A stretch of 64,000 bases of DNA from Escherichia phage vB_EcoM-P3322. Where the stretch lies: sequence record PV191315.1; one strand, 5' to 3'. The notes below the pieces were generated by a model that saw nothing but the letters and a program-made list of their open reading frames with translations, was not told where the DNA came from and did no database searches. Positions 1-64,000 of this stretch are shown here, one piece after another. Positions within the stretch are counted from its first letter, which is position 1, and every line of letters starts with the position of its first letter. The translations under genes were made by a program, and so were the position numbers.

Positions 1-222
1 TGGTAAAAGCATGTGTTGCTCATATTCAGCAAAAGTGTTTTTGTTAATCTCAAGCAAAGCACCCATCATAACATCATACTGATAATCTTTATGACCAGGA
101 TTGTTTAAAATAACATCTTCAAAGATATTAAGAAGAATCTTAGTAACAAAAGCATTGTTTTCGGCACCTTCCATCTGACGGATTACCGTGATTACTTCTT
201 TTTCTTTAGTGTTTTGGCTCAT
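1..222 (-). CDS. hypothetical protein (3' end cut by window edge)
   Basis: ATG at rc 220-222, 74 sense codons with no stop to position 1; begins MSQNTKEKEVITVIRQ. Confidence 0.45.
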   Translation of the reverse strand, partial: MSQNTKEKEVITVIRQMEGAENNAFVTKILLNIFEDVILNNPGHKDYQYDVMMGALLEINKNTFAEYEQHMLLP

Positions 223-412
223 AGTGTTTCTCCTCTGATTCTATTTGGATATAACCTGTGGTTTTGCACGGGTTACACTCGTAAATTTGACCTACATCCG
301 CCATAACATATCCTGCACCACCACAATAGGGACAAGGCATAGGAGGACAAGGTATGGACGTAGTGATTGTTACGACATTATCAATTTCCAACATTTTCGC
401 CATTATTACCAT
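206..412 (-). CDS. hypothetical small Cys-rich protein
   Basis: 68-aa ORF; CPPMPCPYCGG and CNPC motifs suggest a zinc ribbon. Confidence 0.45.
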   Translation of the reverse strand: MVIMAKMLEIDNVVTITTSIPCPPMPCPYCGGAGYVMADVGQIYECNPCKTTGYIQIESEEKHYEPKH

Positions 413-624
413 TCCGCTATTAACGTCAAACCAAGTGCATCGTTAAAACGCTCAACATTTGAGTATAGGTATGGAGGGGTTATTTGCTCTAAAATTTGTG
501 CTGCTTCCACTTGGTGTTCTATGTTTTGAGAAGTTCGGGCATAAACTAAGACACCCATTTTATTCAAAATAAAAACAGAATCAGACCCATCCAGCTTATC
601 AACGGCTGCATACATTTTAGTCAT
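406..624 (-). CDS. hypothetical protein
   Basis: Start moved to internal ATG (rc 622-624) preceded by AGGAGA RBS; minus-strand array. Confidence 0.5.
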   Translation of the reverse strand: MTKMYAAVDKLDGSDSVFILNKMGVLVYARTSQNIEHQVEAAQILEQITPPYLYSNVERFNDALGLTLIAEW

Positions 625-637
625 ATTTTCTCCTGGA

Positions 638-853
638 TTACCACTCAGCAACAAGACTAGGATTCATAGCAAAAGCTTTGAAAGTTGTTATGTCATGACT
701 AACATTAAAACTAACACCTTTTACTTTCTCTAGTATTTGAACTTTCGTCTCTCCGTCCCACGGCAGGATGATAACACCATCTGCTGTGATCAACCACCAA
801 TGGTTCTCTCCATCTCGTGAATCTTTTGCTTTGTATAGAAAATTGGAACTCAT
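638..853 (-). CDS. hypothetical protein
   Basis: 71-aa ORF in minus-strand array; C-terminus ...VAEW resembles neighbour 406-624. Confidence 0.5.
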   Translation of the reverse strand: MSSNFLYKAKDSRDGENHWWLITADGVIILPWDGETKVQILEKVKGVSFNVSHDITTFKAFAMNPSLVAEW

Positions 854-1054
854 TCTTCCTCCTGTTCGGTATTATTCACCTGTGAGACACAATGTAACAC
901 AAGCTTTGTGAGTTTGTCAAGGATCTAATTACATTCTACAGAAGAAGAGGGTTAATAACTATAGGAATAGTCTTACTATAGGTGCAATACTAGTTAAGAG
1001 TTAGATTGATAGGTAAGATTTATCTTAAACGGATAATTGATAGGTGAGTCAGCA

Positions 1055-1112
1055 TTGACTTTTTCAAAAAAATATGGTACCCTAAACATATGTTTACGAG
1101 CGATAGCGAGTA
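1055..1112 (+). promoter_or_regulatory. conserved promoter-like element copy A (TTGACT-N17-TACCCT, short hairpin, CGAGCGATAGCGAGTA box)
   Basis: TTGACT 1055-1060, TACCCT 1078-1083, palindrome AAACATATGTTT, box 1098-1112; second copy at 36432-36489. Confidence 0.45.
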
Positions 1113-1213
1113 GTAGATTTCTATATAATAGTGTTTCATGTTACTCACGATAGTGAGGTATGAAACGTAAGTGAAGGTAGATAAACTATGATCATCTATC
1201 TACCATCTATTAA

Positions 1214-1423
1214 TCAGTATAGATCCAATGTTAGACTAACAGTTATCCAACAAACAATAACAGTCCATATAACAAGTAATGATCTACAAACTACATCCCA
1301 TTCAAATACATTGTATGTTAACCATTCTCCCATCACAACACAAGAACCTAACCAACATCCGACAATAACTATAATCCAATAAAAGAATCCTACAGTAGAG
1401 TATATAGCAAAAGCTTTTAACAT
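1214..1423 (-). CDS. small membrane protein
   Basis: 69 aa with two hydrophobic segments; GGAGGA RBS; ATG 4 nt after upstream stop. Confidence 0.5.
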   Translation of the reverse strand: MLKAFAIYSTVGFFYWIIVIVGCWLGSCVVMGEWLTYNVFEWDVVCRSLLVIWTVIVCWITVSLTLDLY

Positions 1424-1836
1424 CTTTCCTCCAGAAGTTGTTCAACAGTTTGACGAGTATGATTGTCCCAGTAAACCTTAGTGAAGTCAAGAGTTCCTTG
1501 TTCGTTTCTCTTAGTTTCGAAGAAGTATCCGCCTTCTCTTTCTACTCTGTCTCTAATGTGCTCTATGAGGTGCTTTTTACAAGATGCTGATAAACAATAG
1601 TCATACTCCCCACGAAGCAATGCTATAGCTGCAAGTCTGTTATCACCAACTTGAGATATTGTCCAAGAAAGCATACTACCTTTTATACCTAAAGGTGTTT
1701 GTTTAATTGAATATCCACCATACCGACTGATAGAAATTATGGCAAGTGGTTCTCCTGTTAGAGATCTTCCTAATGCACCTTCTGTTGGACTTCCTTCAAC
1801 AATACGTTTGAAAAAAGCTTTGATCTTACCTAACAT
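1417..1836 (-). CDS. hypothetical protein
   Basis: 139-aa ORF, minus-strand array, start/stop overlaps with neighbours. Confidence 0.55.
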   Translation of the reverse strand: MLGKIKAFFKRIVEGSPTEGALGRSLTGEPLAIISISRYGGYSIKQTPLGIKGSMLSWTISQVGDNRLAAIALLRGEYDYCLSASCKKHLIEHIRDRVEREGGYFFETKRNEQGTLDFTKVYWDNHTRQTVEQLLEERC

Positions 1837-1853
1837 AAGTCCCCCTTAAAAAT

Positions 1854-1988
1854 TTACTTGTTTAAAGTATCTCTTACTTGTTCTGCTTGACGTTTAGTAA
1901 TAAAAGTCCCAACCGAAACGTTAAACTCATTGACTACAGAGAACGATCCATCACGGTTCTCACGAATATTAAACAATTTCTTACTCAT
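1854..1988 (-). CDS. hypothetical small protein
   Basis: 44-aa ORF (MSKKLFNIREN...) with GGAGG RBS; below ORF-track size cutoff. Confidence 0.4.
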   Translation of the reverse strand: MSKKLFNIRENRDGSFSVVNEFNVSVGTFITKRQAEQVRDTLNK

Positions 1989-2184
1989 TTCTACCTCCTT
2001 CAATGCTTTGTGCCGTACCATCCCAAGCCATTAGAATGTTTTCCAATAGTTCACGAGGCTCTTTAAACCAAACTTCCATTTCATCAAGAATCTCGTCCGT
2101 GTCGTAAGTATAACCTGGAACACCAAGTTCACATTTCTTAAGATAGCTTTCTAACCAGCGGTGATAATTCTTAACCCCATTCAT
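1981..2184 (-). CDS. hypothetical protein
   Basis: 67-aa ORF in minus-strand array. Confidence 0.5.
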   Translation of the reverse strand: MNGVKNYHRWLESYLKKCELGVPGYTYDTDEILDEMEVWFKEPRELLENILMAWDGTAQSIEGGRNE

Positions 2185-2557
2185 ACTGTGCTACCTTTTC
2201 TTTTACCCAATCTACACGATCTTTATCATAATGTTGAGTGCCAAGGAAAAGACCATTGTGGAAACTTTCCTCACCGAAAGGATAAATTGGATCTAAACCA
2301 TCTTCTTCAAACAACATTTTTAATCTGTTTGATGTAGATTTCTTAGTTTCTGAATTGTAGTTTGTGGTTATAAGCCAATCTTCCAAACAACGACACAAGC
2401 CTTGACGAGAATCCCAAGGAAAAACACAATCTCCGACAGGAGCTTGTTCCGCCCATTTCAACCAACCTTTAAAAAAGTTATACAATATGTAGTCTTCAGT
2501 GTAATACATTAGCGCCTCCTTTACATATACAATAACACCCCGCAGAACGGGGTGCAA
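2171..2557 (-). CDS. hypothetical protein, paralog family A
   Basis: Shares GLC...YPF...R(V/I)xWVKxR motif set with 5 other ORFs in 2-15 kb. Confidence 0.55.
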   Translation of the reverse strand: MHPVLRGVIVYVKEALMYYTEDYILYNFFKGWLKWAEQAPVGDCVFPWDSRQGLCRCLEDWLITTNYNSETKKSTSNRLKMLFEEDGLDPIYPFGEESFHNGLFLGTQHYDKDRVDWVKEKVAQYEWG

Positions 2558-2560
2558 CTA

Positions 2561-3172
2561 TTATTTAATCTGTTTAAAAATTTCGTTTGGAACGGTACCG
2601 TTTAAAATACCTTCTACGATCTCTTGTGCAGATGTGTAAGAGAGTCCAAAAGAAGCTACGCCTAAAATTGCCTCCTTCAAAGGATCTGGCAGGGGTTCAA
2701 AATTACCTGCAACAAAGCCACCTGCACAAGCAGCGCCTTCATCATCCCAGAAAACAACTGCTACATCGTTACCATGCGAAGTTGTGCGATGTGCAATAAC
2801 TTCAACTTCGGTGCCTTCTTTAGGAATAGAATAAGAACTGTCCCAAGAATATCTTTCCAAATCAGGAACAAAGATAACCTTTACACCTACTGGCGGCAGT
2901 TCACAACGATAATACCAAGAATTTTTTTCGTTCATTGTTTTATTTTCCTCCACGTCTTCAAAAGTAACGATCCAATCGTAGCCGTAAGAAAACGGATATT
3001 TTAGATCTAAAGAATAAGTTTGACCCAGATCGTCCTCAACAAGAACCATCCTATCAAAGTTTGCGATGTTAGGATTATGTTTAATGACAGGATATGTTTC
3101 CCCTACAGTAAATTGTCCCAAATGGTAAAGTTCATCTCTCCAAGTAATTTGGATATGAGTGCATTGAATCAT
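2561..3172 (-). CDS. hypothetical protein
   Basis: 203-aa ORF, no recognised motif. Confidence 0.55.
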   Translation of the reverse strand: MIQCTHIQITWRDELYHLGQFTVGETYPVIKHNPNIANFDRMVLVEDDLGQTYSLDLKYPFSYGYDWIVTFEDVEENKTMNEKNSWYYRCELPPVGVKVIFVPDLERYSWDSSYSIPKEGTEVEVIAHRTTSHGNDVAVVFWDDEGAACAGGFVAGNFEPLPDPLKEAILGVASFGLSYTSAQEIVEGILNGTVPNEIFKQIK

Positions 3173-3176
3173 AAAA

Positions 3177-3449
3177 TCACCCCCAAGAAATATTTATATA
3201 TCTTACAATGTTTGCACTGTCTAAAGCCATGTTTGCACCACACCCACGCTCGCGCCAGTAACTAACAATACCTTCACAGATACTCTCTTGTATCTTCTTA
3301 TCACTTGGCATTTCTAGTATAAGACTTGGGTTGTGGATGTTTATGTTATAATATCCTTCCTCTGCGGCTTGAGCTACCAATTTACTTACTTTTTCAAAGT
3401 ACGGGGAATTAGTGGCATCTGCCATTGTTTTTAAGGTTTGTCTATCCAT
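3177..3449 (-). CDS. hypothetical protein
   Basis: 90-aa ORF in minus-strand array. Confidence 0.5.
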   Translation of the reverse strand: MDRQTLKTMADATNSPYFEKVSKLVAQAAEEGYYNINIHNPSLILEMPSDKKIQESICEGIVSYWRERGCGANMALDSANIVRYINISWG

Positions 3450-3814
3450 TATTCTGCCTCATCATAGAAGAAATCCAACTCTTGTTCCAGTTGTTTAACT
3501 CGATCCTTAACCCACTGTACACGTTTTTCATTAAACATGCAACGTTTTTCCTTACACTCTTGCTCAAAAGATTTTGCTGTGTTAAATGGGAAAGTTGTAT
3601 CTAAGCCAGCGTTTTCAAAACTGGCTAATTGCATACCATAAACAGAATATGCTAAAGAATGCTCGGCCCGAAATTCATCACTTATATACATACGTAGACC
3701 TCGGCATAAGCCAACATCAGCGTAACCACTTTCTCTTGGAAAGAGCCGGAGGTGTTCTAACCAATTATTATAGAAATCTAAAAGAATCCTCTTACACTTC
3801 AAATCGATTGTCAT
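3449..3814 (-). CDS. hypothetical protein, paralog family A
   Basis: Start at internal ATG (rc 3812-3814) with GAAGGAGA RBS; GLC / FPF / RVQWVKDR motifs. Confidence 0.55.
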   Translation of the reverse strand: MTIDLKCKRILLDFYNNWLEHLRLFPRESGYADVGLCRGLRMYISDEFRAEHSLAYSVYGMQLASFENAGLDTTFPFNTAKSFEQECKEKRCMFNEKRVQWVKDRVKQLEQELDFFYDEAE

Positions 3815-4214
3815 AAAAAGTTTCTCCTTCATCAAACAAGTTGGCAAGATTGTTCACGGCAATCTGGGTGGAAAGAAGACAACTGTTTGCAGACACATAA
3901 GCACGAGCTATTTTGTAAACATAGACTTTCGTATTACAATTATCTAGGATCGGAAGACTTTCGTCGATAGCATCTATAACACTAAACATCACATCTAAAA
4001 CTTTAATGGTGAGTGTTGTATTTGTATCTTCGTAACCTTTTTCAATCCGACCTGAATAGAAAGCATAGTCCTCAACAGTTCGTCGTTTAAACTGGCGCAT
4101 AAAATCGGAACCATCTGTAGCAGAATTGAACAAATTTTCAAAAAATACGTCCCATCCGGCAAAAAGGGCTGACAGCATGATTAAGTGATCTACAGATTCA
4201 TTTTCTTGTTTCAT
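3792..4214 (-). CDS. hypothetical protein
   Basis: 140-aa ORF in minus-strand array. Confidence 0.5.
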   Translation of the reverse strand: MKQENESVDHLIMLSALFAGWDVFFENLFNSATDGSDFMRQFKRRTVEDYAFYSGRIEKGYEDTNTTLTIKVLDVMFSVIDAIDESLPILDNCNTKVYVYKIARAYVSANSCLLSTQIAVNNLANLFDEGETFYDNRFEV

Positions 4215-4222
4215 ATCCTCTC

Positions 4223-4900
4223 CTATTTAATGTTCAGTCTGGCACACAAACGAGAAACAGTTTTAGCATCCCATTTACCACCACGTGCTGTTGCTATTTT
4301 CTTACTATTGAATTTTTCAGCAATAGTTTTGTAAGGGGTATTTAAATCTCTAAGGATCTCCAAGCGTTCACGGAATGTCTCTGCAAAAGCGTCTGCTTTA
4401 ACAGAATTGTATTCCATTTTTCCTTTTCTACGTGCAGCGGCAGTTTTAGGATTAGCACTGCCTAATAAAACACCTTTACTTTTTGCTACAGCAAGACCCT
4501 TTTTAATACGATCAGCAATACCTCTAACTTCTTGTTCAGCCAGAACAGACAGAAGCTGTATAACCATTTTATCTGCGTCTGGCATAATGGCTATCTTAAC
4601 ATCGATCATTTCTAGAAGAGTTGCTACGGAGGCGTTGTTACGACCCAAGCGGTCAACTTTAGCTACCAATAAAGTTGCTCCGGTAGCTTTACACATTTCA
4701 ACCGCTTTAACCAGTTCCTTACGTTGCTTCCAATCGCCCTTACCCGAATAGTATTCAGAAAATTGACCAATAACTTCCGCATCAGGCACAGAGTCTAAGA
4801 AGTAACGGATATCATTCTCTTGGCTCTCCATACCATATTGTGCCTCACCTTTTTTCTGTTTAGAAAGACGACTGTAAACAACAAACTTTTTCATAACCAC
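4223..4900 (-). CDS. small serine recombinase (resolvase/invertase family)
   Basis: N-terminal VYSRLSKQ catalytic-Ser region, LLVAKVDRLGRN signature, C-terminal basic HTH-like tail; own promoter. Confidence 0.8.
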   Translation of the reverse strand: MVMKKFVVYSRLSKQKKGEAQYGMESQENDIRYFLDSVPDAEVIGQFSEYYSGKGDWKQRKELVKAVEMCKATGATLLVAKVDRLGRNNASVATLLEMIDVKIAIMPDADKMVIQLLSVLAEQEVRGIADRIKKGLAVAKSKGVLLGSANPKTAAARRKGKMEYNSVKADAFAETFRERLEILRDLNTPYKTIAEKFNSKKIATARGGKWDAKTVSRLCARLNIK

Positions 4901-4923
4901 TCCTAAACTATTGCTGTATTCTC

Positions 4924-4952
4924 ACTTTACAAAACGAATAAACACTTGTCAA
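4924..4952 (-). promoter_or_regulatory. sigma70-like promoter of recombinase gene
   Basis: rc strand TTGACA (4947-4952), 17-nt spacer, TAAAGT (4924-4929); AGGAG RBS follows. Confidence 0.5.
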
Positions 4953-4964
4953 GGTATTTATTAT

Positions 4965-5177
4965 TTACAGCCATTCTACTCTTAAGCAGTATTCCTCGAC
5001 ATGTTGTTTACGCTTGTTTTTGTCTATGTAAGTGTATTCAACAAATGTCCCAAGATAGTCCTTGTCTACATTGTGTGGGCTATTGATTGGACATTTAGTA
5101 CGACAAACCCGTTGCCACTGACGAAGAATTACGGCTTTGTTTTTAGGATCAAAGGGATGAGGGTAATGTACCTTCAT
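4965..5177 (-). CDS. hypothetical protein
   Basis: 70-aa ORF. Confidence 0.45.
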   Translation of the reverse strand: MKVHYPHPFDPKNKAVILRQWQRVCRTKCPINSPHNVDKDYLGTFVEYTYIDKNKRKQHVEEYCLRVEWL

Positions 5178-5501
5178 TCACGCCTCCTGTTTTAGTCGAA
5201 AAATATTTTGAATAACTAGAGATGTATAGTTATCACCTAGTCCCATAAGTTCTACTTCCAAGTTTCGAATATCCTCCACCGTAGGAGGATATGTTGGTAA
5301 AAATGCTTGAGCATTACCAGATCCAACTTCATTGCTGTAAGCAGTTGTAAAATTGTAAGATACAAAACATGAAACACCTTTTTGTCGGTACCCGATTAAT
5401 CGACGAATACACCAGATAAGAGCCAAACCTATGAGAACACCTCCTAAACCAGCTAACAAGAAGGATAAGTTCATAATAGCTTCGTTAACAACTGCTTCCA
5501 T
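5178..5501 (-). CDS. membrane protein
   Basis: 107 aa; N-terminal hydrophobic helix LSFLLAGLGGVLIGLALIW. Confidence 0.5.
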   Translation of the reverse strand: MEAVVNEAIMNLSFLLAGLGGVLIGLALIWCIRRLIGYRQKGVSCFVSYNFTTAYSNEVGSGNAQAFLPTYPPTVEDIRNLEVELMGLGDNYTSLVIQNIFRLKQEA

Positions 5502-5511
5502 TCTTTTCTCC

Positions 5512-5811
5512 TTAGTTATGTAAACCCAAATGTGCTACAACTTCTCTACGATAAGACAACTGCATAGCGATTTTATAGCCAGGATGAAAACCATTTACAT
5601 CAATGTCATCAAACCAAATCTCAAACGAACCGTGCTTAAGAGTCATTAAGTTGATATACCATTCGATAATATAATGATCGTCAGCAATACCTTCGATGTA
5701 AAATTCTCGGCAACAGTGAGATAGGTCTTCACTCGTTTCACGTTTCCAGTCTTTGATAGCACCCTTCTCTTTGGCTTTATTCAGAATCTGGATCAGGTCT
5801 TCAACTTGCAT
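5512..5811 (-). CDS. hypothetical protein
   Basis: 99-aa ORF. Confidence 0.5.
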   Translation of the reverse strand: MQVEDLIQILNKAKEKGAIKDWKRETSEDLSHCCREFYIEGIADDHYIIEWYINLMTLKHGSFEIWFDDIDVNGFHPGYKIAMQLSYRREVVAHLGLHN

Positions 5812-5864
5812 TTTCTCTCCTTTTGTGGTTAATCTTTATATTTTAAATATTGCACCGTTTTCTG

Positions 5865-6278
5865 TCAAATAGCCTCTTTCTCTAAAACAACTCTTTGGAT
5901 CACAACATCTTCAATGTTTGCCAAACAATGACCCAAAGTCAATCCCGCCTTGAAAGGTGCTTGTAGCTTGGATTCGGCTTCTACGCGAACAGAATGTTCC
6001 GCTCCGCACATGGTGTAATCTACACGGTAAACGTTTAAACCTAAGAACATAGATTCTTCTTCTTCACAACAAGGATTGAGTTCAGCCCAGTCCCAAGCAT
6101 CTCCTTCTAAAGCAAATGGAGTGTTGTAATTGAAGAAAGTGCAGCGCGGATATTCCCCGTTGAAAGAATCTTTCAGCAGAATATATTTCTTACCGTTTGC
6201 ATGGAAGAGTTCTCCTTTGATAACCTTACCTACAAGGATATCACTGTTAGTGGAACGGGTGCAAATAAACTTTTTCAT
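5865..6278 (-). CDS. hypothetical protein
   Basis: 137-aa ORF. Confidence 0.55.
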   Translation of the reverse strand: MKKFICTRSTNSDILVGKVIKGELFHANGKKYILLKDSFNGEYPRCTFFNYNTPFALEGDAWDWAELNPCCEEEESMFLGLNVYRVDYTMCGAEHSVRVEAESKLQAPFKAGLTLGHCLANIEDVVIQRVVLEKEAI

Positions 6279-6332
6279 GATTTTCTCCTCTTTGTTTCGA
6301 TGAGATGATTATGACAAAGACAGATCCTTCTG

Positions 6333-6659
6333 TCAACTATTTATTTCTTCTGCTACACGTTCTTTTACCCAGTTCACACGATCCACATTCAAATGACAAC
6401 GGCTTTTTTCCGCTTCTAAGGTGTACTTTCCAAAATTACTGTTGAAAGGCAACACCATAACCAAATCTTTGTGGTAGAACTGCTCATGCATTTCATCCAG
6501 TACGGGTTCGTATCGTTCGCTTTCACCCATATCGTAAAAATCATAGAGGTTCGAGCACAAACCTGTGCAACGGGTGAACGGTTCGCCTTCAGGAGCACCA
6601 GCTTCCAACCATGCCAAATACGTGCGGTAAAATGTTAATAGTTCTTCGCTCATTTCCAC
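6333..6659 (-). CDS. hypothetical protein, paralog family A
   Basis: FYxxYLAWLEAGAP...GLC...LPF...RVNWVKER; closest to 7092-7418. Confidence 0.55.
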   Translation of the reverse strand: MEMSEELLTFYRTYLAWLEAGAPEGEPFTRCTGLCSNLYDFYDMGESERYEPVLDEMHEQFYHKDLVMVLPFNSNFGKYTLEAEKSRCHLNVDRVNWVKERVAEEINS

Positions 6660-6868
6660 TCTCCTTCATGATAGTAAACCTCAAAAGAATAGTAAGTGAA
6701 CATGCTCATTGTAACACCTGCCATTTCTGGATCAACGGAAGTGTTGTTATACATGTCAACTACTGCCTGACCCGCTGCTTTGGCATGTGCTGCCGAATCA
6801 CAAGCACAAACATCTTTCTCCCACGGAAACTTGCCATCATACTTAAGACGCACAATCCACATGATCAT
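6650..6868 (-). CDS. hypothetical protein
   Basis: 72-aa ORF. Confidence 0.45.
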   Translation of the reverse strand: MIMWIVRLKYDGKFPWEKDVCACDSAAHAKAAGQAVVDMYNNTSVDPEMAGVTMSMFTYYSFEVYYHEGEWK

Positions 6869-7092
6869 TCTTCCATCTCAAACCATTCAGGGAACACTTT
6901 GCGGAAGACCCGCGTGTTTTCTAAGAGAAATTCCAACTCTTTTTCCAAATCTGCGTTCCAACCGTTTATTTTAACACGGATTGCCAATGCACTTGCACGG
7001 CGACTCAATTCTTGACAGATTGGATCACGCAGAACTATTGAGTCATAAAACTGACAAACAGCCTCAAGTTCATACCAGTTATAATCCGACAT
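6865..7092 (-). CDS. hypothetical protein
   Basis: 75-aa ORF. Confidence 0.45.
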   Translation of the reverse strand: MSDYNWYELEAVCQFYDSIVLRDPICQELSRRASALAIRVKINGWNADLEKELEFLLENTRVFRKVFPEWFEMEE

Positions 7093-7418
7093 TATTCATC
7101 CTCCTCTGCAATACGATCTCTTACCCAATTAATCCTGTCCACATTCAGGTGACATACCTCTGCATCTGATTCTAAGACATATGCATCGTAGTTCTCATTG
7201 AAGGGTAATTCTTGACTCAACCCTTTGTGGTAAAACTGTGCGTGCATTTCATCTGCCAAGGTTGTTATAAGGGGATTGTAGCCATCCGCGTGCACATAGT
7301 CGAATAAGTTGGCACACAAACCGCAATCCCGCCGAAAAGGTTTACCATCAGGAGCACCAACATCAATCCATGCTAGATAAATTTTATAAAACTCCATCAA
7401 CCTTGCGCTTGTTTTCAT
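7092..7418 (-). CDS. hypothetical protein, paralog family A
   Basis: FYKIYLAWIDVGAP...GLC...LPF...RINWVRDR. Confidence 0.55.
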   Translation of the reverse strand: MKTSARLMEFYKIYLAWIDVGAPDGKPFRRDCGLCANLFDYVHADGYNPLITTLADEMHAQFYHKGLSQELPFNENYDAYVLESDAEVCHLNVDRINWVRDRIAEEDE

Positions 7419-7656
7419 TTAGCCACCTCGTTAGTTTTTCTTGCTCTTTGTTTGCGCGTTCTAAGCTTCTGAACTTTAAACAGAGGGAACGAGAATCCCT
7501 ACCCATGCACAAGCTTTCATCTAAGCTGTGCTCCCCAACCAACCAAAGAGAGTATGTTTGAACATCTAACCCATAGTTTCTGTCTTTCCATAATCTCACC
7601 CCAAGAACATCAAAAGGCGCTTCCGCGACTAAAGAAAGAAACCGATCTTTATTCAT
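7384..7656 (-). CDS. hypothetical protein
   Basis: 90-aa ORF; 3' end overlaps next gene start. Confidence 0.4.
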   Translation of the reverse strand: MNKDRFLSLVAEAPFDVLGVRLWKDRNYGLDVQTYSLWLVGEHSLDESLCMGRDSRSLCLKFRSLERANKEQEKLTRWLNENKRKVDGVL

Positions 7657-7714
7657 ATTACACCACCTTGCTCACGTTGATAATGTACACCATACATAAA
7701 ATAAATGTCAAGGC

Positions 7715-7933
7715 TTATCGACACAGATGGTTGTAACGATCTGCTTTATCCTCTGCTTCAGCAAAGTCAGCAATCAAGGAAGTTTTGAGTTCTTCCAACT
7801 CTTTCACCCAAGAGTCGTAATCGTTCTGTGTTTCTCCAATAGTTTGGAGAAAACAATCGTCGTAGCCAATAGACATGGCTAACTCGATAATACGTTCCAG
7901 TTTTTCTTCCATCACTTCTCTCCTTCTACACAC
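7715..7933 (-). CDS. hypothetical protein
   Basis: 72-aa acidic ORF. Confidence 0.45.
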   Translation of the reverse strand: MCRRREVMEEKLERIIELAMSIGYDDCFLQTIGETQNDYDSWVKELEELKTSLIADFAEAEDKADRYNHLCR

Positions 7934-8274
7934 TTCTGTTTAACATAGAAGTAAGCACCACGAGCAAGATACAAATCATGTTCAATATCGCTCACAGGAA
8001 AACCATCTGGATTTTTAAAGCCATCTTCTACAGCCAAAATGAGAGATCGTAAACTGATAGCTAACAACTCCATTTGATCTTGTAGTTTTCTATTTTCTGC
8101 GTAAAGGTTTTTGCATTTTTGTTCTGCATTTTTCCATTGTTCTAGTGCATGATCATAGCGGTGCATAAGAATAGCTTTTTCTTGTTCACGCTTAAAAGTT
8201 TCTTCACAAATGAAACCCGTGCCTAAACCAGTTTCTTCATCTTTAACAAATACTTCAACAAAATCTTTAGACAT
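7912..8274 (-). CDS. hypothetical protein
   Basis: Start moved to internal ATG (rc 8272-8274, MSKDFVEV...) with AGGAGA RBS. Confidence 0.5.
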   Translation of the reverse strand: MSKDFVEVFVKDEETGLGTGFICEETFKREQEKAILMHRYDHALEQWKNAEQKCKNLYAENRKLQDQMELLAISLRSLILAVEDGFKNPDGFPVSDIEHDLYLARGAYFYVKQKCVEGEK

Positions 8275-8275
8275 A

Positions 8276-8539
8276 TTATCTCCTATTTGCTTTTGGATAC
8301 TCCCAACCCTCTGGGAGATCTTCTTTACACATCCACTCAAAAGGCCAGCGACAATAACTGTGCCACTTTCCATCGAGATACAAGCAATCTTCATCTACTG
8401 GTCCACAAGGGTTGATAACTACAACACACCCTTTCGCTCGCCAATATTGAACTATTTCAGGGTAAAAACAAGAAACGTCGGTCCACTCCCAAATACGCTC
8501 ATCATTCAAACGGTATGCTGCTGGCAATGTTTCTTCCAT
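8276..8539 (-). CDS. hypothetical protein
   Basis: 87-aa Trp/Cys-rich ORF. Confidence 0.5.
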   Translation of the reverse strand: MEETLPAAYRLNDERIWEWTDVSCFYPEIVQYWRAKGCVVVINPCGPVDEDCLYLDGKWHSYCRWPFEWMCKEDLPEGWEYPKANRR

Positions 8540-8543
8540 ATTA

Positions 8544-8990
8544 TTAAACCTCTGTCAAAGAGAAACGCCAATCCTTACTACTACCTACACCAAGGAAGAT
8601 ATAGTTTCCGGTACTAACGGAATATCTCCAAGCGGGAATCCAATCAGGAATCTCTGGCTTATGGCTGTAGCCATAACGCTCGCCACTCGAATCTGTTGCA
8701 ATATAATTAACAAATTCAGGAACCTCTAAAGTTTCACCTTGATACTCTACACGCTTGAAGCCATCTTCCACTTCTTTCTCACCTTCTACCAGACAAGCAA
8801 GAAGTTTGATGTGAGGGCAAGTGAAATCTTGTCCTGGATAACGTGAACGGATATCGGTTAACAATGCGATCACAGCATCCGATAACTCTTTATAATCCTC
8901 ATATCTTACAAATGTGCCTTCTGTCGGATCATCAGGACACAAACGCCAAGCATCGTTGCAGTTTACAGCATAATGTCGCACTTTAGTCAT
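8544..8990 (-). CDS. hypothetical protein
   Basis: 148-aa ORF. Confidence 0.55.
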   Translation of the reverse strand: MTKVRHYAVNCNDAWRLCPDDPTEGTFVRYEDYKELSDAVIALLTDIRSRYPGQDFTCPHIKLLACLVEGEKEVEDGFKRVEYQGETLEVPEFVNYIATDSSGERYGYSHKPEIPDWIPAWRYSVSTGNYIFLGVGSSKDWRFSLTEV

Positions 8991-9000
8991 AAATACCCCC

Positions 9001-9399
9001 TTATCGTTGCGTACAATCAGCTTCTAGAGTAAGAACATTCGTTATTGTTTTATCATTTTTTAGAAATGCAAACCAAGCTAAAGTGTCTCGATACTCTGTG
9101 CGCATCATCACAACTTCAGTAGTGCCAATAAACTGTTGTGAACCATACATAGCACTACCATCTTTACTTTTTTCTCCTGTGTATTGCAGAATGCCACTCA
9201 TCAAAGCACCACCTGAATTTTTAAGGATAAAGGAGTTATCTTTATTAATGACAACAGAAGCCATTTTCTTAGGACCAGAAATCACTTCACCTTTCAGATT
9301 TTTAACAACCACATCTGACACACACTCATAAACTTGAGACGCATTTGCTGTTCCGAGTGATGCAATGAGTAACAATAAACCTACGATGATCTTTTTCAT
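9001..9399 (-). CDS. secreted/periplasmic protein
   Basis: N-terminal signal peptide MKKIIVGLLLLIASLGTANA. Confidence 0.6.
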   Translation of the reverse strand: MKKIIVGLLLLIASLGTANASQVYECVSDVVVKNLKGEVISGPKKMASVVINKDNSFILKNSGGALMSGILQYTGEKSKDGSAMYGSQQFIGTTEVVMMRTEYRDTLAWFAFLKNDKTITNVLTLEADCTQR

Positions 9400-9494
9400 A
9401 TAAACTCTCCTCTTTATTTACCCGACGCGCCCCTGTTGGGCGGAAAGGGTTGTACGCAAAATTTTTAGCTCCAATCGTCGGGTGTCCCGACTCC

Positions 9495-9701
9495 TTACGC
9501 TTTTAATGTTTTAACAGAATGACAAGCTTTGCAAACCATAACCGGAACAAGTTCGTCTCCACTGTCCGCATAAATCACTGTTTTCTTCATTCTGCTACCA
9601 CATGAACAATACTCTGTATGATCCGCTGGAATATTAAATATTCCGTAATCACTTTCATACTGTTTCTTACATATGGACACTGCTTTTGTAAAACGAGACA
9701 T
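9495..9701 (-). CDS. hypothetical Cys-rich protein
   Basis: 68 aa with CSCG...CKAC pairs (zinc-ribbon-like). Confidence 0.45.
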   Translation of the reverse strand: MSRFTKAVSICKKQYESDYGIFNIPADHTEYCSCGSRMKKTVIYADSGDELVPVMVCKACHSVKTLKA

Positions 9702-9703
9702 AC

Positions 9704-9925
9704 CTACTCCGCAAGAACATTCACTTCGTCAGAGAAAAATACGTAATCACAACCTTCCCAAACATCTTCTTCAAACCACTCCCATCCCTCAACTTTGGAC
9801 ATTTCTTCTATCGTAACAAAGAATGTTGTCATATCATCGCTAACAAGATGCGCTTCAACAACAAAAGGAATCTGAACATTCTCAAAACCAACATAACCCA
9901 ATACATCACAAACTCTAATTTTCAT
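9704..9925 (-). CDS. hypothetical protein, paralog family B
   Basis: Shares W(E/F)W...DYVFF motif with 13957-14187. Confidence 0.5.
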   Translation of the reverse strand: MKIRVCDVLGYVGFENVQIPFVVEAHLVSDDMTTFFVTIEEMSKVEGWEWFEEDVWEGCDYVFFSDEVNVLAE

Positions 9926-9926
9926 A

Positions 9927-10127
9927 TTATGCTCCTTTGTAGATTATGTTGGTGCGTTCACACTCTGCCACCAGCAAGCGATTAGCAATGTTGTCCATAG
10001 GAACATCAATCTCTACGCTCCAGGCATTGATATACACTTCTTCAATCTTTGCTCCAAGCATTTGTGCGATCAGAGCAACAGCCCCAGCATATTCAAGTTT
10101 AATCTCAATTACCATTTTGCACCTCAA
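9927..10127 (-). CDS. hypothetical protein
   Basis: 66-aa ORF. Confidence 0.45.
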   Translation of the reverse strand: MRCKMVIEIKLEYAGAVALIAQMLGAKIEEVYINAWSVEIDVPMDNIANRLLVAECERTNIIYKGA

Positions 10128-10129
10128 GG

Positions 10130-10330
10130 TTATTTATCTTGCTTGTATCTTACAAGGCGATCACACTCCAGGTCAAGAAATTTCTCCGCATTTCGTTCGT
10201 GTTTGAGCACAATACATTGTTCTTTCCAGTCTGTAGCTCTTTGCTGCGCTGCTCCTGGGTCAAAATCCCAAAGCCATGCCGCGAAAAGAACAACCATAAC
10301 AATTACTAAGAAACTAAACACTATTGGCAT
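10130..10330 (-). CDS. small membrane protein
   Basis: Start at internal ATG (rc 10328-10330) with AGGAGG RBS; TM helix IVFSFLVIVMVVLFAAWLW. Confidence 0.45.
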   Translation of the reverse strand: MPIVFSFLVIVMVVLFAAWLWDFDPGAAQQRATDWKEQCIVLKHERNAEKFLDLECDRLVRYKQDK

Positions 10331-10635
10331 TGCACATCCTCCTGTGTAGCATGGTCTTTTACCCATTTTATACGGGCAGCATTCAAATGCAATAGCCCGT
10401 TTCTTTGTGCAAAATCATATTTAAACCAGTCTCCGTCATCAAACGGGTATTCTTCAGACAATCCTGCCTCACGGAATTGCATTTGCATTTCATAATTTAG
10501 ATCATCATAACCTCCAGTCCAAAGGTAGAGGCAACTACATAATCCTTTATCATGCCAGAAAGGATTATTATCTGGAGCACCAGCTAATAGCCAATTATGA
10601 TATGCCTGATAAAATTCTTTAAGTTCCTCTGACAT
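10321..10635 (-). CDS. hypothetical protein, paralog family A
   Basis: FYQAYHNWLLAGAP...GLC...YPF...RIKWVKDH. Confidence 0.55.
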   Translation of the reverse strand: MSEELKEFYQAYHNWLLAGAPDNNPFWHDKGLCSCLYLWTGGYDDLNYEMQMQFREAGLSEEYPFDDGDWFKYDFAQRNGLLHLNAARIKWVKDHATQEDVQCQ

Positions 10636-10812
10636 TTAACCTCCTGTATATAGTGTTGAAAGATACACAGCAAAAGCATTCTCGGCTGTTTTCACCTCCT
10701 CTTCAAGATCTTCACGCTCTGCTGGCGTTAATGCATTCCGCACAGCAGCGTCTGCTTCTCGGATTTTTCTTACTAAACGTGAAACATCTTTCAGTTGTTG
10801 AAAAGTAGCCAT
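10636..10812 (-). CDS. hypothetical small protein
   Basis: 58-aa ORF (MATFQQLKDV...); stop overlaps next ATG (GGAGGTTAAATG). Confidence 0.4.
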   Translation of the reverse strand: MATFQQLKDVSRLVRKIREADAAVRNALTPAEREDLEEEVKTAENAFAVYLSTLYTGG

Positions 10813-10827
10813 AGTCTTTCTCCTGTT

Positions 10828-11187
10828 TTAGTGAGTGTCGCGCCATTCGGCAATCTCTTCGGCTAAACGATCACAAGAATCGAAAGCCACTTTACCTTCG
10901 CCAGGGTAGTTCCAGAAGACACCCCGTGAATCTGTAATGTTTATATGATACTTGTCCCACATCTCTTTTGCAAGTGGTCGATCAACATATCCTTCAAAAT
11001 ATACTTCAGTTTCTGCTGAATATGGAGTGTAATCGCTGGCAGCAAAAGCGTTCTGGAAGATCACCATCACATTACGTGTTGTGCTTGGATGCATCAATTG
11101 GTGAAATTTTAACAATCTTCCGTTGATCCTAACAACATCTCCTTCAAACAAGGAGATATCTTTTACTTTACGAAATTCTCCGCTCAT
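10828..11187 (-). CDS. hypothetical protein
   Basis: 119-aa ORF. Confidence 0.55.
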   Translation of the reverse strand: MSGEFRKVKDISLFEGDVVRINGRLLKFHQLMHPSTTRNVMVIFQNAFAASDYTPYSAETEVYFEGYVDRPLAKEMWDKYHINITDSRGVFWNYPGEGKVAFDSCDRLAEEIAEWRDTH

Positions 11188-11196
11188 TTTACCCCC

Positions 11197-11388
11197 TTAA
11201 TACACATCTCCTACAAACCAGATTTCTGGATCGCCATACTGATCCTTCTCGTAAGATTTATAGACACTACAGCAATATTTCAAAACACCATCGACAAGGA
11301 TTGTTGATCTTTCTTCTGGAATCTCTGTGATTTCACCTTTGCGGGTTTCGAAGATGGTATCACCCTTTTCAATCAGTCTGATTTTCAT
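11197..11388 (-). CDS. hypothetical protein
   Basis: 63-aa ORF. Confidence 0.45.
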   Translation of the reverse strand: MKIRLIEKGDTIFETRKGEITEIPEERSTILVDGVLKYCCSVYKSYEKDQYGDPEIWFVGDVY

Positions 11389-11587
11389 ATCGTACTTCCT
11401 TCAATGCGAGTAATGCATTTACCAGATTATCAACACCTTGATCATCCAGTGCGATAACATCGAAGTTAAACCCTGTGTCAGTTGGGACTTTACGTTTTAT
11501 GGTGTAATAGTCCCCTTCATGACGTTCAACATACACGTATGGGTAACTGCTGTTCGGATCATGTTTCACGCGAATAGATGTTTTCAT
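11369..11587 (-). CDS. hypothetical protein
   Basis: 72-aa ORF. Confidence 0.45.
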   Translation of the reverse strand: MKTSIRVKHDPNSSYPYVYVERHEGDYYTIKRKVPTDTGFNFDVIALDDQGVDNLVNALLALKEVRYENQTD

Positions 11588-11602
11588 GTTTTGTTCTCCT
11601 CT

Positions 11603-11854
11603 TTAGTCAAACCAGTTGTATTCAGAAGGGTAACGAGCGTAGTTTGGCTTATACCCCAGCCTTTTCATCTTGACAGACATACGAGTGAAGCCAAAAGTTG
11701 TTTTGCCCTTAGACATAAACTTCTTCCCACTCTTCATTGGCTTCTTAGGGTCTTTGATCGTCTGGTGTAACGCTCGCGCAAGCCACAAAGTGTATGCGCT
11801 CGGCACTTGATTAACTTTCATCTTGTTACCTTTCATCATTTTACCTCGGACCAA
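11603..11854 (-). CDS. small basic protein
   Basis: 83 aa, Lys/Arg-rich (possible nucleic-acid binding). Confidence 0.5.
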   Translation of the reverse strand: MVRGKMMKGNKMKVNQVPSAYTLWLARALHQTIKDPKKPMKSGKKFMSKGKTTFGFTRMSVKMKRLGYKPNYARYPSEYNWFD

Positions 11855-12135
11855 TCAATAGTGATCCACTCGTATGCCCCGTTCAGATCCATTTCTTTAT
11901 AAACAATAAGCCCACGCTCACGAAGAATTGCTACTGCTTCATCCATCCACTTCACCTGATTGTAGATCTGCTCTGGGTGGGTGGGAGAATTATTCAGACC
12001 AAAATCGGATGGCGTGAAATTTCTTGAAGAGTTTCCCGCTCGGGCTTCAGCAAAACATGTCTCGATCACTTCTTCAACAGGGAAATTGAAGGAAGCTTCT
12101 TTTGCAATACGGCGTAACTGTTCGGTCAGATTCAT
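11836..12135 (-). CDS. hypothetical protein
   Basis: 99-aa ORF. Confidence 0.5.
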   Translation of the reverse strand: MNLTEQLRRIAKEASFNFPVEEVIETCFAEARAGNSSRNFTPSDFGLNNSPTHPEQIYNQVKWMDEAVAILRERGLIVYKEMDLNGAYEWITIDWSEVK

Positions 12136-12162
12136 CTTATTCTCCTTTCGTTGTGCGAAACA

Positions 12163-12600
12163 TTATAACAGATCTAATGCTTTCAACTCTTCTTTCAATG
12201 ATTCAGGCAGGTCACATTCAATGTCAATCAGAGATAACAAGTGACCAACAATGCCTTCCAGATGTTGATACTCACTATAACTTATAAATTCAGAATTGTA
12301 AACAGAAACATCCTTAGTTTCTTTCACAACTTCCCCCGCAGACACGCACATAAAAAAGTTACGCTCTCCGCGAGCTAACAATATCTCCCAACTCCTGAAC
12401 GGATACTGTCCAGCTTCAATAATATCTCCACTGTCCAGTAAAGTCAATGAGCAAACAGACCCTGATTCACTAACATCTTCGACGCGGAAACAAGACCCTT
12501 CAATCAAAGCTGCCATTTTGAAATTTTCATCAGAGATCATAGAGAAAGCTTCACATGCAGCTTTACTTTTGAAACAATAAACAGCATTAACTTTAAACAT
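12163..12600 (-). CDS. hypothetical protein
   Basis: 145-aa ORF. Confidence 0.55.
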   Translation of the reverse strand: MFKVNAVYCFKSKAACEAFSMISDENFKMAALIEGSCFRVEDVSESGSVCSLTLLDSGDIIEAGQYPFRSWEILLARGERNFFMCVSAGEVVKETKDVSVYNSEFISYSEYQHLEGIVGHLLSLIDIECDLPESLKEELKALDLL

Positions 12601-12612
12601 AACATTCCCCTT

Positions 12613-13068
12613 TTAAACAAAAGATACGCCGATGGTAGCAACAACCAAACGTTTATAAACTTCAACCTCTTCTGTAGGATTAGCCATTTTATGCTCTGCT
12701 GCTTCTTTCAAAGCTTCTTCATAACTTTCAAATCCAGAAATACAGGTGTCATCAGTCATTACAACATACCACTCTTCTTTTGTTGTATCAACAGGTTCTT
12801 CTTGGGGTTTTCCACGACCACCGCGAATACCACCGTCAACAAAATAATCTATATGAGCAGAATTGATTATGTAACGATCCCCATCACTAGCAGTGATAAT
12901 ACCGTCTCTCCCTATCACAACAATTGACAAGATATTACCATTTGCATCAGTGCTCAACACCTCGAAAAAATTCTCTCCAATGATAGCAGCAATACTGTTA
13001 TCAAAGGTAGAATATAGTCGCATATAATCCTCATCCTGGAAACGGTAGACATGACCTTCTTTAAACAT
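12613..13068 (-). CDS. hypothetical protein
   Basis: Start moved to internal ATG (rc 13066-13068, MFKEGHVYRF) with AAGGAG RBS. Confidence 0.55.
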   Translation of the reverse strand: MFKEGHVYRFQDEDYMRLYSTFDNSIAAIIGENFFEVLSTDANGNILSIVVIGRDGIITASDGDRYIINSAHIDYFVDGGIRGGRGKPQEEPVDTTKEEWYVVMTDDTCISGFESYEEALKEAAEHKMANPTEEVEVYKRLVVATIGVSFV

Positions 13069-13246
13069 TGTATGCTCCTTCTTGTTCAAGAGTAAAAGGA
13101 ATGATCTCACCATAGCTGTATTGCATGGCATCCACTTCTGCTTCTGCACGTTGTGCTAGTTCTAATGTTGCACAGATCTTGTAAGGGACAGTGCTGCATT
13201 GGCTCCAGCCTGGGTATTCTTTGTTACTAAATATACAGTAGTTCCT

Positions 13247-13708
13247 TTATTCATAACTTTCTCCTCTTAGTTCATCATACCATTTCAAAGCGTCTTTTGG
13301 AAGCATACCAAAATCTTCTTTTAGTTCTTTTTCAATCTCTTCTTGCATTTCCATCAGCGTTTTCAGTTGACGGACTTTTTTGTGCATAGCCACATTCCTT
13401 TCATTAAGGTTTGTCACTACATTATTTGCACGACTTGGTGGAAATGACAAAGGTTTCACGGGAAGATAATCTTCGATATTATCTAGTGCGTTACGAAAAT
13501 TATGATCCAAGAAACGTACATCTACACGATTGTAATCGGCAGCTACAACAGTGAACACTTTAAACGGCACATTGGATAAAGTATGTTGCACATAGACAGT
13601 ACCCATATTGCCTTCAATTTTACTATTAACTTCCAGCAAACCTGTATGAGCACTAACATAATCGTGAACACATTGCACATAAGCTGCCAGTATAGTGAAT
13701 TGTCTCAT
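13247..13708 (-). CDS. hypothetical protein
   Basis: 153-aa ORF. Confidence 0.55.
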   Translation of the reverse strand: MRQFTILAAYVQCVHDYVSAHTGLLEVNSKIEGNMGTVYVQHTLSNVPFKVFTVVAADYNRVDVRFLDHNFRNALDNIEDYLPVKPLSFPPSRANNVVTNLNERNVAMHKKVRQLKTLMEMQEEIEKELKEDFGMLPKDALKWYDELRGESYE

Positions 13709-13953
13709 TTTCTACCTCCCCATAATGCTAACATTTTATTGAAAATGGAAACGCGTCGTGCGCGAGATGCCATATCATAATTCATTCTTTCCGTCTCTGC
13801 AAGAAATTGATCTACTGTAATCAACGCTTTTGTCTTCTCTTTCAGAGTTTGCATATTCATCCATTCACATTCAGAATACCAATTATCGAAATACAAACTA
13901 TCAAGAAGATCCATTGCTGCTTCGTTCTGCTGTGGTGTGATCATTGCACACAA
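13705..13953 (-). CDS. hypothetical protein
   Basis: 82-aa ORF. Confidence 0.45.
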   Translation of the reverse strand: MCAMITPQQNEAAMDLLDSLYFDNWYSECEWMNMQTLKEKTKALITVDQFLAETERMNYDMASRARRVSIFNKMLALWGGRK

Positions 13954-13956
13954 CCT

Positions 13957-14187
13957 TTAATAGACAATTTCATATTCGTGAGGAAAGAAAACATAATCTT
14001 CCCCTTCTCGTGCATCTATCTCGTCCCAAAACCATTCCTGCACTTCCATCATCTTCGAGAATCGCACATGAGCAAGCCCACTGTATTCCACCGTAGCTTC
14101 CAGCACAAGTGGAAATTTTGCATGTGCCAATCCTTTATAACCACCATCATTCTCAATACGAATTTTCATGCGTTTCATATTATGCAT
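13957..14187 (-). CDS. hypothetical protein, paralog family B
   Basis: EWFWDE...EDYVFF motif shared with 9704-9925. Confidence 0.5.
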   Translation of the reverse strand: MHNMKRMKIRIENDGGYKGLAHAKFPLVLEATVEYSGLAHVRFSKMMEVQEWFWDEIDAREGEDYVFFPHEYEIVY

Positions 14188-14389
14188 CCTTCAGACCCTT
14201 AATGAAATAACGACCAACCGGATTCCCTCGGAAGTATTCGTTAATGAAATCGATAACACACGTTTCACTACCTGTCACAACGGACGGTGCGAAGTTTCGG
14301 AACTGCACGAGTACACGACTTGCGTTAGCAAGGGTGTGCACACGATCAGTGTTAGCTAAATACAAGGATACAGTTTTCAAATTCTTCAT
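14180..14389 (-). CDS. hypothetical protein
   Basis: 69-aa ORF. Confidence 0.45.
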   Translation of the reverse strand: MKNLKTVSLYLANTDRVHTLANASRVLVQFRNFAPSVVTGSETCVIDFINEYFRGNPVGRYFIKGLKDA

Positions 14390-14438
14390 TTCATCTCCTC
14401 ATTGGCTATCTGTTATGTCATCCATTATACAAACATCT

Positions 14439-14813
14439 TTATTCAAAGCAAACATTATTTGCATCTTCAATTCTGTCTTTCACCCATTGAAGACGTAACG
14501 TGTTGGTATGACACGCCAAGTTTATACACTCTGAAAGGTAATCCATGCAATCTGCATTGAACGGAAGATTGTAGTCCAGCCCTGCACATGTAAACTGTTT
14601 CCTCATTTCGTATTTCAAACTATCCAACAAACGATCACGCCATCTTTTATCTTCTTCTCTGGTTGTCTCACCAACAAAATCATCTACATAATCTACCAGA
14701 CAACCACATAAGCCACTCGTTGTGCGATTCATTGCAGGATAGTTGGCAATCCATGCTTTATAGAAGCGAAGCAATGTTGCACTACTCAACGGAATATTTT
14801 TACTCTCTTGCAT
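14439..14813 (-). CDS. hypothetical protein, paralog family A
   Basis: FYKAWIANYP...GLC...LPF...RLQWVKDR. Confidence 0.55.
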   Translation of the reverse strand: MQESKNIPLSSATLLRFYKAWIANYPAMNRTTSGLCGCLVDYVDDFVGETTREEDKRWRDRLLDSLKYEMRKQFTCAGLDYNLPFNADCMDYLSECINLACHTNTLRLQWVKDRIEDANNVCFE

Positions 14814-14819
14814 GACAAT

Positions 14820-16391
14820 CTCCTCTCATCGTTAGCCATCTTTCATGGCAATCATCAATCACCAACATCATACGATCAATCTCAGGGAATTACAATCGAA
14901 TTATCATAGGGGATTCCTATCAATTATCCCATATATACCGATTATTTTTGACACCCCACTCTTGTATAAAAAGTAACCCAAAATATCTACGGGGAGAGAT
15001 TATTTCGGGACACCCTGTTTCATGGCAATCATGGCAAGAATATCTAATAGAATCAATATCATATGGCAAAAATCATGACGCATACGTAAGAAGTGCTTAA
15101 CGCGAATTTTCGGGCCGTCAGGTCCACGCAGCGACAATTCCCAAATATCATGAGAATGAGAATAATTATCATTCGTATTCAATGACTTATGCAAGGCTCA
15201 TGCCAACATAGCGACAAGGTGGGCCACTTGATTATAAATCACACAAACACTTATTTATCAATAGGTTGGCAACTTCATCATATGACGGAACATTGTCAAC
15301 TGATCCCGCTCATGACAAGCAGACTATTATTTATATGAGAATGATTATTATTTAAACGTTTATTAACATAAAAATTAAAATAAATCAAGAATTTTCTGAT
15401 TTTATTTACGTTTAAGAGAAGATGCTCAACATCCTACCGGATCGCCGTTGGCAATCCTCGGATATTTACGCCCCCATGATTAAGGTTTATCTCTTTTCTT
15501 AGTGCTCAACATTCCCGCCCGTGGCGGTAACATTTCGCCCCCAAAATTATTGCTTTTTATTCTATTATGTGCATAGTGTGCAATGTATCGGAATGATGAT
15601 AATCATCCTCCCATTGCCCCCATAATTATTGCCATGCTAATGATTTCATCTTGTAATTACCACAATGATTATTGTTATTGCGCTAATGTTATGATCTTGG
15701 TAATTACATATAATGCTAATAATAAGCCAGCGCAATAAGTGTAAGCGTCATTACGCTTGCAATTATTGCAAGCTACGCAGTAACAAGAAATAACCATCAC
15801 CGATGGTTATGATTGTTGGGGTGTAGTTGGCTTATTATTAGCTCGCTATGTGTCCGGCATAGCGTGCTAATGATGATCCTGGGAATGATTCGTTTTGTAA
15901 TGATTTCATTCAGTCACTATTATGGCAATAGTTATTATTTTAATGGTTTCGTTTGTTATTGTTCGTTAGTTGGTTGTTTTGTCGTGTTATCGTTATCTTG
16001 CTTAGTATTCATCATGGTTTGATTGTTTGTCGTTATCAATCATCTTGCTATTATTCCTTTGATTATGATTAGTTTGCTTATTGTTTTAGGTTGTTGGTTA
16101 GTTAGTTGTTGCGAACTATTATCAACATTATAGTTATGCACTTATATTGCATAGATAAACATGGATAGATGATAATGGTTATCATTGAACTAGAAAAGAG
16201 GTAAAAGGGTGTTTTTGATGGTTTGTTGTTGGTTGTTGATCGATTTTAACCGCTATAAATGGCTCTCTAACAGCCTGTTACCCTGGGAGGTATGGTTATT
16301 CGTTTAATGGTTGATTAGCTCGATACCGCGATTTATTCAATTTTGTTCTGTGTCGGTTTTTCATAGGCGAAAGCTATCAACATTGTTCGGG
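14820..16391. other. 1.6-kb non-coding AT-rich region with GATAAT/ATCATT palindromes and short repeats
   Basis: No credible ORF; palindromes GATGATAATCATC (~15596) and TGATAATGGTTATCA (~16166), AAGCGTCATTACGCTT, GCAATTATTGC; recurring GCTAATGAT and GAGAATGA motifs. Confidence 0.5.
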
Positions 16392-16428
16392 CAAAAAGAA
16401 AGGGCGCTTGGTGCGCCCCTTGTTTTGT
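16392..16428 (-). terminator. bidirectional intrinsic terminator-like hairpin
   Basis: GGGCGCTTGGTGCGCCC stem-loop flanked by A-run and T-run; just downstream of 16435-16854. Confidence 0.55.
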
Positions 16429-16434
16429 TGTCGC

Positions 16435-16854
16435 TTATAACGCTTCATAGATTGAGTAGATCCGGTTTGCCAGATCATTACGAAAGCGGAATTTTTCATC
16501 ACGTTTGATCATCAGATCCTTAAAACCGCATTCTTTCAGTGCTTCATTAACTTTATGGCGGCAAACGTTCATATTATCCTGCGCGTCACCAATAAACTTA
16601 TTGCTGTGATGCATTGCTTTGATCTCTTCCTCTAATACCAGGGCAACTACACGGATCGGATCAAGCTGATATGCGGTAACATCCATGCGGCATTGTAGAC
16701 GGCTTTTAACATCGTTTACCGGATATACTGCAACCTCTTCCCCGTCAACGTTCACAATAACCAATTTACCATCGATTTCGAAGCCTTTGGCGGCGCTACC
16801 GTGACAAAAAGCGTTATCGAAGGAGTAAGCTGGATTATTTGATTTAATGTTCAT
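16435..16854 (-). CDS. hypothetical protein
   Basis: Start at internal ATG (rc 16852-16854, MNIKSNNPAY); flanked by terminator hairpins. Confidence 0.5.
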   Translation of the reverse strand: MNIKSNNPAYSFDNAFCHGSAAKGFEIDGKLVIVNVDGEEVAVYPVNDVKSRLQCRMDVTAYQLDPIRVVALVLEEEIKAMHHSNKFIGDAQDNMNVCRHKVNEALKECGFKDLMIKRDEKFRFRNDLANRIYSIYEAL

Positions 16855-16949
16855 AGTGTTATCCTTTGTTTCGTTGTTTGCTGCCAGTGAATTAAATATA
16901 ATATAACGCCGATCCCCTGTCAATAGGGGATAGCGCATTATTTACATTT

Positions 16950-16980
16950 CTTTACGTTAAAGGGCGCTTAGTGCGCCCTT
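16950..16980 (-). terminator. terminator-like hairpin
   Basis: AAGGGCGCTTAGTGCGCCCTT inverted repeat after stop of 16989-17357; weak U-tract. Confidence 0.45.
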
Positions 16981-16988
16981 GTATAATC

Positions 16989-17357
16989 TTACTTTGTGCT
17001 GTTGTAAACGTTATCGCGTTCAACCATCACGGCAAGGCGGATCAGTTGATCAGTTGTATCGCGTAAATTGTCGGGCCATGTTTTACTGTTCCAGCTATCC
17101 AGGTTTGATTGTATATAGGTTTCAATGGCTTGATCCATATTATCAAACAAGTTTTCCTCCAGGCTCTCGGCTGTTTCACACTGGAAAGCATTAGCGACAC
17201 TATTAATCAATAAGCAAGCCAGTAAATCAGCATTACGCCAATTTTTACGGATAGTTTCATCTGTCAAATAACCAACGAGATTAACCTTTGCGCCAGTGGT
17301 TGACGTTGCGATCACTTCTTGTGCTTTTTCAAGTGCTTTAATTGCTGATTTGCTCAT
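16989..17357 (-). CDS. hypothetical protein
   Basis: 122-aa ORF. Confidence 0.5.
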   Translation of the reverse strand: MSKSAIKALEKAQEVIATSTTGAKVNLVGYLTDETIRKNWRNADLLACLLINSVANAFQCETAESLEENLFDNMDQAIETYIQSNLDSWNSKTWPDNLRDTTDQLIRLAVMVERDNVYNSTK

Positions 17358-17435
17358 CTTCTTTTCCTCTTTGTGGGCTTGCTGTATTGCTCGCCCTACG
17401 CAATAACTATAAGTTAACAGGAGAAATAAAGCAAG

Positions 17436-17669
17436 CTATTTTTTATAAAATTTTTCTGCTGTGATATTCTTCCCAGTAGGCTTAACCACTTGCAAGATCT
17501 TATCATGTGCCGAACGTCCAAAAGAGTAAGATCCGTACACGGTAAACCAATAATCCCCGTTCGGTTGAACGGTTACGGCGGCGTACGGTGTACCTCTTTC
17601 ATTATCCCCGATGAAGTGAGAAACATTACCGTTAACATTTGGTTTAGTGCTTTTAATTTGTTCGATCAT
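17436..17669 (-). CDS. hypothetical protein
   Basis: 77-aa ORF, AGGAG RBS, preceded by promoter-hairpin module. Confidence 0.5.
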   Translation of the reverse strand: MIEQIKSTKPNVNGNVSHFIGDNERGTPYAAVTVQPNGDYWFTVYGSYSFGRSAHDKILQVVKPTGKNITAEKFYKK

Positions 17670-17687
17670 GATATGACTCCTAAATCA

Positions 17688-17746
17688 GGCGGGAAACATT
17701 CCCGCCCTACGTGATAAATGATAATGTAAGCGTGATCCGGTGTCAA
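17688..17746 (-). promoter_or_regulatory. promoter + 5' GC-hairpin module
   Basis: rc: TTGACA (17741-17746), ~17-nt spacer, -10, then CACGTAGGGCGGGAATGTTTCCCGCC hairpin. Confidence 0.55.
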
Positions 17747-17880
17747 TAGGTAGGATTGTAAAGATTTGATAGTTTATCTCTTTGATGTTTTGTTGTTTGA
17801 TAGATGTTAGCTATCAATATATAGCGGGGTCGTCCGGTGATTATCTTCCCCTGCTCCCAGGTGCCGCCCGTTCAATAAGT

Positions 17881-17913
17881 ATAACAAAAAACAGGACAAA
17901 AACAAGCCCTGTT
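17881..17913 (-). terminator. terminator-like hairpin
   Basis: AACAGG...CCTGTT stem followed on minus strand by TTTTTGTTAT. Confidence 0.4.
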
Positions 17914-17921
17914 TATTTATC

Positions 17922-18056
17922 TTAAAACCAGTTGCCAACCGTTTCCAATAGGTCACTGACTACCAGGACAACATTAATCAGCACATATTCAACCAGGAAG
18001 GGAATAAGCGCCAGCGTTGCTACTACGATCCCCATTGTGATGATTACCTTTCTCAT
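17922..18056 (-). CDS. small hydrophobic peptide
   Basis: 44-aa ORF (MRKVIITMGIVVATLALIPFL...), single TM segment. Confidence 0.35.
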   Translation of the reverse strand: MRKVIITMGIVVATLALIPFLVEYVLINVVLVVSDLLETVGNWF

Positions 18057-18058
18057 GG

Positions 18059-18343
18059 TTAGCGGCTTACGTAAGCTTTACCGTTTACGGTCATCGGTAT
18101 GGCCTCAAGGTCTGGATCTTCCTTAAGGTCGCGTGCAAGCTCACCGCAGCGGATACCCTCGAATCCGTGGTATTCTGTCGCGCCGTCCTGGAAAGTTTTA
18201 GCGGCAAGGCATAGGCGATAATTAACACCGATCCGGTTTACCGCGTTGATATCGGTTAACGTGATGGATTCAGGCAAATCATTAGCCATTACAGGCGCGT
18301 TAATACCAACAACCAGGGCAACTACTGCGATCATCTTTTTCAT
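18059..18343 (-). CDS. secreted small protein
   Basis: Signal peptide MKKMIAVVALVVGINAPVMA. Confidence 0.55.
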   Translation of the reverse strand: MKKMIAVVALVVGINAPVMANDLPESITLTDINAVNRIGVNYRLCLAAKTFQDGATEYHGFEGIRCGELARDLKEDPDLEAIPMTVNGKAYVSR

Positions 18344-18398
18344 GTGTCTATCCTCTTCCTATTGCGTTTAATGGGGGCGTTACCGCCCTGCTTATGGT

Positions 18399-18635
18399 TT
18401 ATTGATTGATGTTATAATGAAAATTATTTTCTTCAATAGCTTTTAAAATAAAAGCCGTGATCGCTTTCGTGTCTACTTGTTCGAACGTATCAGAATAGCA
18501 CCAATAATAATCATCCCCTACTTTCGGCGGGTAAACCTGGACAAGGAGATCGCCACCTGGTTGATCTATAAGCTCAACATGCAAGCCGGATGATTCAGCG
18601 GTTTTAACGGCGGTTAATACTGTTGCAATACTCAT
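18399..18635 (-). CDS. hypothetical protein
   Basis: 78-aa ORF; GC hairpin 18651-18666 in 5' leader. Confidence 0.5.
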   Translation of the reverse strand: MSIATVLTAVKTAESSGLHVELIDQPGGDLLVQVYPPKVGDDYYWCYSDTFEQVDTKAITAFILKAIEENNFHYNINQ

Positions 18636-18679
18636 AATCTTTTCCTTTCTGATGTGGGGCGTTGCCGCCCCTTTGTTGA

Positions 18680-18979
18680 TTAGATCGCTGTTTCCAGTAG
18701 TTCGGCTAACGTCTTACCGCCTGATAGTTGGTCTAACGTTTGCTCTTCTGGCAAGAAATTAGCTGATATTAATCCGACTTGATTTCCTTTGTGCCAATTA
18801 GCTTGACGGATGATTCCATCCTTTAAAGATTTTACCGCCATTGTGCAACCGTCGCCAAATGATTCATTTTTATGATCCATCACTTCATAAGCGCCCAGCT
18901 TGCTACTGTTAGGCACCATTAACGCGAATACATCACCAACAACCAGTTTTTCTACGGTAATAATAGCGATAGTTTCCAT
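18680..18979 (-). CDS. hypothetical protein
   Basis: 99-aa ORF, GAGGA RBS, module upstream. Confidence 0.5.
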   Translation of the reverse strand: METIAIITVEKLVVGDVFALMVPNSSKLGAYEVMDHKNESFGDGCTMAVKSLKDGIIRQANWHKGNQVGLISANFLPEEQTLDQLSGGKTLAELLETAI

Positions 18980-19007
18980 TTTACTTTCCTCATTATCGGC
19001 GGCACCA

Positions 19008-19064
19008 TTGCCGCCCTACGTGGTAAATATTAGCACACTGGCGATCTGTGTCAATACTTTTTAT
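19008..19064 (-). promoter_or_regulatory. promoter + 5' GC-hairpin module
   Basis: rc: TTGACA, 17-nt spacer, TAATAT, CACGTAGGGCGGCAATGGTGCCGCC. Confidence 0.55.
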
Positions 19065-19447
19065 TCAATATAAATCAAATTATCTTCACCAATGTAAGCC
19101 GACACGTTCGGCATAAACTTAGCTGCATTGGTTAGGCGGTTGGCTGTGTTAGTGGTGTATATTTCAGGGCGATCCCAAAAGCCTACGCCGTGACCGTTAC
19201 GGGTAAAATGTAAATCATTCCCGATCTGGTTGGCTGTTGCGCCGTCGCTCATTGCCTCAGAGATAGCGGCAAGATTAGCATTAATAAAGGCTGTTACATC
19301 CTGGGCGATCCGTTGATCTGCGCTAGGAGAAAAATCATAATCGTCTAAGTTATCAATAAAATTACCTTCATGATCCCTTGCTGATTCAGCAAAAATAAAG
19401 GCTTCTTTATAGCCGTTGATGATTTCAATAATGATTTCTGTTTTCAT
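19061..19447 (-). CDS. hypothetical protein
   Basis: 128-aa ORF. Confidence 0.55.
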   Translation of the reverse strand: MKTEIIIEIINGYKEAFIFAESARDHEGNFIDNLDDYDFSPSADQRIAQDVTAFINANLAAISEAMSDGATANQIGNDLHFTRNGHGVGFWDRPEIYTTNTANRLTNAAKFMPNVSAYIGEDNLIYIE

Positions 19448-19668
19448 GCTGTACGCTCGACAATAATAATAGTTTGCGGGATCTCGTTTTCTACTACTAA
19501 CAAGGCTTTTTTCTGTGTGATAGATATTTTAACACGTTGTAAAGTAGCGGTAAAATCTTTCATTTCATTATGCGCGGATTTAGTACAATGCCAGATCTCA
19601 GGCTTACCAACTTGTAAGCCGCGTAAAAATTCCGTTTTGCCTGTTTTGTTCGTGATCATTTGTTTCAC
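19444..19668 (-). CDS. hypothetical protein
   Basis: 74-aa ORF. Confidence 0.5.
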   Translation of the reverse strand: MKQMITNKTGKTEFLRGLQVGKPEIWHCTKSAHNEMKDFTATLQRVKISITQKKALLVVENEIPQTIIIVERTA

Positions 19669-19669
19669 C

Positions 19670-19774
19670 TTAACCGATACCGTGGGAAGATAGGATCATA
19701 TTAGCCATAGTTGCAACTACTCCAACCGATAACGCCAGGCCAACCACTGCAACCGTGAAAATTTTCTCTAACAT
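19670..19774 (-). CDS. small hydrophobic peptide
   Basis: 34-aa ORF (MLEKIFTVAVVGLALSVGVV...) directly downstream of a module; track ORF extended through the promoter. Confidence 0.3.
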   Translation of the reverse strand: MLEKIFTVAVVGLALSVGVVATMANMILSSHGIG

Positions 19775-19793
19775 GATTCTACCCTCATTAATG

Positions 19794-19854
19794 GGCGTTG
19801 CACCATTGCCCCGCCCTACGTAATACACTTTACTAGATAACAAATTATTGTCAA
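19794..19854 (-). promoter_or_regulatory. promoter + 5' GC-hairpin module
   Basis: rc: TTGACA (19849-19854), -10, TACGTAGGGCGGGGCAATGGTGCAACGCCC. Confidence 0.5.
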
Positions 19855-19995
19855 GCTTTATTTTACTTCCCAAACGGAAAATTCGCTGCCTGTTGGGATC
19901 ATTTTTTTAATCTTGTTTGCTGCCGCTACCAGGTCAACGGCTTGTACTGTAATAATATAACCAATTGTCGAGGCTGTTGCGTTGAAAGTTTTCAT
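19816..19995 (-). CDS. hypothetical small protein
   Basis: 59-aa ORF (MKTFNATASTIGY...), AAGGG RBS; 3' end overlaps downstream module. Confidence 0.35.
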
Positions 19996-20014
19996 TATAT
20001 TGCCCTTTAATACA

Positions 20015-20037
20015 GGCGGGATTAATCCCGCCTTTTT
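20015..20037 (+). terminator. terminator-like hairpin (plus-strand orientation)
   Basis: GGCGGGATTAATCCCGCC followed by TTTTTG on plus strand, inside minus-strand block. Confidence 0.4.
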
Positions 20038-20039
20038 GA

Positions 20040-20210
20040 TTACTCTTCATTATCGCCGTTATAGTATTCAATGCCGTTTTCATCGGTTACGGTGATGTTA
20101 ACGCCACCGATAGCAACACGATCACGGGCAAACGTCATAGCTTCATTTAAATCTTCAGACCAAAAAATATTGTGACCTTTGCGCGATACATAAAACATAG
20201 TCGGGATCAT
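20040..20210 (-). CDS. hypothetical small protein
   Basis: Start at internal ATG (rc 20208-20210, MIPTMFYVSRKG); longer track ORF would run through the upstream module. Confidence 0.45.
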   Translation of the reverse strand: MIPTMFYVSRKGHNIFWSEDLNEAMTFARDRVAIGGVNITVTDENGIEYYNGDNEE

Positions 20211-20232
20211 GATTTGTTTCTCTTCTGTTATG

Positions 20233-20293
20233 AGCGGTGGACCATTCCGCCGCCCTATGTGGTAAACTTTACTACGTTGTTTGCCTGCTGTCA
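20233..20293 (-). promoter_or_regulatory. promoter + 5' GC-hairpin module
   Basis: rc: TTGACA (20288-20293), -10, CACATAGGGCGGCGGAATGGTCCACCGC. Confidence 0.5.
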
Positions 20294-20295
20294 AA

Positions 20296-20580
20296 CTATT
20301 TTTTAATGTTTTGCCCTACAAAATCGATCACTTCCTTAAGCTGTCTCTCTGTCATGATCGTACCTGGTAACTCTTCTTTAATTTCTTCCGGTAAATAGAT
20401 ATTACCGCGCCAGGTTAACAAACAACCGTTTTGATCTTCGCAGATAGAATAAGAAAACATCCACTCGCAATCATTTTCAAGCTCCCAAAAACACAAAAAG
20501 TCTTCTTTCCCTAAGTTTTCAACGGTTAAACATAATCCGCGACGTGCTGCATAATTAGTTAGGCTTTTTGTGATTTTCAT
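20296..20580 (-). CDS. hypothetical protein
   Basis: Start at internal ATG (rc 20578-20580, MKITKSLTNY). Confidence 0.5.
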   Translation of the reverse strand: MKITKSLTNYAARRGLCLTVENLGKEDFLCFWELENDCEWMFSYSICEDQNGCLLTWRGNIYLPEEIKEELPGTIMTERQLKEVIDFVGQNIKK

Positions 20581-20599
20581 GATTTTTCTCTCTTCTTGT

Positions 20600-20657
20600 G
20601 AGCGGCACCATTGCCGCCCTACAAGATACATATTACCAGATTAAGCGGACTTGTCAA
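20600..20657 (-). promoter_or_regulatory. promoter + 5' GC-hairpin module
   Basis: rc: TTGACA (20652-20657), TAATAT, TTGTAGGGCGGCAATGGTGCCGCTC. Confidence 0.55.
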
Positions 20658-20658
20658 A

Positions 20659-20769
20659 CTATTTTTTCTTTTTCTTTGCTTTCAATCGTCTAAGGTTACG
20701 GCTGGACTTATTGCGCAAGGCGCTTAGATCGTCGTACCCTTTCCATGCTTGCATATCTTTCGGATTCAT
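20659..20769 (-). CDS. small basic protein
   Basis: 36-aa ORF (MNPKDMQAWKGY...KAKKKKK) with AAGGGGA RBS. Confidence 0.35.
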   Translation of the reverse strand: MNPKDMQAWKGYDDLSALRNKSSRNLRRLKAKKKKK

Positions 20770-20778
20770 GTTATCCCC

Positions 20779-20940
20779 TTACTTGTTAGCCGGATCATAT
20801 ACCAGGACCGCGCCGCTTGCTTTCACGCTTTCCGCTTCATAGTTGCGCAGATCGTTTTCTGTAAGATTGAGCGCGATCACTTCCTCGATCTCAACGCCAG
20901 CGGCAAGGGCGATCTCTTTGATAATATCTGTTGTTTTCAT
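20779..20940 (-). CDS. hypothetical small protein
   Basis: Start at internal ATG (rc 20938-20940, MKTTDIIKEI). Confidence 0.4.
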   Translation of the reverse strand: MKTTDIIKEIALAAGVEIEEVIALNLTENDLRNYEAESVKASGAVLVYDPANK

Positions 20941-20950
20941 GGTGTGCACC

Positions 20951-21070
20951 TTATAAGATGATTGATAAGATAGTGACAACGAAAGCGATTATACTGATGG
21001 CAAATGTCATCTTTTTACCTTCGGATACTGCCGGATTTTCTACCGTGTATTCTACTGTGTACTTGCTCAT
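20951..21070 (-). CDS. small membrane peptide
   Basis: 39-aa ORF with C-terminal TM segment FAISIIAFVVTILSIIL. Confidence 0.35.
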   Translation of the reverse strand: MSKYTVEYTVENPAVSEGKKMTFAISIIAFVVTILSIIL

Positions 21071-21093
21071 CGTGTAATCCTCTCGTTTGCTTT

Positions 21094-21150
21094 GGGAACT
21101 ATTCCCGCCGCCCTATGAATTAAATATACACTATCTCAAAATGATTGCAA
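21094..21150 (-). promoter_or_regulatory. promoter + 5' GC-hairpin module (TTGCAA -35 variant)
   Basis: rc: TTGCAA, -10, TTCATAGGGCGGCGGGAATAGTTCCC. Confidence 0.5.
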
Positions 21151-21168
21151 GCCTTTTTCTAAATTATT

Positions 21169-21453
21169 TTATTCAGTAAACAAACCATCATTTACAACGG
21201 CGGCGATGATCTCCCGTGCCATTGATTCAGGGAAAGGGGCGCTATAGTCCTGGCTTGTCTCATCGGTATCGGTGATCCAATGATAAGCTAACGAGTAAAA
21301 GCCTTTACTAACTGTTTTCAGTGAGATGATGATCACTCGGTCAAGCTTATTGGTGAATGTTGCCGTTAATGTGTTACCCTCCTGCGTCATGTTGGACAAG
21401 TAAGCGAGATCATTAATCAGGGAAAACATTAGCACGGTGTTAGCTTTACTCAT
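21169..21453 (-). CDS. hypothetical protein
   Basis: Start at internal ATG (rc 21451-21453, MSKANTVLMF) with GAGGA RBS. Confidence 0.5.
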   Translation of the reverse strand: MSKANTVLMFSLINDLAYLSNMTQEGNTLTATFTNKLDRVIIISLKTVSKGFYSLAYHWITDTDETSQDYSAPFPESMAREIIAAVVNDGLFTE

Positions 21454-21471
21454 GATTGCATCCTCAAAGGG

Positions 21472-21530
21472 GCGCGGCACCATTGCCGCCCTACACGATA
21501 ACTATAACACAATGTAAAACAGGGTCAACC
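21472..21530 (-). promoter_or_regulatory. promoter + 5' GC-hairpin module
   Basis: rc: TTGACC, TATAGT, TATCGTGTAGGGCGGCAATGGTGCCGCGCC. Confidence 0.5.
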
Positions 21531-21731
21531 TTTATTTTTCCACGGTGTCAGCTTGTTAATCATTGGTGATAAATAGCGTTTACCAACGTAAAACAGTACG
21601 CCAACTGATGCAACGGCGGCGACCTCATGCATAGCCGACGGGAAACGGGTATCATAATAAGATCCAATAATAGCAATAGCGGCAACGGCTGCAACGTCGA
21701 TAATGATTTTCTCTTGTTTTGCGGTGATCAT
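21525..21731 (-). CDS. small membrane protein
   Basis: 68 aa with two hydrophobic segments. Confidence 0.5.
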   Translation of the reverse strand: MITAKQEKIIIDVAAVAAIAIIGSYYDTRFPSAMHEVAAVASVGVLFYVGKRYLSPMINKLTPWKNKG

Positions 21732-21752
21732 AGTATTTACCTTTTTGTATGG

Positions 21753-21810
21753 TGGGGAACTATTCCCCGCCTGATGTAATACAGTTTAACAGGTCCGGTT
21801 ATGGTGTCAA
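21753..21810 (-). promoter_or_regulatory. promoter + 5' GC-hairpin module
   Basis: rc: TTGACA (21805-21810), -10, ACATCAGGCGGGGAATAGTTCCCCACC. Confidence 0.5.
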
Positions 21811-21816
21811 CCACTT

Positions 21817-22002
21817 TTAAAGATATTTTATGCTAATGACGTTTTCAGGTTTTACCTTGTTATAATGTGCATCAACATAGATCAAACCATCGTCAGAAAA
21901 GCCCAGGATCACGCCCTGCGCGATAAAACCGTACTCGTCACGGTAACGCACGGCTATTTTTAATGTTGCGTTGTAGGCTGTTTTAAGCTCGTTTAAAGTC
22001 AT
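21817..22002 (-). CDS. hypothetical protein
   Basis: 61-aa ORF. Confidence 0.45.
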   Translation of the reverse strand: MTLNELKTAYNATLKIAVRYRDEYGFIAQGVILGFSDDGLIYVDAHYNKVKPENVISIKYL

Positions 22003-22021
22003 TTTTGTTTATCCTCTACAT

Positions 22022-22051
22022 GTAAAAAGAAAGGGCGCTTGATGCGCCCTT
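22022..22051 (-). terminator. intrinsic terminator
   Basis: AAGGGCGCATCAAGCGCCCTT hairpin followed on minus strand by TTCTTTTTAC. Confidence 0.6.
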
Positions 22052-22057
22052 GTTATG

Positions 22058-22204
22058 TTAATCCTCTAAATCCATCCAATTATATTTGTCACTCTTCCCG
22101 CGCTTTGTTTTATTACGCTTGTCACCTTTGCGGATCACTTCCTCGTTCCAGGCCTTGCGGATCTTGGAAGATTGAATTTTTTCTGCGCGATTAGATGTAT
22201 TCAT
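22058..22204 (-). CDS. small basic protein
   Basis: 48-aa ORF (MNTSNRAEKIQSSKIRK...) between module and terminator. Confidence 0.4.
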   Translation of the reverse strand: MNTSNRAEKIQSSKIRKAWNEEVIRKGDKRNKTKRGKSDKYNWMDLED

Positions 22205-22221
22205 TTTGTTTCCTCTTTATA

Positions 22222-22277
22222 TGAGCGGCACCATTGCCGCTATATTGTTAATTTAAACTGTTTTGTAAAATTGTCAA
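22222..22277 (-). promoter_or_regulatory. promoter + 5' GC-hairpin module
   Basis: rc: TTGACA (22272-22277), spacer, -10, TAGCGGCAATGGTGCCGCTC. Confidence 0.5.
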
Positions 22278-22283
22278 GGTTTA

Positions 22284-22637
22284 TCATTCATAAGAGCAAG
22301 CAAGGATCACGCCTGCAATATAAAGCCAATAATTTTCCCTTTCTCGTTGGATTTTATCATCGCTGCTATTCTCTTTAATGTATCCCCAGGATGTTAACAA
22401 GCGATCAATTTCCCAATATTCGAAAGCTATATTAATATCTGATGGCAAACCTTGTAACCATGATGCAAGTGCTTTAACAATACTATAATTAAAACGTGAT
22501 TGATTATCAGGGTACCAGTACTCGGAATTAAAACGGCGCATCAATTCCGCGATCTTCTCTTTTTCGGTTGTAATACCGTAATCATTAAAATCGATAGCGG
22601 CAAGGATGTACTCTTTAATTGCATTTTGTGCTTTCAT
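22284..22637 (-). CDS. hypothetical protein
   Basis: 117-aa ORF. Confidence 0.5.
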   Translation of the reverse strand: MKAQNAIKEYILAAIDFNDYGITTEKEKIAELMRRFNSEYWYPDNQSRFNYSIVKALASWLQGLPSDINIAFEYWEIDRLLTSWGYIKENSSDDKIQRERENYWLYIAGVILACSYE

Positions 22638-22654
22638 GGTCTTTCTCTCTTTTT

Positions 22655-22712
22655 AGCGGGAACTATTCCCGCCCTACGTGTAACAGTTTACTGAAAATTA
22701 AATCCGTGTCAA
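22655..22712 (-). promoter_or_regulatory. promoter + 5' GC-hairpin module
   Basis: rc: TTGACA (22707-22712), -10, CACGTAGGGCGGGAATAGTTCCCGCT. Confidence 0.55.
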
Positions 22713-22715
22713 GCT

Positions 22716-22937
22716 TTATTTTGTTACTACCATTTGGTACCCTGTTTCAATGTTAGTAAATACTGTTATCCCGTCCTGGCGTTCACTCATTAGCATACAA
22801 GGCGCTAACATCCTTTCTACTGCCTTGCACTCATTGTAAACGGCGGTTATGTCTCCTGCGGCCTTGTCTTCTGTGGTGAATGTATCGTTTATGTAAACTT
22901 GACTAGCGACAACGGCGACAATAGCGAAAGTGATCAT
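22716..22937 (-). CDS. hypothetical protein with hydrophobic N-terminus
   Basis: 73 aa; MITFAIVAVVASQVY signal/anchor-like start. Confidence 0.5.
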   Translation of the reverse strand: MITFAIVAVVASQVYINDTFTTEDKAAGDITAVYNECKAVERMLAPCMLMSERQDGITVFTNIETGYQMVVTK

Positions 22938-23010
22938 GATATTTTTCTCTTTATGTGTTTCTATTAGTTGATATTACAGCAATTCGCAGATTATTTTTTA
23001 GCAATTCGTG

Positions 23011-23229
23011 CTATTTACTCATAACAGTATCGAAAACAAATTTTTCTTTGTTGTCAAAGCTCACGTATCCGATTCTACCACGCAAGCCGCAAGTAGTGCC
23101 GTATTCGTAACCGTCAAGACCTTTAACCTTCCAATCCACGCCCATTAAAACCGCATTATATTTCTGACCAACTACAAACGCGCCACCAGTTGATTCAATG
23201 CAAACAACTTTAATTTTACGGATTGCCAT
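23011..23229 (-). CDS. hypothetical protein
   Basis: 72-aa ORF. Confidence 0.5.
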   Translation of the reverse strand: MAIRKIKVVCIESTGGAFVVGQKYNAVLMGVDWKVKGLDGYEYGTTCGLRGRIGYVSFDNKEKFVFDTVMSK

Positions 23230-23265
23230 TTTCTTTCTCTCTTTCTGGTGATTGGTTTCTCTTCT

Positions 23266-23305
23266 CTATAGCGCCCATTGTAAGGCGCTATAACGAAAAG
23301 TCAAC
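23266..23305 (-). promoter_or_regulatory. promoter with palindrome spanning the -10
   Basis: rc: GTTGAC -35, 16-nt spacer, TACAAT; 9-bp arms TATAGCGCC...GGCGCTATA (23266-23291) flank the -10. Confidence 0.45.
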
Positions 23306-23307
23306 GA

Positions 23308-23475
23308 TTATTTTTTAAGGCTTAAAGTACCTAACTTGTCAGCATGACGCAGACCAGGGAATATCCATTTGCCTGACTCATCTTTCACCGGGGCTTTAAG
23401 CGTAGCGCCCAGGTTGGCGGCGTTAACTTTACGTGCAACGTTGCGAGCGGCTTCACGGGTAGCGAAAGTGATCAT
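23308..23475 (-). CDS. hypothetical small protein
   Basis: 55-aa ORF (MITFATREAARNVARKV...). Confidence 0.4.
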   Translation of the reverse strand: MITFATREAARNVARKVNAANLGATLKAPVKDESGKWIFPGLRHADKLGTLSLKK

Positions 23476-23499
23476 GGTGTTTTCCTCTTCTCTTTGTTA

Positions 23500-23561
23500 G
23501 GCGGTGGACCATTCCGCCGCCTTGATGTAATACAGTTTACTTTATTTTATTAAGATTGCAA
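23500..23561 (-). promoter_or_regulatory. promoter + 5' GC-hairpin module (TTGCAA variant)
   Basis: rc: TTGCAA, -10, CATCAAGGCGGCGGAATGGTCCACCGCC. Confidence 0.5.
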
Positions 23562-23567
23562 GCGGTT

Positions 23568-23783
23568 TTATGAAATAATTGTCAAAGTAAAATCATAAGA
23601 CTGATTTAATTTATATTGTACTTTATTGCCGTAGTAGTCACCTTTACGTAAAGATCCGCGAATACCTATCACATCCTTTACATCTTTAAGATTTTTTACG
23701 CCTGTAATGTCTTTATTGAAATACTCGTCATCTGAAAATAAAACTTGACTTGCATTTTTTAACAGTGTACGGATATTAGCCAT
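23568..23783 (-). CDS. hypothetical protein
   Basis: 71-aa ORF. Confidence 0.45.
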   Translation of the reverse strand: MANIRTLLKNASQVLFSDDEYFNKDITGVKNLKDVKDVIGIRGSLRKGDYYGNKVQYKLNQSYDFTLTIIS

Positions 23784-23806
23784 CGTGATAATCTCTCTTC
23801 TGTTGT

Positions 23807-23864
23807 GAGCGGCACTATTGCCGCCCTACGTAATACAGTTTACTCTTTTTCTTTCCGGTGTCAA
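23807..23864 (-). promoter_or_regulatory. promoter + 5' GC-hairpin module
   Basis: rc: TTGACA (23859-23864), -10, TACGTAGGGCGGCAATAGTGCCGCTC. Confidence 0.55.
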
Positions 23865-23873
23865 CAATCTTTT

Positions 23874-24101
23874 TCAGATTAATTCATCCAGGCATAACAG
23901 GCGATCAACGTTGAGATCGGTTAGGCTGATGGTTGGCACCTGGTAGGATTCGATGTACTCGACGCTTGCATATTCCCCAAAATTAGCAACAGCCCACTTA
24001 TTCAAGATCTCACATACATCATTAATCTTTTTGTTTGTTACAACTGCAATGACCTGGGAAGTGCCAACGGTGCCGGATACGCGAACAATATTGATAGCCA
24101 T
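23874..24101 (-). CDS. hypothetical protein
   Basis: 75-aa ORF. Confidence 0.45.
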   Translation of the reverse strand: MAINIVRVSGTVGTSQVIAVVTNKKINDVCEILNKWAVANFGEYASVEYIESYQVPTISLTDLNVDRLLCLDELI

Positions 24102-24122
24102 AATCTTTAATCTCTCTGTTTT

Positions 24123-24182
24123 GGCGGGAAACCACTTCCCGCCCTATGTGATACATCTTACACTAATTTTAAACGTTGTCAA
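24123..24182 (-). promoter_or_regulatory. promoter + 5' GC-hairpin module
   Basis: rc: TTGACA (24177-24182), TAAGAT-type -10, CACATAGGGCGGGAAGTGGTTTCCCGCC. Confidence 0.55.
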
Positions 24183-24191
24183 CTGTTTTTA

Positions 24192-24431
24192 TTACATTCC
24201 AACCATCGCGGCACGGATCGCAGTAGTGCTATATTTGAAACCGTCTGGCGTTTTATCTTGTCCAGTTTGTTCCAGAAAAAGCATCATATCCCGCGCCGCA
24301 TCATTACGATTAGCATTAGCGTTAATAAAATCTTGGGCCAACCGGTATAACGATTCATCGTTATTAATCCAAAGGCTTACATTCCAATGAGTTTTGTTTT
24401 TGTGACCGTTGTACATTTTAGATTTAGCCAT
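24192..24431 (-). CDS. hypothetical protein
   Basis: 79-aa ORF. Confidence 0.45.
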   Translation of the reverse strand: MAKSKMYNGHKNKTHWNVSLWINNDESLYRLAQDFINANANRNDAARDMMLFLEQTGQDKTPDGFKYSTTAIRAAMVGM

Positions 24432-24465
24432 GATTTTTCTCTCTTTTTCAGTGAGGCGGGAAGTG

Positions 24466-24514
24466 TTCCCGCTCTCTATGTAATACAGTTTACTCTTTTT
24501 ATTCGTGCTGTCAA
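24466..24514 (-). promoter_or_regulatory. promoter + 5' GC-hairpin module
   Basis: rc: TTGACA (24509-24514), -10, CATAGAGAGCGGGAACACTTCCCGCC. Confidence 0.5.
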
Positions 24515-24520
24515 TGCTTT

Positions 24521-24886
24521 TTATAAATCTTTTTTACGTTTTACATCGCTCGCATGACTGTATACAGTGATCCCATTGTCACGGCAAAAACGGGAAAGAT
24601 ACGCGCCGCGTGAAAACTCTTTACCTTCCATATTAATAACCTTGCTAAATTCTTCTAGGGCAACGGTATCAAAATGATCCCCATAGCCATATTGAAACGG
24701 AACGTTAACTACTTCGATCAGTTTACCGCCGATCTCAACATCAACCATCAAAGAGAAATAAGTATTACCATAAGACTTTTGAAACCAGCGACGGGCGCTA
24801 ATATGTACCGCTTCAATGCTGGATAGTTCAATTTTAGCAGTGTTAGCCAGGGTAGCATAAGCAGAAACATTGATATTTTTAGCCAT
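24521..24886 (-). CDS. hypothetical protein
   Basis: 121-aa ORF; degenerate module upstream (24890-24975). Confidence 0.5.
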   Translation of the reverse strand: MAKNINVSAYATLANTAKIELSSIEAVHISARRWFQKSYGNTYFSLMVDVEIGGKLIEVVNVPFQYGYGDHFDTVALEEFSKVINMEGKEFSRGAYLSRFCRDNGITVYSHASDVKRKKDL

Positions 24887-24981
24887 AGTCTTTAATCTCT
24901 TTTGATTAGTTAGGAGTATTCCCGATAAAAGTTATTATGCTTATACTATCACTCATTGTCAATAGTATAAGACTAAAACTT

Positions 24982-25161
24982 TTAACGATAATCGTTATAG
25001 GCTTTATTGACCTGGCGAATGTAACATTCGAAAGCAAGATCAATGTATTCGTATTCACGCACATAATCACCATAGGTCACTACATACATTTTTAAAGTTT
25101 CCTCATAAGCCAGGAGGATCGAATCTAAACCTATAATCTCAGTTTTTGCAATGATAGCCAT
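24982..25161 (-). CDS. hypothetical small protein
   Basis: 59-aa ORF (MAIIAKTEIIGLD...). Confidence 0.4.
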   Translation of the reverse strand: MAIIAKTEIIGLDSILLAYEETLKMYVVTYGDYVREYEYIDLAFECYIRQVNKAYNDYR

Positions 25162-25181
25162 GATGTTAACCTTTTATTGTT

Positions 25182-25238
25182 GGCGGCACCATTGCCGCCC
25201 TACGTGATAAACTATACCAGAATTTTAAACAGTGTCAA
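25182..25238 (-). promoter_or_regulatory. promoter + 5' GC-hairpin module
   Basis: rc: TTGACA (25233-25238), 16-nt spacer, TATAGT, CACGTAGGGCGGCAATGGTGCCGCC. Confidence 0.6.
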
Positions 25239-25244
25239 CCGTTT

Positions 25245-25607
25245 TTATTCGTAAATTTTACCGCTTTCGGCCCATACCATAACGCGGCGCATACTATCCC
25301 AAGTGTTTTGATCCAAGTTTAAGCCGTGCAACTCTTCGGTACTTCCCAGACCAGGTACCGCTTTGTTGTAAGTTGCATATAAGCGCCCTTGATACTCATA
25401 CGCCAGAGTAAGATCCGTTTGAATCATCTTTTTAAGCATAGCATTAAGCATCATATTAGCGGCATGTTGATCACGTTTTAGCGGTAACATATCAATAAGG
25501 GCGCGATAAGCTGAAACATGAATATCAACCGTTTCACGTGGTAAATTTTTCATATCATCACGGAAAGATACCAGATTAAACATGATAGTATTGATTTGCT
25601 TGCTCAT
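25245..25607 (-). CDS. hypothetical protein
   Basis: 120-aa ORF. Confidence 0.5.
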   Translation of the reverse strand: MSKQINTIMFNLVSFRDDMKNLPRETVDIHVSAYRALIDMLPLKRDQHAANMMLNAMLKKMIQTDLTLAYEYQGRLYATYNKAVPGLGSTEELHGLNLDQNTWDSMRRVMVWAESGKIYE

Positions 25608-25628
25608 TGTGTTACCCTTTTTTGTTTT

Positions 25629-25689
25629 GGCGGGGAAGTATTCCGCCGCCCTATGTGATACATCTTACCAGATTAAAAAACGTTGTCAA
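25629..25689 (-). promoter_or_regulatory. promoter + 5' GC-hairpin module
   Basis: rc: TTGACA (25684-25689), 16-nt spacer, TAAGAT (25662-25667), CACATAGGGCGGCGGAATACTTCCCCGCC. Confidence 0.6.
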
Positions 25690-25698
25690 GAATATTTT

Positions 25699-25794
25699 TT
25701 AGAAAATAATAACCGCTACTACAACCCAAAATGGAACGGCTAGAATGATAGCGTTAATCGTTCCAACCGTCAAGCTATTTTCTTTATTAATCAT
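25699..25794 (-). CDS. small membrane peptide
   Basis: 31-aa ORF (MINKENSLTVGTINAIILAVPFWVVVAVIIF). Confidence 0.3.
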   Translation of the reverse strand: MINKENSLTVGTINAIILAVPFWVVVAVIIF

Positions 25795-25822
25795 TGTAAG
25801 CCTCTTGCATAATTTCACTATT

Positions 25823-25880
25823 AGCGGCACCATTGCCGCCCTACGTGGTAAATATTATGCCAGTGGCGGCGATATGTCAA
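25823..25880 (-). promoter_or_regulatory. promoter + 5' GC-hairpin module
   Basis: rc: TTGACA (25875-25880), 17-nt spacer, TAATAT, CACGTAGGGCGGCAATGGTGCCGC. Confidence 0.6.
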
Positions 25881-26443
25881 AGACTATTTTCAAAGTTTTC
25901 TAGTGCGATCCTTTTTTCTTCCTCTGTTGGCTGATAATCAGGAAAAGCATCAACACACAACAACGGCGGGATCTCTTCGTACTCTTCCTCTTCCGTTGTC
26001 TCCTCGTCTTCCTCCTGGGCTATGGCTGCAATTTTGGCTAATTTTCTTTCAGCTTGAATCAATTTACCATCAAGTACGTTTTTTGCCATGTTGTAAGCGG
26101 TCCAGGTGATGCGCTTACTTTCCAATGCTTCATCAAGCGCCGCTATCTTGCTGGGGTATTCATCCAGGACACGAAAAGCCGGATCAATTTTGTACAAAGG
26201 ATTATCTTTCGCGCCGTCGCTCGCATCTTCCGCACTGGATAAATCAGCGTTACCATTTGCCAGCCAGCCAGGGCGCACATAACGCGCTTTTACGTTGCCG
26301 TTACTACGTGCTAATCTGTTACCTATTTGCTCACCGCTATATCCCGTGGATTCATCGATAAGATGATCGGGAATGATGCGCGGATCATCTGCTTCATGTT
26401 TTACCCAAGACTGGATCACATATTCGCGGCCCATATTAACCAC
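25877..26443 (-). CDS. hypothetical protein with acidic C-terminal stretch
   Basis: 188 aa; EEDEETTEEEEYEE acidic segment. Confidence 0.55.
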   Translation of the reverse strand: MVNMGREYVIQSWVKHEADDPRIIPDHLIDESTGYSGEQIGNRLARSNGNVKARYVRPGWLANGNADLSSAEDASDGAKDNPLYKIDPAFRVLDEYPSKIAALDEALESKRITWTAYNMAKNVLDGKLIQAERKLAKIAAIAQEEDEETTEEEEYEEIPPLLCVDAFPDYQPTEEEKRIALENFENSL

Positions 26444-26693
26444 CTTTTTTCAACAATTGGCATACTTTAAAAAGACTTGCTGAATCCTTGCAAGGGTAGA
26501 AAGATGTACGATAATCACGTACGCCAACCTTGCGGATCTCGATGTTTTCGCATGTTGTTTGATCAAAGATATTTATTTCATCACGCCCCCTTATATAAAC
26601 ATAGTGGGGATGTATTAACGCATATTTTGCTAATCTGTAAAAAGCGTTATCTTTGAACGCGATCACGTGACCTTTTAATTTGATGTAAAACAT
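26436..26693 (-). CDS. hypothetical protein
   Basis: 85-aa ORF. Confidence 0.45.
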   Translation of the reverse strand: MFYIKLKGHVIAFKDNAFYRLAKYALIHPHYVYIRGRDEINIFDQTTCENIEIRKVGVRDYRTSFYPCKDSASLFKVCQLLKKGG

Positions 26694-26710
26694 TCTACCA
26701 CCTTACAAAT

Positions 26711-26766
26711 AGCGGGAACTATTCCCGCTTTATGTAACATATTAACAAATTATTCGTTAATGTCAA
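26711..26766 (-). promoter_or_regulatory. promoter + 5' GC-hairpin module
   Basis: rc: TTGACA (26761-26766), -10, CATAAAGCGGGAATAGTTCCCGCT. Confidence 0.55.
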
Positions 26767-26769
26767 GCC

Positions 26770-27042
26770 TTAAAGCAAAAACGCTACATCTTGCGCTTTT
26801 AGTGTAGTATCAACCATTTTCGGGCTTTTATAATCAACAAAGCGCGCGGTTTTTTCAATAGCGAAACCGAGATAATCTTGCTTGTTGAAATTACATTCTT
26901 TCTTAAATGTTTCCCGTGCAATGGCAATCGCTGCGTCCAGGGATAAACGCCCGTCAATATTGATATTAGCGAAAGATCCGCCACCGCTCATAGGTTTACC
27001 AGTGGTGCCAGCTACGATCATTGTTGCGCTATATGATGCCAT
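26770..27042 (-). CDS. hypothetical protein
   Basis: 90-aa ORF. Confidence 0.5.
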   Translation of the reverse strand: MASYSATMIVAGTTGKPMSGGGSFANINIDGRLSLDAAIAIARETFKKECNFNKQDYLGFAIEKTARFVDYKSPKMVDTTLKAQDVAFLL

Positions 27043-27067
27043 GATGATAATCTCTCTTCTGTTACGA

Positions 27068-27126
27068 GCGGGAAACCACTTCCCGCCCTATGTGATACAT
27101 CTTATCAGGTTGTTGTTTGTTGTCAA
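27068..27126 (-). promoter_or_regulatory. promoter + 5' GC-hairpin module
   Basis: rc: TTGACA (27121-27126), TAAGAT-type -10, CACATAGGGCGGGAAGTGGTTTCCCGC. Confidence 0.55.
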
Positions 27127-27132
27127 TACTTT

Positions 27133-27330
27133 TTATTCTATCCCTGCAATTTGATTAACGCGCTTGCATTTTGTAGCGTGCTGGTCTTCTGTAATGACTC
27201 CCATTTCTAACAGGGAATCAATGAAAGATAAAACCGTTTCATGATCATCCTGGGGATGACTGAACTCAGTAAAACCGTTTACTATTACGTTGATTTGTCC
27301 AGCTTTCGCCACAATATGCAATGTTGCCAT
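27133..27330 (-). CDS. hypothetical protein
   Basis: 65-aa ORF; unusually long GC-rich 5' leader. Confidence 0.45.
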   Translation of the reverse strand: MATLHIVAKAGQINVIVNGFTEFSHPQDDHETVLSFIDSLLEMGVITEDQHATKCKRVNQIAGIE

Positions 27331-27603
27331 GATCTTAACTCCAGGTGATGAATGATGTTTTTTGTTGGTGGACGGTGGATTATGGAGATCCTCACCTTTG
27401 CCCGTCCTGCATTGCGCCCTCCTGTTGTTTATTGTCGTTGTGCCGCGCCCCCCTCGACAAGATGAATACTACGCTACCAGGCGAGGAACGTCAACCACTT
27501 TTTCAATCTTTTTTATTTTCTTTTTGCTTGCTATATATAAAGGAAAGGGCTATCATCTTTCTACCGCGCCAACCAGGGCGCACAACAAAGAAAGGGCGAC
27601 ACC

Positions 27604-27870
27604 ATGACAAATACTACATTACACCTTATGCACTCATTGGGCTGGCAAGGCGGCACGGTGCACCAGGTAGCAAGCGCAACGGGCTTAAAGGTTGAAACAG
27701 TTCTCAACCTGGGCGATCATAAGGTGGAAGAGATAGACCATTTTGATCCGTTCGCTGATGGTTATTTATGGGCTTGCAGTGGCGGCGGGGAAAGCAAGAT
27801 CCCACCAGGGGCGCGGGGCGATATGCATTTTTGGTTAGGTGTCCTTTCCTGGCAAGAAAACAAAAAATAA
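27604..27870 (+). CDS. hypothetical protein in GC-rich island (uncertain)
   Basis: 88-aa plus-strand ORF with AAGGG RBS and upstream TTGCTA-N17-TATCAT; GC content clearly above surroundings. Confidence 0.3.
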   Translation: MTNTTLHLMHSLGWQGGTVHQVASATGLKVETVLNLGDHKVEEIDHFDPFADGYLWACSGGGESKIPPGARGDMHFWLGVLSWQENKK

Positions 27871-27872
27871 TC

Positions 27873-27901
27873 TTGACAAGCCCAGGGATCGGGCTTATAC
27901 T
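27873..27901 (+). promoter_or_regulatory. strong sigma70-like promoter with operator-like palindrome in spacer
   Basis: TTGACA (27873-27878), 17-nt spacer AGCCCAGGGATCGGGCT, TATACT (27896-27901); GC-rich structured sequence follows, no convincing ORF. Confidence 0.5.
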
Positions 27902-28130
27902 GTTTTACATACAGAAGAGGAAGCGCCACCCCACGGCGTAAAGGCGGGGCTAACATACCAGGGCGCTGGTTGGAAGGTTGATCGCCGGTAGGCTGGGCGC
28001 TATATATTTGTAAAGAAATGTAAAGATAAAATAATCGCTTGCTTTCCTGGCTGGATCTGTTATTCTTATTACATGGCGAGGGGACACGGGAGCGCGAGAC
28101 AAACACCGCCCCTGCGCGTCATTCTCTAAA

Positions 28131-28202
28131 TGAGAATGATTATCATTTACCTTATCAAATAAGAATCAATCTCATTTATAAACCTAAATGCGAATCATTA
28201 TC
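28131..28202. promoter_or_regulatory. pair of Fur-box-like sites
   Basis: GAGAATGATTATCATTTAC and GCGAATCATTATCATTTGC match about 14-15 of 19 positions of GATAATGATAATCATTATC. Confidence 0.35.
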
Positions 28203-28253
28203 ATTTGCATTTCCATATGAGAACTCTTCTCATTCCCATCTGCATAAATTTTT

Positions 28254-28434
28254 GTAAACTTTAAATTTTGCTTTTGTACTTTCATTTTTGTAAAAGCAAA
28301 AAAACTTTAAATACTGTGGGCGCGCAAAATTTTTAAAATTTTCCTTGACTTTTGAGTTTTGTTTTGTATCTAACATTTTAAGATAATTTTCCTAAACTTT
28401 AAATTTTGGTTTTCAACTTTCACTTTTGTAAATT
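28254..28434. repeat. degenerate tandem direct repeat (~138-bp period), iteron-like
   Basis: TAAACTTTAAATTTTGCTTTTGTACTTTCATTTTTGTAAAAGC (28254-28296) vs TAAACTTTAAATTTTGGTTTTCAACTTTCACTTTTGTAAATTC (28392-28434); ATTTGAGATAAC repeated twice nearby. Confidence 0.6.
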
Positions 28435-28674
28435 CTTAAAAAGTTTAAATAATTTGAGGAATTTTTGAGATAACAAGTAGGGGTAATTTGAGATAACCTT
28501 TAATCTTATTGGCAGACCTTCAGGAACCCACCTAGATCGAATCCTAATGATGCAAACTGAAAAAGATAAGTGTTTGTATAGGACAAAATAATAGGCTCTC
28601 TACAGTGTTGTAGGAGCCTTATTTCTGTGCTACAAAGTGACACCTTTGTTCTAAAAATGAAAAAAGTTAAAATA

Positions 28675-29217
28675 TCACAAATATCGTCTTTGCGGTATTT
28701 TGTCTGGGAAAAGTATTTCGATCAGTTTGTTATGATATTTGCCTAAAAGATTCTGCCCTTTCCAGGTGGCAGGGTTTAGCACCCCTGGTTCATACATCCC
28801 CATTCCAATTCCGTAAACCTTATCGTAGGGGCTTGCTTCAACAAACGTTTTGTATTGGTAAAGGTGTAAGTCTGCATACAAATCTGGATTCTGTACATAT
28901 TTCAAGCATAAACCTCGCATAACAATACGCTCACGGTTCTCTTCCCATACGTTGTTATCAAAATCCGACACTGCCCTACCCATACGTTTGTAATAAGCTT
29001 GGATCTTCTCATCTTTCCGTATCAAACTATGAGTCAGAATAGCCTGTGCAGTGTTGTGGTCATTAAAAAGCAAAGCTTTACGCCACATCATGTATTGTTC
29101 GACACAATTAAATGTCTGATTGTAACCTGGTTCGGTTTCTGTAAAGGGTGCAATATACCAATTACTAAAAACATCTTTATGTGAAAAGAAGAATACATAT
29201 TCGTCAGTTATTCTCAT
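28675..29217 (-). CDS. NADAR-domain protein (YbiA-like, DUF1768)
   Basis: FSNWY...P, EQYMMWRKALLF, ILTHS, MGRAV, NVWEENRERIVMRGLCLKYVQNPDL, GIGMG...GQNLLGKYHNKLIE follow the NADAR motif order. Confidence 0.75.
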   Translation of the reverse strand: MRITDEYVFFFSHKDVFSNWYIAPFTETEPGYNQTFNCVEQYMMWRKALLFNDHNTAQAILTHSLIRKDEKIQAYYKRMGRAVSDFDNNVWEENRERIVMRGLCLKYVQNPDLYADLHLYQYKTFVEASPYDKVYGIGMGMYEPGVLNPATWKGQNLLGKYHNKLIEILFPDKIPQRRYL

Positions 29218-29429
29218 TTTTTCATACCTTCTAAGACTTTAGCTTGCCCGTCTTGAAAAGCTTTCATCAGAACTATCTTAAGATTGACTTCCAAGCGTTC
29301 TTCATCCTCTTTATAACAATCCAACACTGCTTTAAGTTCATCATAGTGGTTCAGAATAGGTTTAAAGATTTCATGATCTGCTAAACGTGCCATAGTTTCT
29401 CCTTTGTTAATCCATCCACCAGTAGCCAT
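29214..29429 (-). CDS. hypothetical protein
   Basis: 71-aa ORF, start/stop overlap with neighbours. Confidence 0.45.
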   Translation of the reverse strand: MATGGWINKGETMARLADHEIFKPILNHYDELKAVLDCYKEDEERLEVNLKIVLMKAFQDGQAKVLEGMKK

Positions 29430-29772
29430 AAACTGCGTCTGCGTCGATTAGTTTGTGTTTGTTGTTCCGCATGTAGTCTAAGATAAGTAGGCGTTTATTG
29501 TATCTGGAGAGATTATGACCCTCTTTTCCGCCATAGTCAAAATATTTTGCAAGATCTTTGCACTCAAACAAAATTAGTTCGGGAGTTTCTTCACACTGGT
29601 CTGTCTGGTACACTTGACGAATGATCATGTATACATCGTCGTCTTCCGCTAAATGCTCTACTGGTCCACATCCAGCAGGAACAAATTCATAGTCCCATCT
29701 GATCAGATGTTTCTCTACTGCTTCAAAGAAGTCCATTCTTTCGTTGCGCATAATTTGAACGTCAACTAACAT
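29407..29772 (-). CDS. hypothetical protein
   Basis: 121-aa ORF. Confidence 0.5.
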   Translation of the reverse strand: MLVDVQIMRNERMDFFEAVEKHLIRWDYEFVPAGCGPVEHLAEDDDVYMIIRQVYQTDQCEETPELILFECKDLAKYFDYGGKEGHNLSRYNKRLLILDYMRNNKHKLIDADAVYGYWWMD

Positions 29773-30764
29773 GTTTCCTCCTGTAATGTTCCACCATAAA
29801 GTTTATAAATGTTTTGTATTGAGGCCATGCAAGATAACTCTACTGTTTCTGTGTAGCCATCTGGCATAGAATATTTGCTCACTGCTTCCGTGTGAAGGAC
29901 ACGCTTACAACGCTTTTCTGCATCTTTGCATTGCTTCACAGTAGGGAAGTGCCACACTTGGCTCTGTTTCATAGTAAACACATTATGACTATTTTGTTCT
30001 TTGATACGGCGATCACTACTATTGGCAATACCAAACTTCAAAGCACAGAGAAGATTTTGTTCATCGTAGATATAGTTGATGTATGCCTGTTGTTGTGTAT
30101 GCCCTTTACACTTCGGACAACCACGCCCCTTATGTAATAAGTGGTCAGCATTCCCTATTTGCTCCCCGTGATCCTTACATCCATATTTAAACTCTCCTGT
30201 TGAGGAAGGTTTACTAATCCACTCTATCCAGATATATCCTTTACTTTCTAAACCTTTTCTCACCTTGTAAGTGATCTGATCTTTTGTATAACGGTAAACT
30301 CTAGTACAACGACAAGGGATAATCCCTTTTTTAAGATCGTTCCCTGCAATGTAAAATTTACCATCACACACTCCTGCTTGTACGTATTCATCATGAGAAC
30401 AAACAGGACATTCAACCATCCAGAGAATATGACTCCCTTTACGTTTGCCTGTATTGGTGAAAATGGTACCAGGTTTAAACTTTCCTGTGTTAATGAAATC
30501 TTTTATGTGCTGATCGTCTGTCTTACCTCCTTTCCCAAATCCTTTCCCAATTGCACAGACAGGACAACCAGCACGACCAGTTTTAAAGTTTTTAAATGTT
30601 GTAGTGTTCCATTCATGAGCATACTGACAACGATTGATCATTTTCGTGTGTTGTCCTGTAAACGGCTCAACAATTCCAATAATCTCAATCCCTTTAGCAG
30701 CAGCAATAGGTTGACACTCTTCAATATATTGTTCAATACTCTTCTTTACTGGCATATCTAACAA
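29766..30764 (-). CDS. Cys-rich protein with repeated zinc-ribbon/HNH-like modules
   Basis: Three repeats of C-x2-H ... G-x-G-C-P-x-C (CQYAHEW...GCPVCA; CPVCSHD...PCRC; CKDHGEQIGNADHLLHKGRGCPKCKG). Confidence 0.6.
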   Translation of the reverse strand: MLDMPVKKSIEQYIEECQPIAAAKGIEIIGIVEPFTGQHTKMINRCQYAHEWNTTTFKNFKTGRAGCPVCAIGKGFGKGGKTDDQHIKDFINTGKFKPGTIFTNTGKRKGSHILWMVECPVCSHDEYVQAGVCDGKFYIAGNDLKKGIIPCRCTRVYRYTKDQITYKVRKGLESKGYIWIEWISKPSSTGEFKYGCKDHGEQIGNADHLLHKGRGCPKCKGHTQQQAYINYIYDEQNLLCALKFGIANSSDRRIKEQNSHNVFTMKQSQVWHFPTVKQCKDAEKRCKRVLHTEAVSKYSMPDGYTETVELSCMASIQNIYKLYGGTLQEETC

Positions 30765-30792
30765 TTATCTCCCTGTTAAACTGAAATCAATA

Positions 30793-30817
30793 TAACAAAA
30801 CCCGCCGAAGCGGGTTT
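30793..30817 (-). terminator. bidirectional intrinsic terminator
   Basis: AAACCCGCCGAAGCGGGTTT hairpin; on minus strand followed by TTTTGTTATA; 17 nt after ATPase stop. Confidence 0.6.
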
Positions 30818-30833
30818 AGCTATTTGTGCTGTA

Positions 30834-31973
30834 TCAGAATACGCTACCCAGGGTAGTGGAACGTTGTGTTACAGGCTCCAGCACCACTCGCAGAGTGTTT
30901 CCTGGTGTAGTGCTCATAACCAGAATCTTACCACCTTCAATCAGATCACAAGTTAGACCATCAGCCGTTGCACATAGATCAATATGTGGATCACCATCTT
31001 CATCCAGGATAACATAACTGTTGGTTTCCATTGCTTCCACTTCATCATCTTTCAAACTTTGTAGATAGATGTTCAGGGAACAAGCACCCGACAAAAACTT
31101 AGTAGGGGTGAAGTCGTGCCAGTTATTGATCCAATTCACCTTCAGCGTTTTGCCATTAGCTACGATAGAAGCCACATTCCATTTAGCATCGTTGCCTAAA
31201 GAAATACCCATCATTTCAAGACATTCTTTAAAAGTCATTTTTGGATAGAAATTCAATTCTTCTACAATACCTTGAATAACATCGAAAGACAACTCTGTGC
31301 TAACATCCCATAAACGTTGGAAGTTATCTACGTGTTTTTTATTTACCAAGTTCTTATCCAAGTAATCTAACATAGTTTCACTAGACAGTTTATCGTAATT
31401 GAAACTGTAATAGATACGACTAGGACGGTTTACAAAATATTCCGAGATATAACCACTATTTTTAGTTAGGATGTAAAGTTTATTCCCACTTCCTGTTCCA
31501 TCCAACAAGGTCAACAGTGCTTCCTGATCTTCTTTCTTAGCGTACACTTTATCAAATTCGTCAAATAAAACAACAGCACGATCTGTAATTTTACTCATAA
31601 ATTCTAAGAAGCCAGCATCTGTGTAAGGCTGTGTAACCAAAATGGTTGGAATACCTAAACCTTCTGTGGACATTAGGGACATGCTAATTAGTTTAGCTAA
31701 CATCGTCTTACCACTGCCTTTTGTGCCTGTCAGTAACACCCCAGTATTTTTACCTTCTTTACTACGACGAGCAAATGTTTTAATAACATGTGCGGCGCGG
31801 TCTTTAGTTTCCCCATAAAGAGTGTTCGGAAGAGAGAAACTTTCGCCACGCACTAAAGAGTAGTTACCGTGCGGATCGCAGTTGACAACCCAAACTCCAG
31901 CAGGAAGTTTATTAGCTTCAACACCATATTCCTTATTTACAACAGCCACATCTCCAAAAATAGTGTATTTCAT
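30834..31973 (-). CDS. AAA-family ATPase
   Basis: Walker A LLTGTKGSGKT, Walker B VVLFDEFDK, sensor-1 LYILTKN, arginine-finger-like FVNRPSRIYYSF. Confidence 0.75.
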   Translation of the reverse strand: MKYTIFGDVAVVNKEYGVEANKLPAGVWVVNCDPHGNYSLVRGESFSLPNTLYGETKDRAAHVIKTFARRSKEGKNTGVLLTGTKGSGKTMLAKLISMSLMSTEGLGIPTILVTQPYTDAGFLEFMSKITDRAVVLFDEFDKVYAKKEDQEALLTLLDGTGSGNKLYILTKNSGYISEYFVNRPSRIYYSFNYDKLSSETMLDYLDKNLVNKKHVDNFQRLWDVSTELSFDVIQGIVEELNFYPKMTFKECLEMMGISLGNDAKWNVASIVANGKTLKVNWINNWHDFTPTKFLSGACSLNIYLQSLKDDEVEAMETNSYVILDEDGDPHIDLCATADGLTCDLIEGGKILVMSTTPGNTLRVVLEPVTQRSTTLGSVF

Positions 31974-32329
31974 TAGAACGTTTCTCCTTTTAAAATAATT
32001 ACTGTAAACTTTGCAGTTTTTTCACTCTTAATATTCTTGACTAATAAGTATTCTCCTCCAGGGGCATCTTTATACTGTTTAATAGCTACTATTTCATTTT
32101 TGCAAGTGGCTATAATCGAATAAAAAGGACGTTCCGTGTTATCTTCTTTTCCTGTATATGCCTCAACATCTTTACACTCTTCTAGAACACCATTTCCAGG
32201 TGTATAGTAAAACTTGTTGCCTGTGATCACAACATCTTTACCAATATCTGTTTTAACTGCTACAAATTTTTGAGCGTAAGTGGTGAAGCTTACGGTAGCC
32301 AGCAATGTGGCTAAGATTAATTTTTTCAT
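31973..32329 (-). CDS. secreted protein
   Basis: Start at internal ATG (rc 32327-32329) with GAGGGA RBS; signal peptide MKKLILATLLATVSFTTYA. Confidence 0.55.
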   Translation of the reverse strand: MKKLILATLLATVSFTTYAQKFVAVKTDIGKDVVITGNKFYYTPGNGVLEECKDVEAYTGKEDNTERPFYSIIATCKNEIVAIKQYKDAPGGEYLLVKNIKSEKTAKFTVIILKGETF

Positions 32330-32340
32330 AAACTTCCCTC

Positions 32341-32505
32341 CTATTCCCACAACATACAAATCGCAGCGACAAACATATTAGCAATAGCCGCACCAAGAAC
32401 TATAAACATCGCCAGTTCAGAACAATATTCACCAACCAGAGGGGATACTATTGCACAAAGTAGTCCCAATGTCAAACACAAGTTGATGATGAAGTTTAAA
32501 ATCAT
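32341..32505 (-). CDS. small membrane peptide
   Basis: 54-aa hydrophobic ORF with AAGGAGAG RBS. Confidence 0.35.
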   Translation of the reverse strand: MILNFIINLCLTLGLLCAIVSPLVGEYCSELAMFIVLGAAIANMFVAAICMLWE

Positions 32506-32514
32506 ATTCTCTCC

Positions 32515-32706
32515 TTACAACCAACCCTTTGCCTGGTAGCCTTTAGAAAATCCATCTTCCCATTCTTCGAATTCCTTTTTGTGTGTCTTTGGACAATATG
32601 GATTTACTTTATTAAACATACCAAACTTGAACCCTGCGGTATACCCCTTCTTAAAAGCTATTGATTCTAAAGAGATCATATTCTTTCTCCTCTTAGAATT
32701 CGACAA
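32515..32706 (-). CDS. hypothetical protein
   Basis: 63-aa ORF. Confidence 0.45.
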   Translation of the reverse strand: MSNSKRRKNMISLESIAFKKGYTAGFKFGMFNKVNPYCPKTHKKEFEEWEDGFSKGYQAKGWL

Positions 32707-32944
32707 TGATTTTGTCTAAGTGTTCTGCTTCAACTTGGGATAATGTTAACACCTGCACCAAACCTCTGTCAATGCCTAATTTGATCACTTGCAAATAATC
32801 ACCGAAAAGATCAGAGATTTCAATCTGGTGTTCAGTAACCACCACGACCTCGTTACCCTTGGTATACTCTCTCCAGATTCGTCCACACTTGTAAATGAAA
32901 TCTTTCTGGTCTTCACTGATCATCTTAGGCTTAACGCTTAACAT
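32693..32944 (-). CDS. hypothetical protein
   Basis: 83-aa ORF. Confidence 0.45.
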   Translation of the reverse strand: MLSVKPKMISEDQKDFIYKCGRIWREYTKGNEVVVVTEHQIEISDLFGDYLQVIKLGIDRGLVQVLTLSQVEAEHLDKIIVEF

Positions 32945-33300
32945 TACATACTCCCGTATTCTGGTTCAATATTATGTTTACGACAAATGGTATCCCAACG
33001 TTCATTACCAAAACTTCTTCCATGTAGAGCGTTAAATGCGAAATGCTCTGCCAACCACAATACTACATCATCAGGATCTGTGTCAAGAGGAATTCTAAAC
33101 TCTCGATCATAACGCATACGCAGAATAAAATCCTTATCATCTTCAAGGAGATACATGTGACTTTTAGCCCGTGATGCCAAATCAAAGAAAGGAGACTCAT
33201 CTTTCCAAACGTGACGCTCAACTTCAACACCATGATCAACTACCAGAGTAGCGATTACCTCTCTCATTTCTTTACTAAACATATTACCTCCATTAACCAA
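32944..33300 (-). CDS. hypothetical protein
   Basis: 118-aa ORF. Confidence 0.5.
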   Translation of the reverse strand: MVNGGNMFSKEMREVIATLVVDHGVEVERHVWKDESPFFDLASRAKSHMYLLEDDKDFILRMRYDREFRIPLDTDPDDVVLWLAEHFAFNALHGRSFGNERWDTICRKHNIEPEYGSM

Positions 33301-33481
33301 TTAGTTCAACCGATTTGCAAATGTAAATCCAAACTGGAGTGAGCATAAGAGCTGTACCGAATACACAATTCCACTTAATTCCCATTTCCTCTATTAGAGA
33401 CATGATTAAGCCAACAGCACTAATAATCAGATAGATCCCTAAGAAAGCCATTGTGAAGAATTCAGACATATTTAGCTCCAA
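33293..33481 (-). CDS. small membrane protein
   Basis: 62 aa, two hydrophobic segments. Confidence 0.45.
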   Translation of the reverse strand: MELNMSEFFTMAFLGIYLIISAVGLIMSLIEEMGIKWNCVFGTALMLTPVWIYICKSVELIG

Positions 33482-33828
33482 AGATTATCAAAATAACTAG
33501 CGAATAAAAGACGGCCCTCTAATCGTGCCTTCCTTTGATCTTCAGCATACACGATTTCTGGATTACCACTATCAATAAAAGCATTCTCCATCTTTTCTAA
33601 AATATTTAACCACTCTCTTCTACCTGTCTCCTCTTCTTCATCTGTATACGGCGCACTTCTATTTGGATACAAAACACGCATCAGTTTAGTGGGGATCATG
33701 ACAAACGTGCTATTGTTTGCCTTCTCACGGAAGGCTTTAATTCCTGCATAGATTACCTTCCCCAAAGCTGCATCCAAATCCATCAGGTCACTTTCTTCTA
33801 TTTGAATTTCATCGTGTACAATTTTCAT
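33472..33828 (-). CDS. hypothetical protein
   Basis: 118-aa ORF. Confidence 0.5.
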   Translation of the reverse strand: MKIVHDEIQIEESDLMDLDAALGKVIYAGIKAFREKANNSTFVMIPTKLMRVLYPNRSAPYTDEEEETGRREWLNILEKMENAFIDSGNPEIVYAEDQRKARLEGRLLFASYFDNLWS

Positions 33829-34112
33829 CGTGCCTTCTCCCGATCTGCATCTAATTTCAACAAGAAAGCTGTATACTCTTCCGAACCTTGGTGTAAAAAC
33901 ATGTGATAAGAGCTTACCAGTTTCTTCGTTGTCGTATAACGTTCCATTTCCCCAACAACACCTCCACCTAGTGTGTAGAGCACAATACCTTCAACTCCAA
34001 CATAGGTTACTACTTCAACCAAATCTGTGTTATCCCAATAGTAGTTAGGTGACACAATAAGATCGCCCACTGCCAGTTTAATGTTTGCTACTTCATCTTG
34101 TGAATAATACAT
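33825..34112 (-). CDS. hypothetical protein
   Basis: Start at internal ATG (rc 34110-34112) with GAGAGGAGAA RBS. Confidence 0.45.
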   Translation of the reverse strand: MYYSQDEVANIKLAVGDLIVSPNYYWDNTDLVEVVTYVGVEGIVLYTLGGGVVGEMERYTTTKKLVSSYHMFLHQGSEEYTAFLLKLDADREKAR

Positions 34113-34149
34113 TTGGTTCTCCTCTCTTAATTGATGGAAATAGTATACC

Positions 34150-34641
34150 TTACCACATAATCTCGCGCAACTCTTTTTCTTCTTTAAAATTACGCAAGTT
34201 TTCCAGTGCACGGTTTAGGTCTTCTTCCGTCTCTGCTTTCTGGACTTTTTCCATCATTTTCGCAACAATATTTTTCTTAACTTGCAAATCTGGAACAGGC
34301 ATACGTTTTTCCATTTCATAAACTTCTCGTTTATGACGTTCCTCCATCTCTGCTTTTTCTTTTACCCAATCCGCCTCGTCCATTGCACCTTTGCAGACAC
34401 AAGTGTAACCTTTAATAGTATAATCACCATGTTCAATACCAGGTTGAAGAGCTAAGGCTTCATTACCACAATACGCGCACAACGGACGACCCGGCATTTT
34501 CAAAGTTTTGGTAGCCTTAGCGCCACATTGACTATCCCAGCTTGTTTTATAACTGGAACCATCATCTCCGTGAGAACGACCGACTAAGAAGTTACGGAAG
34601 AAGCCAGTAGCACGTTCGTCGATGTAGTCAGGGTAAGCCAT
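34150..34641 (-). CDS. hypothetical Cys-containing protein
   Basis: 163 aa; CAYCGN...CVCKG cysteine pairs. Confidence 0.55.
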   Translation of the reverse strand: MAYPDYIDERATGFFRNFLVGRSHGDDGSSYKTSWDSQCGAKATKTLKMPGRPLCAYCGNEALALQPGIEHGDYTIKGYTCVCKGAMDEADWVKEKAEMEERHKREVYEMEKRMPVPDLQVKKNIVAKMMEKVQKAETEEDLNRALENLRNFKEEKELREIMW

Positions 34642-34654
34642 TGTATTTCTCCTT

Positions 34655-34948
34655 TCACATTAAGACACGTTTTGTGTCGATGGGTGCATTATCAAACATG
34701 TTAAGAACATTGTCAAGCAGTTTTACTAATTCGTTTGTAATTTGTTCCTTTGAACGGGAGGAAGTGAGCACTTTGCTTTCACCAACAATATGCATAACTT
34801 TTATAGGAGCGTCTAAAATGATGTTGTGCTGACGATCCTCTTCAAAAGAAGCCAACCATTTCTCATTGTTACCGTGCAAGGCTACAATCACACCAAAACC
34901 GTTAATTGTTTCAGAAATATTCTTAGTTGCTAAAGTAATGTTCATCAT
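34655..34948 (-). CDS. hypothetical protein (first gene of minus-strand arm)
   Basis: 97-aa ORF next to divergent promoter region. Confidence 0.5.
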   Translation of the reverse strand: MMNITLATKNISETINGFGVIVALHGNNEKWLASFEEDRQHNIILDAPIKVMHIVGESKVLTSSRSKEQITNELVKLLDNVLNMFDNAPIDTKRVLM

Positions 34949-34980
34949 CTACCTCTCTTGTTAATGTTCATACATGATAC

Positions 34981-34996
34981 CTGAAAATAATTTCAG
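34981..34996. promoter_or_regulatory. perfect palindrome (operator-like) in divergent promoter region
   Basis: CTGAAA-ATAA-TTTCAG, 6-bp arms, between the minus- and plus-arm promoters. Confidence 0.4.
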
Positions 34997-35004
34997 ATCA
35001 AGTA

Positions 35005-35032
35005 TTGACATACTTTTTAATCTTGTTAAGAT
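35005..35032 (+). promoter_or_regulatory. sigma70-like promoter of plus-strand arm
   Basis: TTGACA (35005-35010), 16-nt spacer, TAAGAT (35027-35032); RBS AAAAGGAGAAAA and ATG 35063 follow. Confidence 0.6.
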
Positions 35033-35062
35033 CAACTCCTACCAAACAAAAGGAGAAAACAA

Positions 35063-35506
35063 ATGCAAAACATCCAAAACATCAAACTGACTTGGCCCGA
35101 AGCTAAAGAAGCAATGAAGGAAGGTAGACGTGTTGAGCACCGCCATTTTTGTGGTGGCGAATGGTTTGAGATGCGAGATGGTGTTATTCTCGACGAACAA
35201 GGTTATAACATGGAAACTTGGTTCAGAGGGGAAGCTTGGCAGGAAGAGGGTTGGTCTGTAATTGAAAAAGAAGACAGTAAGGAAGAAGGCGTGTTGTCTA
35301 ATGTAGAACGCGAGATGAGGGAAACAAAGATACCTGCTTTGGATTTTGTATACCTGGAAGAACTTGTGGCAGCATCTTTTGTAGCAGGAAACCTTTGGAA
35401 TACACCTGTTAGCCGACTGGAGAACCTAAATAACCCGTCTGCTCGTAATCACAAGCTTTATAAGGGTAAAGGTCACAACAAATTAAAGAAAGGAAAGAAG
35501 AAATGA
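35063..35506 (+). CDS. hypothetical protein, possible DUF2829-like N-terminus
   Basis: 147 aa; N-terminal LTWPEAKEAMKEGRRVEHRHF...W pattern; Lys-rich C-terminal tail. Confidence 0.5.
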   Translation: MQNIQNIKLTWPEAKEAMKEGRRVEHRHFCGGEWFEMRDGVILDEQGYNMETWFRGEAWQEEGWSVIEKEDSKEEGVLSNVEREMRETKIPALDFVYLEELVAASFVAGNLWNTPVSRLENLNNPSARNHKLYKGKGHNKLKKGKKK

Positions 35507-35652
35507 TCTACAAAAACAAGTTCACTGGTTGTCTCCGTAAATTTATCAATAAGAAAGGGTATGTTTCTCTTGACAAGGGTGTTACGTGGGTGCAAAATGG
35601 CACTTCAGAACAACTGATCAAGGCTTTACCTTACTATGAGGAGGTTTTATGA
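35503..35652 (+). CDS. hypothetical small protein
   Basis: 49-aa ORF; ATGA start/stop overlap on both sides. Confidence 0.35.
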   Translation: MIYKNKFTGCLRKFINKKGYVSLDKGVTWVQNGTSEQLIKALPYYEEVL

Positions 35653-35909
35653 CACTTTATCACGTAACTACAGAAGGCGACTGTGAAGGCCGCACTACAA
35701 AAGATTTGGGGTATGTTGAAGCAGATTCACCTGAACATGCTATCAAATACCTGCATTCCATCGGGAAGTATGCGGGTTATGAGTATACTATCTACGAGGT
35801 TGAAATTATTAACCTTATACAAGTGGCAACTCCTATGGCAGAGTTGAAACATCTTAAGGCAAAAGTAAGACCTGGTATAGTGTCCGATTACAAAGGGGAA
35901 GTAAAGTGA
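35649..35909 (+). CDS. hypothetical protein
   Basis: 86-aa ORF with GAGGAGG RBS. Confidence 0.5.
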   Translation: MTLYHVTTEGDCEGRTTKDLGYVEADSPEHAIKYLHSIGKYAGYEYTIYEVEIINLIQVATPMAELKHLKAKVRPGIVSDYKGEVK

Positions 35910-36118
35910 GTGGATGGATTAAAGTATCTGGTACCGAGGATGTTCCTATCGGAGAGTGGCTTGTAATCATGGCAAACGGCAAGAAGGGATTCTGTGAAGT
36001 TAACAAAACACGCAATGGCACGATAGCTGTTATCAATGGTCATTTTTATTTTGACTTGGCACCTGTGATCGCATACCATGCACTACCAACATATGAAGAG
36101 GAGATTAACAATGGCTAA
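35906..36118 (+). CDS. hypothetical protein
   Basis: 70-aa ORF. Confidence 0.45.
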   Translation: MSGWIKVSGTEDVPIGEWLVIMANGKKGFCEVNKTRNGTIAVINGHFYFDLAPVIAYHALPTYEEEINNG

Positions 36119-36428
36119 CAAAGAACCACATGTATATACTGCACTGGTAAAGCACTTGAACAAAGAACGTAACAGGATCATTGCAGATTATCGTAAATTT
36201 AAACGTAATAGTCTAAATCGTAAATACATGCCACATGCAGCTTTTGACGCTACACGTGCAGTATTTCGTGCAAAGATTGCGGAAATGGATAATCTGCTTA
36301 AGCTTGCACGATTATCTATTCATGCATCCAAAGTAACAGGAGTCACTCACTTCTTTGACTTCGATACTAAAGCACTATATGCACCAGAAGCAGGTGAACA
36401 ATTGATTTATCTACTTACCAAAAAATAA
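36111..36428 (+). CDS. hypothetical protein
   Basis: Start at ATG 36111 (MANKEPHVY) after GAGGAG RBS. Confidence 0.5.
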   Translation: MANKEPHVYTALVKHLNKERNRIIADYRKFKRNSLNRKYMPHAAFDATRAVFRAKIAEMDNLLKLARLSIHASKVTGVTHFFDFDTKALYAPEAGEQLIYLLTKK

Positions 36429-36431
36429 GTG

Positions 36432-36489
36432 TTGACTTTTTTCAAAAAATATGCTACCCTAACCCCGAAGGGTCGAGCGATAGCGAGTA
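36432..36489 (+). promoter_or_regulatory. conserved promoter-like element copy B
   Basis: TTGACT (36432-36437), 17-nt spacer, TACCCT (36455-36460), hairpin ACCCCGAAGGGT, box CGAGCGATAGCGAGTA. Confidence 0.5.
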
Positions 36490-36604
36490 TAGATTATGTA
36501 ATAGATTAATCTCTATCGTTAGATGTTCGAAGAACAGAGATTTAAGTACTTGTTCTTATCGGTAGATGATCGTAAGATCAAGAACAATAATAGGAGAGTG
36601 TGTT

Positions 36605-36802
36605 ATGTTAGTCAGTGAAATACTACCTGACTCTAATGGTAATCAGATCACTGTTGATTGGTTTCCTGGTACTGGTACACTAGATCTAACTGCTGAATGG
36701 TCTGGTGATATTTATGGAGAAGGTGTATTATCATTGTCTACAGAACAAATGATCATCCTTCGTGACTTCTTAATTAGTTTAGATCTAGGAGAAAACAAAT
36801 GA
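36605..36802 (+). CDS. hypothetical protein
   Basis: Start at ATG 36605 (MLVSEILPDS) after AGGAGA RBS. Confidence 0.45.
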   Translation: MLVSEILPDSNGNQITVDWFPGTGTLDLTAEWSGDIYGEGVLSLSTEQMIILRDFLISLDLGENK

Positions 36803-37068
36803 GTAAAACTTCTGTTGAGTTTATCGAGAAATCCCCTGTTCCAAAGTTATACCGTTTATCTGAAATTGAACCTATGTCTGTTTTCTACTACTACGATTCA
36901 GAAGTAAGTGAACAAGAACGGGACTACTACTTAGCTACAGATACAGGTGCAGTGTGCTTAACAGGTTCTCGTGCAGGAGAATACATTGTGACTAGTCGTT
37001 TTAATGAAGCAGATTACTGTTGGGCTAAGGTTGAAACTAAGATTGTCATCAACATCACTAATCATTAA
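36799..37068 (+). CDS. hypothetical protein
   Basis: 89-aa ORF. Confidence 0.5.
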   Translation: MSKTSVEFIEKSPVPKLYRLSEIEPMSVFYYYDSEVSEQERDYYLATDTGAVCLTGSRAGEYIVTSRFNEADYCWAKVETKIVINITNH

Positions 37069-37090
37069 GACTAATCTGACAAAGAGTTAC

Positions 37091-37120
37091 TTGACATGTG
37101 CAAAGCTCTTTGTGTAGAAT
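37091..37120 (+). promoter_or_regulatory. sigma70-like promoter
   Basis: TTGACA (37091-37096), 18-nt spacer, TAGAAT (37115-37120). Confidence 0.5.
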
Positions 37121-37150
37121 AAAGATTCACTTACTAAGGAGATTTTATAA

Positions 37151-37348
37151 ATGGCTACAAAGAAACAGAAAATGAAATGTCTTACTCTCACTGAACTGGG
37201 TCAAGCTTCCAACTGCGTTACTGTTGGTAAGATTTATTCTACAGTTCTTGATAAAGACAACAACAGTTTTACTTTCAAAGATGATAACGGAAACCCTCAA
37301 GTTGGAATCTACCCTTCCTGTGCTTTTGGTACTTGGGAAAAAGTGTAA
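37151..37348 (+). CDS. hypothetical protein
   Basis: 65-aa ORF with AAGGAG RBS. Confidence 0.45.
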   Translation: MATKKQKMKCLTLTELGQASNCVTVGKIYSTVLDKDNNSFTFKDDNGNPQVGIYPSCAFGTWEKV

Positions 37349-37391
37349 CTAATTAGAGGGTATACTTGTAAACAAGATTAAGGAGGCATTT

Positions 37392-37565
37392 ATGGGAGAT
37401 AAACAAAGTAACATCCGTTACGCGCTTTATGGAAGAATGGGTGCAGATTGTGAATGGATGCTTCTGTCGCAACGTATACCCTCTTACAAAGAGGCTCTTG
37501 AAAAAAGAGACTATTACAAACAAACATGGCGTTTTGTCATTTGTAAACACTATTTGGAGGCGTGA
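37392..37565 (+). CDS. hypothetical small protein
   Basis: 57-aa ORF (MGDKQSNIRYALYGRMG...) with AAGGAGG RBS. Confidence 0.35.
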   Translation: MGDKQSNIRYALYGRMGADCEWMLLSQRIPSYKEALEKRDYYKQTWRFVICKHYLEA

Positions 37566-37873
37566 TGAGTACATTATCATTAGCAGTTACGGTGCACCAG
37601 TATTACGAAGAAGCTGTAAAAGATTCAGAAAATCCATCTACATTAGTATTTGAAGATCGGACTGGTCTTAAGTGGGTAGAATCTTGTGGTGAACTTTACT
37701 TTTGGTATCCACAAGGTTGCACAAGTAATTCTAATTTGTATAGTTATGAATTGGAGTATCGTGCGCCTGTAGACGAAGATGATAATTACATCATGTATTA
37801 TGTTAATAATGGTTGCGGTGAAACGTTTAATGTAGTATTCTCTAAAGCCTTGAAGTCCGACGAGGAAATGTAA
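37565..37873 (+). CDS. hypothetical protein, tandem paralog 1
   Basis: TLSLAVTVHQYYEEAVKD...YRAPVDEDDNYIMYYVNNG; paralog of next gene. Confidence 0.5.
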   Translation: MSTLSLAVTVHQYYEEAVKDSENPSTLVFEDRTGLKWVESCGELYFWYPQGCTSNSNLYSYELEYRAPVDEDDNYIMYYVNNGCGETFNVVFSKALKSDEEM

Positions 37874-38178
37874 TGCGGCACAATACGACTTTAAGTTTGG
37901 CAGTTGCAGCCCACATGCTGTACAATGATTCTGTGAAGGATGAGTTGTCGCCTGTGAGTTTAGCTTTCCATCTGATAGACAGGGATTGGATGTTCTCTGG
38001 TGAGGATGAAATCTACTACGTAAATTCACGCGGTTTTATTGAAAGTTTTGAACTTGAACATCGCGCACCAACAGCAGAAGATGATCGTTTTATTATGTTC
38101 TGTGTAAATGATGGTTACGGAGAGGTATATGACGTAGTATTCTTCAAAAACCGACAGAAGACTGAAGAGGAATTCTAA
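37873..38178 (+). CDS. hypothetical protein, tandem paralog 2
   Basis: TLSLAVAAHMLYNDSVKD...HRAPTAEDDRFIMFCVNDG. Confidence 0.5.
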   Translation: MRHNTTLSLAVAAHMLYNDSVKDELSPVSLAFHLIDRDWMFSGEDEIYYVNSRGFIESFELEHRAPTAEDDRFIMFCVNDGYGEVYDVVFFKNRQKTEEEF

Positions 38179-38541
38179 ATGAAAAGGCTACTTTGTGTCC
38201 TGATGTTGATGATTGCCACCAATGCTACAGCCGCCCGTGATGGTTTCAAGATTGGGGTGGAAGGTAGCCAATTCTTCACTTGGTATGGTGGTGAAGCTGT
38301 CTACCAGGTGGATGATAAAAAGTATAACTGTAAGTTTGATCGTATAGATCGTGGAGTGGATAATTGGGGTGACGCTTACAAAGCCACAGGTTTCTATTGC
38401 ACAAAAGATTTATATATTACAGTCAAAGAACCACAAGACAACAGAAAGGTGTTGTTCATTGTGGTAAACCCTGCTAAATTTGAAGAACGTAAAGCTTACT
38501 ATGCAGATATGTTCATTGAATACAAAAAGGAGGAAAAATGA
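38179..38541 (+). CDS. secreted protein
   Basis: Signal peptide MKRLLCVLMLMIATNATAA. Confidence 0.55.
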   Translation: MKRLLCVLMLMIATNATAARDGFKIGVEGSQFFTWYGGEAVYQVDDKKYNCKFDRIDRGVDNWGDAYKATGFYCTKDLYITVKEPQDNRKVLFIVVNPAKFEERKAYYADMFIEYKKEEK

Positions 38542-38900
38542 GAGAAACAATCGTAGATGTTGTTATTAATGGTCAACGTTATGTGCCTGTTGTAGAGAAA
38601 GCTGAACCAGATGCTTTAGATGTTGTTTTTGAAGACGATGATCTTGGCACTGTTACTGTGCGTGAATATTTCAGACGACTGCTCTCTACGCTTTGGGAAG
38701 AAGAAGATAGTTTCAGTGGAAAACGCCCTTTCGGTAACTCTTGCTGGCAGTTCGATTTGATTATTGGTTTGATCGATGCTGGGTACCTGGAAGGTAAAGT
38801 TTATCGTGACGAAGATGGTGGTATAGAAGATACCGACTATGATCGGGAAGAAGCAGATAAACTCATCCAGGGTCTGATCGCACGTATGTGTTTAGGTTAA
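38538..38900 (+). CDS. hypothetical protein
   Basis: 120-aa acidic ORF. Confidence 0.5.
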   Translation: MRETIVDVVINGQRYVPVVEKAEPDALDVVFEDDDLGTVTVREYFRRLLSTLWEEEDSFSGKRPFGNSCWQFDLIIGLIDAGYLEGKVYRDEDGGIEDTDYDREEADKLIQGLIARMCLG

Positions 38901-38901
38901 T

Positions 38902-39270
38902 ATGAAGGTATTAAACTTTTACCATTTAGGCAAAACAATCCCAGAGGGTGCTGTTTATATTGGTAGAGCAATGCCACATATGGGACTAAAAGCCTCTAAG
39001 TTTGCAAATCCTTTTAAGTTAAAAGATGATGAACCACGAGGATCAACCATACAAAGGTATAAAGAGTGGTTGTGGGAGCAAATTCGTTGTGGTAAGATCA
39101 CTCTTGAAGATTTATTAGAGTTAGAAGCGAAAGATTTAGTTTGCTTCTGCTCACCTCAACCTTGTCATGGAGATGTATTGGTAGCAGCCGTAGCTTGGGC
39201 TAGAAAAGAGTGGGACAAAAGGCATCCTACTTATGTAGACAATTATTGGATTTGGGAGGAGAATTTTTGA
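38902..39270 (+). CDS. hypothetical protein, possible DUF4326-like
   Basis: GRAMPHMGL...FANPF...YKEWLW...CFCSPQPCHGDVL pattern. Confidence 0.45.
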   Translation: MKVLNFYHLGKTIPEGAVYIGRAMPHMGLKASKFANPFKLKDDEPRGSTIQRYKEWLWEQIRCGKITLEDLLELEAKDLVCFCSPQPCHGDVLVAAVAWARKEWDKRHPTYVDNYWIWEENF

Positions 39271-39620
39271 AAAATATTATTGATGTAGATGTGTTTGGTA
39301 TCACAACACTACAAGACAAACAAGCAACACTGTATTATCATAAAAAAGAGGACCAAGCTTACATCTACATCGGGGCAGAAAAGTTTGGTGTTGGAGATAT
39401 GGTTTTAAATGTTGAAGGAGATCTTCCTTTAGAACAAAAGTTGAAAGTTTTTCGTTTCACAGGAGATGTTAAACTAGACGGCGTTATCGCAATCCTACAA
39501 GAAGACCATTATTACATGGTAACTTTCGTTACTCCTGCTTTCTCTGGCCTTAATGGAGAAGAAGCTCTTAATGATGTTATTATCTTAAAGATTGGTAATG
39601 CTCTAAACGATGTAAACTAA
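39267..39620 (+). CDS. hypothetical protein
   Basis: Probable TTG start at 39267 after GGAGGAGAA RBS. Confidence 0.45.
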   Translation: MKNIIDVDVFGITTLQDKQATLYYHKKEDQAYIYIGAEKFGVGDMVLNVEGDLPLEQKLKVFRFTGDVKLDGVIAILQEDHYYMVTFVTPAFSGLNGEEALNDVIILKIGNALNDVN

Positions 39621-39633
39621 AGGAGGAGTGAGT

Positions 39634-40143
39634 ATGTTCTTTGATGCAAATTCTCTTTTTGTATCTACAGCAGGGCAATCTGCTGTTAATGCAGAATTTG
39701 AGGAAAGAGAAGAATGGATTGATAATCACAACTACGATCCAAGTAATTTAAACTGGTGCAGTTTGGATGTTGGTAATCTTAGTAGAGATAATGCACTTAG
39801 AGCATACTACTCTGTATATACTGTTGACAATCTTTATCAATACTACGTGTTTCGTAGTCTTATTGTTAATCTTAATTTAGCTGGACGTTTAAAGAACAAT
39901 AAGGCATTCACATTGGGACATTATATTCCCTTCCGTAAAGGTGGTGTGCATTTTCCATGCAATTGGATTATTCAAACACGAAAAGAAAACAGTTTAGCAG
40001 GAGACACCATGCCAAGATTTAAAGATAAGTGGACATGGGAAAAACAAATGGGGTACATTAATGCACATTTGCCACCTAATCTAAAAGAACCTTACGCCAG
40101 CAGAGCTAAGGAAATGATGAGGATTGTCAAGAGTTTTTATTAA
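39634..40143 (+). CDS. putative HNH-type nuclease
   Basis: GHYIPFRKGGVHFPCNWIIQTRKENSLAG resembles the His-Me finger H-x-IP...GG...N...N motif. Confidence 0.45.
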   Translation: MFFDANSLFVSTAGQSAVNAEFEEREEWIDNHNYDPSNLNWCSLDVGNLSRDNALRAYYSVYTVDNLYQYYVFRSLIVNLNLAGRLKNNKAFTLGHYIPFRKGGVHFPCNWIIQTRKENSLAGDTMPRFKDKWTWEKQMGYINAHLPPNLKEPYASRAKEMMRIVKSFY

Positions 40144-40157
40144 GAGAGGAGAAATAC

Positions 40158-41750
40158 GTGTCTACACAATTGAGTTTTACACCTACTGATGAACAATACG
40201 CTATTGAAAGCGGGTATAAAGAAAATCGTTTCGTTACAATTCAAGCTAAATCTGGATCAGGTAAAACGTCAACACTGTATATGTTGGCTAATGGCACAAA
40301 TGATAGTATTCTATATTTGGCATTTAACAAAAGTATGGCAGAGGAAGCTCGACGTAAAATGCCGCCCAATGTTATGTGCCGAACGCTACATTCTATTTGT
40401 TACCAGCGTCTTCCACAAAACCTTCGACACAAATTATCTCGTCCAGAAGGTCAATATGTTAACGTAGCTGGAACTGGTAGTGAGATTGCCAAGAAATTCA
40501 AGATTCAGAACTTGATCGATAAGAATGGTAAAGTGCTACTGACTCGTGCAATGATCGGGTTAATGGTAAAACAAACTTTAGCTAAATATGAGTTTTCTGA
40601 CGATGAACATATCGGACATAAACATTTTCCTAAAGTGCACATGTCAGACCTAAAACGTAAAAACATCAACGAACAAAAACTTATTAACGAAGTTGTTAAA
40701 TATGCGAAGCAACTTTGGCGTGAGCGTATTGATCCTAAATCAGAAACCATTATGACTCATGACACCTATGTGAAACTCTTTGAATTGAGCAAAGAAGATT
40801 TAGGATACGATATTATTTTTGGAGATGAATTCCAGGATGTTAACCCTGCATTCCTGTCTATCCTTCGTAATGCTAAATCGGCTAAACGTATTGTTGTTGT
40901 GGGTGATGAATTTCAGAGTATTTATCAGTTCCGTGGAAGCCAGAACATGATGAAGCAAACGGCTACATATGGGGTTGAGTTGCCTCTGACAGCTTGTTTT
41001 CGCTTTGGTTCTAAAGTTGCGGACATTGCTAATGCGATCCTTTCTGATCGTTCACCTCTGAAGCATCCGCTGGTAGGCAAAGGTTATGATACTGTCACTG
41101 GAAGTTTTCATTCTGATGTGGTAGATTATAGTAAACCTTACACCATTATTTTCCGTAAGAATTTGACTCTGTTGCTCGAAGCTATGGACCGAATCGCTAA
41201 CGGAGAAGAGATTATTATTAACGTAGATACCAAAGATTTCATTTCTATGGTTGATAGTGTTAATGCTTTACGTAGAGGTGATTTGGACAAAGTTAAACAT
41301 GAGACAGTTCTCCCTTACACTTCTTGGGAAGAATTTGTAGAGTGTGCAGAATCAGATCCTGATGCAAAACGACTTTTAAACATTGTTGTTTCTGGTAAAG
41401 CTAATAATATTGCATATACTTTACGTATGCACCGTAACTCTCCAACGGCTAAAGTTACTTTAACTACAGCCCACAAATCAAAAGGTTTGGAGTGGGATCA
41501 GGTTATTGTTGCAAATGACTTCCCTTCCAATTATGATAAGAAGGGTGAGTGGGTAGGTCTTGAAGAATCAGAACGAAATCTTCTGTATGTTGCACATACA
41601 CGTTGTATTAAATGTCTGCAATGGAACCGAACTGTTCAAGAGATTTTAGACATGCATCGTTTAGGTAAGAGCACGGCTCCTGTATCTGAAGAAGATAAGC
41701 TTATAGCTGCCCTTGCTCGTAAGATTAATCAAATCAGAGAGGATCGTTAA
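40158..41750 (+). CDS. UvrD/PcrA-like SF1 DNA helicase
   Basis: GTG start; Walker A AKSGSGKT, Ia LAFNKSMAEEAR, II FGDEFQDVNP, III VVVGDEFQSIYQFRGS, C-terminal TAHKSKGLEWDQVIV. Confidence 0.85.
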   Translation: MSTQLSFTPTDEQYAIESGYKENRFVTIQAKSGSGKTSTLYMLANGTNDSILYLAFNKSMAEEARRKMPPNVMCRTLHSICYQRLPQNLRHKLSRPEGQYVNVAGTGSEIAKKFKIQNLIDKNGKVLLTRAMIGLMVKQTLAKYEFSDDEHIGHKHFPKVHMSDLKRKNINEQKLINEVVKYAKQLWRERIDPKSETIMTHDTYVKLFELSKEDLGYDIIFGDEFQDVNPAFLSILRNAKSAKRIVVVGDEFQSIYQFRGSQNMMKQTATYGVELPLTACFRFGSKVADIANAILSDRSPLKHPLVGKGYDTVTGSFHSDVVDYSKPYTIIFRKNLTLLLEAMDRIANGEEIIINVDTKDFISMVDSVNALRRGDLDKVKHETVLPYTSWEEFVECAESDPDAKRLLNIVVSGKANNIAYTLRMHRNSPTAKVTLTTAHKSKGLEWDQVIVANDFPSNYDKKGEWVGLEESERNLLYVAHTRCIKCLQWNRTVQEILDMHRLGKSTAPVSEEDKLIAALARKINQIREDR

Positions 41751-42002
41751 ATGGCAGGGTATCACATAACAGACATTAAGAAACAATCTTACGGAAGCAT
41801 AGAAAAGATTAAAGAGGAAGTGGAAGAACTTTTCGATGCTGTTGAACAGGATTGCAAAATAATGCAACTTGTTGAACTATCTGATATTATAGGTGCTGTC
41901 GAGGGAGTGTTAGAACAACAGTTCCCAGGTACGACTTTACAAGATTTGATCATTATGTCAAACATTACTAAACGTGCGTTTCGCACAGGAGGAAGGTCAT
42001 GA
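41751..42002 (+). CDS. hypothetical protein, possible MazG-like pyrophosphatase
   Basis: 83 aa; IEKIKEEVEELFDAV...LVELSDIIGAVEGV helical EExxE/D pattern. Confidence 0.4.
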   Translation: MAGYHITDIKKQSYGSIEKIKEEVEELFDAVEQDCKIMQLVELSDIIGAVEGVLEQQFPGTTLQDLIIMSNITKRAFRTGGRS

Positions 42003-42556
42003 ACACAGGTGTGATTGCCGAAGCCATCCAGAGTTATGGACGCTTTGCTGAAATGTTAGATGTTCCTTATTTAGTAGATGCAGATATTTTGGCATTCACA
42101 CTGCCACCTGGCAAAGAAGATGCTCCTTTGGGGCATCCTAATGGGAAGTTTTATGTTGCCAGTGCCGAGCAATCATTCTTGCAAATGGAAAAGGATGGCT
42201 ACGAGTTTATCGCTGGTCATCCCTACATGGCCCTGACACCATGTTACCGCACAGAGGAAGTGTTGGATGATTCTCACTTCAACATCTTCTTGAAGCTGGA
42301 GTTGATTGAGTTCTATCCCAGCTTTGGTGAAGTGAAAGAGTATGCCGAAGAAATGCGATACTTCTTCTGGACCTACTACAAAGTCCAAACAAGAATTGTA
42401 GAAACAGAAATAGGGCTTGACGTGGAAGACATGAATGGTTTAGAATTAGGGTCATTCGGAACAAGATTGTCCCCACAAGGTCATCCATATATTTATGCAA
42501 CAGCCATAGCCGAACCTCGTGCATCTATGGCAATTAACAGGAGGAATCATGATTAA
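41999..42556 (+). CDS. hypothetical protein
   Basis: 185-aa ORF. Confidence 0.5.
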   Translation: MNTGVIAEAIQSYGRFAEMLDVPYLVDADILAFTLPPGKEDAPLGHPNGKFYVASAEQSFLQMEKDGYEFIAGHPYMALTPCYRTEEVLDDSHFNIFLKLELIEFYPSFGEVKEYAEEMRYFFWTYYKVQTRIVETEIGLDVEDMNGLELGSFGTRLSPQGHPYIYATAIAEPRASMAINRRNHD

Positions 42557-43937
42557 TAAATTTGCCCGTAAACAGGAAGTTGCTGAAGCAGCACGTCGCG
42601 CTGGTGTGTATGACAAATTGTGTGAAGGTATTGTGAAGGTGTATGGCTGGGAGGGAGAAGATGATCCAACCTGTTCAGGTGATTTTGCAATGAACGATAT
42701 GACCTTCCCATATATTTCCTACAATGCCTCCACTGGTGAAATAAACGGTGTAACCAGCACCAGTGTTGATCGTTATCCAGACGCAGAACAAACCACAGGA
42801 GGTTACATGTTAGATCTGATTCTTAAGAAATCAGGGTTATTGGGAATCGAAGACGTTTTCGTAGATGCAGATAGTTTATCATTAAGAGATGTTGTTAAAC
42901 TACTGGTAGACTTTAGATTTGCAACAGGTAAAAGCTTCTGGAAGCCAGAAGATGCTGAACGTTTGAAGACAATCGACCCAAGTATGTATGAACTGCCACA
43001 ATATAAAGATAAACAATTCCGCAAGGTTATCTTCTTTGATCGTCAAGCAGGCTTAGATGCAATGCATATTGAAGTTGGGGATTTACCACGCCCACACTCT
43101 GCTGCTACTGGTGATCGCGGCCTTGTAGAAGTCACGGCCCAAGAATTTAAAAATATGTTTGCTGCGAAATACGATGAAGCTGCGCCTGTGCCAAGTATTG
43201 AGGAGCAAGAGGAAGAACAGTTTGTAGCGGAAGATACTGCATTTGAATATCTGCCGAACACAGGTGTTATGCCTTCAGAAGATTTCGTGCAGGTTCGCTT
43301 CAACAATGGTCAAACAGATGTTGCTAAGGGAACAGTATTCACTTGGAATATCGACAATCTGGAAGAGTGGGCGATTAAAGAATACTTCATTCTCCCGCGC
43401 ACGGCAAAATACAACTATAATAATGGTGGACACCGCCCTTGTGGTGGTCACGTAGAAGTTCTCTTTCGTGACGGAACTACGGATAGTGGATCGGCTACGC
43501 ATTTCACTTGGGGTCATGTTGGATATGATCGGGATATTGTTGGTTGGCTTCCAACTAACAACCCTAAACCACGTTACCGTAAGCCTCGTAAGAAGCCGCC
43601 AGTAGGTAAGAAGAGTGTCGTTCGTGTCCTTTACACTACACAGCAGACATACACATTTAAAAATGTGGTAGACGTGCAAGTGACCGAGGAGCGAGTTTAT
43701 ATCCAATATGATCGTGAAGTTACAGAGGGTATTAAAGAATCGGTTACTACCGAAATTGAAAATAAGCTTGTTATGGCAATCATTGTTGAAGAAAGTAAAG
43801 TAGAGAACGGTAAAGCCTACACTGTTCGTGATAGCTTCTTGCGTAACATTGATGGAACTTGGGATTATAATGGACACGATGGGACCGCTGTAAAGAACGG
43901 TAAGATCATGGGAAGACAATTCCTCTCCAAACGATAA
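42549..43937 (+). CDS. hypothetical protein with internal repeats
   Basis: Start at ATG 42549 after AGGAGG RBS; repeated ...G(Q/T)TD...(T/S)xFTW... segments. Confidence 0.55.
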   Translation: MINKFARKQEVAEAARRAGVYDKLCEGIVKVYGWEGEDDPTCSGDFAMNDMTFPYISYNASTGEINGVTSTSVDRYPDAEQTTGGYMLDLILKKSGLLGIEDVFVDADSLSLRDVVKLLVDFRFATGKSFWKPEDAERLKTIDPSMYELPQYKDKQFRKVIFFDRQAGLDAMHIEVGDLPRPHSAATGDRGLVEVTAQEFKNMFAAKYDEAAPVPSIEEQEEEQFVAEDTAFEYLPNTGVMPSEDFVQVRFNNGQTDVAKGTVFTWNIDNLEEWAIKEYFILPRTAKYNYNNGGHRPCGGHVEVLFRDGTTDSGSATHFTWGHVGYDRDIVGWLPTNNPKPRYRKPRKKPPVGKKSVVRVLYTTQQTYTFKNVVDVQVTEERVYIQYDREVTEGIKESVTTEIENKLVMAIIVEESKVENGKAYTVRDSFLRNIDGTWDYNGHDGTAVKNGKIMGRQFLSKR

Positions 43938-43943
43938 AACTTA

Positions 43944-43967
43944 AAGGCGCACTTTGCGCCTTTTTTG
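43944..43967 (+). terminator. intrinsic terminator
   Basis: AAGGCGCACTTTGCGCCTT hairpin followed by TTTTTTG. Confidence 0.7.
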
Positions 43968-44037
43968 ATTTTCCTCAAAGCTTTTTTCGGTTGGAAGAGG
44001 TAGAATAATAGTTCTACTCACAAAATAAGGATTAATA

Positions 44038-45864
44038 ATGAAAGATTTGTACCAAGATGTTTTTTCTTTTTTAGATCGCACTTCAGAAACATACACTAGA
44101 GAGAATGCAAACAAACCTTCCCACCTCGTTAACACGCATAGGGATCTCTTGGCGGGGATTTTAAGCAAACATATGGCAATGACACAGATACTGCCAAAAA
44201 ACTTGTCAGAATGGCATACAGAAGGTTTTGGACATATTCACGACTTGGATTATCTGCTCTCTCCTCTTACAAACTGTTGTCTTGTTAATTATCAAGATAT
44301 GTTAGAAAATGGTTTTAAGATCGGTGCTGCACAGATAGAAAAACCAAAATCTATTGGAGTAGCTACCACAGTGCTAACTCAAATCATCCAAGCTGTAGCA
44401 TCGAGCCAGTATGGTGGACAGACTTGTGCGCATATTGACGAGGGATTAAAACAATACGTAGAAAAAAGCTACAACAAAATCTTTAATAATCTCAGCAAAA
44501 ATTATCGTGGTCCTAATACAGAGGACTTAGAGAAAAGGGCGATGGAAGTGGTGGACAGTCTTGTTTATGACGCAATGCAAACACTTCTGTATCAAGTTAA
44601 TACCTTGATGAGTGTGAATGGTCAATCACCATTCATCACTATCAGCCTCGGCTTGGACACCTCTGTTTTTGGACGAATGATCACTAAGAACTATTTAAAG
44701 GTTCATACAGGAGGTCTTGGGAAGGATCGCGTGACCCCAGTATTCCCGAAAGTCGTGTTCTTCCTGAAAGACGGGGTGAATATGAAACCGGGTGACCCGA
44801 ATTACGATCTCAAGCAACTGGCAATGGAATGTTGTGCAGAAAGGATTTACCCTGATTTCATCTCTGTTCCACTGAACATGGAAGTCACAGGATCTTCAGA
44901 TGGCAAGGTTACAAGCATGGGTTGCAGAAGCTTCCTTTCTCACTATGCCACCGAACAAGGAGAAAAATACGATGGACGATTCAACCTTGGAGTAGTTTCT
45001 ATCAACTTACCTCTGATCGCTGCGGAAGCGAGAAGTAAAGGAGAATCTTTCACCGATCTTCTTAATAAACATATGGAGATAGCCTACGATGCTCACATGC
45101 TACGTGTAAACCGTATCAGACATACCAAAGCATCTGAAAACCCTATTCTTTTCATGGAAGGGGCTTTAGCTCGTTTAAATGCCAACGATGAAATTGGTGT
45201 TTTGTTTGAAGGTGGTTATGCTTCTATTAGTATTGGTTATGTAGGTCTTGCCGAAGCTTTGGAAATCCTTTATCCAGAAGAAAAAGATAAAAAGGAACTT
45301 GGTAAAAACATTCTGCAACATATGAAAGATGTGTGTGCTGTGTTTAAAGAACGATCTAATTTGGCGTTTAGTCTCTATGGAACTCCAGCAGAATCTTTGT
45401 GCTATAAGTTTGCAACAGCTTTAAATGAAAAATACCCAGGTTTGGTAGAAAGAGACTATCTTACTAACTCTTTTCATCAACCTGTGTGGTTGGTAACAAA
45501 CCCTTTTGAAAAATGGGATTATGAAGCAGGTTTTGCACAGATTAGTAATGGTGGTAACATAAGTTATGTCGAAACACCAAACTTAAAGAATAACTTAGAA
45601 GCTTTGGAAACTTTAGTAGACTACGCTTATGAACATATTCACTATTTTGGTATTAATCAGCCCGTGGATCAATGCTTTAAGTGTGGTTTTCATGGGGAAT
45701 TTAAGGCAACGGCTAAAGGGTTTGAGTGTCCTGATTGTGGCAACCATGAAGAAGAAACTATTTCTGTAGTTAGACGTGTATCAGGGTATCTTTCTGCCCC
45801 TAATTCACGGCCTTATAACAAAGGTAAAATGCAGGAAGTTTTGCAAAGGGAGAAACATTTTTGA
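44038..45864 (+). CDS. nrdD: anaerobic ribonucleoside-triphosphate reductase (class III)
   Basis: 608 aa; C-terminal glycyl-radical RVSGYL and Zn site CFKCG...CPDCG; followed by activase gene; no intron. Confidence 0.9.
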   Translation: MKDLYQDVFSFLDRTSETYTRENANKPSHLVNTHRDLLAGILSKHMAMTQILPKNLSEWHTEGFGHIHDLDYLLSPLTNCCLVNYQDMLENGFKIGAAQIEKPKSIGVATTVLTQIIQAVASSQYGGQTCAHIDEGLKQYVEKSYNKIFNNLSKNYRGPNTEDLEKRAMEVVDSLVYDAMQTLLYQVNTLMSVNGQSPFITISLGLDTSVFGRMITKNYLKVHTGGLGKDRVTPVFPKVVFFLKDGVNMKPGDPNYDLKQLAMECCAERIYPDFISVPLNMEVTGSSDGKVTSMGCRSFLSHYATEQGEKYDGRFNLGVVSINLPLIAAEARSKGESFTDLLNKHMEIAYDAHMLRVNRIRHTKASENPILFMEGALARLNANDEIGVLFEGGYASISIGYVGLAEALEILYPEEKDKKELGKNILQHMKDVCAVFKERSNLAFSLYGTPAESLCYKFATALNEKYPGLVERDYLTNSFHQPVWLVTNPFEKWDYEAGFAQISNGGNISYVETPNLKNNLEALETLVDYAYEHIHYFGINQPVDQCFKCGFHGEFKATAKGFECPDCGNHEEETISVVRRVSGYLSAPNSRPYNKGKMQEVLQREKHF

Positions 45865-46331
45865 ATTTTGCAGGATACGAACCTGTAGATCTTATTAATG
45901 GTGAGGGAGTTAGGTGCTCCCTCTGGGTTAGTGGTTGTAGCCACGGTTGTCGTGGCTGTTTTAACCAAAAAGCCTGGTCTTATTCTTATGGGAAACCGTT
46001 TACTCACGAAAATGTAGAGCAAGTTTTAAAAGATTTGTCAAGACCGTTTGTAAAAGGTTTAACAATTTTAGGAGGAGAGCCATTAGATCCACAGAATATT
46101 TACAATGTTAAAAACCTTATAGAAAAGGTTAGAGACGTTTATGGGTCAAGCAAAGATATAATGGTGTATACAGGGTATACTTTTGAGGAAGTGCCTTTGT
46201 ATATTAAAAATCTTGTTGACATTATTGTAGACGGAAAGTATGAAATAAACAATCCAACTGCAAAACCTTTCAGAGGGTCAGATAATCAAAGATTATGGAC
46301 CAAAACGGCAAGTGGTTGGCAATCAGATTAA
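45861..46331 (+). CDS. nrdG: anaerobic RNR activating protein (radical SAM)
   Basis: TTG start overlapping nrdD stop; CSHGCRGCFN radical-SAM cluster motif; GLTILGGEPL. Confidence 0.85.
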   Translation: MNFAGYEPVDLINGEGVRCSLWVSGCSHGCRGCFNQKAWSYSYGKPFTHENVEQVLKDLSRPFVKGLTILGGEPLDPQNIYNVKNLIEKVRDVYGSSKDIMVYTGYTFEEVPLYIKNLVDIIVDGKYEINNPTAKPFRGSDNQRLWTKTASGWQSD

Positions 46332-46344
46332 CTTAGGAGGTTTC

Positions 46345-46536
46345 ATGGTTACATATTTTGCTGTAGGAGATAGAGTAGGGACGGCGGGAGAACTTTTGAA
46401 GAACAGTGATCGGGACGTTAAGGACATTCTTGCAACCCTTGTGGATATTTTACAAAGAAAAGAGTTGCTTTCTGATCGAGATGTTGCTAAATTACTTGAT
46501 ATCGGAGGAGATGAACTTCAAAGACTTCCATTTTAA
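46345..46536 (+). CDS. hypothetical small protein
   Basis: Start at ATG 46345 after AGGAGG RBS. Confidence 0.4.
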   Translation: MVTYFAVGDRVGTAGELLKNSDRDVKDILATLVDILQRKELLSDRDVAKLLDIGGDELQRLPF

Positions 46537-46551
46537 GTGAGGAGATAAGTA

Positions 46552-47157
46552 ATGCAACATAGTGTAGTAGTCAACATGCCGAATAGTGGGGATAAATCTT
46601 TTGGTGTCCCTGCTAAAAAAGTGTGGAAAGCCCATTTTCATCTTACTTTATCTAATGTTAGTTCTGAAGAGTTGATGAAAGCAGCTAAGATTATTGGTGC
46701 CAAATGCACAACAATTGATTTACATCGGGATACAAAGTCTCAACGTGATCGTATGTTAACAAAGTATCAAAGCGATCTCGACACTACTTTAATGTTGCAG
46801 TGTGTAGAAAAACTTGAGAATGCAGGTTTCAATGTTGTTCGTTACAAACTGGAACGAATGTTTAAACATGTTGCCTGTGTTCTTTTCATGGATCTAAGTA
46901 AAGAAAATTACGGAGAAGTTCACATTAAGACTTCAGCAAGTGATCCCGAAGTAGAAACAAACTTCTTCCGTATTTCTTCTAATGCTGAAGAAGTTGATTA
47001 CCGATTTTATAATGCTCGCTTATATTCCGCAGAAGATAAGTTGCGTTTCAATGAAGCGTATGATATGCTCTTGAACAGTGGGATACAGATAAAAGGCTAC
47101 CACATAGAACAAGTGGTAGTGGACAGTAATCTTAACTTAGACGCATGGTGGGCTTAA
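46552..47157 (+). CDS. hypothetical protein
   Basis: 201 aa; single HxTx-like HFHLTL motif only. Confidence 0.5.
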   Translation: MQHSVVVNMPNSGDKSFGVPAKKVWKAHFHLTLSNVSSEELMKAAKIIGAKCTTIDLHRDTKSQRDRMLTKYQSDLDTTLMLQCVEKLENAGFNVVRYKLERMFKHVACVLFMDLSKENYGEVHIKTSASDPEVETNFFRISSNAEEVDYRFYNARLYSAEDKLRFNEAYDMLLNSGIQIKGYHIEQVVVDSNLNLDAWWA

Positions 47158-47158
47158 T

Positions 47159-47815
47159 ATGACTATTAAACATATCTCTTTTGATGTATGGAACACACTG
47201 ATCACAGCAAACTCCAATTACGCAGACATGCGAGCCTGGACTATCGCAAAATATGGAGATATTACGGAAGTGGAAGCAAGAGCAGCTTATAAAAAGATCA
47301 AAAAGGAACTGGATAATGCAGCACTTCAAGGCAAAGCCGAGTGTGCAGCATATGCTTGGGAAAGACTTGGTTCTGAACTTGGGATAACGCCTTGGAAGTC
47401 TGCAAAGCTTCGTTTCGAGTGTGAACAGTGGTTCCTTAAGTTTCCACCACACGTAGCCGTGGATCTGCCGATGTACTTGCTGTATCTTTCGGGGCGTTAT
47501 GATTTGAGTATTAAGAGCAATACCAACTTCATATCAGGGGATATCCTGCGTCGTGCTTGTAAGTTTGATAGTTGGAATTGTTTTGAGTTCACCCATTTCT
47601 CGGATGAAGCTTTACTTTGTAAACCAGATCCGCGATTCTTTGCTCGCACGCTCACGTATTCTCCGATCCCTCTGTTAGGGCACGAAGTGTTGCACGTAGG
47701 CGATAGTGAAGAATATGATGGAAAATGTGTTGACTTAGGATTTAACTTCTGTCATATTAAGAACCCTAACGACTTACTAGAGAAACTTAAAAGAGGAGAA
47801 ATTGTAAATGCGTAA
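47159..47815 (+). CDS. HAD-like hydrolase
   Basis: Motif I FDVWNTL, II LSIKSNTN, III KPDPRFF, IV VGDSEEYD. Confidence 0.7.
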   Translation: MTIKHISFDVWNTLITANSNYADMRAWTIAKYGDITEVEARAAYKKIKKELDNAALQGKAECAAYAWERLGSELGITPWKSAKLRFECEQWFLKFPPHVAVDLPMYLLYLSGRYDLSIKSNTNFISGDILRRACKFDSWNCFEFTHFSDEALLCKPDPRFFARTLTYSPIPLLGHEVLHVGDSEEYDGKCVDLGFNFCHIKNPNDLLEKLKRGEIVNA

Positions 47816-48635
47816 TCAAACTCAAATTTTTGCAAATAAATTTGATGACCTGGAAACTGCTACTTTTGATATCCAAGATTATTCAAAATTGAAATTTGGT
47901 AGTAACCAAGCTGCGCGTCGTATGGGTAAAGAATTGGCACTTCAGTTTTTTGCTCAAGTGGCAATGAAACATATTGGGGAACAATTTGTTATCATTCCTT
48001 CTCCTTATAACCATGTGCATAATGCTGCAACAATGATGACAGATCATTTTATTAATTACTTTAATATGTTGCAATCACAATATGATCAAGGTCGTTCAGC
48101 AGAACTGGACATTATTCATCGTAAAGTTAGCTATATCAACGATTATGGTTTCTTGGATAAAGCTAGTCGTAAGAAACTTATTGATGGGGATACATTCTAC
48201 TGCAACAAAGAATTCTGGGGTGATAAGAAGCTTGTATTCATTGATGATGTAAATATCACTGGAACGCATGAAGACAAACTGATTGAGATCCTTGATGAAA
48301 ATCAAGTTAAAAATGATGTTTACTTCCTGTATTTTGCAAAATACGAAGGTAATCAAGCAGATACCGAAGCTAAACTGAATTTTAACTACATTAATACACC
48401 AGAAGCGTTTGTTAAAATGATTAATGAAGAACGTGATGCACAGTGTCTTGTTCGTCCTATTAAGTATCTTATGGGCCAAAATCATGAAGACTTCAAAATC
48501 ATTCTTAGCCAATTGCCACATTACTATGTAGAGCAACTTTTCTTTGGATGCTTGGGAGAAGGTTACAACCGAATTTCAAAGTATGCTGAAAACTTTGAAT
48601 TCTTGGATCGTTACACAAAACAACACATTCTGTAA
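47808..48635 (+). CDS. phosphoribosyltransferase (type I PRTase)-like protein
   Basis: PRPP-binding-loop-like KKLVFIDDVNITGTHE; 8-nt overlap with HAD gene. Confidence 0.55.
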   Translation: MRNQTQIFANKFDDLETATFDIQDYSKLKFGSNQAARRMGKELALQFFAQVAMKHIGEQFVIIPSPYNHVHNAATMMTDHFINYFNMLQSQYDQGRSAELDIIHRKVSYINDYGFLDKASRKKLIDGDTFYCNKEFWGDKKLVFIDDVNITGTHEDKLIEILDENQVKNDVYFLYFAKYEGNQADTEAKLNFNYINTPEAFVKMINEERDAQCLVRPIKYLMGQNHEDFKIILSQLPHYYVEQLFFGCLGEGYNRISKYAENFEFLDRYTKQHIL

Positions 48636-48648
48636 TAAGGAGCTAAAA

Positions 48649-49122
48649 ATGCTTAAAATTAAAACAGGTAATCTTATTGATGCCGCTAAAGCAGGTGAAG
48701 TAACTGTTATTGCTCATTGTTGCAACTGTATGTGTAATATGGGGGCAGGTATTGCCCCACAAATCAAACGAGCATTTCCTTACGCATATGCAGCAGACTT
48801 AGACACAATGGCTGGTGATCAAAGTAAACTAGGTTGTTTTAGTTTAGGGGTGCCAGACGAACAATCCGACCCTTTGGTATATAATCTATACGGGCAATAC
48901 CGTTACGGATACAATGCTAAAGGTCGTCAGTTGGACTATGATGCACTTTACGATGCACTAATAGCTATGGCTAACGATTTGCTTCTCCGTGACCAAAAAT
49001 GTAAGATCGGCTTACCTATGATTGGCGCTGGATATGCTGGAGGTAATTGGGCTATCATCCAAGTGATGATTGAAGAAACTTTAGTAAAAACAGGTCACGA
49101 TGTGACTATTTATAAACTTTAA
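48649..49122 (+). CDS. macro-domain-like protein
   Basis: Start at ATG 48649 after AAGGAG; GNLIDAAKAGEVTVIAHCCNCMCNMGAGIAPQIKRAFP and GLPMIGAGYAGGNWAII resemble macro-domain loops. Confidence 0.55.
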   Translation: MLKIKTGNLIDAAKAGEVTVIAHCCNCMCNMGAGIAPQIKRAFPYAYAADLDTMAGDQSKLGCFSLGVPDEQSDPLVYNLYGQYRYGYNAKGRQLDYDALYDALIAMANDLLLRDQKCKIGLPMIGAGYAGGNWAIIQVMIEETLVKTGHDVTIYKL

Positions 49123-49134
49123 GAGGAGATTAGT

Positions 49135-49356
49135 ATGGGTGTTTTTGCAGGTATTGTTGCAGTGGTAAGCTTTTTTGTTATTGCTTTTATGCTTAGTTTG
49201 ATTCCAGCTTGGTTACTGTTGCTGGCTTACAACTATGTTGCTGAAGTTATGGGTCATGCAGATATCACTGTCCCAGTAACCTTCTGGACCGTGGTTTGTG
49301 TTTCGTTTATTCTGGCTGTATTACGAGGAATCTTTTCCTCTCATTCAACAAAATAA
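49135..49356 (+). CDS. small membrane protein
   Basis: 73 aa, two TM helices. Confidence 0.5.
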   Translation: MGVFAGIVAVVSFFVIAFMLSLIPAWLLLLAYNYVAEVMGHADITVPVTFWTVVCVSFILAVLRGIFSSHSTK

Positions 49357-49359
49357 GTG

Positions 49360-49418
49360 TTGACATAGTTCTTAAAAAGAGTAAGATGTATCACATGAAG
49401 CGGGGAATAGTTCCCCGC
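49360..49418 (+). promoter_or_regulatory. promoter + 5' GC-hairpin module upstream of terC
   Basis: TTGACA (49360-49365), 16-nt spacer, TAAGAT (49382-49387), GTATCACAT, hairpin GCGGGGAATAGTTCCCCGC; same class as the minus-strand modules. Confidence 0.6.
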
Positions 49419-49435
49419 AAAGAGAGGAGAAAAGA

Positions 49436-50410
49436 ATGCAACTTGGTTTCCCAATTATTGATGTAGTTGTTTTAGTTGGTATTTTAGCATTGTCTATTGG
49501 TATTGATTTCTTTGGTCACAAAGAAAATAAAGAAATTTCATTCAAATCCGCAGTTGGTTGGTCGATCTTTTGGATTGGTGTATCATTAGCTTATTATGGT
49601 TTTGTATACTTCCAACATGGTGCCGATTTTGCTAACTTGTTTTTAAGTGGATATGTGTTGGAAAAATCTTTGTCGGTAGATAACTTGGTAGTATTTGTAG
49701 CAGTATTCGCAAGTTTTGGTATTAAAAGCACACACTTGCAGCACAAGATTCTACTTTGGGGTATTGCAGGTGCGATTGTCTTCCGAGGTGTGTTTGTAGC
49801 AGTAGGCACTTACTTGTTAAGTTTGGGCTGGTATGTTAATATCTTCTTCGGTGCGGTCATCCTTTTCTGTGCAGCTAAAATGGTATTTGCTGGAGATAAT
49901 GACGCAGAAGTTGATTACTCTAAACACTGGGCTACCCGTATTGTTCGTAAACTGTTCCCTGTATCTAATAAAATGGATGGGGAGAAGTTCTTCACAATCG
50001 AAAATGGTGTTCGTGTAGCAACTCCAGCTTTGGTTTGCGTATTCGTGATGGAAATGGTGGATGTAATCTTTGCAGTAGATTCGGTTCCAGCGGTGATCGC
50101 AGTGACACAAGAACCCCTGCTTGTATTCTCTTCGATGTTATGTGCAATCTTAGGTCTACGTGCTCTGTTCTTTGTTCTTAGTGTCGCACTGAAGTATCTG
50201 GTTCACTTGGAGAAAGCAGTTATTGTGGTTCTGGTGTTTGTAGGCGTTAAACTGATGTATCACCCGTTTGCAGAAACATTGCATGAGAAAATGAGTTTCC
50301 TGCCAGCACATATTGATCCAACTATTAGTATGTATATCGTGCTTGGTACTTTGGCCCTTGGTGTTATTGCAAGCTTTATCTTCCCTGAAAAAGAAGAAGC
50401 TACTGTTTAA
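49436..50410 (+). CDS. terC: TerC/Alx-family integral membrane protein
   Basis: Multi-pass membrane protein with YVLEKSLSVDN and FAVDSVPAV...ILGLRALFF signatures. Confidence 0.85.
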   Translation: MQLGFPIIDVVVLVGILALSIGIDFFGHKENKEISFKSAVGWSIFWIGVSLAYYGFVYFQHGADFANLFLSGYVLEKSLSVDNLVVFVAVFASFGIKSTHLQHKILLWGIAGAIVFRGVFVAVGTYLLSLGWYVNIFFGAVILFCAAKMVFAGDNDAEVDYSKHWATRIVRKLFPVSNKMDGEKFFTIENGVRVATPALVCVFVMEMVDVIFAVDSVPAVIAVTQEPLLVFSSMLCAILGLRALFFVLSVALKYLVHLEKAVIVVLVFVGVKLMYHPFAETLHEKMSFLPAHIDPTISMYIVLGTLALGVIASFIFPEKEEATV

Positions 50411-50416
50411 TAAATG

Positions 50417-50440
50417 AGCCTCCTTCGGGAGGCTATTTTA
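50417..50440 (+). terminator. intrinsic terminator
   Basis: AGCCTCCTTCGGGAGGCT hairpin followed by ATTTTAT. Confidence 0.65.
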
Positions 50441-50452
50441 TAGGAGAGACTT

Positions 50453-50803
50453 ATGAGTAATTTTGATGAAATTCAAGAACTTGTTTGGGATTTATCTGGT
50501 GATGTGGATTACATTTCAGATTATCTTTCAAAAGTTTACCCTGGGGTAAGCGTTATGATTGTGACCAAAGATCCAATTAATTTGCCTCCTAACGTGGTAG
50601 CTTGTTGTGGAAGTGGTTCAGGAGAAGTAGAGCCTGTATCTCGTTGGGAATTAACTAAAGCTGTTTCAAAACGAAATGGTGAAGTTTTGAATATTGATAT
50701 CGAACAAATATGGACTTCTCCAGCAGCCAAATGGAATGATCCTAATGGTTGGGATTTGTTCTTCTGGGATAATGAAACTGATGATGAGGTATTTTTAAAA
50801 TGA
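50453..50803 (+). CDS. hypothetical protein
   Basis: 116-aa acidic ORF. Confidence 0.5.
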   Translation: MSNFDEIQELVWDLSGDVDYISDYLSKVYPGVSVMIVTKDPINLPPNVVACCGSGSGEVEPVSRWELTKAVSKRNGEVLNIDIEQIWTSPAAKWNDPNGWDLFFWDNETDDEVFLK

Positions 50804-51045
50804 AATACTTGTTGGTTGTGTTTGAAAATATTTGTTTTGCAATAGGGTTGTTTGTTGTAATTTTTGTATTGACAAGCGTAATCAACGGCAGTAAAGTGAG
50901 TTTATACCGAGATGGAGAGCAACTCTATTGCTTCTCTGGAGATTTCAAACACAGATGTATTAATAGTCAAAATGAGGAAAGCAAATATGAAAAAACTAGC
51001 CCTGATTTTAATTGGTTGTATCTTTTTAACAGCTTGCGAGGATGA
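50800..51045 (+). CDS. hypothetical membrane protein (uncertain)
   Basis: ATGA overlap with upstream stop; N-terminal TM helix; 3' end overlaps lipoprotein gene. Confidence 0.35.
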   Translation: MKYLLVVFENICFAIGLFVVIFVLTSVINGSKVSLYRDGEQLYCFSGDFKHRCINSQNEESKYEKTSPDFNWLYLFNSLRG

Positions 51046-51424
51046 AACAAATCCTGCACAATACCAACAACCTCCTCAACAATACACTCAACAAGGATCT
51101 GACGGAGATACAACTATTATCAACAATGGTGGCGGTTCTAGTAGTAGTGGTGTTGGTGAGTTTGCTACAGGTATGTTGTTAGGGCATATGATGAGTGGCA
51201 GTAGTAATCGTAGCAGTGGTGATTATAACGATAACAGAACGATTATTAATAAGCATTATAATACACCTAAACCGAAAACTAATTTTTATGGTAAGCCTAA
51301 ACAAGAGATAAAAACTTATGAAAAGCCGAGACAAACTTTTAAAACAAATAGTAGCTATACAACTCGTAAATCTTACAATAGCCCTTTAAGTAAAAAGAGT
51401 TCATCTCGTAGCAAGCGACGTTAA
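50987..51424 (+). CDS. putative lipoprotein
   Basis: Start at ATG 50987; lipobox MKKLALILIGCIFLTAC; Gly/Ser/Asn-rich middle, basic C-terminus. Confidence 0.5.
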   Translation: MKKLALILIGCIFLTACEDETNPAQYQQPPQQYTQQGSDGDTTIINNGGGSSSSGVGEFATGMLLGHMMSGSSNRSSGDYNDNRTIINKHYNTPKPKTNFYGKPKQEIKTYEKPRQTFKTNSSYTTRKSYNSPLSKKSSSRSKRR

Positions 51425-51438
51425 TAAGGAGAAAAACA

Positions 51439-52032
51439 ATGACAATTTCTATTCGTACTTCCATCGTAGGTGTTAAAAGGTTGCCTAATGCTTTGCAAAT
51501 CACACGCGCTTTGAGGGATACATTCTCTGCTGTGGACGAGCATAAGATGCTTGATAATCTTTCAAATTGGCCCTATTTCCATTATTTTAAAAATGAAGAT
51601 GACGAGTTTATAGACGCTGTTTCTTATGGTTATGATTTCGGTAAGGAGGTTTCTGCTGAAGAATTTGTAGCTATGGTGTTCCCAAACGGTTTGCCTACTC
51701 GCAGTAAACGTAAAAAAGGACCAAAAAACAAGAAACGTGCTACTAATAAAGCTACCATTTTCTTTACTGATGGCACACAATATACGATTAAAGATTTTGA
51801 AGAGGTATCTTATACAGCAGGTGGGAATCTTTCTTTCTACACCATCAAAAAACAAAACTCTACGTTCAGCCATGTTTCTAACATGATTGAAATGTTAGTA
51901 GAAGATATTGAAAGCGTGGCTGTGTTAGGTATGCATAAAAGCTTTTTAATTACAAATATTTCAGATTTCAGTGCAAGTTTATCTGGCCCTGATTTTGAAG
52001 CCACGACCACGCATTTCGCTTTTAAGGTGTAA
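51439..52032 (+). CDS. hypothetical protein
   Basis: 197-aa ORF. Confidence 0.5.
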   Translation: MTISIRTSIVGVKRLPNALQITRALRDTFSAVDEHKMLDNLSNWPYFHYFKNEDDEFIDAVSYGYDFGKEVSAEEFVAMVFPNGLPTRSKRKKGPKNKKRATNKATIFFTDGTQYTIKDFEEVSYTAGGNLSFYTIKKQNSTFSHVSNMIEMLVEDIESVAVLGMHKSFLITNISDFSASLSGPDFEATTTHFAFKV

Positions 52033-52035
52033 GTT

Positions 52036-52626
52036 ATGCATACCGAGAGAGACTTGCAACTCTTGTGGTGGGAAGTGATGCAGGAAATAAAAGAAGATTT
52101 TCCTGCTTACTACAACATGTTACGTGAAGCAGGATATAAAGCTTGTGTTAGAAACAAAGTGAATAACTCTTTCGGTTGGTGCAACTACCGAGATAAAATT
52201 GTTGTTGTAAATTGGCACTTGCATAAGAACTCCACAAGAGATATGATCGTGGATACAATGAAGCACGAAATTGCTCATGCTATTGATGGTTGTATGGGTA
52301 AGTTTAGTAGGCACGGTGCTCATTGGCAAAAACTGGCAGCAGAATTAGGGGCTAATCCTAAAGCCACTTCCAAAGAGCCGTTGAACCACGAATATAAATA
52401 TGTTCTTGTTCTGGTAGATAGGTTTGCGACAAGATGTGTTAGAGGTTATAATCGTAAACCTAATCGCATGTACCCAGGTAAGCAACCTAATATGTGGTTG
52501 AAATCAGATAAAGAAGGGACCGAAGGAAAATTATGGTTGTATAAATGGGACGATTGGGTTAAAGTAGCTAAAGAGTACGGTGTTTCACCATATATAAGAG
52601 ATGCAGAAGAGGAGAATGAAGAATGA
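52036..52626 (+). CDS. SprT-like zinc metalloprotease-domain protein
   Basis: HEIAHAIDG (HExxH) followed by HGAHWQ. Confidence 0.6.
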   Translation: MHTERDLQLLWWEVMQEIKEDFPAYYNMLREAGYKACVRNKVNNSFGWCNYRDKIVVVNWHLHKNSTRDMIVDTMKHEIAHAIDGCMGKFSRHGAHWQKLAAELGANPKATSKEPLNHEYKYVLVLVDRFATRCVRGYNRKPNRMYPGKQPNMWLKSDKEGTEGKLWLYKWDDWVKVAKEYGVSPYIRDAEEENEE

Positions 52627-53735
52627 CAAGTCCATTTTTAAAAGCAGCTACTGGTGGTCAGAAGAAGCCTGAAATGAGCGTATTTGCTGCAACAACAGAT
52701 GCAAGTAAATCTGTATTCGCTCCAAGCGTGTTAGATGCCAGTCCTGTTTATGCACCAGCGGCACCGCAAGAAGTTCCAGTTTTGCCTTCTATGACCCGAC
52801 AAGAGATCGAAGAGATTGGGGCAGAGGCAGGAACAACCTTGCGTTCCTTGAATGCCGAGGTATTAAAACATCAACGTAGTAATCAAGGCGATCAGATGAG
52901 TGAACGACTCACAGCTTTGATTAAACAGGCAAAACAACTTGATCCAAACTCTATTAAACAAAGCAAGGGTATTACTAAACTCATTAAAAAAGTTATGGGT
53001 ATGAAAGAAGATCTGTTTGGGGAGTTTGATAATGTTAATAACCGTATTGAAGAGTTGGTAAAGAACCTTCAAATGGATATTCGCAAAGAAGAAGATTCCT
53101 TGGTATATCTTGAAAAGCTACATCAAGCTATTGGACAATATGCTGCAAGTTTGAACCGAGATATGCAGCTTCTAACAGCAACCTATGAAAAAGAAGAACA
53201 AGCTTTGGCTGCTCTTCCAGAAGATGCAGTAGAACAGCGACAAGTGATCCGAGATACTTTGGATCTTCTGGAGATTCGTATTGCAGATTTAAAAGCATTG
53301 CGCCTACTGTGTGTCCAAATGGGACCGCGTGTACAAGGTATGCAAAAAGTTTCTGCAAGCTTAATGCGATCTGCGCGTAACATAGTAAATAATGTTATTC
53401 CTGCTTACTCTGCTAACTTCTCAATGTATATCGAGAGCTTACGTCAAATGAAAGCAGCAGAGACGCAGAATAACGTTCTTGATGAATTTAACCTGGCAAT
53501 TAAACTGGGTAGCGATCTTGCCACACAGAATCAGATCGAAGCAGCAGCACTGGCTAACCGTCAAGTGTTGGATATTGAAACTCTGCGTCACGATCAGGAA
53601 AACTTGGTTAAGATGTTGGAAGAAACTAACCGCATCAATACGGAAGCCCGTGCTGCTCGTGTTGATTATATTAATGAAGTTCAATCTCTGGAAGACGGGA
53701 TGGTAGCTGCTGTGAAACGAGGGCTTGGTAAATGA
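52623..53735 (+). CDS. hypothetical helical protein, possibly TelA-like
   Basis: 370 aa, Gln/Glu/Leu-rich helical composition; size and Ter context fit TelA; no motif verified. Confidence 0.5.
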   Translation: MTSPFLKAATGGQKKPEMSVFAATTDASKSVFAPSVLDASPVYAPAAPQEVPVLPSMTRQEIEEIGAEAGTTLRSLNAEVLKHQRSNQGDQMSERLTALIKQAKQLDPNSIKQSKGITKLIKKVMGMKEDLFGEFDNVNNRIEELVKNLQMDIRKEEDSLVYLEKLHQAIGQYAASLNRDMQLLTATYEKEEQALAALPEDAVEQRQVIRDTLDLLEIRIADLKALRLLCVQMGPRVQGMQKVSASLMRSARNIVNNVIPAYSANFSMYIESLRQMKAAETQNNVLDEFNLAIKLGSDLATQNQIEAAALANRQVLDIETLRHDQENLVKMLEETNRINTEARAARVDYINEVQSLEDGMVAAVKRGLGK

Positions 53736-53929
53736 GAATCCGTATCTATATAATTGATGAAGACATTGGTGTCCGTTATGATGACGAAAAACGATTCGCA
53801 CCGATGGGAGGTATATATCCCCCAAGTGTTCTAGCAGTTTGTCGTGATTGTTATATTTATGAAGGTTGTCGTAACTTCCGTAAATTCGAACTCCTTGCAG
53901 ATATTGACTTCAATGAGGAGGAGGAGTAA
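53732..53929 (+). CDS. hypothetical protein
   Basis: 65-aa ORF. Confidence 0.45.
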   Translation: MRIRIYIIDEDIGVRYDDEKRFAPMGGIYPPSVLAVCRDCYIYEGCRNFRKFELLADIDFNEEEE

Positions 53930-54102
53930 TGAAAATATTACGAGTGAATATTGAAACTGCTTGGTGTGGATGCAATGAGGTTGTGGATATCGAAATTGAA
54001 GATGATATGTCTCAAGAGGATATAGAAGATCTTGCGCACGAAACCTTTCAGGATTATTGTAATTACGGGTTCCATATTTTAGAGGAGGAAGAAGATGTTT
54101 AA
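53929..54102 (+). CDS. hypothetical small acidic protein
   Basis: 57-aa ORF with GAGGAGGAGG RBS. Confidence 0.35.
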   Translation: MKILRVNIETAWCGCNEVVDIEIEDDMSQEDIEDLAHETFQDYCNYGFHILEEEEDV

Positions 54103-54298
54103 CTACGATAACGATCCTAATATTATCCAGTTAACCCGACAAGAACTGATCACAATCATTGAAGATGCTTTTATTGATGGCTGGAATACACAAGATAATG
54201 ACTGGGGTGGACCCGAAGCTTTTCTGGAACATCATAAAACTTATGGAGACTCTTGTGAAACCACTGTAGCTCTTGATAATCTGAAGGAGGGTTTGTAA
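54095..54298 (+). CDS. hypothetical protein
   Basis: 67-aa ORF. Confidence 0.45.
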   Translation: MFNYDNDPNIIQLTRQELITIIEDAFIDGWNTQDNDWGGPEAFLEHHKTYGDSCETTVALDNLKEGL

Positions 54299-54861
54299 TG
54301 GGTTGTTTTAGCTTTTTGTGCAAAGAATCGGGCAAAGCTGCCCTTTCTACTTCTTTCGACGGATCACCTTGCTACCTCTTTCTTTTGAAGGACGGTGTTG
54401 TTATTGAAGAGATGTATGGCAACTATGATAGTTATGGTTGTGTTTTCTCTGGAAAGGAGGATGAAAACGGCGTTCGTGAACGGTTCGAATGGGCTATGGA
54501 TTGGGGTAAGGTTTGTGATTTGATGCATTCCTCAAATCCAAGGGACGGTATCGCTATGGTGCTGGAAGAGTACTTTACAGGTGAAATCCCTACAGAACAA
54601 TCTGACGGAGATCCTAACCAAGGTTGGGGTGATGGTGAAGAAGATCCAGATTGTTTTTTCAGCACAGAAAAGAATAAGTTTAAACGTGTTGACAACCCTT
54701 ATCACAAAGTGCATAATACTCTCATTGAAACAGAAGATGACAAGATGGAAATTGAAGAAGATGATCCTCTTGTAACACTTCCTATAAGTGAGTTACAAAA
54801 GATCACTAAGGAAGCTTACGATTTGGGCTTCAAAATTGGTAGAGGAGGTATGCGTGTTTAG
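54298..54861 (+). CDS. hypothetical acidic protein
   Basis: 187-aa ORF. Confidence 0.5.
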   Translation: MGCFSFLCKESGKAALSTSFDGSPCYLFLLKDGVVIEEMYGNYDSYGCVFSGKEDENGVRERFEWAMDWGKVCDLMHSSNPRDGIAMVLEEYFTGEIPTEQSDGDPNQGWGDGEEDPDCFFSTEKNKFKRVDNPYHKVHNTLIETEDDKMEIEEDDPLVTLPISELQKITKEAYDLGFKIGRGGMRV

Positions 54862-55132
54862 ATTCAATATTCAAGAAGAAAAAAGTCAGGATTTACCTAT
54901 TGCTTTCGAAGATCTTGACGTAGGGGCCACATTCATGTATTATGATGCCTATGAAGACGCAGGGTTGGATACCTACCGTAACTTGGTGTTCATTAAAAAT
55001 TCCACAAACAGTGCGATTTGTATTAATGGATCACTAGCACAACGAGGCTATACTCATTGCATCCCACCAGATACAAATATGGTGGAAGTAGATTTAGAAG
55101 TTACCAATATTACACTTAAGAAGGAGAAATAA
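54854..55132 (+). CDS. hypothetical protein, Ter-associated small paralog 1
   Basis: GTG start after AGAGGAGG; (D/E)DLDVGATFMYYDAYEDAGLD...VTNITLKK parallels 56154-56423. Confidence 0.45.
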   Translation: MFRFNIQEEKSQDLPIAFEDLDVGATFMYYDAYEDAGLDTYRNLVFIKNSTNSAICINGSLAQRGYTHCIPPDTNMVEVDLEVTNITLKKEK

Positions 55133-55133
55133 T

Positions 55134-55928
55134 ATGTCCGAGAAAATCAGCCTGAAAAAACGTCAAGAAAACCTTGCTTTCTCTCTGAAAAAGAATAAGA
55201 ACCTGAACGAAGGTAAGATTGTTCTTCGTGTAGCATGTGCTCTAGATATTTCTGGTAGTATGCATGGTCTATATTCTAGTGGGGTAGTGAGTGATTTTGT
55301 AGGTAAACTGCTTCCTTTTGGTATGCTGTTCGACGATAATCAACAAATTGATATGTGGGCCTTCAATACGAGTTCCCAAGAGCTTACTCCAGCAACAGCA
55401 GATGTTTACGATGACTATGTTGGTAAATGTATGCGTAATGTTCGTATCGGAGGTGGAACAAATTACGCCCCTGTAATGGCGGATATCTACGATGAGTATT
55501 TTGGCACTGTTACTAAATATATTACCACTAAACAAGTGGTACAAGAGGAGGCTCCAAAGAAAGGTTTCTTTAATCGTCTACTTGGTAAAACTGAAACAGT
55601 ATCTGTAGAGCGTGAAAAGGTCGTAGCTGTATCTGAACCAGGTGCTGACGTTACCCCTGGTGTTGTATTCTTCCAAACGGATGGTGAGAATGGTGATCCT
55701 AGTGCTGTTCGTCGTCTTATCGAAGAGAATAAGAATAAACCTATTTATTGGTTCATGGTTGGCGTTGGTAATGAGAAGTTTGGCTTCCTGAAAGAACTGG
55801 CAAATGCTTATGATAATGTTGGTTTTATTGGTATTAAAGATTTAGACTTGACAGATTCAGAGCTTTATGACAAACTCTTATCTGAAGAGTTCGGAGAGTG
55901 GGTTGTTAAAGTAGGTGCTAAAAAATGA
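55134..55928 (+). CDS. von Willebrand factor A domain protein (TerY-like)
   Basis: MIDAS DISGSM...GGGTNY...FQTDGENGD; N-terminal MSEKISLKK like TerD N-terminus. Confidence 0.75.
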   Translation: MSEKISLKKRQENLAFSLKKNKNLNEGKIVLRVACALDISGSMHGLYSSGVVSDFVGKLLPFGMLFDDNQQIDMWAFNTSSQELTPATADVYDDYVGKCMRNVRIGGGTNYAPVMADIYDEYFGTVTKYITTKQVVQEEAPKKGFFNRLLGKTETVSVEREKVVAVSEPGADVTPGVVFFQTDGENGDPSAVRRLIEENKNKPIYWFMVGVGNEKFGFLKELANAYDNVGFIGIKDLDLTDSELYDKLLSEEFGEWVVKVGAKK

Positions 55929-56173
55929 TCGACGAGCTTGCCTCTCAAGTCATAGAAAATTATTGGCGCGAGAGAGAAGCTTTCATTATGCGCAGTCTCA
56001 AAGAGTATTTCATTGGGACTGTGCGAATGGAAGATATTGTAAGTAGAGTAGAGATTCATGTATGGCCTGATTATGAAGAATGGGTTGACAAAGAAAATGA
56101 AAATGCTATAATTCTTCGTATATACAAACCGGAGATAACATTAGGAGGAAGAAGTGTTAAACTTCGAAATTGA
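55925..56173 (+). CDS. hypothetical protein
   Basis: 82-aa ORF. Confidence 0.45.
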   Translation: MIDELASQVIENYWREREAFIMRSLKEYFIGTVRMEDIVSRVEIHVWPDYEEWVDKENENAIILRIYKPEITLGGRSVKLRN

Positions 56174-56423
56174 TGAGCAAAAAGTAAATAAACGATGCCT
56201 TACCATTAAAGATTTGGATGTAGGAGATACTTTCGTCTATGAAAATGCATTTGACGAAAATGGTTTAGACCTTAGTGAAATCATTGTTTATTTAAAAGTA
56301 GATGATGGGGAAAACGATTATTCTGCTGTAGAACTAAACCATCATGCACAATTAGTATCAATCCAAAACACATCTAAGCTTTTGGAAGTAGAATTGACTG
56401 TAACTGGTATTACACTTAAATAA
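56154..56423 (+). CDS. hypothetical protein, Ter-associated small paralog 2
   Basis: GTG start after GGAGGAAG; KDLDVGDTFVYENAFDENGLD...VTGITLK. Confidence 0.45.
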   Translation: MLNFEIDEQKVNKRCLTIKDLDVGDTFVYENAFDENGLDLSEIIVYLKVDDGENDYSAVELNHHAQLVSIQNTSKLLEVELTVTGITLK

Positions 56424-56438
56424 TAGAGGAGACAAAAG

Positions 56439-57041
56439 ATGACTGATAAAATTTCCCTGAAAAAAGGCTCTAGCGAAAAAATTTCCCTGAAGAAAGTTGC
56501 TCCGGCTCTGAAAGAACTGCGCCTGGAATTCTCTTGGAAATCTGATTCTAAACTGGATCTGGATGTAAGTGCACTGGTTTGTCGTCATAATGCCGCTGGC
56601 AATCCTGAAATGTTGTCTGCACGTCATCTGGTTTGCTATGCTAACAAGTTTGATCCTGAACGTTCTACCTTCGCTGGTGACGATGTTCGTGATGGAACTG
56701 GTAGCATGGAGCAGATTGATATTACTCTGGCTAAAATCTCTCCTGATGCACAAGAGATTGCCTTTGTTCTGACCATTGATGATGATACAGGTCTGAAACG
56801 TTTTGGTCATGCTTCTGAAGGTATGCTTAAAATCTTCGACTCCGAGCGCAATGTGGAAATTCTGGATTTTGACTTCCTGGCTCCTGAAGTAGCTGGCAAC
56901 ACAATCTGCCACGTGGCTTCCTTGGTTCGTGAAGATGGGGAATGGAAGCTGAAAGCATATGGTGTAGGTAAAGCTGGTCTGGATATTTGTGATGTGGTGA
57001 TGGCCTTCGGTGGTAAAAAAGAATGGTATGAATGTCCATAA
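56439..57041 (+). CDS. terD: TerD-family protein
   Basis: KISLKKG...LEFSWKS...DLDVSALV...GDDVRDGTG...EQIDITLAKI...IAFVLTIDD...GEWKLKAYGVG follows TerD strand pattern. Confidence 0.85.
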   Translation: MTDKISLKKGSSEKISLKKVAPALKELRLEFSWKSDSKLDLDVSALVCRHNAAGNPEMLSARHLVCYANKFDPERSTFAGDDVRDGTGSMEQIDITLAKISPDAQEIAFVLTIDDDTGLKRFGHASEGMLKIFDSERNVEILDFDFLAPEVAGNTICHVASLVREDGEWKLKAYGVGKAGLDICDVVMAFGGKKEWYECP

Positions 57042-57059
57042 TAATTAACAAATGATTTT

Positions 57060-57081
57060 GAGGGGGAGAAATCCCCCTCTT
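57060..57081 (+). terminator. terminator-like hairpin
   Basis: GAGGGGGAGAAATCCCCCTC followed by TTG (weak U-tract). Confidence 0.4.
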
Positions 57082-57140
57082 GCAATAAAGCCTCTATCGT
57101 GTTATACTAGAAATTCGTTAACTTAAAAAGGAGGCAAAAT

Positions 57141-57662
57141 TTGCTGATAAAAAACTTTGTAACAGTTGCGTTACTATCCTTAACTGCTTTTACATTTACA
57201 CCTGTTGTGGCGAAAGCCGAAGCTGCAAACGTAAAAACCGCTAAAGTAGTTCACAAATGTACAAAGCAATATAATGATAAAATTCTATTAGCTTGTGCAA
57301 TTTACGCAGAAGGTCGCGGTCTGGGTAAAAAAGGAATGAATGCCGTTGGGAATGTGGTAATCAACAGAAGAAATGATACATACTTCCCTAACACAGTCAG
57401 AGGAGTCTTGTTCCAGAAAGGGCAATTCTCATATGCGAAAACTTTTAACGTAACAGAGAAAGATAAGTGGCAGGAAGCAAAAGCAATAGCGGAGCGTTTA
57501 CTTTATTTAGAGAAACATTTTCCTGAATTGCGGTCTGTTTTAGATGTTACTAAAGGTGCTCTATACTTCAAGAAACGGAATATAAGAACACACTGGGAAC
57601 GTGATATGCGTCTTGTTTATCGAGATAAAGTGCATGGTTTCTATCTACCAAAGGGGAGTTAA
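57141..57662 (+). CDS. SleB/CwlJ-like cell-wall hydrolase with signal peptide
   Basis: TTG start after AAAGGAGG; signal LLSLTAFTFTPVVAKA; LLACAIYAEGRG...AVGNVVINRRN...FPNTVRGVLFQKGQFS. Confidence 0.7.
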   Translation: MLIKNFVTVALLSLTAFTFTPVVAKAEAANVKTAKVVHKCTKQYNDKILLACAIYAEGRGLGKKGMNAVGNVVINRRNDTYFPNTVRGVLFQKGQFSYAKTFNVTEKDKWQEAKAIAERLLYLEKHFPELRSVLDVTKGALYFKKRNIRTHWERDMRLVYRDKVHGFYLPKGS

Positions 57663-57663
57663 A

Positions 57664-57948
57664 ATGCAAGAAGATAATACTGTTGTTGTAGCAAGTTACC
57701 TGGTTGTCGGTCTTACTGAAGAGGATGTATACTACACCCGTAAGCATTTAGAAGCATACGCTACTTTGTTTATGGAAGATGAAAAGGATGTAGATAAATA
57801 TAGCATTGACATGATCAACGACAGTATTTATCCTTGTATGGTTCTTAAAGTAGATGCTGTGTTGTGGGAGCGTTTTGCAAGGACTCATGATGCTGTAGAA
57901 TGCTCCGCAGTAATGTCTCAAAACAACATTTTAGGGGAGATTCATTGA
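57664..57948 (+). CDS. hypothetical protein
   Basis: Start at ATG 57664 after AGGGGAG. Confidence 0.45.
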   Translation: MQEDNTVVVASYLVVGLTEEDVYYTRKHLEAYATLFMEDEKDVDKYSIDMINDSIYPCMVLKVDAVLWERFARTHDAVECSAVMSQNNILGEIH

Positions 57949-58178
57949 TGGGAGAAGTCATTGAAGTCAATTTTCGCACTAAACAGAAAGTGCAAAAATA
58001 TGTCGTTATTAAAAACATTTGCGTTGTCTGCTTCAATACGGTAATATACGACTCACGACGCGGAGAAAACGAAAATGAACCTTACATTGAAATTTCTAAG
58101 AACAAAGGTCAATGTATTTGTAAGAACTGTGCAGTAGCTATTAAGGAGGTTGTAAATGAAAACGCTTGGGACCAATGA
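57948..58178 (+). CDS. hypothetical zinc-ribbon protein
   Basis: Start at ATG 57948 (TGATG overlap); CVVC...CICKNC. Confidence 0.45.
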   Translation: MGEVIEVNFRTKQKVQKYVVIKNICVVCFNTVIYDSRRGENENEPYIEISKNKGQCICKNCAVAIKEVVNENAWDQ

Positions 58179-58347
58179 AACTGGCGAGATCTCTCTTCAA
58201 GAAGTGACAAACGACAAACTGATTAAACTACGGGACGTAGCCCGTGACCATCTCCAAGAATCTTTTAAAGAATATATGGAAGCACGAGATCGTGTGATCC
58301 AAATCCAACAAGAAATGATTAAACGTGGGATTGTAGCTGACAGTTAA
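58156..58347 (+). CDS. hypothetical protein
   Basis: 63-aa ORF. Confidence 0.4.
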   Translation: MKTLGTNETGEISLQEVTNDKLIKLRDVARDHLQESFKEYMEARDRVIQIQQEMIKRGIVADS

Positions 58348-58363
58348 TATAACGGAGGGGAGA

Positions 58364-58927
58364 ATGATTTATTATATTACTCCCTATCTGACAGGAAATA
58401 TCGGCAAGGCTATCAATGAAGCCATTGCCGTTCTTCCAGATGATAGTTGGGTGTGTTTAAGAGATACCGATACAATGTTCCTCCTACCTGATCAACCGTC
58501 TATGCTTGAAGAGCTTGTTATGTCAAACCCGCCTTTTGATGTAATAGGTGCAACTTGTAACAGGTTAGGCAGTGGTTATCAACTTTTCTCTAACCAAATT
58601 AACGATGATCCAGATATTCTAAACCATATAGAATATGCTAAGATTGCAAGAGAATATCATAAAGTGAGTGTTGAAGAAGTTCCTTTCGGAACACCTCTGG
58701 CAGGTTTCTTTTTGCTTTTTAGAAAATCATTGTGGAATGAAATTCCTTTCGAAGAAAAATCTATCCAATTCGACTTAATTTTCTCTCGCACTTTACATGA
58801 AAAAGGAAAGAGGTTAGGATTGATGCGGGGAATGTATCTGTTTCACATTTACAGATTAGGTCAAACAAATCCTCAACGGTCTATACATCATTTATTACAC
58901 TGTCATGATCACAGTAAAACTATTTAG
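58364..58927 (+). CDS. putative glycosyltransferase (GT-A-like)
   Basis: N-terminal IYYITPY...GNIGKAINEAIAVLPDDSWVCLRDTDTMF (DxD-like DTD). Confidence 0.4.
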   Translation: MIYYITPYLTGNIGKAINEAIAVLPDDSWVCLRDTDTMFLLPDQPSMLEELVMSNPPFDVIGATCNRLGSGYQLFSNQINDDPDILNHIEYAKIAREYHKVSVEEVPFGTPLAGFFLLFRKSLWNEIPFEEKSIQFDLIFSRTLHEKGKRLGLMRGMYLFHIYRLGQTNPQRSIHHLLHCHDHSKTI

Positions 58928-58935
58928 GAGAGAAA

Positions 58936-59619
58936 ATGGAAAATATTAAAATCGGAGTGGGTGTTATCACTGTAGGTGTCCGTCCACTTAAAGACTACCT
59001 TGTAACAGATCCACGTGCAGATTTTCGAGTATTCAACGATCCAGATCGTAAAGGTGTAGCTTATGCCAGGAATGAACTTATGCACCAGTTTTATGAAGAA
59101 GGTTATGATTATTGGTTTATTTTTGACGATGATTGCTACCCAGTCATGGAGGGATGGGAAACATACTTTGTAGATCAAGCTGTCTCTGGAGGATGGGATT
59201 TCTTTGGTATGCCGGAGTATTTCAAAGATAAAGTTGTTGGAAGCAAAGGAGAAGTTATTCTCTGGGAACTTGCAATGTGTCAATTTGCAATGTATTCTCG
59301 TGCCGTTGTTGAGAAGATGGGTTATTTCCGTCCTTACACTCACGGTTATGGTTTTGAAGATGCTGAATGGGGACACCGTTTGCAAGCTGCTGGTTTGAAT
59401 CATGGTATTCAGGCAACACCTTGTCCACTTCGTATCATGGCTTATATCCACCCAGACGATGTTTTTGGAAACAATCCTATGCCTTTTGCTAACCTGACAA
59501 AAGAAGAGAAAGAGGCTGCTATTGGGATTAACTGGGAAGAATATAAAGCATCTTTAGAGGATATTAAAAATGGGAAAATCCGAATTTCCTATGAGGAGGC
59601 ACTAGCACATGTCAAATAA
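58936..59619 (+). CDS. glycosyltransferase family 2-like protein
   Basis: GVGVITVGVRP...KGVAYARNE...YWFIFDDDCYP (DxD)...GYGFEDAEWGHRL. Confidence 0.6.
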   Translation: MENIKIGVGVITVGVRPLKDYLVTDPRADFRVFNDPDRKGVAYARNELMHQFYEEGYDYWFIFDDDCYPVMEGWETYFVDQAVSGGWDFFGMPEYFKDKVVGSKGEVILWELAMCQFAMYSRAVVEKMGYFRPYTHGYGFEDAEWGHRLQAAGLNHGIQATPCPLRIMAYIHPDDVFGNNPMPFANLTKEEKEAAIGINWEEYKASLEDIKNGKIRISYEEALAHVK

Positions 59620-60559
59620 AAAATGGTCTAAACTAAAAATTGATGCAAAACCTCACAGCGGTTGTGACTATCATCGTATTGTTATACCATTTAACAACAA
59701 CAATAATATTCAACCTAAGAAAGATGTTGTTGTGTTTAACCGTATCCACTCTAAAGGTGCAGAATACGTTTTATCTTTGAAACGTCAAGGTGTTAAGGTT
59801 GTTGTAGACTTAGATGATTTTTACCAACTTAATCCAGAACATTATTTAGCAAGTCTATACGAGTCAAACACTCATGCTATTGTAGCTATGGTTAAGCTTG
59901 CTGATGTGGTTATTGTGACTACGGAATATTTGGCATATAAGATCCGTCACTTAAATAGGAATGTTGTTGTGATCCGAAATGCACTTCCTTTTGATAGCGG
60001 ACAATTCACTTTGTCAAATGATCGTTCATCCGGTACCCCTGTTGTATGGGCTGGCGGTGCTAGTCACGAACCAGACTTACGACTAGTCTCTAATACTTTC
60101 GATGATGAACTTCTTACTATTGCGGGATATGAAGCATCACAAAGCATCACGGGACAAGAGTGGATTAAGATTCGCAGAAATTTACCAAATGCCAAATATA
60201 AAGCCGCTGTAAAAGATTTAGATAATTACATGAGTGTTTACGAAAGTCATGCTATTGCTATAGCTCCTTTGGTAGATAATGATTTTAATAATTGTAAAAG
60301 TAATCTCAAAATCCTGGAAGCTGGAGCAAAAGGTATTCCAATTGTTTGTTCTAAGGTATTACCTTATTTTAACCCTGTAGATGCTCGCGCTGTTGCTTAC
60401 GCAGAGAATAAAGCAGAATGGCATTACGAAATTGTTAAGCTTCTTCGCAATCCAAACTATCGGGAAGATCGTGGCTTGTTCTTGGCTGAACATGTTCGAA
60501 CACATTATAATCTGGCAGATGCAAACGAGTTGCGACGCCAGGTTATTGAAAGTTTGTAG
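59609..60559 (+). CDS. putative glycosyltransferase-like protein, tandem paralog 1
   Basis: 316 aa; VVVFNRIHSKG...VVDLDDF...ADVVIVTTEYLAYKI...NVVVIRNALPFD; paralog of 60567-61511. Confidence 0.45.
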   Translation: MSNKKWSKLKIDAKPHSGCDYHRIVIPFNNNNNIQPKKDVVVFNRIHSKGAEYVLSLKRQGVKVVVDLDDFYQLNPEHYLASLYESNTHAIVAMVKLADVVIVTTEYLAYKIRHLNRNVVVIRNALPFDSGQFTLSNDRSSGTPVVWAGGASHEPDLRLVSNTFDDELLTIAGYEASQSITGQEWIKIRRNLPNAKYKAAVKDLDNYMSVYESHAIAIAPLVDNDFNNCKSNLKILEAGAKGIPIVCSKVLPYFNPVDARAVAYAENKAEWHYEIVKLLRNPNYREDRGLFLAEHVRTHYNLADANELRRQVIESL

Positions 60560-60566
60560 GTGAAGT

Positions 60567-61511
60567 ATGGGACAAATAATTCTTGACAATCGTAACGGAA
60601 TCAATTATAGTGTCTGCGATTTCCATAGGGTAGTGCTGCCTTACTCAAGGCAGTTCTCTTCACAACCTAAACACAACGTTTTCGTTTTTAACGGGGTGCC
60701 AACAAAAGGTAAAGAGGGCTTTTTAGCCCTTAAAAACCTAGGCTTTAAAATGGTTATGGATTTGGATGACTCTTTAGTTATTCCAAAAGGACACATGTTA
60801 GAAGGTATTTTTGAATCAGGTATTCGTGAACATTTAAAATGGTTTTTAGAGCACAGCGATCTCGTTACAACTACGACACCTGCTTTGCAAGTTGAACTTT
60901 CACAATACAATGATAATGTGCACATAATCCCTAATGGACTTCCTTACGATGAAGGTCAATTTGTGTTGACCCGTGATCGCTACTCCAAAACTCCATTAGT
61001 CTGGGCTGGAAGTGAAACACATAAACAAGACTTGGCTATCTTGCCCGATTTTGGTAAAGATCTTACAATATGTGGTTTTCGTAGGGATTCTGAAGTTTTA
61101 AGTAGTCGTGAATGGTCTGTGATCAGAGAAAATGTAGCACCAACTTGTGTTTATGAAGGTGTAAGACCATATGCCAACTACATGGAATCTTACGATGGTC
61201 ATCAAATCAGTCTTGCGCCATTGATTGATAACGTGTTTAATAATGCAAAAAGCAATCTTAAAATTCTTGAGGCAGGTGCTAAGGGTTTACCTTTGATCTG
61301 TTCTCCTCGTGAGAATTATCATACACAAGAGTTTAAAGATTTGTTATTCTTTGCTGAAACACCTTCCGAGTGGAAAGATATTACGGAATACTTATTAAGT
61401 GCTCCCGATGTTTGCATGGAGAAAGGATTAGCATTAGCTAAGTATGTCAGGACTCATTATCACATTGATGTGTTGAATGAGCGTCGTAGACTTTTATTTG
61501 AGGAGCTATAA
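60567..61511 (+). CDS. putative glycosyltransferase-like protein, tandem paralog 2
   Basis: 314 aa; VFVFNGVPTKG...VMDLDDS...SDLVTTTTPALQVEL...NVHIIPNGLPYD. Confidence 0.45.
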   Translation: MGQIILDNRNGINYSVCDFHRVVLPYSRQFSSQPKHNVFVFNGVPTKGKEGFLALKNLGFKMVMDLDDSLVIPKGHMLEGIFESGIREHLKWFLEHSDLVTTTTPALQVELSQYNDNVHIIPNGLPYDEGQFVLTRDRYSKTPLVWAGSETHKQDLAILPDFGKDLTICGFRRDSEVLSSREWSVIRENVAPTCVYEGVRPYANYMESYDGHQISLAPLIDNVFNNAKSNLKILEAGAKGLPLICSPRENYHTQEFKDLLFFAETPSEWKDITEYLLSAPDVCMEKGLALAKYVRTHYHIDVLNERRRLLFEEL

Positions 61512-61789
61512 TGATTAACACTTTTGATTTTGAATACACCACTCGTAACGGGAAAGCTTTAGTCGTGGAGGTGGATTACTATTATGAAGAGCCTAACCCG
61601 CTTTCTCGTGAAAGTGATTGGGATTACCACGGAGGGCTTTTAATTGACGGTATTCGTTTTTATGAAGGCTCTACAGAAGTTTTTGAAAAAGATTTAAATG
61701 TAACTGTAGCAGAAATTGCTTTCCAATTTAGAAAGCATATGGAAGAACTAGAAGCAGAATATATGATGGAGACTAACGAACCATTTTAA
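61511..61789 (+). CDS. hypothetical protein
   Basis: 92-aa ORF, ATGA overlap. Confidence 0.45.
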   Translation: MINTFDFEYTTRNGKALVVEVDYYYEEPNPLSRESDWDYHGGLLIDGIRFYEGSTEVFEKDLNVTVAEIAFQFRKHMEELEAEYMMETNEPF

Positions 61790-61801
61790 CAGGAGAACAA
61801 A

Positions 61802-63580
61802 GTGTCGCACATTATAACTAAATATGGATTTGATGTTGATCTTAGCAAGGAAGGACATACAGGTTGTCCGCGCTGCATGAAAAATGGCAAGGATCGCTCT
61901 CGTAATAACCTGATGGTTTATGGATTAGATTCTAATGGAGAGCATAAAGGTGCTAAGTGCTTTGCGTGTGAATACACTATTCCTAGCGTAGAATGGTTAC
62001 GAGAAAATGGTGAAGTTTTAGAAGAAGAGGAGGAGATTGTGGGTTCGGAATTTAATAAACAGATTCATCGTAAAATTGTTCAAGAAACATCAACCAACCC
62101 ACGTGGTTATCGAGGCATTAAAGAAAAAGTTTCATCTTTCTATGGTGTTCGTTATGAATACCGCCAGGAAGGGGATCAGATGGTAGTAGAAAGTTGTTTA
62201 TATCCAACTACTATCGGTAAAGAATTAGTTGGTTTTAAGCGTCGTATTCATCCTAAAGATTTCAGTAAACCTATTGGTCAAGTAGGTAAAGATGTAGATC
62301 TTTTTGGACAAATTCGTTTTGCAGACCGTTCTCATACTGTGGTAATTACAGGTGGTGAACACGATGCTCTGGCAGCTTATCAAATGCTGTCTGAAAACTT
62401 GGACAACAAATATGAACTTCCAGCAGTAGTTAGTGGCACAACTGGTGAAACCAGTATGTATAAACAAGTTCAGGCACAATATCCTTTCTTTGAAAAATTT
62501 AAGAAGATTATTGTTTGCATGGATAATGACAAAGCAGGTAATGAGGCATTTGAAAATATTGTTAAGGTGTTGCCTCGTAACAAAGTCTACCGTATGCAGA
62601 TGGATCTTAAGGATGCCAATCAGTATCTGGAAGAAGGTCGTGCAAAAGATTTCGTAAAAGCTTTTTGGAGTGCTCGTCTATACACCCCAGCAGGTGTTTA
62701 TGCTTCTAATGTCTTGTATGAAGCTGCATTAGAATGCTTGGAATCCAAGATGATTACCTTGCCTCCTTTTATGCGTGTTGCTGCAAATATGCTGGGTGGT
62801 GGTTTAGTAGAGGAAGAGATTACAGTTATCCTGGCGAAGACCAGTATCGGTAAAACTTTGATGGTGAACGAGATCACCAAACATATTATTGTTGCGCACC
62901 CAGAACATACCCTAGGTATTCTGTCCTTGGAAGCAACTTATAAGAAATATTCTCGTAACCTGTTGTCCTCGTTCCTGCATATTCCTCTACACAGGAAAAC
63001 ACCGGAAGAGAAATTTCAAATCTTGGAAGAGAATAAAGAAAAAATCCTAGATTTTTACGAAAGAGAAGATGGATCACCACGTTTTTATGTGTGTGATGAT
63101 CGTGGAGCAGATGTGGAGTCTATCAAAGAAAAAGTTTTGGAGATGATCATCTATTTTGGAGTAACAATTCTTGTTATCGACCCTTATTCTGATTTGCTTT
63201 CTGGTATGGATGTTCAAGCCCAGGAAGAGTTAGCAACATGGTTGAAGCGCATCATGAAAGAGTATGCTATAACTATTATTGTCATCTCACACGTTAAGAA
63301 ATCGGCTAATGGTGGCAATGAACACTTAACAGAGGACGATGCAATGGGTAGTAGTTTCTTGGCTAAAGGTGCTGGTATTACCTTGGCTTTGGAACGAGAT
63401 AAAGCCGCTGAAGACCCTGTAGAACGCAATACGACTCATTGCTTTATCCTAAAAAACCGTGAGTTCTCAGAAACTGGTCCGGCAGGGCAGTTTTACTATG
63501 ACATTAGAACTGCAACTCTGCATGACAAAGAGCAGTATTTCAACAATCCTGCTAATTTGCCTACGGATAGCAACTATTAA
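61802..63580 (+). CDS. bifunctional DNA primase/helicase (T7 gp4-like)
   Basis: GTG start; Zn ribbon CPRC...CFAC; TOPRIM VVITGGEHDALAAY and IVCMDNDKAGNEA; DnaB-like Walker A AKTSIGKT, Walker B ILVIDPYSDL. Confidence 0.85.
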   Translation: MSHIITKYGFDVDLSKEGHTGCPRCMKNGKDRSRNNLMVYGLDSNGEHKGAKCFACEYTIPSVEWLRENGEVLEEEEEIVGSEFNKQIHRKIVQETSTNPRGYRGIKEKVSSFYGVRYEYRQEGDQMVVESCLYPTTIGKELVGFKRRIHPKDFSKPIGQVGKDVDLFGQIRFADRSHTVVITGGEHDALAAYQMLSENLDNKYELPAVVSGTTGETSMYKQVQAQYPFFEKFKKIIVCMDNDKAGNEAFENIVKVLPRNKVYRMQMDLKDANQYLEEGRAKDFVKAFWSARLYTPAGVYASNVLYEAALECLESKMITLPPFMRVAANMLGGGLVEEEITVILAKTSIGKTLMVNEITKHIIVAHPEHTLGILSLEATYKKYSRNLLSSFLHIPLHRKTPEEKFQILEENKEKILDFYEREDGSPRFYVCDDRGADVESIKEKVLEMIIYFGVTILVIDPYSDLLSGMDVQAQEELATWLKRIMKEYAITIIVISHVKKSANGGNEHLTEDDAMGSSFLAKGAGITLALERDKAAEDPVERNTTHCFILKNREFSETGPAGQFYYDIRTATLHDKEQYFNNPANLPTDSNY

Positions 63581-63598
63581 GGGCTTCGGCCCTTTTAT
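63581..63598 (+). terminator. intrinsic terminator
   Basis: GGGCTTCGGCCC hairpin followed by TTTTATT. Confidence 0.65.
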
Positions 63599-63610
63599 TA
63601 AAAATACCTG

Positions 63611-63639
63611 TTGACAACTTTACGGAAGAGACTTATACT
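63611..63639 (+). promoter_or_regulatory. sigma70-like promoter
   Basis: TTGACA (63611-63616), 17-nt spacer, TATACT (63634-63639); RBS AAGAGGAGAAG and ATG 63673 follow. Confidence 0.6.
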
Positions 63640-63672
63640 TGTCTCATCAACCAAACAAGAGGAGAAGTAAAA

Positions 63673-64000
63673 ATGCGTATGACAATCGATCTGAATGCAA
63701 AAGTTAAAGCTGCTGGTGCTCTGGGTGCTGGTGTTATTAAACACAAACAAGCGTTGGCATTTGCCATCCCACATATGATTGTTGAGGATCATCCTGAAGA
63801 GTTTGCTGTAAAAGTTGTTGAGAACAATGTCTCTGTTATTGAACATCTTCCAACTGGACGTTCTTACCGTGTTGTTTCTTCTAAAGGTTTCCGTTTCGAT
63901 GTAAGCCCTTCTTTCACAAAAGGTGCTGGTCGTAGTAAAGTGGGTATTCTTTCTTACAAATATTATATCGATAAAGTTGCAGATGGTGTCGCATTCTGTC
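63673..64000 (+). CDS. hypothetical protein, 3' end cut by window edge
   Basis: Strong RBS; MRMTIDLNAKVKAAGALGAG...; open to window end. Confidence 0.5.
   Translation, partial: MRMTIDLNAKVKAAGALGAGVIKHKQALAFAIPHMIVEDHPEEFAVKVVENNVSVIEHLPTGRSYRVVSSKGFRFDVSPSFTKGAGRSKVGILSYKYYIDKVADGVAFC

Follow-up and report, generated by a model that had tools for sequence, protein, structure and literature searches.

A probable minimal Tad2-like domain with a divergent pocket in the first plus-arm gene of a phAPEC8-like coliphage

The 147-residue protein encoded by the first plus-arm gene of Escherichia phage vB_EcoM-P3322 carries at its N-terminus a domain (residues ~4–68) that is very probably a minimal, distant and stripped-down member of the Tad2 (DUF2829) structural superfamily. 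Four independent lines of evidence establish this likeness at the level of fold and remote homology only. The window analysed here is a stretch of 64,000 nucleotides of the phage DNA (PV191315.1), and a first-pass annotation of it had suggested a possible DUF2829-like N-terminus for this protein and, as an inference, an ADP-ribose-related role for the gene. The structural guess is good, and the functional inference outruns the evidence. The parts of the gene and its immediate surroundings are as follows.

35005..35032, plus strand: sigma-70-like promoter site matching the consensus (TTGACA, 16-nt spacer, TAAGAT, TG before the −10 hexamer)
35050..35055, plus strand: Shine–Dalgarno sequence AAGGAG, 7 nt before the ATG, read from the sequence
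35063..35506, plus strand: coding sequence of 147 aa plus stop, an ORF read from the sequence; hypothetical protein in phAPEC8-like phages, phrog_22208
35072..35266, plus strand: minimal, insertion-less Tad2-like domain, residues 4–68 (helix α1 11–19, β-strands 23–26, 35–38 and 41–44, short helix 58–61, β-strand 64–67)
35267..35338, plus strand: acidic linker, residues 69–92, variable in length and sequence (indels and low conservation in the close-homolog alignment A1, pLDDT <50)
35339..35461, plus strand: conserved lineage-specific C-terminal segment, residues 93–133, with the 'LE' helix (LEELVAASF), W-x-TPVSR and PSARNHKLY (invariant columns in A1)
35462..35503, plus strand: basic tail KGKGHNKLKKGKKK, residues 134–147, motif K-G-[KR]-G-H-N-[KR]-L-x-K-x-K-K, invariant in 22 of 22 close homologs
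35503..35652, plus strand: downstream gene of 49 aa, a syntenic neighbour whose ATG overlaps the stop codon of the 147-aa gene (ATGA)

The reading frame contains the N-terminal motif quoted in the first-pass annotation exactly (residues 9–29, LTWPEAKEAMKEGRRVEHRHF), and the Lys-rich tail is likewise present, Lys and Arg accounting for 8 of the last 15 residues. The gene occurs once in the window, as the first cistron after an early-type promoter of a virulent phAPEC8-like coliphage. The promoter site at 35005–35032 heads the plus arm of a divergent early region, and the placement of the gene directly behind a plus-arm promoter is correct; the epithet 'strong' reflects only a consensus match, at 10 of 12 positions. 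In the curated related phage ASO2A, a promoter is annotated at the equivalent position, heading the rightward arm of a divergent region crowded with small hypothetical genes. The surrounding 3 kb are 98.5% identical to Escherichia phage phAPEC8 and match 126 phage records. In L002, a distant 148-kb phage contig from IMG/VR, the homolog is the second gene instead of the first, and the homolog of the 49-aa gene also follows it. A 24-codon micro-ORF of L002 (5420..5495, MKILYIEDVMCEKCYGSIFSGGCTCK) with a CxxC...CxC pattern overlaps the stop codon of the Tad2-like gene (ATGA), the homolog of the 49-aa gene lying further downstream, and it may either encode a very small peptide that binds zinc or have arisen as an ORF by chance. 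The first genes of the minus arm of the window are also small and belong to families of no known function: a DUF7325 gene (34655..34948, minus strand, E=5e-24), a gene for a 163-aa Cys-rich protein (34150..34641, minus strand) and a Phage_tudor domain gene (33825..34112, minus strand, E=8e-25). A candidate second Tad2-like gene at 41055–41267 (minus strand), picked up by a weak match to a local Tad2 HMM, runs antisense inside a UvrD-type helicase gene and is spurious.

A word-indexed search returned 21 homologs, all from phAPEC8-like phages, and since they keep the frame at 51–97% identity, the gene is real. None of the 21 has a Pfam assignment. In PHROGs, the protein matches phrog_22208 over its full length (E=2e-101), and residues 7–68 are covered by phrog_3474, a family of 64 residues (E=5e-30). 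The alignment of the close homologs (A1) divides the protein into three parts, namely a conserved N-terminal domain (residues 1–68), an acidic linker of variable length and a C-terminal segment with many invariant columns. The window protein begins with MQNIQNIKL (35063..35080) where most homologs have MQNIKL, a 3-residue duplication of QNI. Four close homologs (P0015, P0017, P0021 and P0041) look truncated or carry internal deletions in the domain, and their sequences suggest that the gene is dispensable or decaying in some phage lineages, as accessory genes are.

Two checks had been put forward for the DUF2829 assignment, a direct HMM search and a structural comparison. The former was negative, in that a Pfam scan of the 147-aa protein gave no family even at E≤10; NCBIfam gave no meaningful match, a PDB sequence search with the close-homolog profile gave none, and a local HMM built from 121 genuine Tad2 proteins reached only E=1.9 for the window ORF. 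More distant relatives and profile comparisons point to Tad2. An exhaustive HMMER search of 1.84 billion representatives yielded 190 relatives at E≤1e-3, mostly domain-only proteins of 60–70 aa, and when relatives were scanned individually against Pfam, PF11195 (Tad2-like, previously named DUF2829) was the sole recurrent family (20 of 146, always weak, best E=2.9e-4). A PDB search with the broad profile (177,635 sequences) retrieved SptTad2 alone, with both domain ends aligned at a non-significant E=1.2. Profile–profile alignment by hhalign of the clade (171 sequences) with Tad2 (121 sequences: SPO1 Tad2 from the supplement of the discovery preprint and 120 genuine PF11195 proteins) gave a probability of 92.3% (P=5.6e-7, score 36.9), against a maximum score of 15.6 (2.9%) in 100 column shuffles and 14.0 for the reversed profile; the resemblance of the motif to DUF2829 is therefore more than chance. 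The structural comparison also singled out Tad2/DUF2829, and BFVD structures of viral 'DUF2829 domain-containing' proteins of ~60 aa match with TM 0.7–0.9. The window domain has the features that define the Tad2 fold, an N-terminal helix on an antiparallel β-sheet with a Trp in the last strand, and keeps the core of helix α1, antiparallel sheet and C-terminal W-containing strand. The proposed DUF2829-like N-terminus is thus right for fold and remote homology, as profile–profile and structural comparison both pick out Tad2/DUF2829; a lack of similarity in such comparisons, which the first-pass annotation had named as the refuting outcome, is not what they show. A 2,489-aa protein (P0051) that appeared to be a repeat-protein relative was rejected: it is a eukaryote-type Tudor/Agenet/SAM/EF-hand protein whose E=3e-8 sums 15 weak stretches. 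Its match cautions that, at the sequence level, SH3-like/Tudor repeats and the β-strand half of the domain look alike.

The clade defined in this way is widespread. A tblastn search with the domain retrieved 506 records of enterobacterial phages (Klebsiella 169, Escherichia 144, Salmonella 85, and others), the genome sizes of which span T4-like, T5-like, FelixO1-like, rV5-like and phAPEC8-like phages, and every copy in them is annotated as hypothetical. Stand-alone proteins of ~60 aa make up 68 of the 148 family members; a 66-aa example is ORF18 of Salmonella phage 100268_sal2 (L007 3510..3710, record 9799..9999). In T5-like phages, the homolog lies ~0.6–10 kb from the left end, and several records show it in two places, an arrangement consistent with location in the pre-early (first-step-transfer) terminal repeat. 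A 175-aa protein (P0043) is a natural tandem of the domain (residues 3–65 and 82–147), and its sequence hints that the domain works in pairs. The contigs of ~1 kb that encode another stand-alone relative (P0024) have no informative neighbours. UniProt A0A8S5RI74, A0A2K9VAK2 (Klebsiella phage KpS110) and A0A482JJB6 (Shigella phage KPS64) are examples of clade proteins, and a few members already carry automatic DUF2829 labels. No description of the sub-family was found in the literature and curated libraries, and one part of the Tad2 homolog tables of the 2023 preprint contains none of the diagnostic peptides.

The pocket is where the clade departs from Tad2. In the SPO1 Tad2 tetramer, gcADPR sits between two protomers, in a pocket made of the β1–β2 loop together with the helix and loop that precede the last strand. 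The ligand is stacked against W25 and W73, its phosphates and riboses are contacted by N26 and D79, and I63, T65, T78, D67, H71 and S76 also contribute. The equivalent residues of HgmTad2 are W21/N22/G23 and S90/T92/D93, mutation of which abolishes binding. In the 121 genuine Tad2 proteins, R22, G24, W25, N26, G27, K28, W73, S76, Q77, T78, D79, D84 and W85 are 98–100% conserved. Among 150 distant members of the clade, a different set is conserved, namely H26 (89%), F29 (94%), E33 (98%), E45 (93%), G47 (91%), position 53 (67% Trp plus 15% Phe) and W64 (89%), and also A14, G21 and G63. The exact HFEEGWW signature (H26, F29, E33, E45, G47, W53, W64) is present in 88 of 171 members. The Tad2-type R-x-G-W-N-G-K loop occurs in none of the 171, and no intermediate sequences were found; by its sequences, the clade is discrete. 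An extended hhalign alignment places W53 on W73, W64 on W85 and an aromatic residue, H/Y28 or F29, on W25, the residue equivalence in the β1–β2 loop being uncertain by one position, and the conclusions on the pocket hold in either register. Compared with SPO1 Tad2, R22 is replaced by H26, N26 by T/S/A/C30 or Phe, K28 mostly by D/E32 and N29 by E33, and the S76-Q77-T78-D79 segment by variable residues at positions 55–58. At the sequence level, then, the aromatic platform of Tad2 survives in the clade and its basic and polar ligands are lost.

The conserved residues of the clade appear to lie in the two loops, β1–β2 and the one ahead of the last helix, that line the inter-protomer pocket of Tad2, and strand topology predicts that H26, E33 and E45 cluster at one edge of the sheet. 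The architecture differs as well. An insertion between β2 and β5 of Tad2 (helix α2) forms a V-shaped dimer interface, and long versions of it form a cyclic-dinucleotide pocket. The window domain has 62–65 residues compared with 89 in SPO1 Tad2, ~25 residues (Tad2 ~36–59, the helix α2 insertion) having no counterpart, and in the predicted model a tight β-hairpin at residues 35–44 replaces the insertion. The net charge is −6 for the window domain, with means of −4.0 for the clade and −1.4 for Tad2. With His, Glu, Asp or small residues standing in for R22, N26, K28, S76, T78 and D79, canonical binding of 3'cADPR is improbable, and the ligand may be another signal, a cationic moiety or a metal-bridged ligand.

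By analogy with known sponges, we prefer the reading that the protein is a Tad2-like sponge with a changed ligand, which as a whole is a tentative prediction falling somewhat short of even confidence. Very early in infection, the small domain would oligomerise, and a remodelled aromatic-plus-acidic pocket, formed by the β1–β2 loop and the loop before the last helix, where the invariant residues of the clade are found, would bind a small molecule and so sequester it; the molecule would probably be a signal of host immunity or stress. The C-terminal basic tail would tether the domain to an anionic partner or close over the pocket. Such a mechanism is plausible because the Tad2 scaffold has been re-specialised for several signals (3'cADPR, His-ADPR, cCMP/cUMP, N7-cADPR and cyclic dinucleotides) and because sponges are short proteins of early expression that frequently come fused with additional modules. 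The position of the gene as the first behind an early promoter, the proximity of the T5-like homolog to the left end and the existence of stand-alone ~60-aa members support it. The pockets of known sponges are almost always positively charged, and the window domain is short and early but acidic, its presumed pocket having Glu and His as conserved residues. The acidic and His residues where Tad2 has R22, K28 and N29 count against a sponge. In addition, without the helix α2 insertion, a Tad2-type tetramer and its inter-protomer pockets may not form.

The C-terminal half bears on both this reading and its main rival. It was modelled with low confidence and is mostly predicted to be disordered and basic. 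The C-terminal module has no Pfam or PDB match, the exhaustive search found no protein carrying it without the N-terminal domain, and a dedicated C-terminal search returned fragments of the same gene family only and no independent homologs. Among sequenced phages, it is found in 70 Phapecoctavirus-like records only. Five representatives that are at most 50% identical (P0022, P0023, P0029, P0038 and the L002 ORF) share the 'LE' helix and the terminal motif, with unrelated middles. The 14 tail codons of the window and L002 differ by three synonymous and three conservative changes, indicating that the tail peptide is under selection; the ATGA stop/start overlap is present in both genomes, and translational coupling may constrain the last few codons, too. 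The last 30 residues have a net charge of +10, as opposed to −6 for the domain. About four distant clade members carry, after a variable linker, a SEC-C zinc-knuckle (C-x-C-G-S-G-K-K-[FY]-K-K-C-C), and these SEC-C-type tails (P0099, P0111 and P0118, also P0090 and P0120) stand at the position of the KGKGHNKL..KKK tail. These sequences suggest that short basic tails are interchangeable and that the domain has been joined to them repeatedly. The C-terminal half with its invariant tail is a lineage-specific accessory, which may anchor the domain on an anionic partner, be it nucleic acid, membrane or a host protein, or fold over the pocket.

The main rival, which we consider possible and on the whole rather unlikely, is that the fold has been repurposed. 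The domain would be a protein-binding or oligomerisation module without any sequestration, and the basic tail would direct it to an anionic host component (nucleoid DNA, RNA or the ribosome, membrane phospholipid or an acidic protein) during early takeover. The invariance of a tail selected at the peptide level, the SEC-C tails that relatives carry in the same position and the opposition between an acidic domain and a basic C-terminus agree with this explanation, and so does the poor fit of an acidic conserved site to a positively charged sponge pocket. However, 68 of the 148 clade members are tail-less ~60-aa domains, so that the domain must be functional by itself; the most conserved residues are found in the loops that form the pocket in Tad2 and not over a broad surface, and the tail is confined to one narrow lineage.

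Returning to sequestration by a remodelled pocket, a bolder and unlikely extension would take in the whole 'HFEEGWW' clade. Its members would be widespread mini-Tad2 proteins of virulent T4-, T5- (pre-early), FelixO1-, rV5- and phAPEC8-like enterobacterial phages, sequestering with a charge-reversed, insertion-less pocket a signal that no known sponge handles, for example a cationic or metal-bridged one, and one or other of the interchangeable basic tails (KGKGHNKL..KKK, the SEC-C knuckle) would place the sponge at the source or the sensor of the signal.

A canonical Tad2, sequestering 1''-3' gcADPR (3'cADPR) in a pocket like that of SPO1 Tad2 and thereby blocking type I Thoeris, is a distinctly improbable alternative. 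Fold and remote homology do point to Tad2, the positions of W25, W73 and W85 still hold aromatic residues, the gene is placed early, and this phage group is already known to carry an anti-TIR counter-measure, the MazG-like Atd1. But PF11195 finds nothing at E≤10, none of the polar and basic residues that contact phosphates and riboses is kept in the clade, intermediate sequences are missing and the dimer-forming insertion is absent. Marginally more doubtful still is the speculation that the domain is an enzyme, in which the near-invariant H26/E33/E45 triad would bind a metal and the domain would hydrolyse or modify a nucleotide signal. A His and two Glu, 89–98% conserved and predicted by topology to meet at one sheet edge, resemble a metal site, and phages do destroy immune signals enzymatically. 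The proposal is nonetheless pure conjecture. A ~60-aa domain without known catalytic relatives is unlikely to be an enzyme, ligand cleavage is not known from any Tad2-family member, SPO1 Tad2 releases its ligand intact, and neither the Pfam scan nor the structure comparison found similarity to hydrolase families. The least probable explanation is that the likeness to Tad2 arose by convergence or chance on a generic small SH3-like α/β fold and is uninformative on function, which is highly improbable.

The gene had also been tentatively counted as a third ADP-ribose-related gene of the window, a view that finds no support: the residues that bind gcADPR lack conservation here, which leaves nothing to connect the gene with ADP-ribose chemistry, and nothing links it to the NADAR and Macro genes. 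The genes concerned and their neighbours are located as follows.

28675..29217, minus strand: NADAR-domain protein, 180 aa (E=7.8e-36, 124 bits), 6 kb away on the other arm
38902..39270, plus strand: DUF4326 protein, 122 aa (E=8e-21), 3.4 kb downstream on the same arm
47808..48635, plus strand: ComF-like PRTase (E=2e-41), overlapping the 179-aa Macro ORF
48583..49122, plus strand: marginal Macro-domain match, 179 aa (22.8 bits, cut-off 22), 13 kb away

The NADAR family is linked to ADP-ribose/NAD-related chemistry, and its gene is probably one of the other 'ADP-ribose-related' genes of the first-pass annotation. The NADAR, Macro and DUF4326 genes are 3–13 kb from the Tad2-like gene and belong to other transcription units. 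A Ter-type cluster adjoins the PRTase/Macro pair, comprising TerC, TelA (52623..53735), a vWA-TerF-like gene (55134..55928) and TerD (56439..57041), and the whole PRTase/Macro/Ter neighbourhood may represent, in a virulent phage, a module for metabolites related to nucleotides or ADP-ribose. Atd1, the anti-TIR protein reported in Phapecoctavirus, is a MazG-like (p)ppGpp pyrophosphatase. The Pfam scan of the 147-aa protein gave no MazG match, so Atd1 is a different gene.

Sponges have repeatedly been a handle for finding new bacterial immune signals, and the ModTad2 sponge led to the discovery of His-ADPR. The clade described here combines a Tad2 fold with a rebuilt pocket and is present in hundreds of therapeutic-type coliphages and in Klebsiella and Salmonella phages, among the earliest-expressed genes. 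Its fold, spread and early placement recommend it, as a well-defined candidate that is cheap to pursue, for ligand fishing and for tests against the signalling defences of Enterobacteriaceae. In size, the clade represents the lower bound of the Tad2 scaffold, and should it prove not to be a sponge, it would be a case of the fold put to another use. For annotation, we suggest the label 'Tad2-like fold, divergent pocket, function unknown' in place of 'anti-Thoeris'.

Among known systems, SPO1 Tad2 (gp34.65; PF11195; PDB 8SME/8SMF/8SMG, 8WJE) is the natural reference. Like it, the window protein is a small early phage protein with the N-terminal helix motif F/W-x-EA-x-x-A-x-K-x-G-K/R-x-V followed by β1, an aromatic residue in the β1–β2 loop, another before the last helix and a terminal D/G-W-x-[IV] strand; unlike it, the window protein adds an 80-residue C-terminal extension and scores below the Pfam threshold. 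AcrIIA7/HgmTad2 (PDB 8KBI) and ModTad2 (PDB 9EIB, in complex with His-ADPR) share only 19–21% identity with the window domain, and they are tetramers with long β2–β5 insertions that make a second pocket, whereas the window domain is insertion-less. The sponge fusions Tad2-Acb4 and Tad2-Sequestin (PF21825) have the same order of a Tad2-type domain, a linker and a second short module, but the C-terminal module of the window protein matches no known sponge or Pfam family and is predicted to be mostly disordered and basic rather than a folded oligomeric domain. The closest counterparts are phrog_3474, phrog_22208 and the ~60-aa 'DUF2829 domain-containing' proteins, which form the clade to which the window protein belongs; most members of this clade are stand-alone domains, and the linker, LE helix and KGKGHNKL tail that extend the window protein occur in Phapecoctavirus-like phages only. 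The clade is a variant within the known Tad2 kind and not a categorically new system.

Follow-up and report, generated by a model that had tools for sequence, protein, structure and literature searches.

A putative AdfM-like, Gln-type macrodomain encoded beside a HAD/PRTase_3 gene pair in a phAPEC8-like Escherichia phage

Macro domains bind or hydrolyse ADP-ribose derivatives, and the macro domain of the antitoxin DarG takes off the ADP-ribosylation of DNA. The substrate range of these domains is notoriously plastic; SCO6735 of Streptomyces coelicolor also de-modifies proteins and TARG1 deacylates O-acyl-ADP-ribose. SCO6735 takes thymidine-linked ADP-ribose (ADPr) off DNA and protects cells against DarT, and mutation of its His24, Gln85 or Gly128 abolishes or lowers the thymidine-ADPr DNA hydrolase activity, for which Asn27 is likewise important; in TARG1, the catalytic residues are the dyad Lys84/Asp125 (PMC9411070). 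Two stand-alone macrodomains of phages have been connected with the same DNA modification. PhiKZ gp104, the AdfM of the chimalliviruses, was shown biochemically to de-ADP-ribosylate DarT2-modified DNA and is an orphan DarG2-like antitoxin (PMC13309987). In T4, tk.4 is the single gene that turns essential on hosts carrying DarTG2 and was named adfM; a clean knockout of tk.4 sensitises the phage to DarTG2, evidence that is genetic and published as a preprint (bioRxiv 10.1101/2025.11.20.689424). A different enzyme type deals with guanine marks, as Johannesman et al. reported that AdfN(Bas60) neutralises DarT1 and restores phage growth on DarTG1 hosts; this enzyme is guanine-specific and does not counter DarTG2 (PMC11825919).

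The gene described here lies in a window of 64,000 nucleotides, the whole stretch of DNA analysed, from a Phapecoctavirus (Stephanstirmvirinae, a phAPEC8-like E. coli myovirus). Positions 46500-50500 are 99.3% identical to Escherichia phage tuntematon and are matched by 134 phage records. As read from the sequence, the reading frame opens with an ATG at 48649 and closes with a TAA at 49120-49122. The original prediction had placed it at 48649-49122, starting 14 nt after the stop codon of a PRTase gene, and these coordinates match exactly: that stop ends at 48635, the ATG follows 14 nt further on and the spacer is thus 13 nt. The features to which the text refers are as follows.

From 46552: unk201, encoding a 201-aa protein found in phages only; part of a packed block
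From 47159: HAD gene, in the packed block and upstream of PRTase_3
From 47808, stop codon ending at 48635: PRTase_3 gene, directly upstream of the macrodomain gene
48637-48642, plus strand: Shine-Dalgarno sequence AAGGAG, read from the sequence, within the 13-nt spacer and 6 nt before the macrodomain ATG
48649..49122, plus strand: stand-alone macrodomain gene, 157 aa plus stop, putative AdfM-like / SCO6735-type ADP-ribosylglycohydrolase
48715..48756, plus strand: loop 1, residues 23-36 (HCCNCMCNMGAGIA), assigned from conservation (n=48) and the SCO6735 alignment
48883..48933, plus strand: N79-L-Y-G-Q83 motif and extended loop to residue 95, assigned from conservation and alignments
49015..49044, plus strand: loop 2, residues 123-132 (PMIGAGYAGG), assigned from conservation and alignment to TARG1 GCGLDRLQW
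From 49135: tm73, encoding a 73-aa membrane protein, downstream of the macrodomain gene
After tm73: TerC/Alx gene, with a promoter-like site TTGACA-16-TAAGAT at 49360-49387 and a terminator at 50417-50434
28675..29217, minus strand: gene of a 180-aa NADAR protein (open reading frame, PF08719 at 7.8e-36), a probable AdfN-type anti-DarT1 (guanine-ADPr) hydrolase by prediction

Purifying selection acts on the macrodomain gene: dN/dS is 0.078 in the comparison with a relative at 90% amino-acid identity, where 54 differences are synonymous and 24 non-synonymous, and the four differences from phage iGC_PHA_EC001 are all synonymous. Its product had been called macro-domain-like, and both the profile search and the structure prediction proposed as checks bear this out. 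The match to Pfam PF01661 (Macro) covers residues 23-135 at 23.1 bits against a cut-off of 22, a score that is marginal taken alone and is backed by a match to PHROG 335 at 3e-54. Searched with phmmer against the PDB, the protein retrieved SCO6735 (9e-13), BT1257 (9e-9), TARG1 (2e-6) and DarG (3e-6), and a family profile built from 48 homologues retrieved BT1257 (4e-21), SCO6735 (4e-19), TARG1 (9e-18), DarG (5e-11) and Poa1p (1e-9). The AlphaFold2 model has a mean pLDDT of 94.6 and a pTM of 0.91, and Foldseek aligned it with 228 macro entries of the PDB at E<=1e-3 (top TM-scores 0.80-0.89), the best matches being TARG1 (E 1e-11, TM 0.80/0.89), BT1257, Thermus aquaticus DarG, Poa1p and SCO6735. 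MacroD-type and alphavirus macrodomains rank below TARG1, DarG, SCO6735 and BT1257, at 12-19% identity. From the profile, PDB and Foldseek matches the protein is therefore placed in the ALC1/TARG1-like class. Model, Foldseek matches and conserved loops agree on a three-layer alpha/beta/alpha macro fold with two glycine-rich ADP-ribose-binding loops. Judged from the alignments and the predicted structure, the protein is a stand-alone macrodomain, and the segments first picked out as resembling ligand-binding loops (VTVIAHCCNC...MGAGIA...KRAFP and GLPMIGAGYAGG), both of which are found in it, are macro ligand loops and not a chance likeness. That the protein binds or hydrolyses some ADP-ribose conjugate is a near-certain prediction, and the ADP-ribose-centred reading of the macrodomain together with the NADAR protein, which is present in the window, was right.

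The residues conserved in the family point to the type of active site. Among the positions invariant in the 48 homologues are H23, N26, G34, A36, K60, N79, Y81, Q83, P123, G126, G128 and G132, and the loops N26...G32-A-G34-I-A36 and G126-A-G128 show little or no variation. Within loop 1, H23 and N26 align with His24 and Asn27 of SCO6735, and the glycine-rich stretch is the ADP-ribose/phosphate-binding loop; within loop 2, the diphosphate-binding loop, G126 and G128 align with Gly126 and Gly128 of SCO6735 and A130 stands in place of Asp125 of TARG1. Q83 aligns with Gln85 of SCO6735 and occupies the position of Lys84 in TARG1 and of Lys80 in DarG, so that neither the catalytic dyad of TARG1 (Lys84 position at G82/Q83, Asp125 replaced by A130) nor the catalytic lysine of DarG is present. 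The Gln is followed by a loop of residues 84-95 where TARG1 has a six-residue gap. This extended loop matches the 'mobile loop' of SCO6735, which has been proposed to clamp DNA, and it is the block of lowest pLDDT in the model (83), which is consistent with a flexible loop. The protein thus carries the equivalents of His24, Asn27, Gln85 and Gly128 together with the extended mobile loop, and on the basis of these alignments its active site is of the SCO6735 type (H23, N26, Q83, G126/G128 and the long mobile loop).

By sequence, the nearest solved relatives are SCO6735 (PDB 5E3B) and Bacteroides BT1257 (2FG1/2AFC). They have in common with the phage protein the His/Asn/Gln/Gly active site, the long mobile loop and the lack of a Lys/Asp dyad, but both are encoded by chromosomal genes of bacteria with housekeeping or stress functions, identity is about 27-30%, and the strongly electropositive character described for SCO6735 contrasts with the acidic phage protein. 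Among phage proteins with a reported phenotype, T4 Tk.4 is the closer relative (BLASTP 36% identity over 124 aa, E 6e-21; identity range 32-36%). The two phage proteins are each about 155 aa long, consist of a macrodomain alone, have an acidic pI and belong to PHROG 335, and the HxCNC, NLYxQ (Gln-type) and GAG motifs are common to them; Tk.4, however, lacks most of the extended 83-95 loop, and its gene lies in the tk-vs region of the Straboviridae rather than in a PRTase/TerC region of the Stephanstirmvirinae. PhiKZ gp104 is likewise a phage-encoded stand-alone macrodomain of PHROG 335, which therefore holds all three proteins, but it is remote (hhalign probability 93.7%, 20% identity; BLASTP 8/24 residues), lacks the HxCNC motif, is of the Lys type with the DarG-type catalytic lysine (N23/K78) and is imported into the phage nucleus. 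Direct orthology with the PhiKZ AdfM was rejected, and because this relationship is only remote the protein was filed with Tk.4 and SCO6735. Taking an AdfM as a stand-alone phage macrodomain homologous to Tk.4 and/or PhiKZ gp104, the protein belongs to this group.

The comparison with DarG that was drawn at the outset stands as far as the macro class is concerned. DarG of T. aquaticus (5M3E) and Mycobacterium tuberculosis (5M3I) falls in the same class (Foldseek E 7e-10, TM about 0.8), and the PADLOC DarG model fits the phage protein (4e-10) no worse than Tk.4 (1.4e-9), in both cases over the macro half only (profile positions 1-144 of 329 for the phage protein). It does not extend to the rest of the antitoxin. 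DarG has the catalytic Lys80 and, at its C-terminus, a domain that binds DarT, and its gene adjoins darT; none of these is found here. The phage protein scores 34.6 with the NCBIfam DarG model, whose cut-off is 250, and the immediate neighbours of the gene are the PRTase and the 73-aa membrane protein, not darT. Human TARG1/OARD1 is the best structural match, and its overall ligand loops, like those of yeast Poa1p, are common to the phage protein, in which Lys84 and Asp125 correspond to Gln83 (or Gly82) and Ala130; Poa1p shows weaker profile similarity and reaches Foldseek TM-scores of 0.76-0.81.

These relationships make it probable, by a modest preponderance, that the gene encodes an orphan antitoxin of the AdfM type, a Gln-type macrodomain that hydrolyses the thymidine-ADPr set on single-stranded phage DNA by DarT2. 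Of the three functions originally offered (anti-DarT activity, processing of signalling nucleotides, or a part in the Ter metabolite pathway), the anti-DarT function is the favoured one, on the homology to Tk.4, the residues of SCO6735 and the 59% identity of the NADAR protein to bas60_0111. In the proposed mechanism, the DarT2 toxin of a host DarTG2 system would ADP-ribosylate thymidines in single-stranded phage DNA and so block replication. The phage macrodomain would then hold the ADP-ribose with both glycine-rich loops and cleave the bond between thymine and ribose by hydrolysis, with Gln83, positioned by Asn26, acting through a water molecule as proposed for SCO6735 and with no catalytic lysine taking part, so that the phage DNA would become replicable again. 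The fold, the family, the conserved residues and the kinship with validated proteins are observed or modelled directly; it is the thymidine-ADPr DNA substrate and the biological role that we infer from them. As expected of a mobile counter-defence gene, the family is spread over many unrelated groups of virulent phages, with 2,933 phage records that include Vequintavirinae, Felixounavirus, Pakpunavirus, T4-like phages and Ackermannviridae, among others. Set against this explanation are the identity to Tk.4 of only 32-36% and the remoteness of the PhiKZ AdfM, the plastic substrate range of macrodomains, the genetic, preprint-based nature of the Tk.4 evidence, the tight packing of the gene with HAD and PRTase_3 in both genera of the subfamily, and the occurrence of many homologues in NAD+ salvage islands, considered below.

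The NADAR gene, whose existence had been claimed together with that of the macrodomain gene, lies 19 kb away on the opposite strand. As given above, its product is 59% identical to bas60_0111, the YbiA-like NADAR protein of phage PaulScherrer/Bas60. Since no other NADAR-type gene is annotated in the 49-kb Bas60 stretch examined, we equate bas60_0111 with AdfN(Bas60). Since AdfN(Bas60) is guanine-specific and powerless against DarTG2, a thymine-specific eraser would fill a gap and be the natural complement to the validated guanine-ADPr eraser of this lineage; the macrodomain and NADAR proteins together would cover both known DarT chemistries, guanine for DarT1 and thymine for DarT2. Of 80 viral loci, 16 have a NADAR gene no further than 8 kb from the macrodomain gene; among 79 bacterial loci, five have one at up to about 2 kb.

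The position of the gene suggests a different role, as a step in a HAD / PRTase_3 / Ter pathway for a 'nucleoside-like metabolite' in which the macrodomain would bind or trim the phosphoribosylated product of the PRTase. A Ter-associated HAD / PRTase_3 biosynthetic module was reportedly described by Anantharaman, Iyer and Aravind in 2012, and macrodomains recognise ribose-phosphate moieties. The genes unk201, HAD, PRTase_3, macrodomain and tm73 follow one another with an 8-nt overlap or spacers of 1-13 nt, SprT-like, TelA, vWA-TerF-like and TerD genes lie beyond TerC/Alx, and the order HAD, PRTase_3, macrodomain is held in Phapecoctavirus, Justusliebigvirus and metagenomic relatives, with macrodomain identity falling to about 49%. 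The claim that the gene sits inside a PRTase/HAD/TerC block is therefore borne out by position; the functional link is not, as comparative genomics argues against it. A scan of IMG/VR with a single PRTase_3 protein yielded one locus and an alignment-based scan 18; of the latter, 17 have HAD directly upstream of PRTase_3 and 11 have Ter genes (vWA-TerF, TerD, TerC) no more than 8 kb away, whereas the macrodomain occurs in five, all of them Stephanstirmvirinae-like close relatives. Among the 13 more distant loci, 12 have an adjacent HAD and six have Ter genes nearby, and the only macrodomain match within 8 kb is one weak, fragmentary one in the outermost part of L196, the locus that diverges most; the Xanthomonas phage XaC1 and phages of Rhizobium and Brevundimonas similarly carry HAD and PRTase_3 without a macrodomain. 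Seen from the macrodomain, PRTase_3 is present within 8 kb in five of the 80 viral loci, and neither PRTase_3 nor Ter genes were found near any of the 79 bacterial loci (relatives at 38-48% identity); the family as a whole has its 2,933 phage records against 156 for PRTase_3. In a 153-kb relative (IMGVR_UViG_3300041405_000148) unk201, the macrodomain and TerC are together and HAD and PRTase_3 lie 10.6 kb away. The junction between PRTase and macrodomain also varies, from 13 nt here to about 290 nt in Justusliebigvirus, where the macrodomain has an N-terminal extension, about 590 nt with a separate 184-aa ORF in other relatives and about 950 nt in another, and TerC has a promoter-like site and a terminator of its own. 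Co-occurrence of the macrodomain with PRTase_3, HAD and Ter genes is thus not conserved across lineages. These patterns identify HAD and PRTase_3, with or without Ter genes, as an apparently genuine conserved module and the macrodomain as its lineage-specific neighbour, independent of the PRTase, HAD and Ter genes, and we regard its location behind the PRTase gene as a lineage-specific order in a dense early-gene region, not as a functional coupling. A part in the adjoining tellurite-type Ter metabolite pathway was accordingly rejected; weakened in this way, the metabolite pathway is a very unlikely explanation. A related proposal is that the Stephanstirmvirinae recruited the macrodomain beside HAD and PRTase_3 (and unk201) as cooperating genes, so that ADP-ribose, set free from DNA by the macrodomain or generated by host NADase defences, would feed a salvage or signalling route dependent on PRTase and HAD; such a route would add to NARP1-3 another, distinct way of recycling NAD+/ADP-ribose and might be linked to the membrane-stress genes TerC/TerD/TelA. 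In a milder form, Gln-type phage macrodomains would act on wider substrates (DNA plus protein or a small molecule) than the Lys-type AdfM and DarG. This proposal is given only a slight chance of being correct.

Two further alternatives concern the substrate. The enzyme may work on free ADP-ribose derivatives in NAD+/ADP-ribose metabolism, as a Poa1p-like ADP-ribose-1''-phosphate phosphatase or a TARG1/OARD1-like O-acyl-ADP-ribose deacylase, clearing what sirtuins, NADases or RNA repair leave behind and so allowing ADP-ribose to be recycled. Such a role would agree with the public label 'phosphatase / Macro_Poa1p_like', with the clear structural match to Poa1p, whose mutants in the PDB include H23A, and with the neighbourhoods of the family. 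In jumbo-phage-like contigs, macrodomains of about 50% identity directly adjoin genes for NUDIX, NAMPT, HAD_SAK_2, SIR2 and PRPP synthetase, in NAD+ islands that also contain NADAR and Thg1; within 8 kb of the macrodomain in the 80 viral loci, which are not phylogenetically independent, NAMPT is found in 26, Prs in 22, SIR2 in 21 and NUDIX in 21; and the recurrent neighbours in bacteria are NadE, PncB and NADAR, in operons of the form PncB-NadE-macro(-NADAR). This pattern supports the NAD/ADP-ribose theme and would suit action on free ADP-ribose derivatives just as well, which keeps that role alive; it does not, however, separate the two roles, because NADAR has the same neighbourhoods and yet proved to be a DNA de-ADP-ribosylase. 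SCO6735 and BT1257 (4e-19 to 4e-21) and Tk.4 are, moreover, far closer than Poa1p (1e-9), no homologue of NAMPT, NUDIX, SIR2 or Prs was found in the window, and the upstream 201-aa protein is not the 2H cyclic phosphodiesterase that a Poa1p-type pathway needs, so that action on free derivatives is judged rather unlikely. It is also conceivable that the enzyme reverses the ADP-ribosylation of other targets, proteins or RNA, with marks set for example by other anti-phage ADP-ribosyltransferases or by phage-encoded ARTs, and with proteins de-modified as by SCO6735 or TARG1 on Glu/Asp. Macrodomain specificity is not readable from sequence, SCO6735 hydrolyses protein-linked as well as DNA-linked ADPr, and RNA-targeting defence ARTs such as that of CmdTAC are known. 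Against this, SCO6735 did not act on RNA ADP-ribosylated at the 2'-OH, and one and the same paper makes conflicting statements on its activity towards 5'-phosphate-linked ADPr; the sole phenotypes reported for phage homologues concern DarTG2, and no ART gene was noticed adjoining the macrodomain gene; other targets are accordingly regarded as quite unlikely.

On the favoured reading, erasure of thymidine-ADPr, the gene adds one more member to a family of phage counter-defence genes that was reported in 2025-2026 and does not represent a new type of system. If confirmed, phAPEC8-like phages would carry a full two-enzyme kit, with NADAR for the guanine marks of DarT1 and the macrodomain for the thymine marks of DarT2. 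Phages of this type are isolated in many places and are candidates for therapy against pathogenic E. coli, and confirmation would make it easier to foresee which clinical strains with DarTG they can infect. Most phage macrodomains have the Gln-type, SCO6735-like active site, as judged by a family that counts 2,933 records in the phage collection, Tk.4 among them. The comparison also separates the macrodomain from the HAD / PRTase_3 / Ter module, which appears genuinely conserved among phages.

Several minor observations concern the locus and its annotation. An Rfam scan of the whole window found nothing, and the idea of a riboswitch or another RNA element close to TerC or to the macrodomain gene was dropped. 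The block was also considered as the published NARP3 NAD+ pathway and rejected, NARP3 consisting of PnuC and NadR, which are unrelated. The pI of the macrodomain protein is 5.6, and an acidic pI as an objection to a DNA substrate was abandoned because the validated AdfMs (pI 5.9 and 5.05) are just as acidic. In GenBank, the gene is labelled 'putative phosphatase; Macro_Poa1p_like' in phage SKA64 and 'phosphatase' in tuntematon (gp091), and Tk.4 is annotated as 'phosphatase, A1pp motif'; the widespread label 'putative phosphatase' of PHROG 335 is probably misleading. The macro-domain call itself is not new, since GenBank records already carry it, the Bas60 homologue being labelled 'putative macrodomain protein'.

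The stand-alone macrodomain gene (macro) follows a conserved two-gene module, in which a HAD hydrolase gene directly precedes the phosphoribosyltransferase-like gene PRTase_3.

47159..48635, (+), HAD hydrolase then PRTase_3 (ComF-like); also in comparison loci L008, L009, L010 and L184-L195

This order was found in 17 of the 18 IMG/VR loci, and the pair is present in Xanthomonas, Rhizobium and Brevundimonas phages as well as in many uncultured large phages, often with vWA-TerF-like, TerD or TerC genes no more than 8 kb away. A NUDIX protein adjoins the pair in Rhizobium phage RHph_TM21B and NAMPT lies near it in two IMG/VR loci.

The junction between PRTase and macro varies among relatives.

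L011 14889..15623, extended macro of phage Bas60 (bas60_0070), with an N-terminal extension of ~90 aa
L005 5457..6011, ORF at the PRTase-macro junction

The Justusliebigvirus macro bears this ~90-aa extension, which is covered by the PHROG 335 profile, and a metagenomic relative carries a separate 184-aa ORF between PRTase and macro. The extension is homologous to the N-terminus of this ORF (29% identity, E 1e-6), which points to fusion or fission of genes at the junction.

Downstream, macro is followed, after a 12-nt spacer, by a small gene with its own GAGGAG, and then by a TerC/Alx-family gene with flanking signals.

49135..49356, (+), 73-aa protein with predicted membrane helices, directly 3' of macro
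49360..50434, (+), TerC/Alx-family gene (TIGR03718, 3e-95) with flanking signals

The 73-aa protein is kept with macro throughout Stephanstirmvirinae-like loci (46-100% identity) and is absent from the other macro contexts. The TerC/Alx gene looks like a separate transcription unit. Positions 49360-49387 hold a promoter-like site (TTGACA-16-TAAGAT), and at 50417-50434 lies a GC-rich hairpin with a T-run. Bacterial Alx genes usually carry a yybP-ykoY (Mn2+) riboswitch; an Rfam search of the whole window found none at TerC/Alx. Further Ter-type genes are scattered, with small ORFs interspersed, over 52036..57041 (+) of this lytic phage.

52036, (+), SprT-like metalloprotease
52623, (+), TelA
55134, (+), vWA-TerF-like
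56439, (+), TerD

Two further ORFs lie upstream of nrdD.

41999..43937, (+), two ORFs of 185 aa and 472 aa

Their public annotations clash (seryl- or histidyl-tRNA synthetase, 'class III ribonucleotide reductase') and these names look unreliable, since neither ORF has a Pfam match at E<=0.01.

Bacterial relatives of macro, on genome contigs from Kangiella, Aliikangiella, Bacteroidales and others (L116, L144, L156, L174, L124), lie in the operon order PncB - NadE - macro - (121-aa ORF) - NADAR, with no DarT nearby. Both ADP-ribose 'eraser' families, macro and NADAR, therefore adjoin NAD+ salvage and synthesis genes in bacterial chromosomes. The window also encodes a NADAR-domain protein.

28675..29217, (-), NADAR-domain gene, 180 aa (PF08719, 7.8e-36; PHROG 1017; PADLOC PDC-M42C)

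Its product shares 59% identity with bas60_0111 of Bas60, which we take to be AdfN(Bas60), a validated, guanine-specific anti-DarT1 factor (PMC11825919). The window gene is probably the anti-DarTG1 gene of phage vB_EcoM-P3322.

Follow-up and report, generated by a model that had tools for sequence, protein, structure and literature searches.

A promoter–hairpin cassette of a small-gene array also stands upstream of terC in Escherichia phage vB_EcoM-P3322

We analysed a window of 64,000 nucleotides from Escherichia phage vB_EcoM-P3322. Its 48.5–51.5 kb region shares 99.2% identity with Escherichia phage tuntematon (Phapecoctavirus, Stephanstirmvirinae) and matched 127 phage records, chiefly from Phapecoctavirus and Justusliebigvirus (phi92-like). 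A Ter block is present in the window, with eight domain matches at 47159–56439: TerC itself together with a HAD-like hydrolase (47159, a weak match), PRTase_3 (47808), Macro (48544), SprT-like (52036), TelA (52623), vWA-TerF-like (55134) and TerD (56439). Bacterial Ter proteins have been linked to phage, colicin and tellurite resistance. The terC gene (49436–50410, plus strand) encodes 324 amino acids, matches Pfam TerC (PF03741, E=9.9e-39) and is annotated as TerC in relatives. Its 5′ neighbour is a 73-aa membrane ORF that ends with a TAA at 49354–49356, and the cassette described here occupies the entire 79-nt intergenic gap between this stop codon and the terC start.

The cassette is read on the plus strand and begins with an A-rich, UP-like stretch (49348–49359), which includes the stop codon of the 73-aa ORF and has its counterpart 5′ of the −35 in the array copies described below. 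The −35 hexamer TTGACA (49360–49365) is followed by a 16-nt spacer (49366–49381) and the −10 hexamer TAAGAT (49382–49387). This promoter matches the sigma-70 consensus at 10 of 12 positions, with A2 and T6 of the −10 in place, and the orthologous site in the phAPEC8 record is annotated as a 'putative host dependent promoter determined with MEME'. Downstream lies the linker, or initially transcribed region, GTATCACATGAA (49388–49399), made up of GTATCACAT (49388–49396) and GAA (49397–49399). Alignment of the family reveals a conserved [CT]AC[AG]T (YACRT) motif in the linker, and the transcription start is predicted to be A49393 or A49395, inside this motif. Folding and covariation place a leader hairpin at 49400–49418, with an 8-bp stem (GCGGGGAA/TTCCCCGC) and a TAG loop, and the terC 5′ UTR folds at −18.7 kcal/mol (z=−2.9). 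The hairpin is separated by AAA from the Shine-Dalgarno site GAGAGGAG (49422–49429), itself 6 nt 5′ of the ATG at 49436. The sequence-only reading had described the string 5′ of terC as TTGACA-N16-TAAGAT, GTATCACAT and the hairpin; these parts are all found at 49360–49418, but the GAA between the last two had been omitted.

The same reading had placed the terC element in a family of modules on the minus strand, and this was confirmed by a covariance model. The model was trained on seven minus-strand modules, all with the other stem class (GGCGGCA-ATGG-TGCCGCC), and excluded the terC copy; it was used to search the window at full sensitivity with a cut-off of E<0.05. It returned 20 matches, 19 on the minus strand within 17371–27138 and one on the plus strand, at terC (49348–49422, 39.8 bits, E=1.8e-6, ranked 14th of the 20). 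The terC site is the sole significant plus-strand match in the window, the next having E=0.056. The linker that terC had been said to share with the copy at 25629–25689 is indeed common to the two, since both contain the exact 15-mer TAAGATGTATCACAT; the window has four occurrences of this 15-mer, three on the minus strand (24146, 25653 and 27090) and one on the plus strand (49382). When up to three mismatches are allowed, the number of matches is 12, where 3.2 would be expected, and none of 100 shuffles reached 12.

A scan for TTGAC-N15-18-TAnnnT promoters combined with folding gave about 17 minus-strand copies of the same layout at 17.7–27.2 kb. Among the 28 strongest perfect GC hairpins in the 64 kb, 15 stand 8–14 nt past a sigma-70-like −10 on the correct strand, the terC hairpin being one of these. 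The order and spacing of the parts at terC fit the family, which runs from an A-rich stretch through TTGACA, N16-17, TAnnnT, the YACRT linker and a GC hairpin to the Shine-Dalgarno site. From the −10 to the hairpin there are 12 nt at terC and 8–14 nt in the array (mode 11–12), whereas the distance from hairpin to ATG varies among modules from ~17 to 29 nt. Thus, the hairpin is anchored to the promoter and not to the start codon. The terC element genuinely belongs to the module family of the array. The possibility that an array copy recently converted the terC module was considered and set aside, as the identity values give no clear signal (59–76% to the array copies, 72% to its own phi92 ortholog).

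The array modules are all on the minus strand. The covariance model placed them (bit scores in brackets) at 27062–27138 (53.3), 26706–26773 (23), 25818–25892 (73.7), 25624–25701 (48.4; the copy with which terC had been compared, carrying the same 15-mer), 25177–25250 (85.7), 24449–24526 (29.1), 24118–24194 (56.3), 23803–23876 (75.6), 23495–23573 (21.9; degenerate −35, TTGCAA), 22650–22724 (48), 22219–22289 (63.8), 21750–21822 (21.7), 21468–21540 (73.2), 20596–20669 (79.6), 20228–20306 (50.6), 19789–19866 (54), 18993–19066 (84.1), 17683–17758 (30.1) and 17371–17446 (19.7, E=0.039; a weak module with a degenerate −35). Array copies have AG or AGG where the terC copy has GAA, and loop length among the modules ranges from 3 to 7 nt. 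We compared the array gene products by BLASTP and found no mutual match at E<0.01. The products are mutually unrelated, so the cassette is conserved independently of its cargo, and duplication of paralogous array genes was rejected as the source of the repeat. The window also contains stem-loops in other positions relative to a promoter: in the spacer at 27873 (plus strand), around the −10 at 23304 (minus strand) and around the −35 at 16923 (minus strand), which are layouts like those of the PeSL variants discussed below.

We compared the terC copy with the orthologous site in relatives, and found it kept in Phapecoctavirus, Justusliebigvirus and Klebsiella phages. Across five diverged lineages the spacer sequences diverge, while the hexamers are retained (the −35 reads TTGACA or TTGACT in every orthologous terC module), as is the distance of 16 nt between them. 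The stem itself changes. PNJ1809-36 has the stem of the window and ZCKP1 a paired expansion of it (GCGGGGGGAA/TTCCCCCGC), while phAPEC8 and phiWec190 have GCGGGGA/TCCCCGC with the loop GTGGT. In phi92, EmilieFrey and two IMG/VR contigs the stem is GCGGAGGA/TCCTCCGC, in the IMG/VR contig L019 it is GGGAGAG/CTCTCCC, in L020 and the Klebsiella phage KP2025 it is GAGGGAG/CTCCCTC, and in phi1_175008 it is GAGGGGG/CTCCCTC with one G.U pair. The stems of the window, phi92, L019 and L020/KP2025 are all fully paired, and G.U steps occur in those of phi1_175008 and phAPEC8. That the stems differ and yet remain fully paired requires four or more compensatory double changes, all at a single site that was inherited vertically. 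In the more distant relatives KP13-16 and L021 there is no module upstream of terC.

Covariation was then scored over 53 module copies from 14 sources. Standard pairs fill 97.4% of the pair cells, and changes on both sides are seen in six of the seven pairs. The copies reach a covariation score of 0.382, compared with 0.133±0.016 for shuffles (0 of 500 as high), and the score falls to about 0.01–0.06 when the partners are slid; the 53-copy alignment was fitted to the covariance model, so that these figures lean toward structure, while the orthologs read by hand are independent of that alignment. As judged from these patterns of substitution, the comparisons show that the leader hairpin is under selection for pairing. 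Appositions in the stem are nearly symmetric by strand (28 G.T, 23 A.C in a symmetric count), and there is no asymmetry of wobble pairs by which a hairpin in the sense RNA could be separated from one at the DNA level. One recurrent stem variant has a conserved C.A apposition.

These comparisons bear on the suggestion that the element is no more than a chance occurrence, or a neutral copy of the repeat that came to stand 5′ of terC by accident and lacks a function of its own. Sigma-70-like matches abound in this AT-rich genome (66 at 44–64 kb, where 57 are expected), but such a reading would have to accommodate the covariance model score (E=1.8e-6), the exact fit of the cassette to the 79-nt gap, and the persistence of the module at the orthologous site of three or more lineages, where the hexamers are retained and the stems vary by compensatory change. 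We consider it extremely improbable. The conservation of the module at the terC ortholog in several genera also argues that terC is not a silent passenger, a status that the sequence-only reading had denied for the Ter block.

We examined where else the module occurs, taking the tuntematon genome, which is 99% identical, as the basis for a whole-genome count. The covariance model found no significant copy in the remaining 94 kb of that genome (best E=0.1), and terC is the sole gene outside the array with a module in the ~150 kb genome. In the distant Klebsiella phage KP2025, whose terC DNA is ~67% identical to that of the window, a search of the whole genome gave only three matches outside the array, all in the Ter block: one upstream of terD (E=0.0005), one upstream of terC (E=0.0023) and a weak one upstream of the small ORF that adjoins terC (E=0.026), where there is a promoter and no clear hairpin. 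Module matches extend beyond Stephanstirmvirinae to Certrevirus and other Vequintavirinae. In the window, the other Ter genes (PRTase_3, Macro, SprT-like, TelA, vWA-TerF-like and TerD) have no promoter-hairpin module; terD has a 15-nt gap upstream, and a consensus promoter without a hairpin is found at 56085–56112.

The 3′ side of terC is also marked by a hairpin. A terminator scan includes the sequence AGCCTCC-TTCG-GGAGGCT (50417–50434, plus strand), which is followed by ATTTTAT, the feature as a whole spanning 50417–50441. This UUCG hairpin, directly 3′ of terC, is kept in phi92, KP2025 and the IMG/VR relatives with one compensatory change, and it probably forms the terminator-like end of the terC unit. 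With a conserved UUCG hairpin after terC and no module at the other Ter genes of the window, the cassette appears to serve terC alone; most plausibly, it drives terC as a separate unit and not the whole Ter block. The proposal that the Ter block belongs to the regulatory class of the array is therefore supported in part, for terC but not for the block as a whole.

The leader hairpin itself was considered as an intrinsic terminator and rejected on its sequence. It is absent from the terminator scan, and 49400–49418 is followed by AAAGAGAGG, which contains no T-run. We looked for a sense-strand T-run past the module hairpins and found none after any of them. In phage Paula a minus-strand 'terminator' is annotated on the orthologous hairpin, and this looks like a prediction artefact.

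The closest described kind for the terC cassette is the PeSL (promoter-early stem-loop) of the T4-like phages RB49/phi1, PST and nt-1, in which extremely strong promoters in E. coli are combined with terminator-like stem-loops and the cassettes are shuffled (Arbiol et al. 2010, PMC2839356; Comeau et al. 2014, PMC4122927). In both kinds an A/T-rich stretch that includes the stop codon of the preceding gene is combined with a sigma-70 early promoter close to consensus, a stable G/C stem-loop, a Shine-Dalgarno site and a start codon. Both occur as many copies clustered among small orphan genes with unrelated cargo, the terC copy, situated in a conserved block, being the exception. In one PeSL subclass the stem-loop follows the −10 (PMC2839356), and some variants in the window have it within the spacer or around one of the hexamers. 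The two differ in lineage, since the phage studied here belongs to Stephanstirmvirinae, with matches in Vequintavirinae. They differ too in that the stem-loop here is nearly always 11–12 nt past the −10, and so in the transcript, where those of PeSLs are mostly between or over the hexamers, and in the absence here of a terminator-like U tail. Finally, one copy here precedes a conserved functional gene, terC, and evolves by compensatory change.

Given this likeness, the element might be read as a PeSL-type attenuator and recombination cassette, in which the hairpin damps or stops upstream transcription, perhaps its own, and the repeats exist chiefly for shuffling. In a lacZ test, the stem-loop of an RB49 PeSL lowered downstream expression to a degree comparable with a strong terminator (PMC2839356). 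In a few cases, mosaic boundaries between related phages coincide with the cassettes, which may parallel those at PeSLs: homology shared by the window and a phAPEC8-like contig breaks off at modules (26768, 25246, 24192/24190 and 20663), phi92 homology begins inside the terC module at 49393, and a small ORF that is absent from Phapecoctavirus (phi92 gp183, KP2025 589–831) adjoins the terC module. Against attenuation, besides the missing U-tract, is the position of the hairpin downstream of its own promoter, where a terminator would abort its own transcript; at terC it would also interrupt a co-directional, tightly packed gene block. Shuffling on its own does not account for the compensatory change of the stem at the vertically inherited terC site, which points to selection on structure beyond DNA homology. 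We regard this reading as unlikely.

The recurrence of linker and hairpin also raises the question of a trans-acting regulator, a phage or host protein that binds the two together and whose regulon would be the ~20 early genes and terC. It could act on the RNA, by nut/boxB-like antitermination, translational repression or targeted cleavage, or on a DNA operator at +5 to +25. The linker (G/T)TAT(C/T)AC(A/G)TAG and the stem core GCGG(G/C) are conserved in ~20 copies per genome, across genera and with unrelated cargo. Loops often contain U-R-G, those of the diverged terC orthologs included, and the module copies are confined to the array and Ter genes. However, the terC stem drifts freely in sequence provided that pairing holds, and the Ter-block hairpins of KP2025 (GAGGGAG and GGGGAGAG) are different from its own array hairpins (GGCGGGAA). 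Recombination between adjacent copies can account for the similarity seen within the array. A dimeric DNA operator would call for half-sites at a constant distance, but the loops here span 3–7 nt, and the two arms of the stem vary together instead of matching a fixed half-site. Overall, a regulator of this kind seems distinctly unlikely.

The module can also be compared with the lambda nut (boxA-boxB) and HK022 put sites. These share with the module a formal layout, in which a linear box is followed by a short GC hairpin just past the promoter, within the first tens of nucleotides of early transcripts. The boxA consensus is CGCTCTTTA-like and precedes a boxB hairpin with a purine-rich pentaloop. 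At terC, the linker GTATCACATGAA is not boxA-like and the loop is TAG, neither a purine-rich pentaloop nor GNRA-like, and a lambda-type nut site was rejected. There are ~20 copies here, one per gene, whereas the known systems have one per operon. The array offers few sense-strand terminators on which antitermination could act, and we identified no N- or Q-like factor. We also searched near the divergent promoters for an Srd-like factor, an idea from PMC3606486, and only PHROGs of unknown function were matched.

A related proposal is that linker and hairpin are the address tag of a post-transcriptional, or promoter-proximal, regulon with a phage-encoded or host RNA-binding factor, although we view this as a long shot. 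On this view the factor would recognise the mRNAs of ~20 early orphan genes and of the Ter genes, and stabilise, antiterminate, silence or cleave them coordinately. If the address tag were real, the Ter genes would be the only genes of known family co-opted into an immediate-early host-takeover programme, and the co-option would span a whole group of large enterobacterial myoviruses.

The interpretation we favour, with modest confidence, is that the terC cassette combines an early promoter of the sigma-70 type with a leader hairpin by which the mRNA is stabilised or insulated. The cassette, of ~75 nt and represented at terC by the copy at 49348–49435, brings together an A-rich stretch, a near-consensus sigma-70 promoter, a conserved linker with the predicted start site, a GC-rich hairpin and a Shine-Dalgarno site. 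Unmodified host RNA polymerase would start ~6–8 nt past TAAGAT, and terC, together with the ~19 small genes of the array, would thus be expressed from the first minutes after infection. The comparable sigma-70 cassettes of RB49/phi1 are very strong in E. coli (PMC2839356). The 8-bp hairpin would fold from the first ~25 nt of the mRNA, starting 3–6 nt from its 5′ end, and act as RNA. By analogy with known leaders, it most likely shields the 5′ end from 5′-end-dependent decay by RppH and RNase E and keeps the ribosome site, 3 nt 3′ of the stem, clear of upstream structure. The UUCG hairpin and its short U tail would close the unit, presumably by termination, to give a short terC mRNA structured at both ends. 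Over evolution the repeated cassettes would also act as junctions for the exchange of gene cassettes, as PeSLs do in T4-like phages.

The analogy is with the 5′-terminal stabilising stem-loops of the E. coli ompA and papA leaders, which are reviewed in PMC3997798 together with the importance of 5′ base pairing for decay dependent on RNase E and RppH; the review cites Emory 1992 and Bouvet & Belasco 1992. As in the ompA type, a short stable hairpin lies at the start of the mRNA and 5′ of the ribosome site, where it would hinder RppH and the 5′ sensor of RNase E. The ompA hairpin belongs to the leader of a single gene, whereas the hairpin here is part of a multi-copy phage cassette whose 5′ end is predicted and may have 3–7 unpaired nucleotides. 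With the start in YACRT, the predicted number is 3–4 in the array copies and 5–7 at terC. Emory, Bouvet and Belasco reportedly described the mRNA-stabilising 5′-terminal stem-loops of the ompA type in E. coli in 1992, and the protective hairpin is said to tolerate about 2–4 unpaired nucleotides. The 5–7 nucleotides predicted at terC therefore count against the stabiliser reading. Also against it are the symmetric count of stem appositions, which does not separate sense RNA from DNA, the lacZ effect of the RB49 stem-loop, and the linker and stem sequences of the array copies, whose conservation across genera goes beyond the need of a purely structural role.

Bacterial terC/alx genes are commonly controlled by the yybP-ykoY (Mn2+) riboswitch or by a pH-responsive leader. 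The phage gene resembles these in having a structured 5′ leader before a TerC-family gene, and differs in that its leader is ~40 nt with one simple hairpin. An Rfam scan of the whole window gave no family at gathering score, and a riboswitch or other known RNA family was rejected. It appears that control by ligand or pH has been replaced in the phage terC by a constitutive early cassette.

Arrays of sigma-70-like promoters have been reported for rV5 (PMC3606486) and Certrevirus (PMC7344957), and the terC promoter is annotated in phAPEC8. In the literature on Phapecoctavirus, Justusliebigvirus, rV5 and Certrevirus we found lists of sigma-70-like promoters only, with no transcriptome and no description of a leader hairpin. 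The terC cassette reveals no new mechanism and is conserved but fairly ordinary phage wiring. It does tie terC, a gene of known family, to the same cis-regulatory cassette as a block of uncharacterised early genes. This link spans several genera, and in both this genome and KP2025 the copies outside the array are found only at Ter genes, which offers a testable handle on when and why such phages express Ter proteins. The module also extends PeSL-like promoter and stem-loop cassettes beyond the T4-like phages, and could be of practical use in E. coli as a small promoter–leader unit that is both strong and insulated by nature.

An exact 20-mer of an array hairpin was found in IMG/VR in relatives and in three GC-rich contigs. 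In the latter it lies directly past the stop codon of a tape-measure-like gene, and we judged these three occurrences to be unrelated or due to chance.

The terD gene of Klebsiella phage KP2025 carries its own promoter-hairpin module (sequence L006, 38782-38857, minus strand) with the hairpin GGGGAGAG-ATGG-CTCTCCCC, whereas terD in the window is without such a module. The hairpins of the KP2025 Ter block form a subtype separate from the hairpins of that phage's own array. Comparison of the region preceding terC (window 49135-49356, phi92 sequence L003 519-767 and KP2025 sequence L005 589-831) reveals that a small ORF, phi92 gp183 or the 80-aa ORF of KP2025, separates the 73-aa membrane ORF from terC in other lineages but is absent from Phapecoctavirus. 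This indel directly adjoins the terC module. The minimum-energy structure predicted for the terC leader also contains a weak helix (49425-49455, plus strand) in which the Shine-Dalgarno GGAGA is paired with UUUCC at terC codons 6-7.

Directly 3' of terC lies a UUCG-loop hairpin (50417-50441, plus strand), which is kept in every relative examined, with one compensatory variant among them, AACCTCC...GGAGGTT. A GAAA-loop hairpin, GAGGGGGA-GAAA-TCCCCCTC, is located 19 nt past the TerD stop codon (57060-57079, plus strand) and has no long T-run; it may be the 3' boundary of the Ter block.

The hairpin variant GGCGGCGGA-ATGG-TCCACCGCC recurs with an identical internal C.A apposition in many copies, among them those at 20228-20306 and 23495-23573 of the array (both minus strand) and several in the comparison sequence L011. 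The apposition would be a G.U pair if read from the opposite strand. An exact 20-mer of the array hairpins, TAGGGCGGCAATGGTGCCGC, is also found in three related GC-rich IMG/VR contigs (L009 607-626, L010 2890-2909 and L014 6232-6251), where its TAG serves as the stop codon for a tape-measure-like gene of 781 aa. These matches are probably the product of convergence or chance.

A second conserved promoter-like element is distinct from the hairpin module, and comprises TTGACTTTTTCA-AAAAA-ATG(C/G)TACCCTAA, a short variable hairpin and then CGAGCGA(T/A)AGCGAG. Two copies lie in the window (1055-1130 and 36432-36505, both plus strand), with minus-strand copies in comparison sequences L007 (~11355) and L008 (~15843); the element is kept in KP2025 and phi92.

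Three sigma-70-like promoters in the window, at 27873-27901 (plus), 23277-23304 (minus) and 16895-16923 (minus), place the stem-loop at other positions. The first carries an AGCCC...GGGCT stem-loop within the spacer; in the second, TATAGCGCC-TTACAAT-GGGCGCTATA encloses the -10, and in the third, CCCC-TATTGACA-GGGG encloses the -35. The spacer and -10 types are also carried by phi92 and KP2025. All three types fit the other described subclasses of PeSL, the promoter-early stem-loop cassettes of the T4-like phages RB49 and phi1 (PMC2839356). The region ~27340-28670, which separates the array from the minus-strand genes farther upstream, contains only ORFs that are short and overlap one another, together with divergent promoter-like sites at 27494 (minus) and 27873 (plus). 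It is similar to the box marked 'non-coding' in the drawn map of rV5 (PMC3606486).
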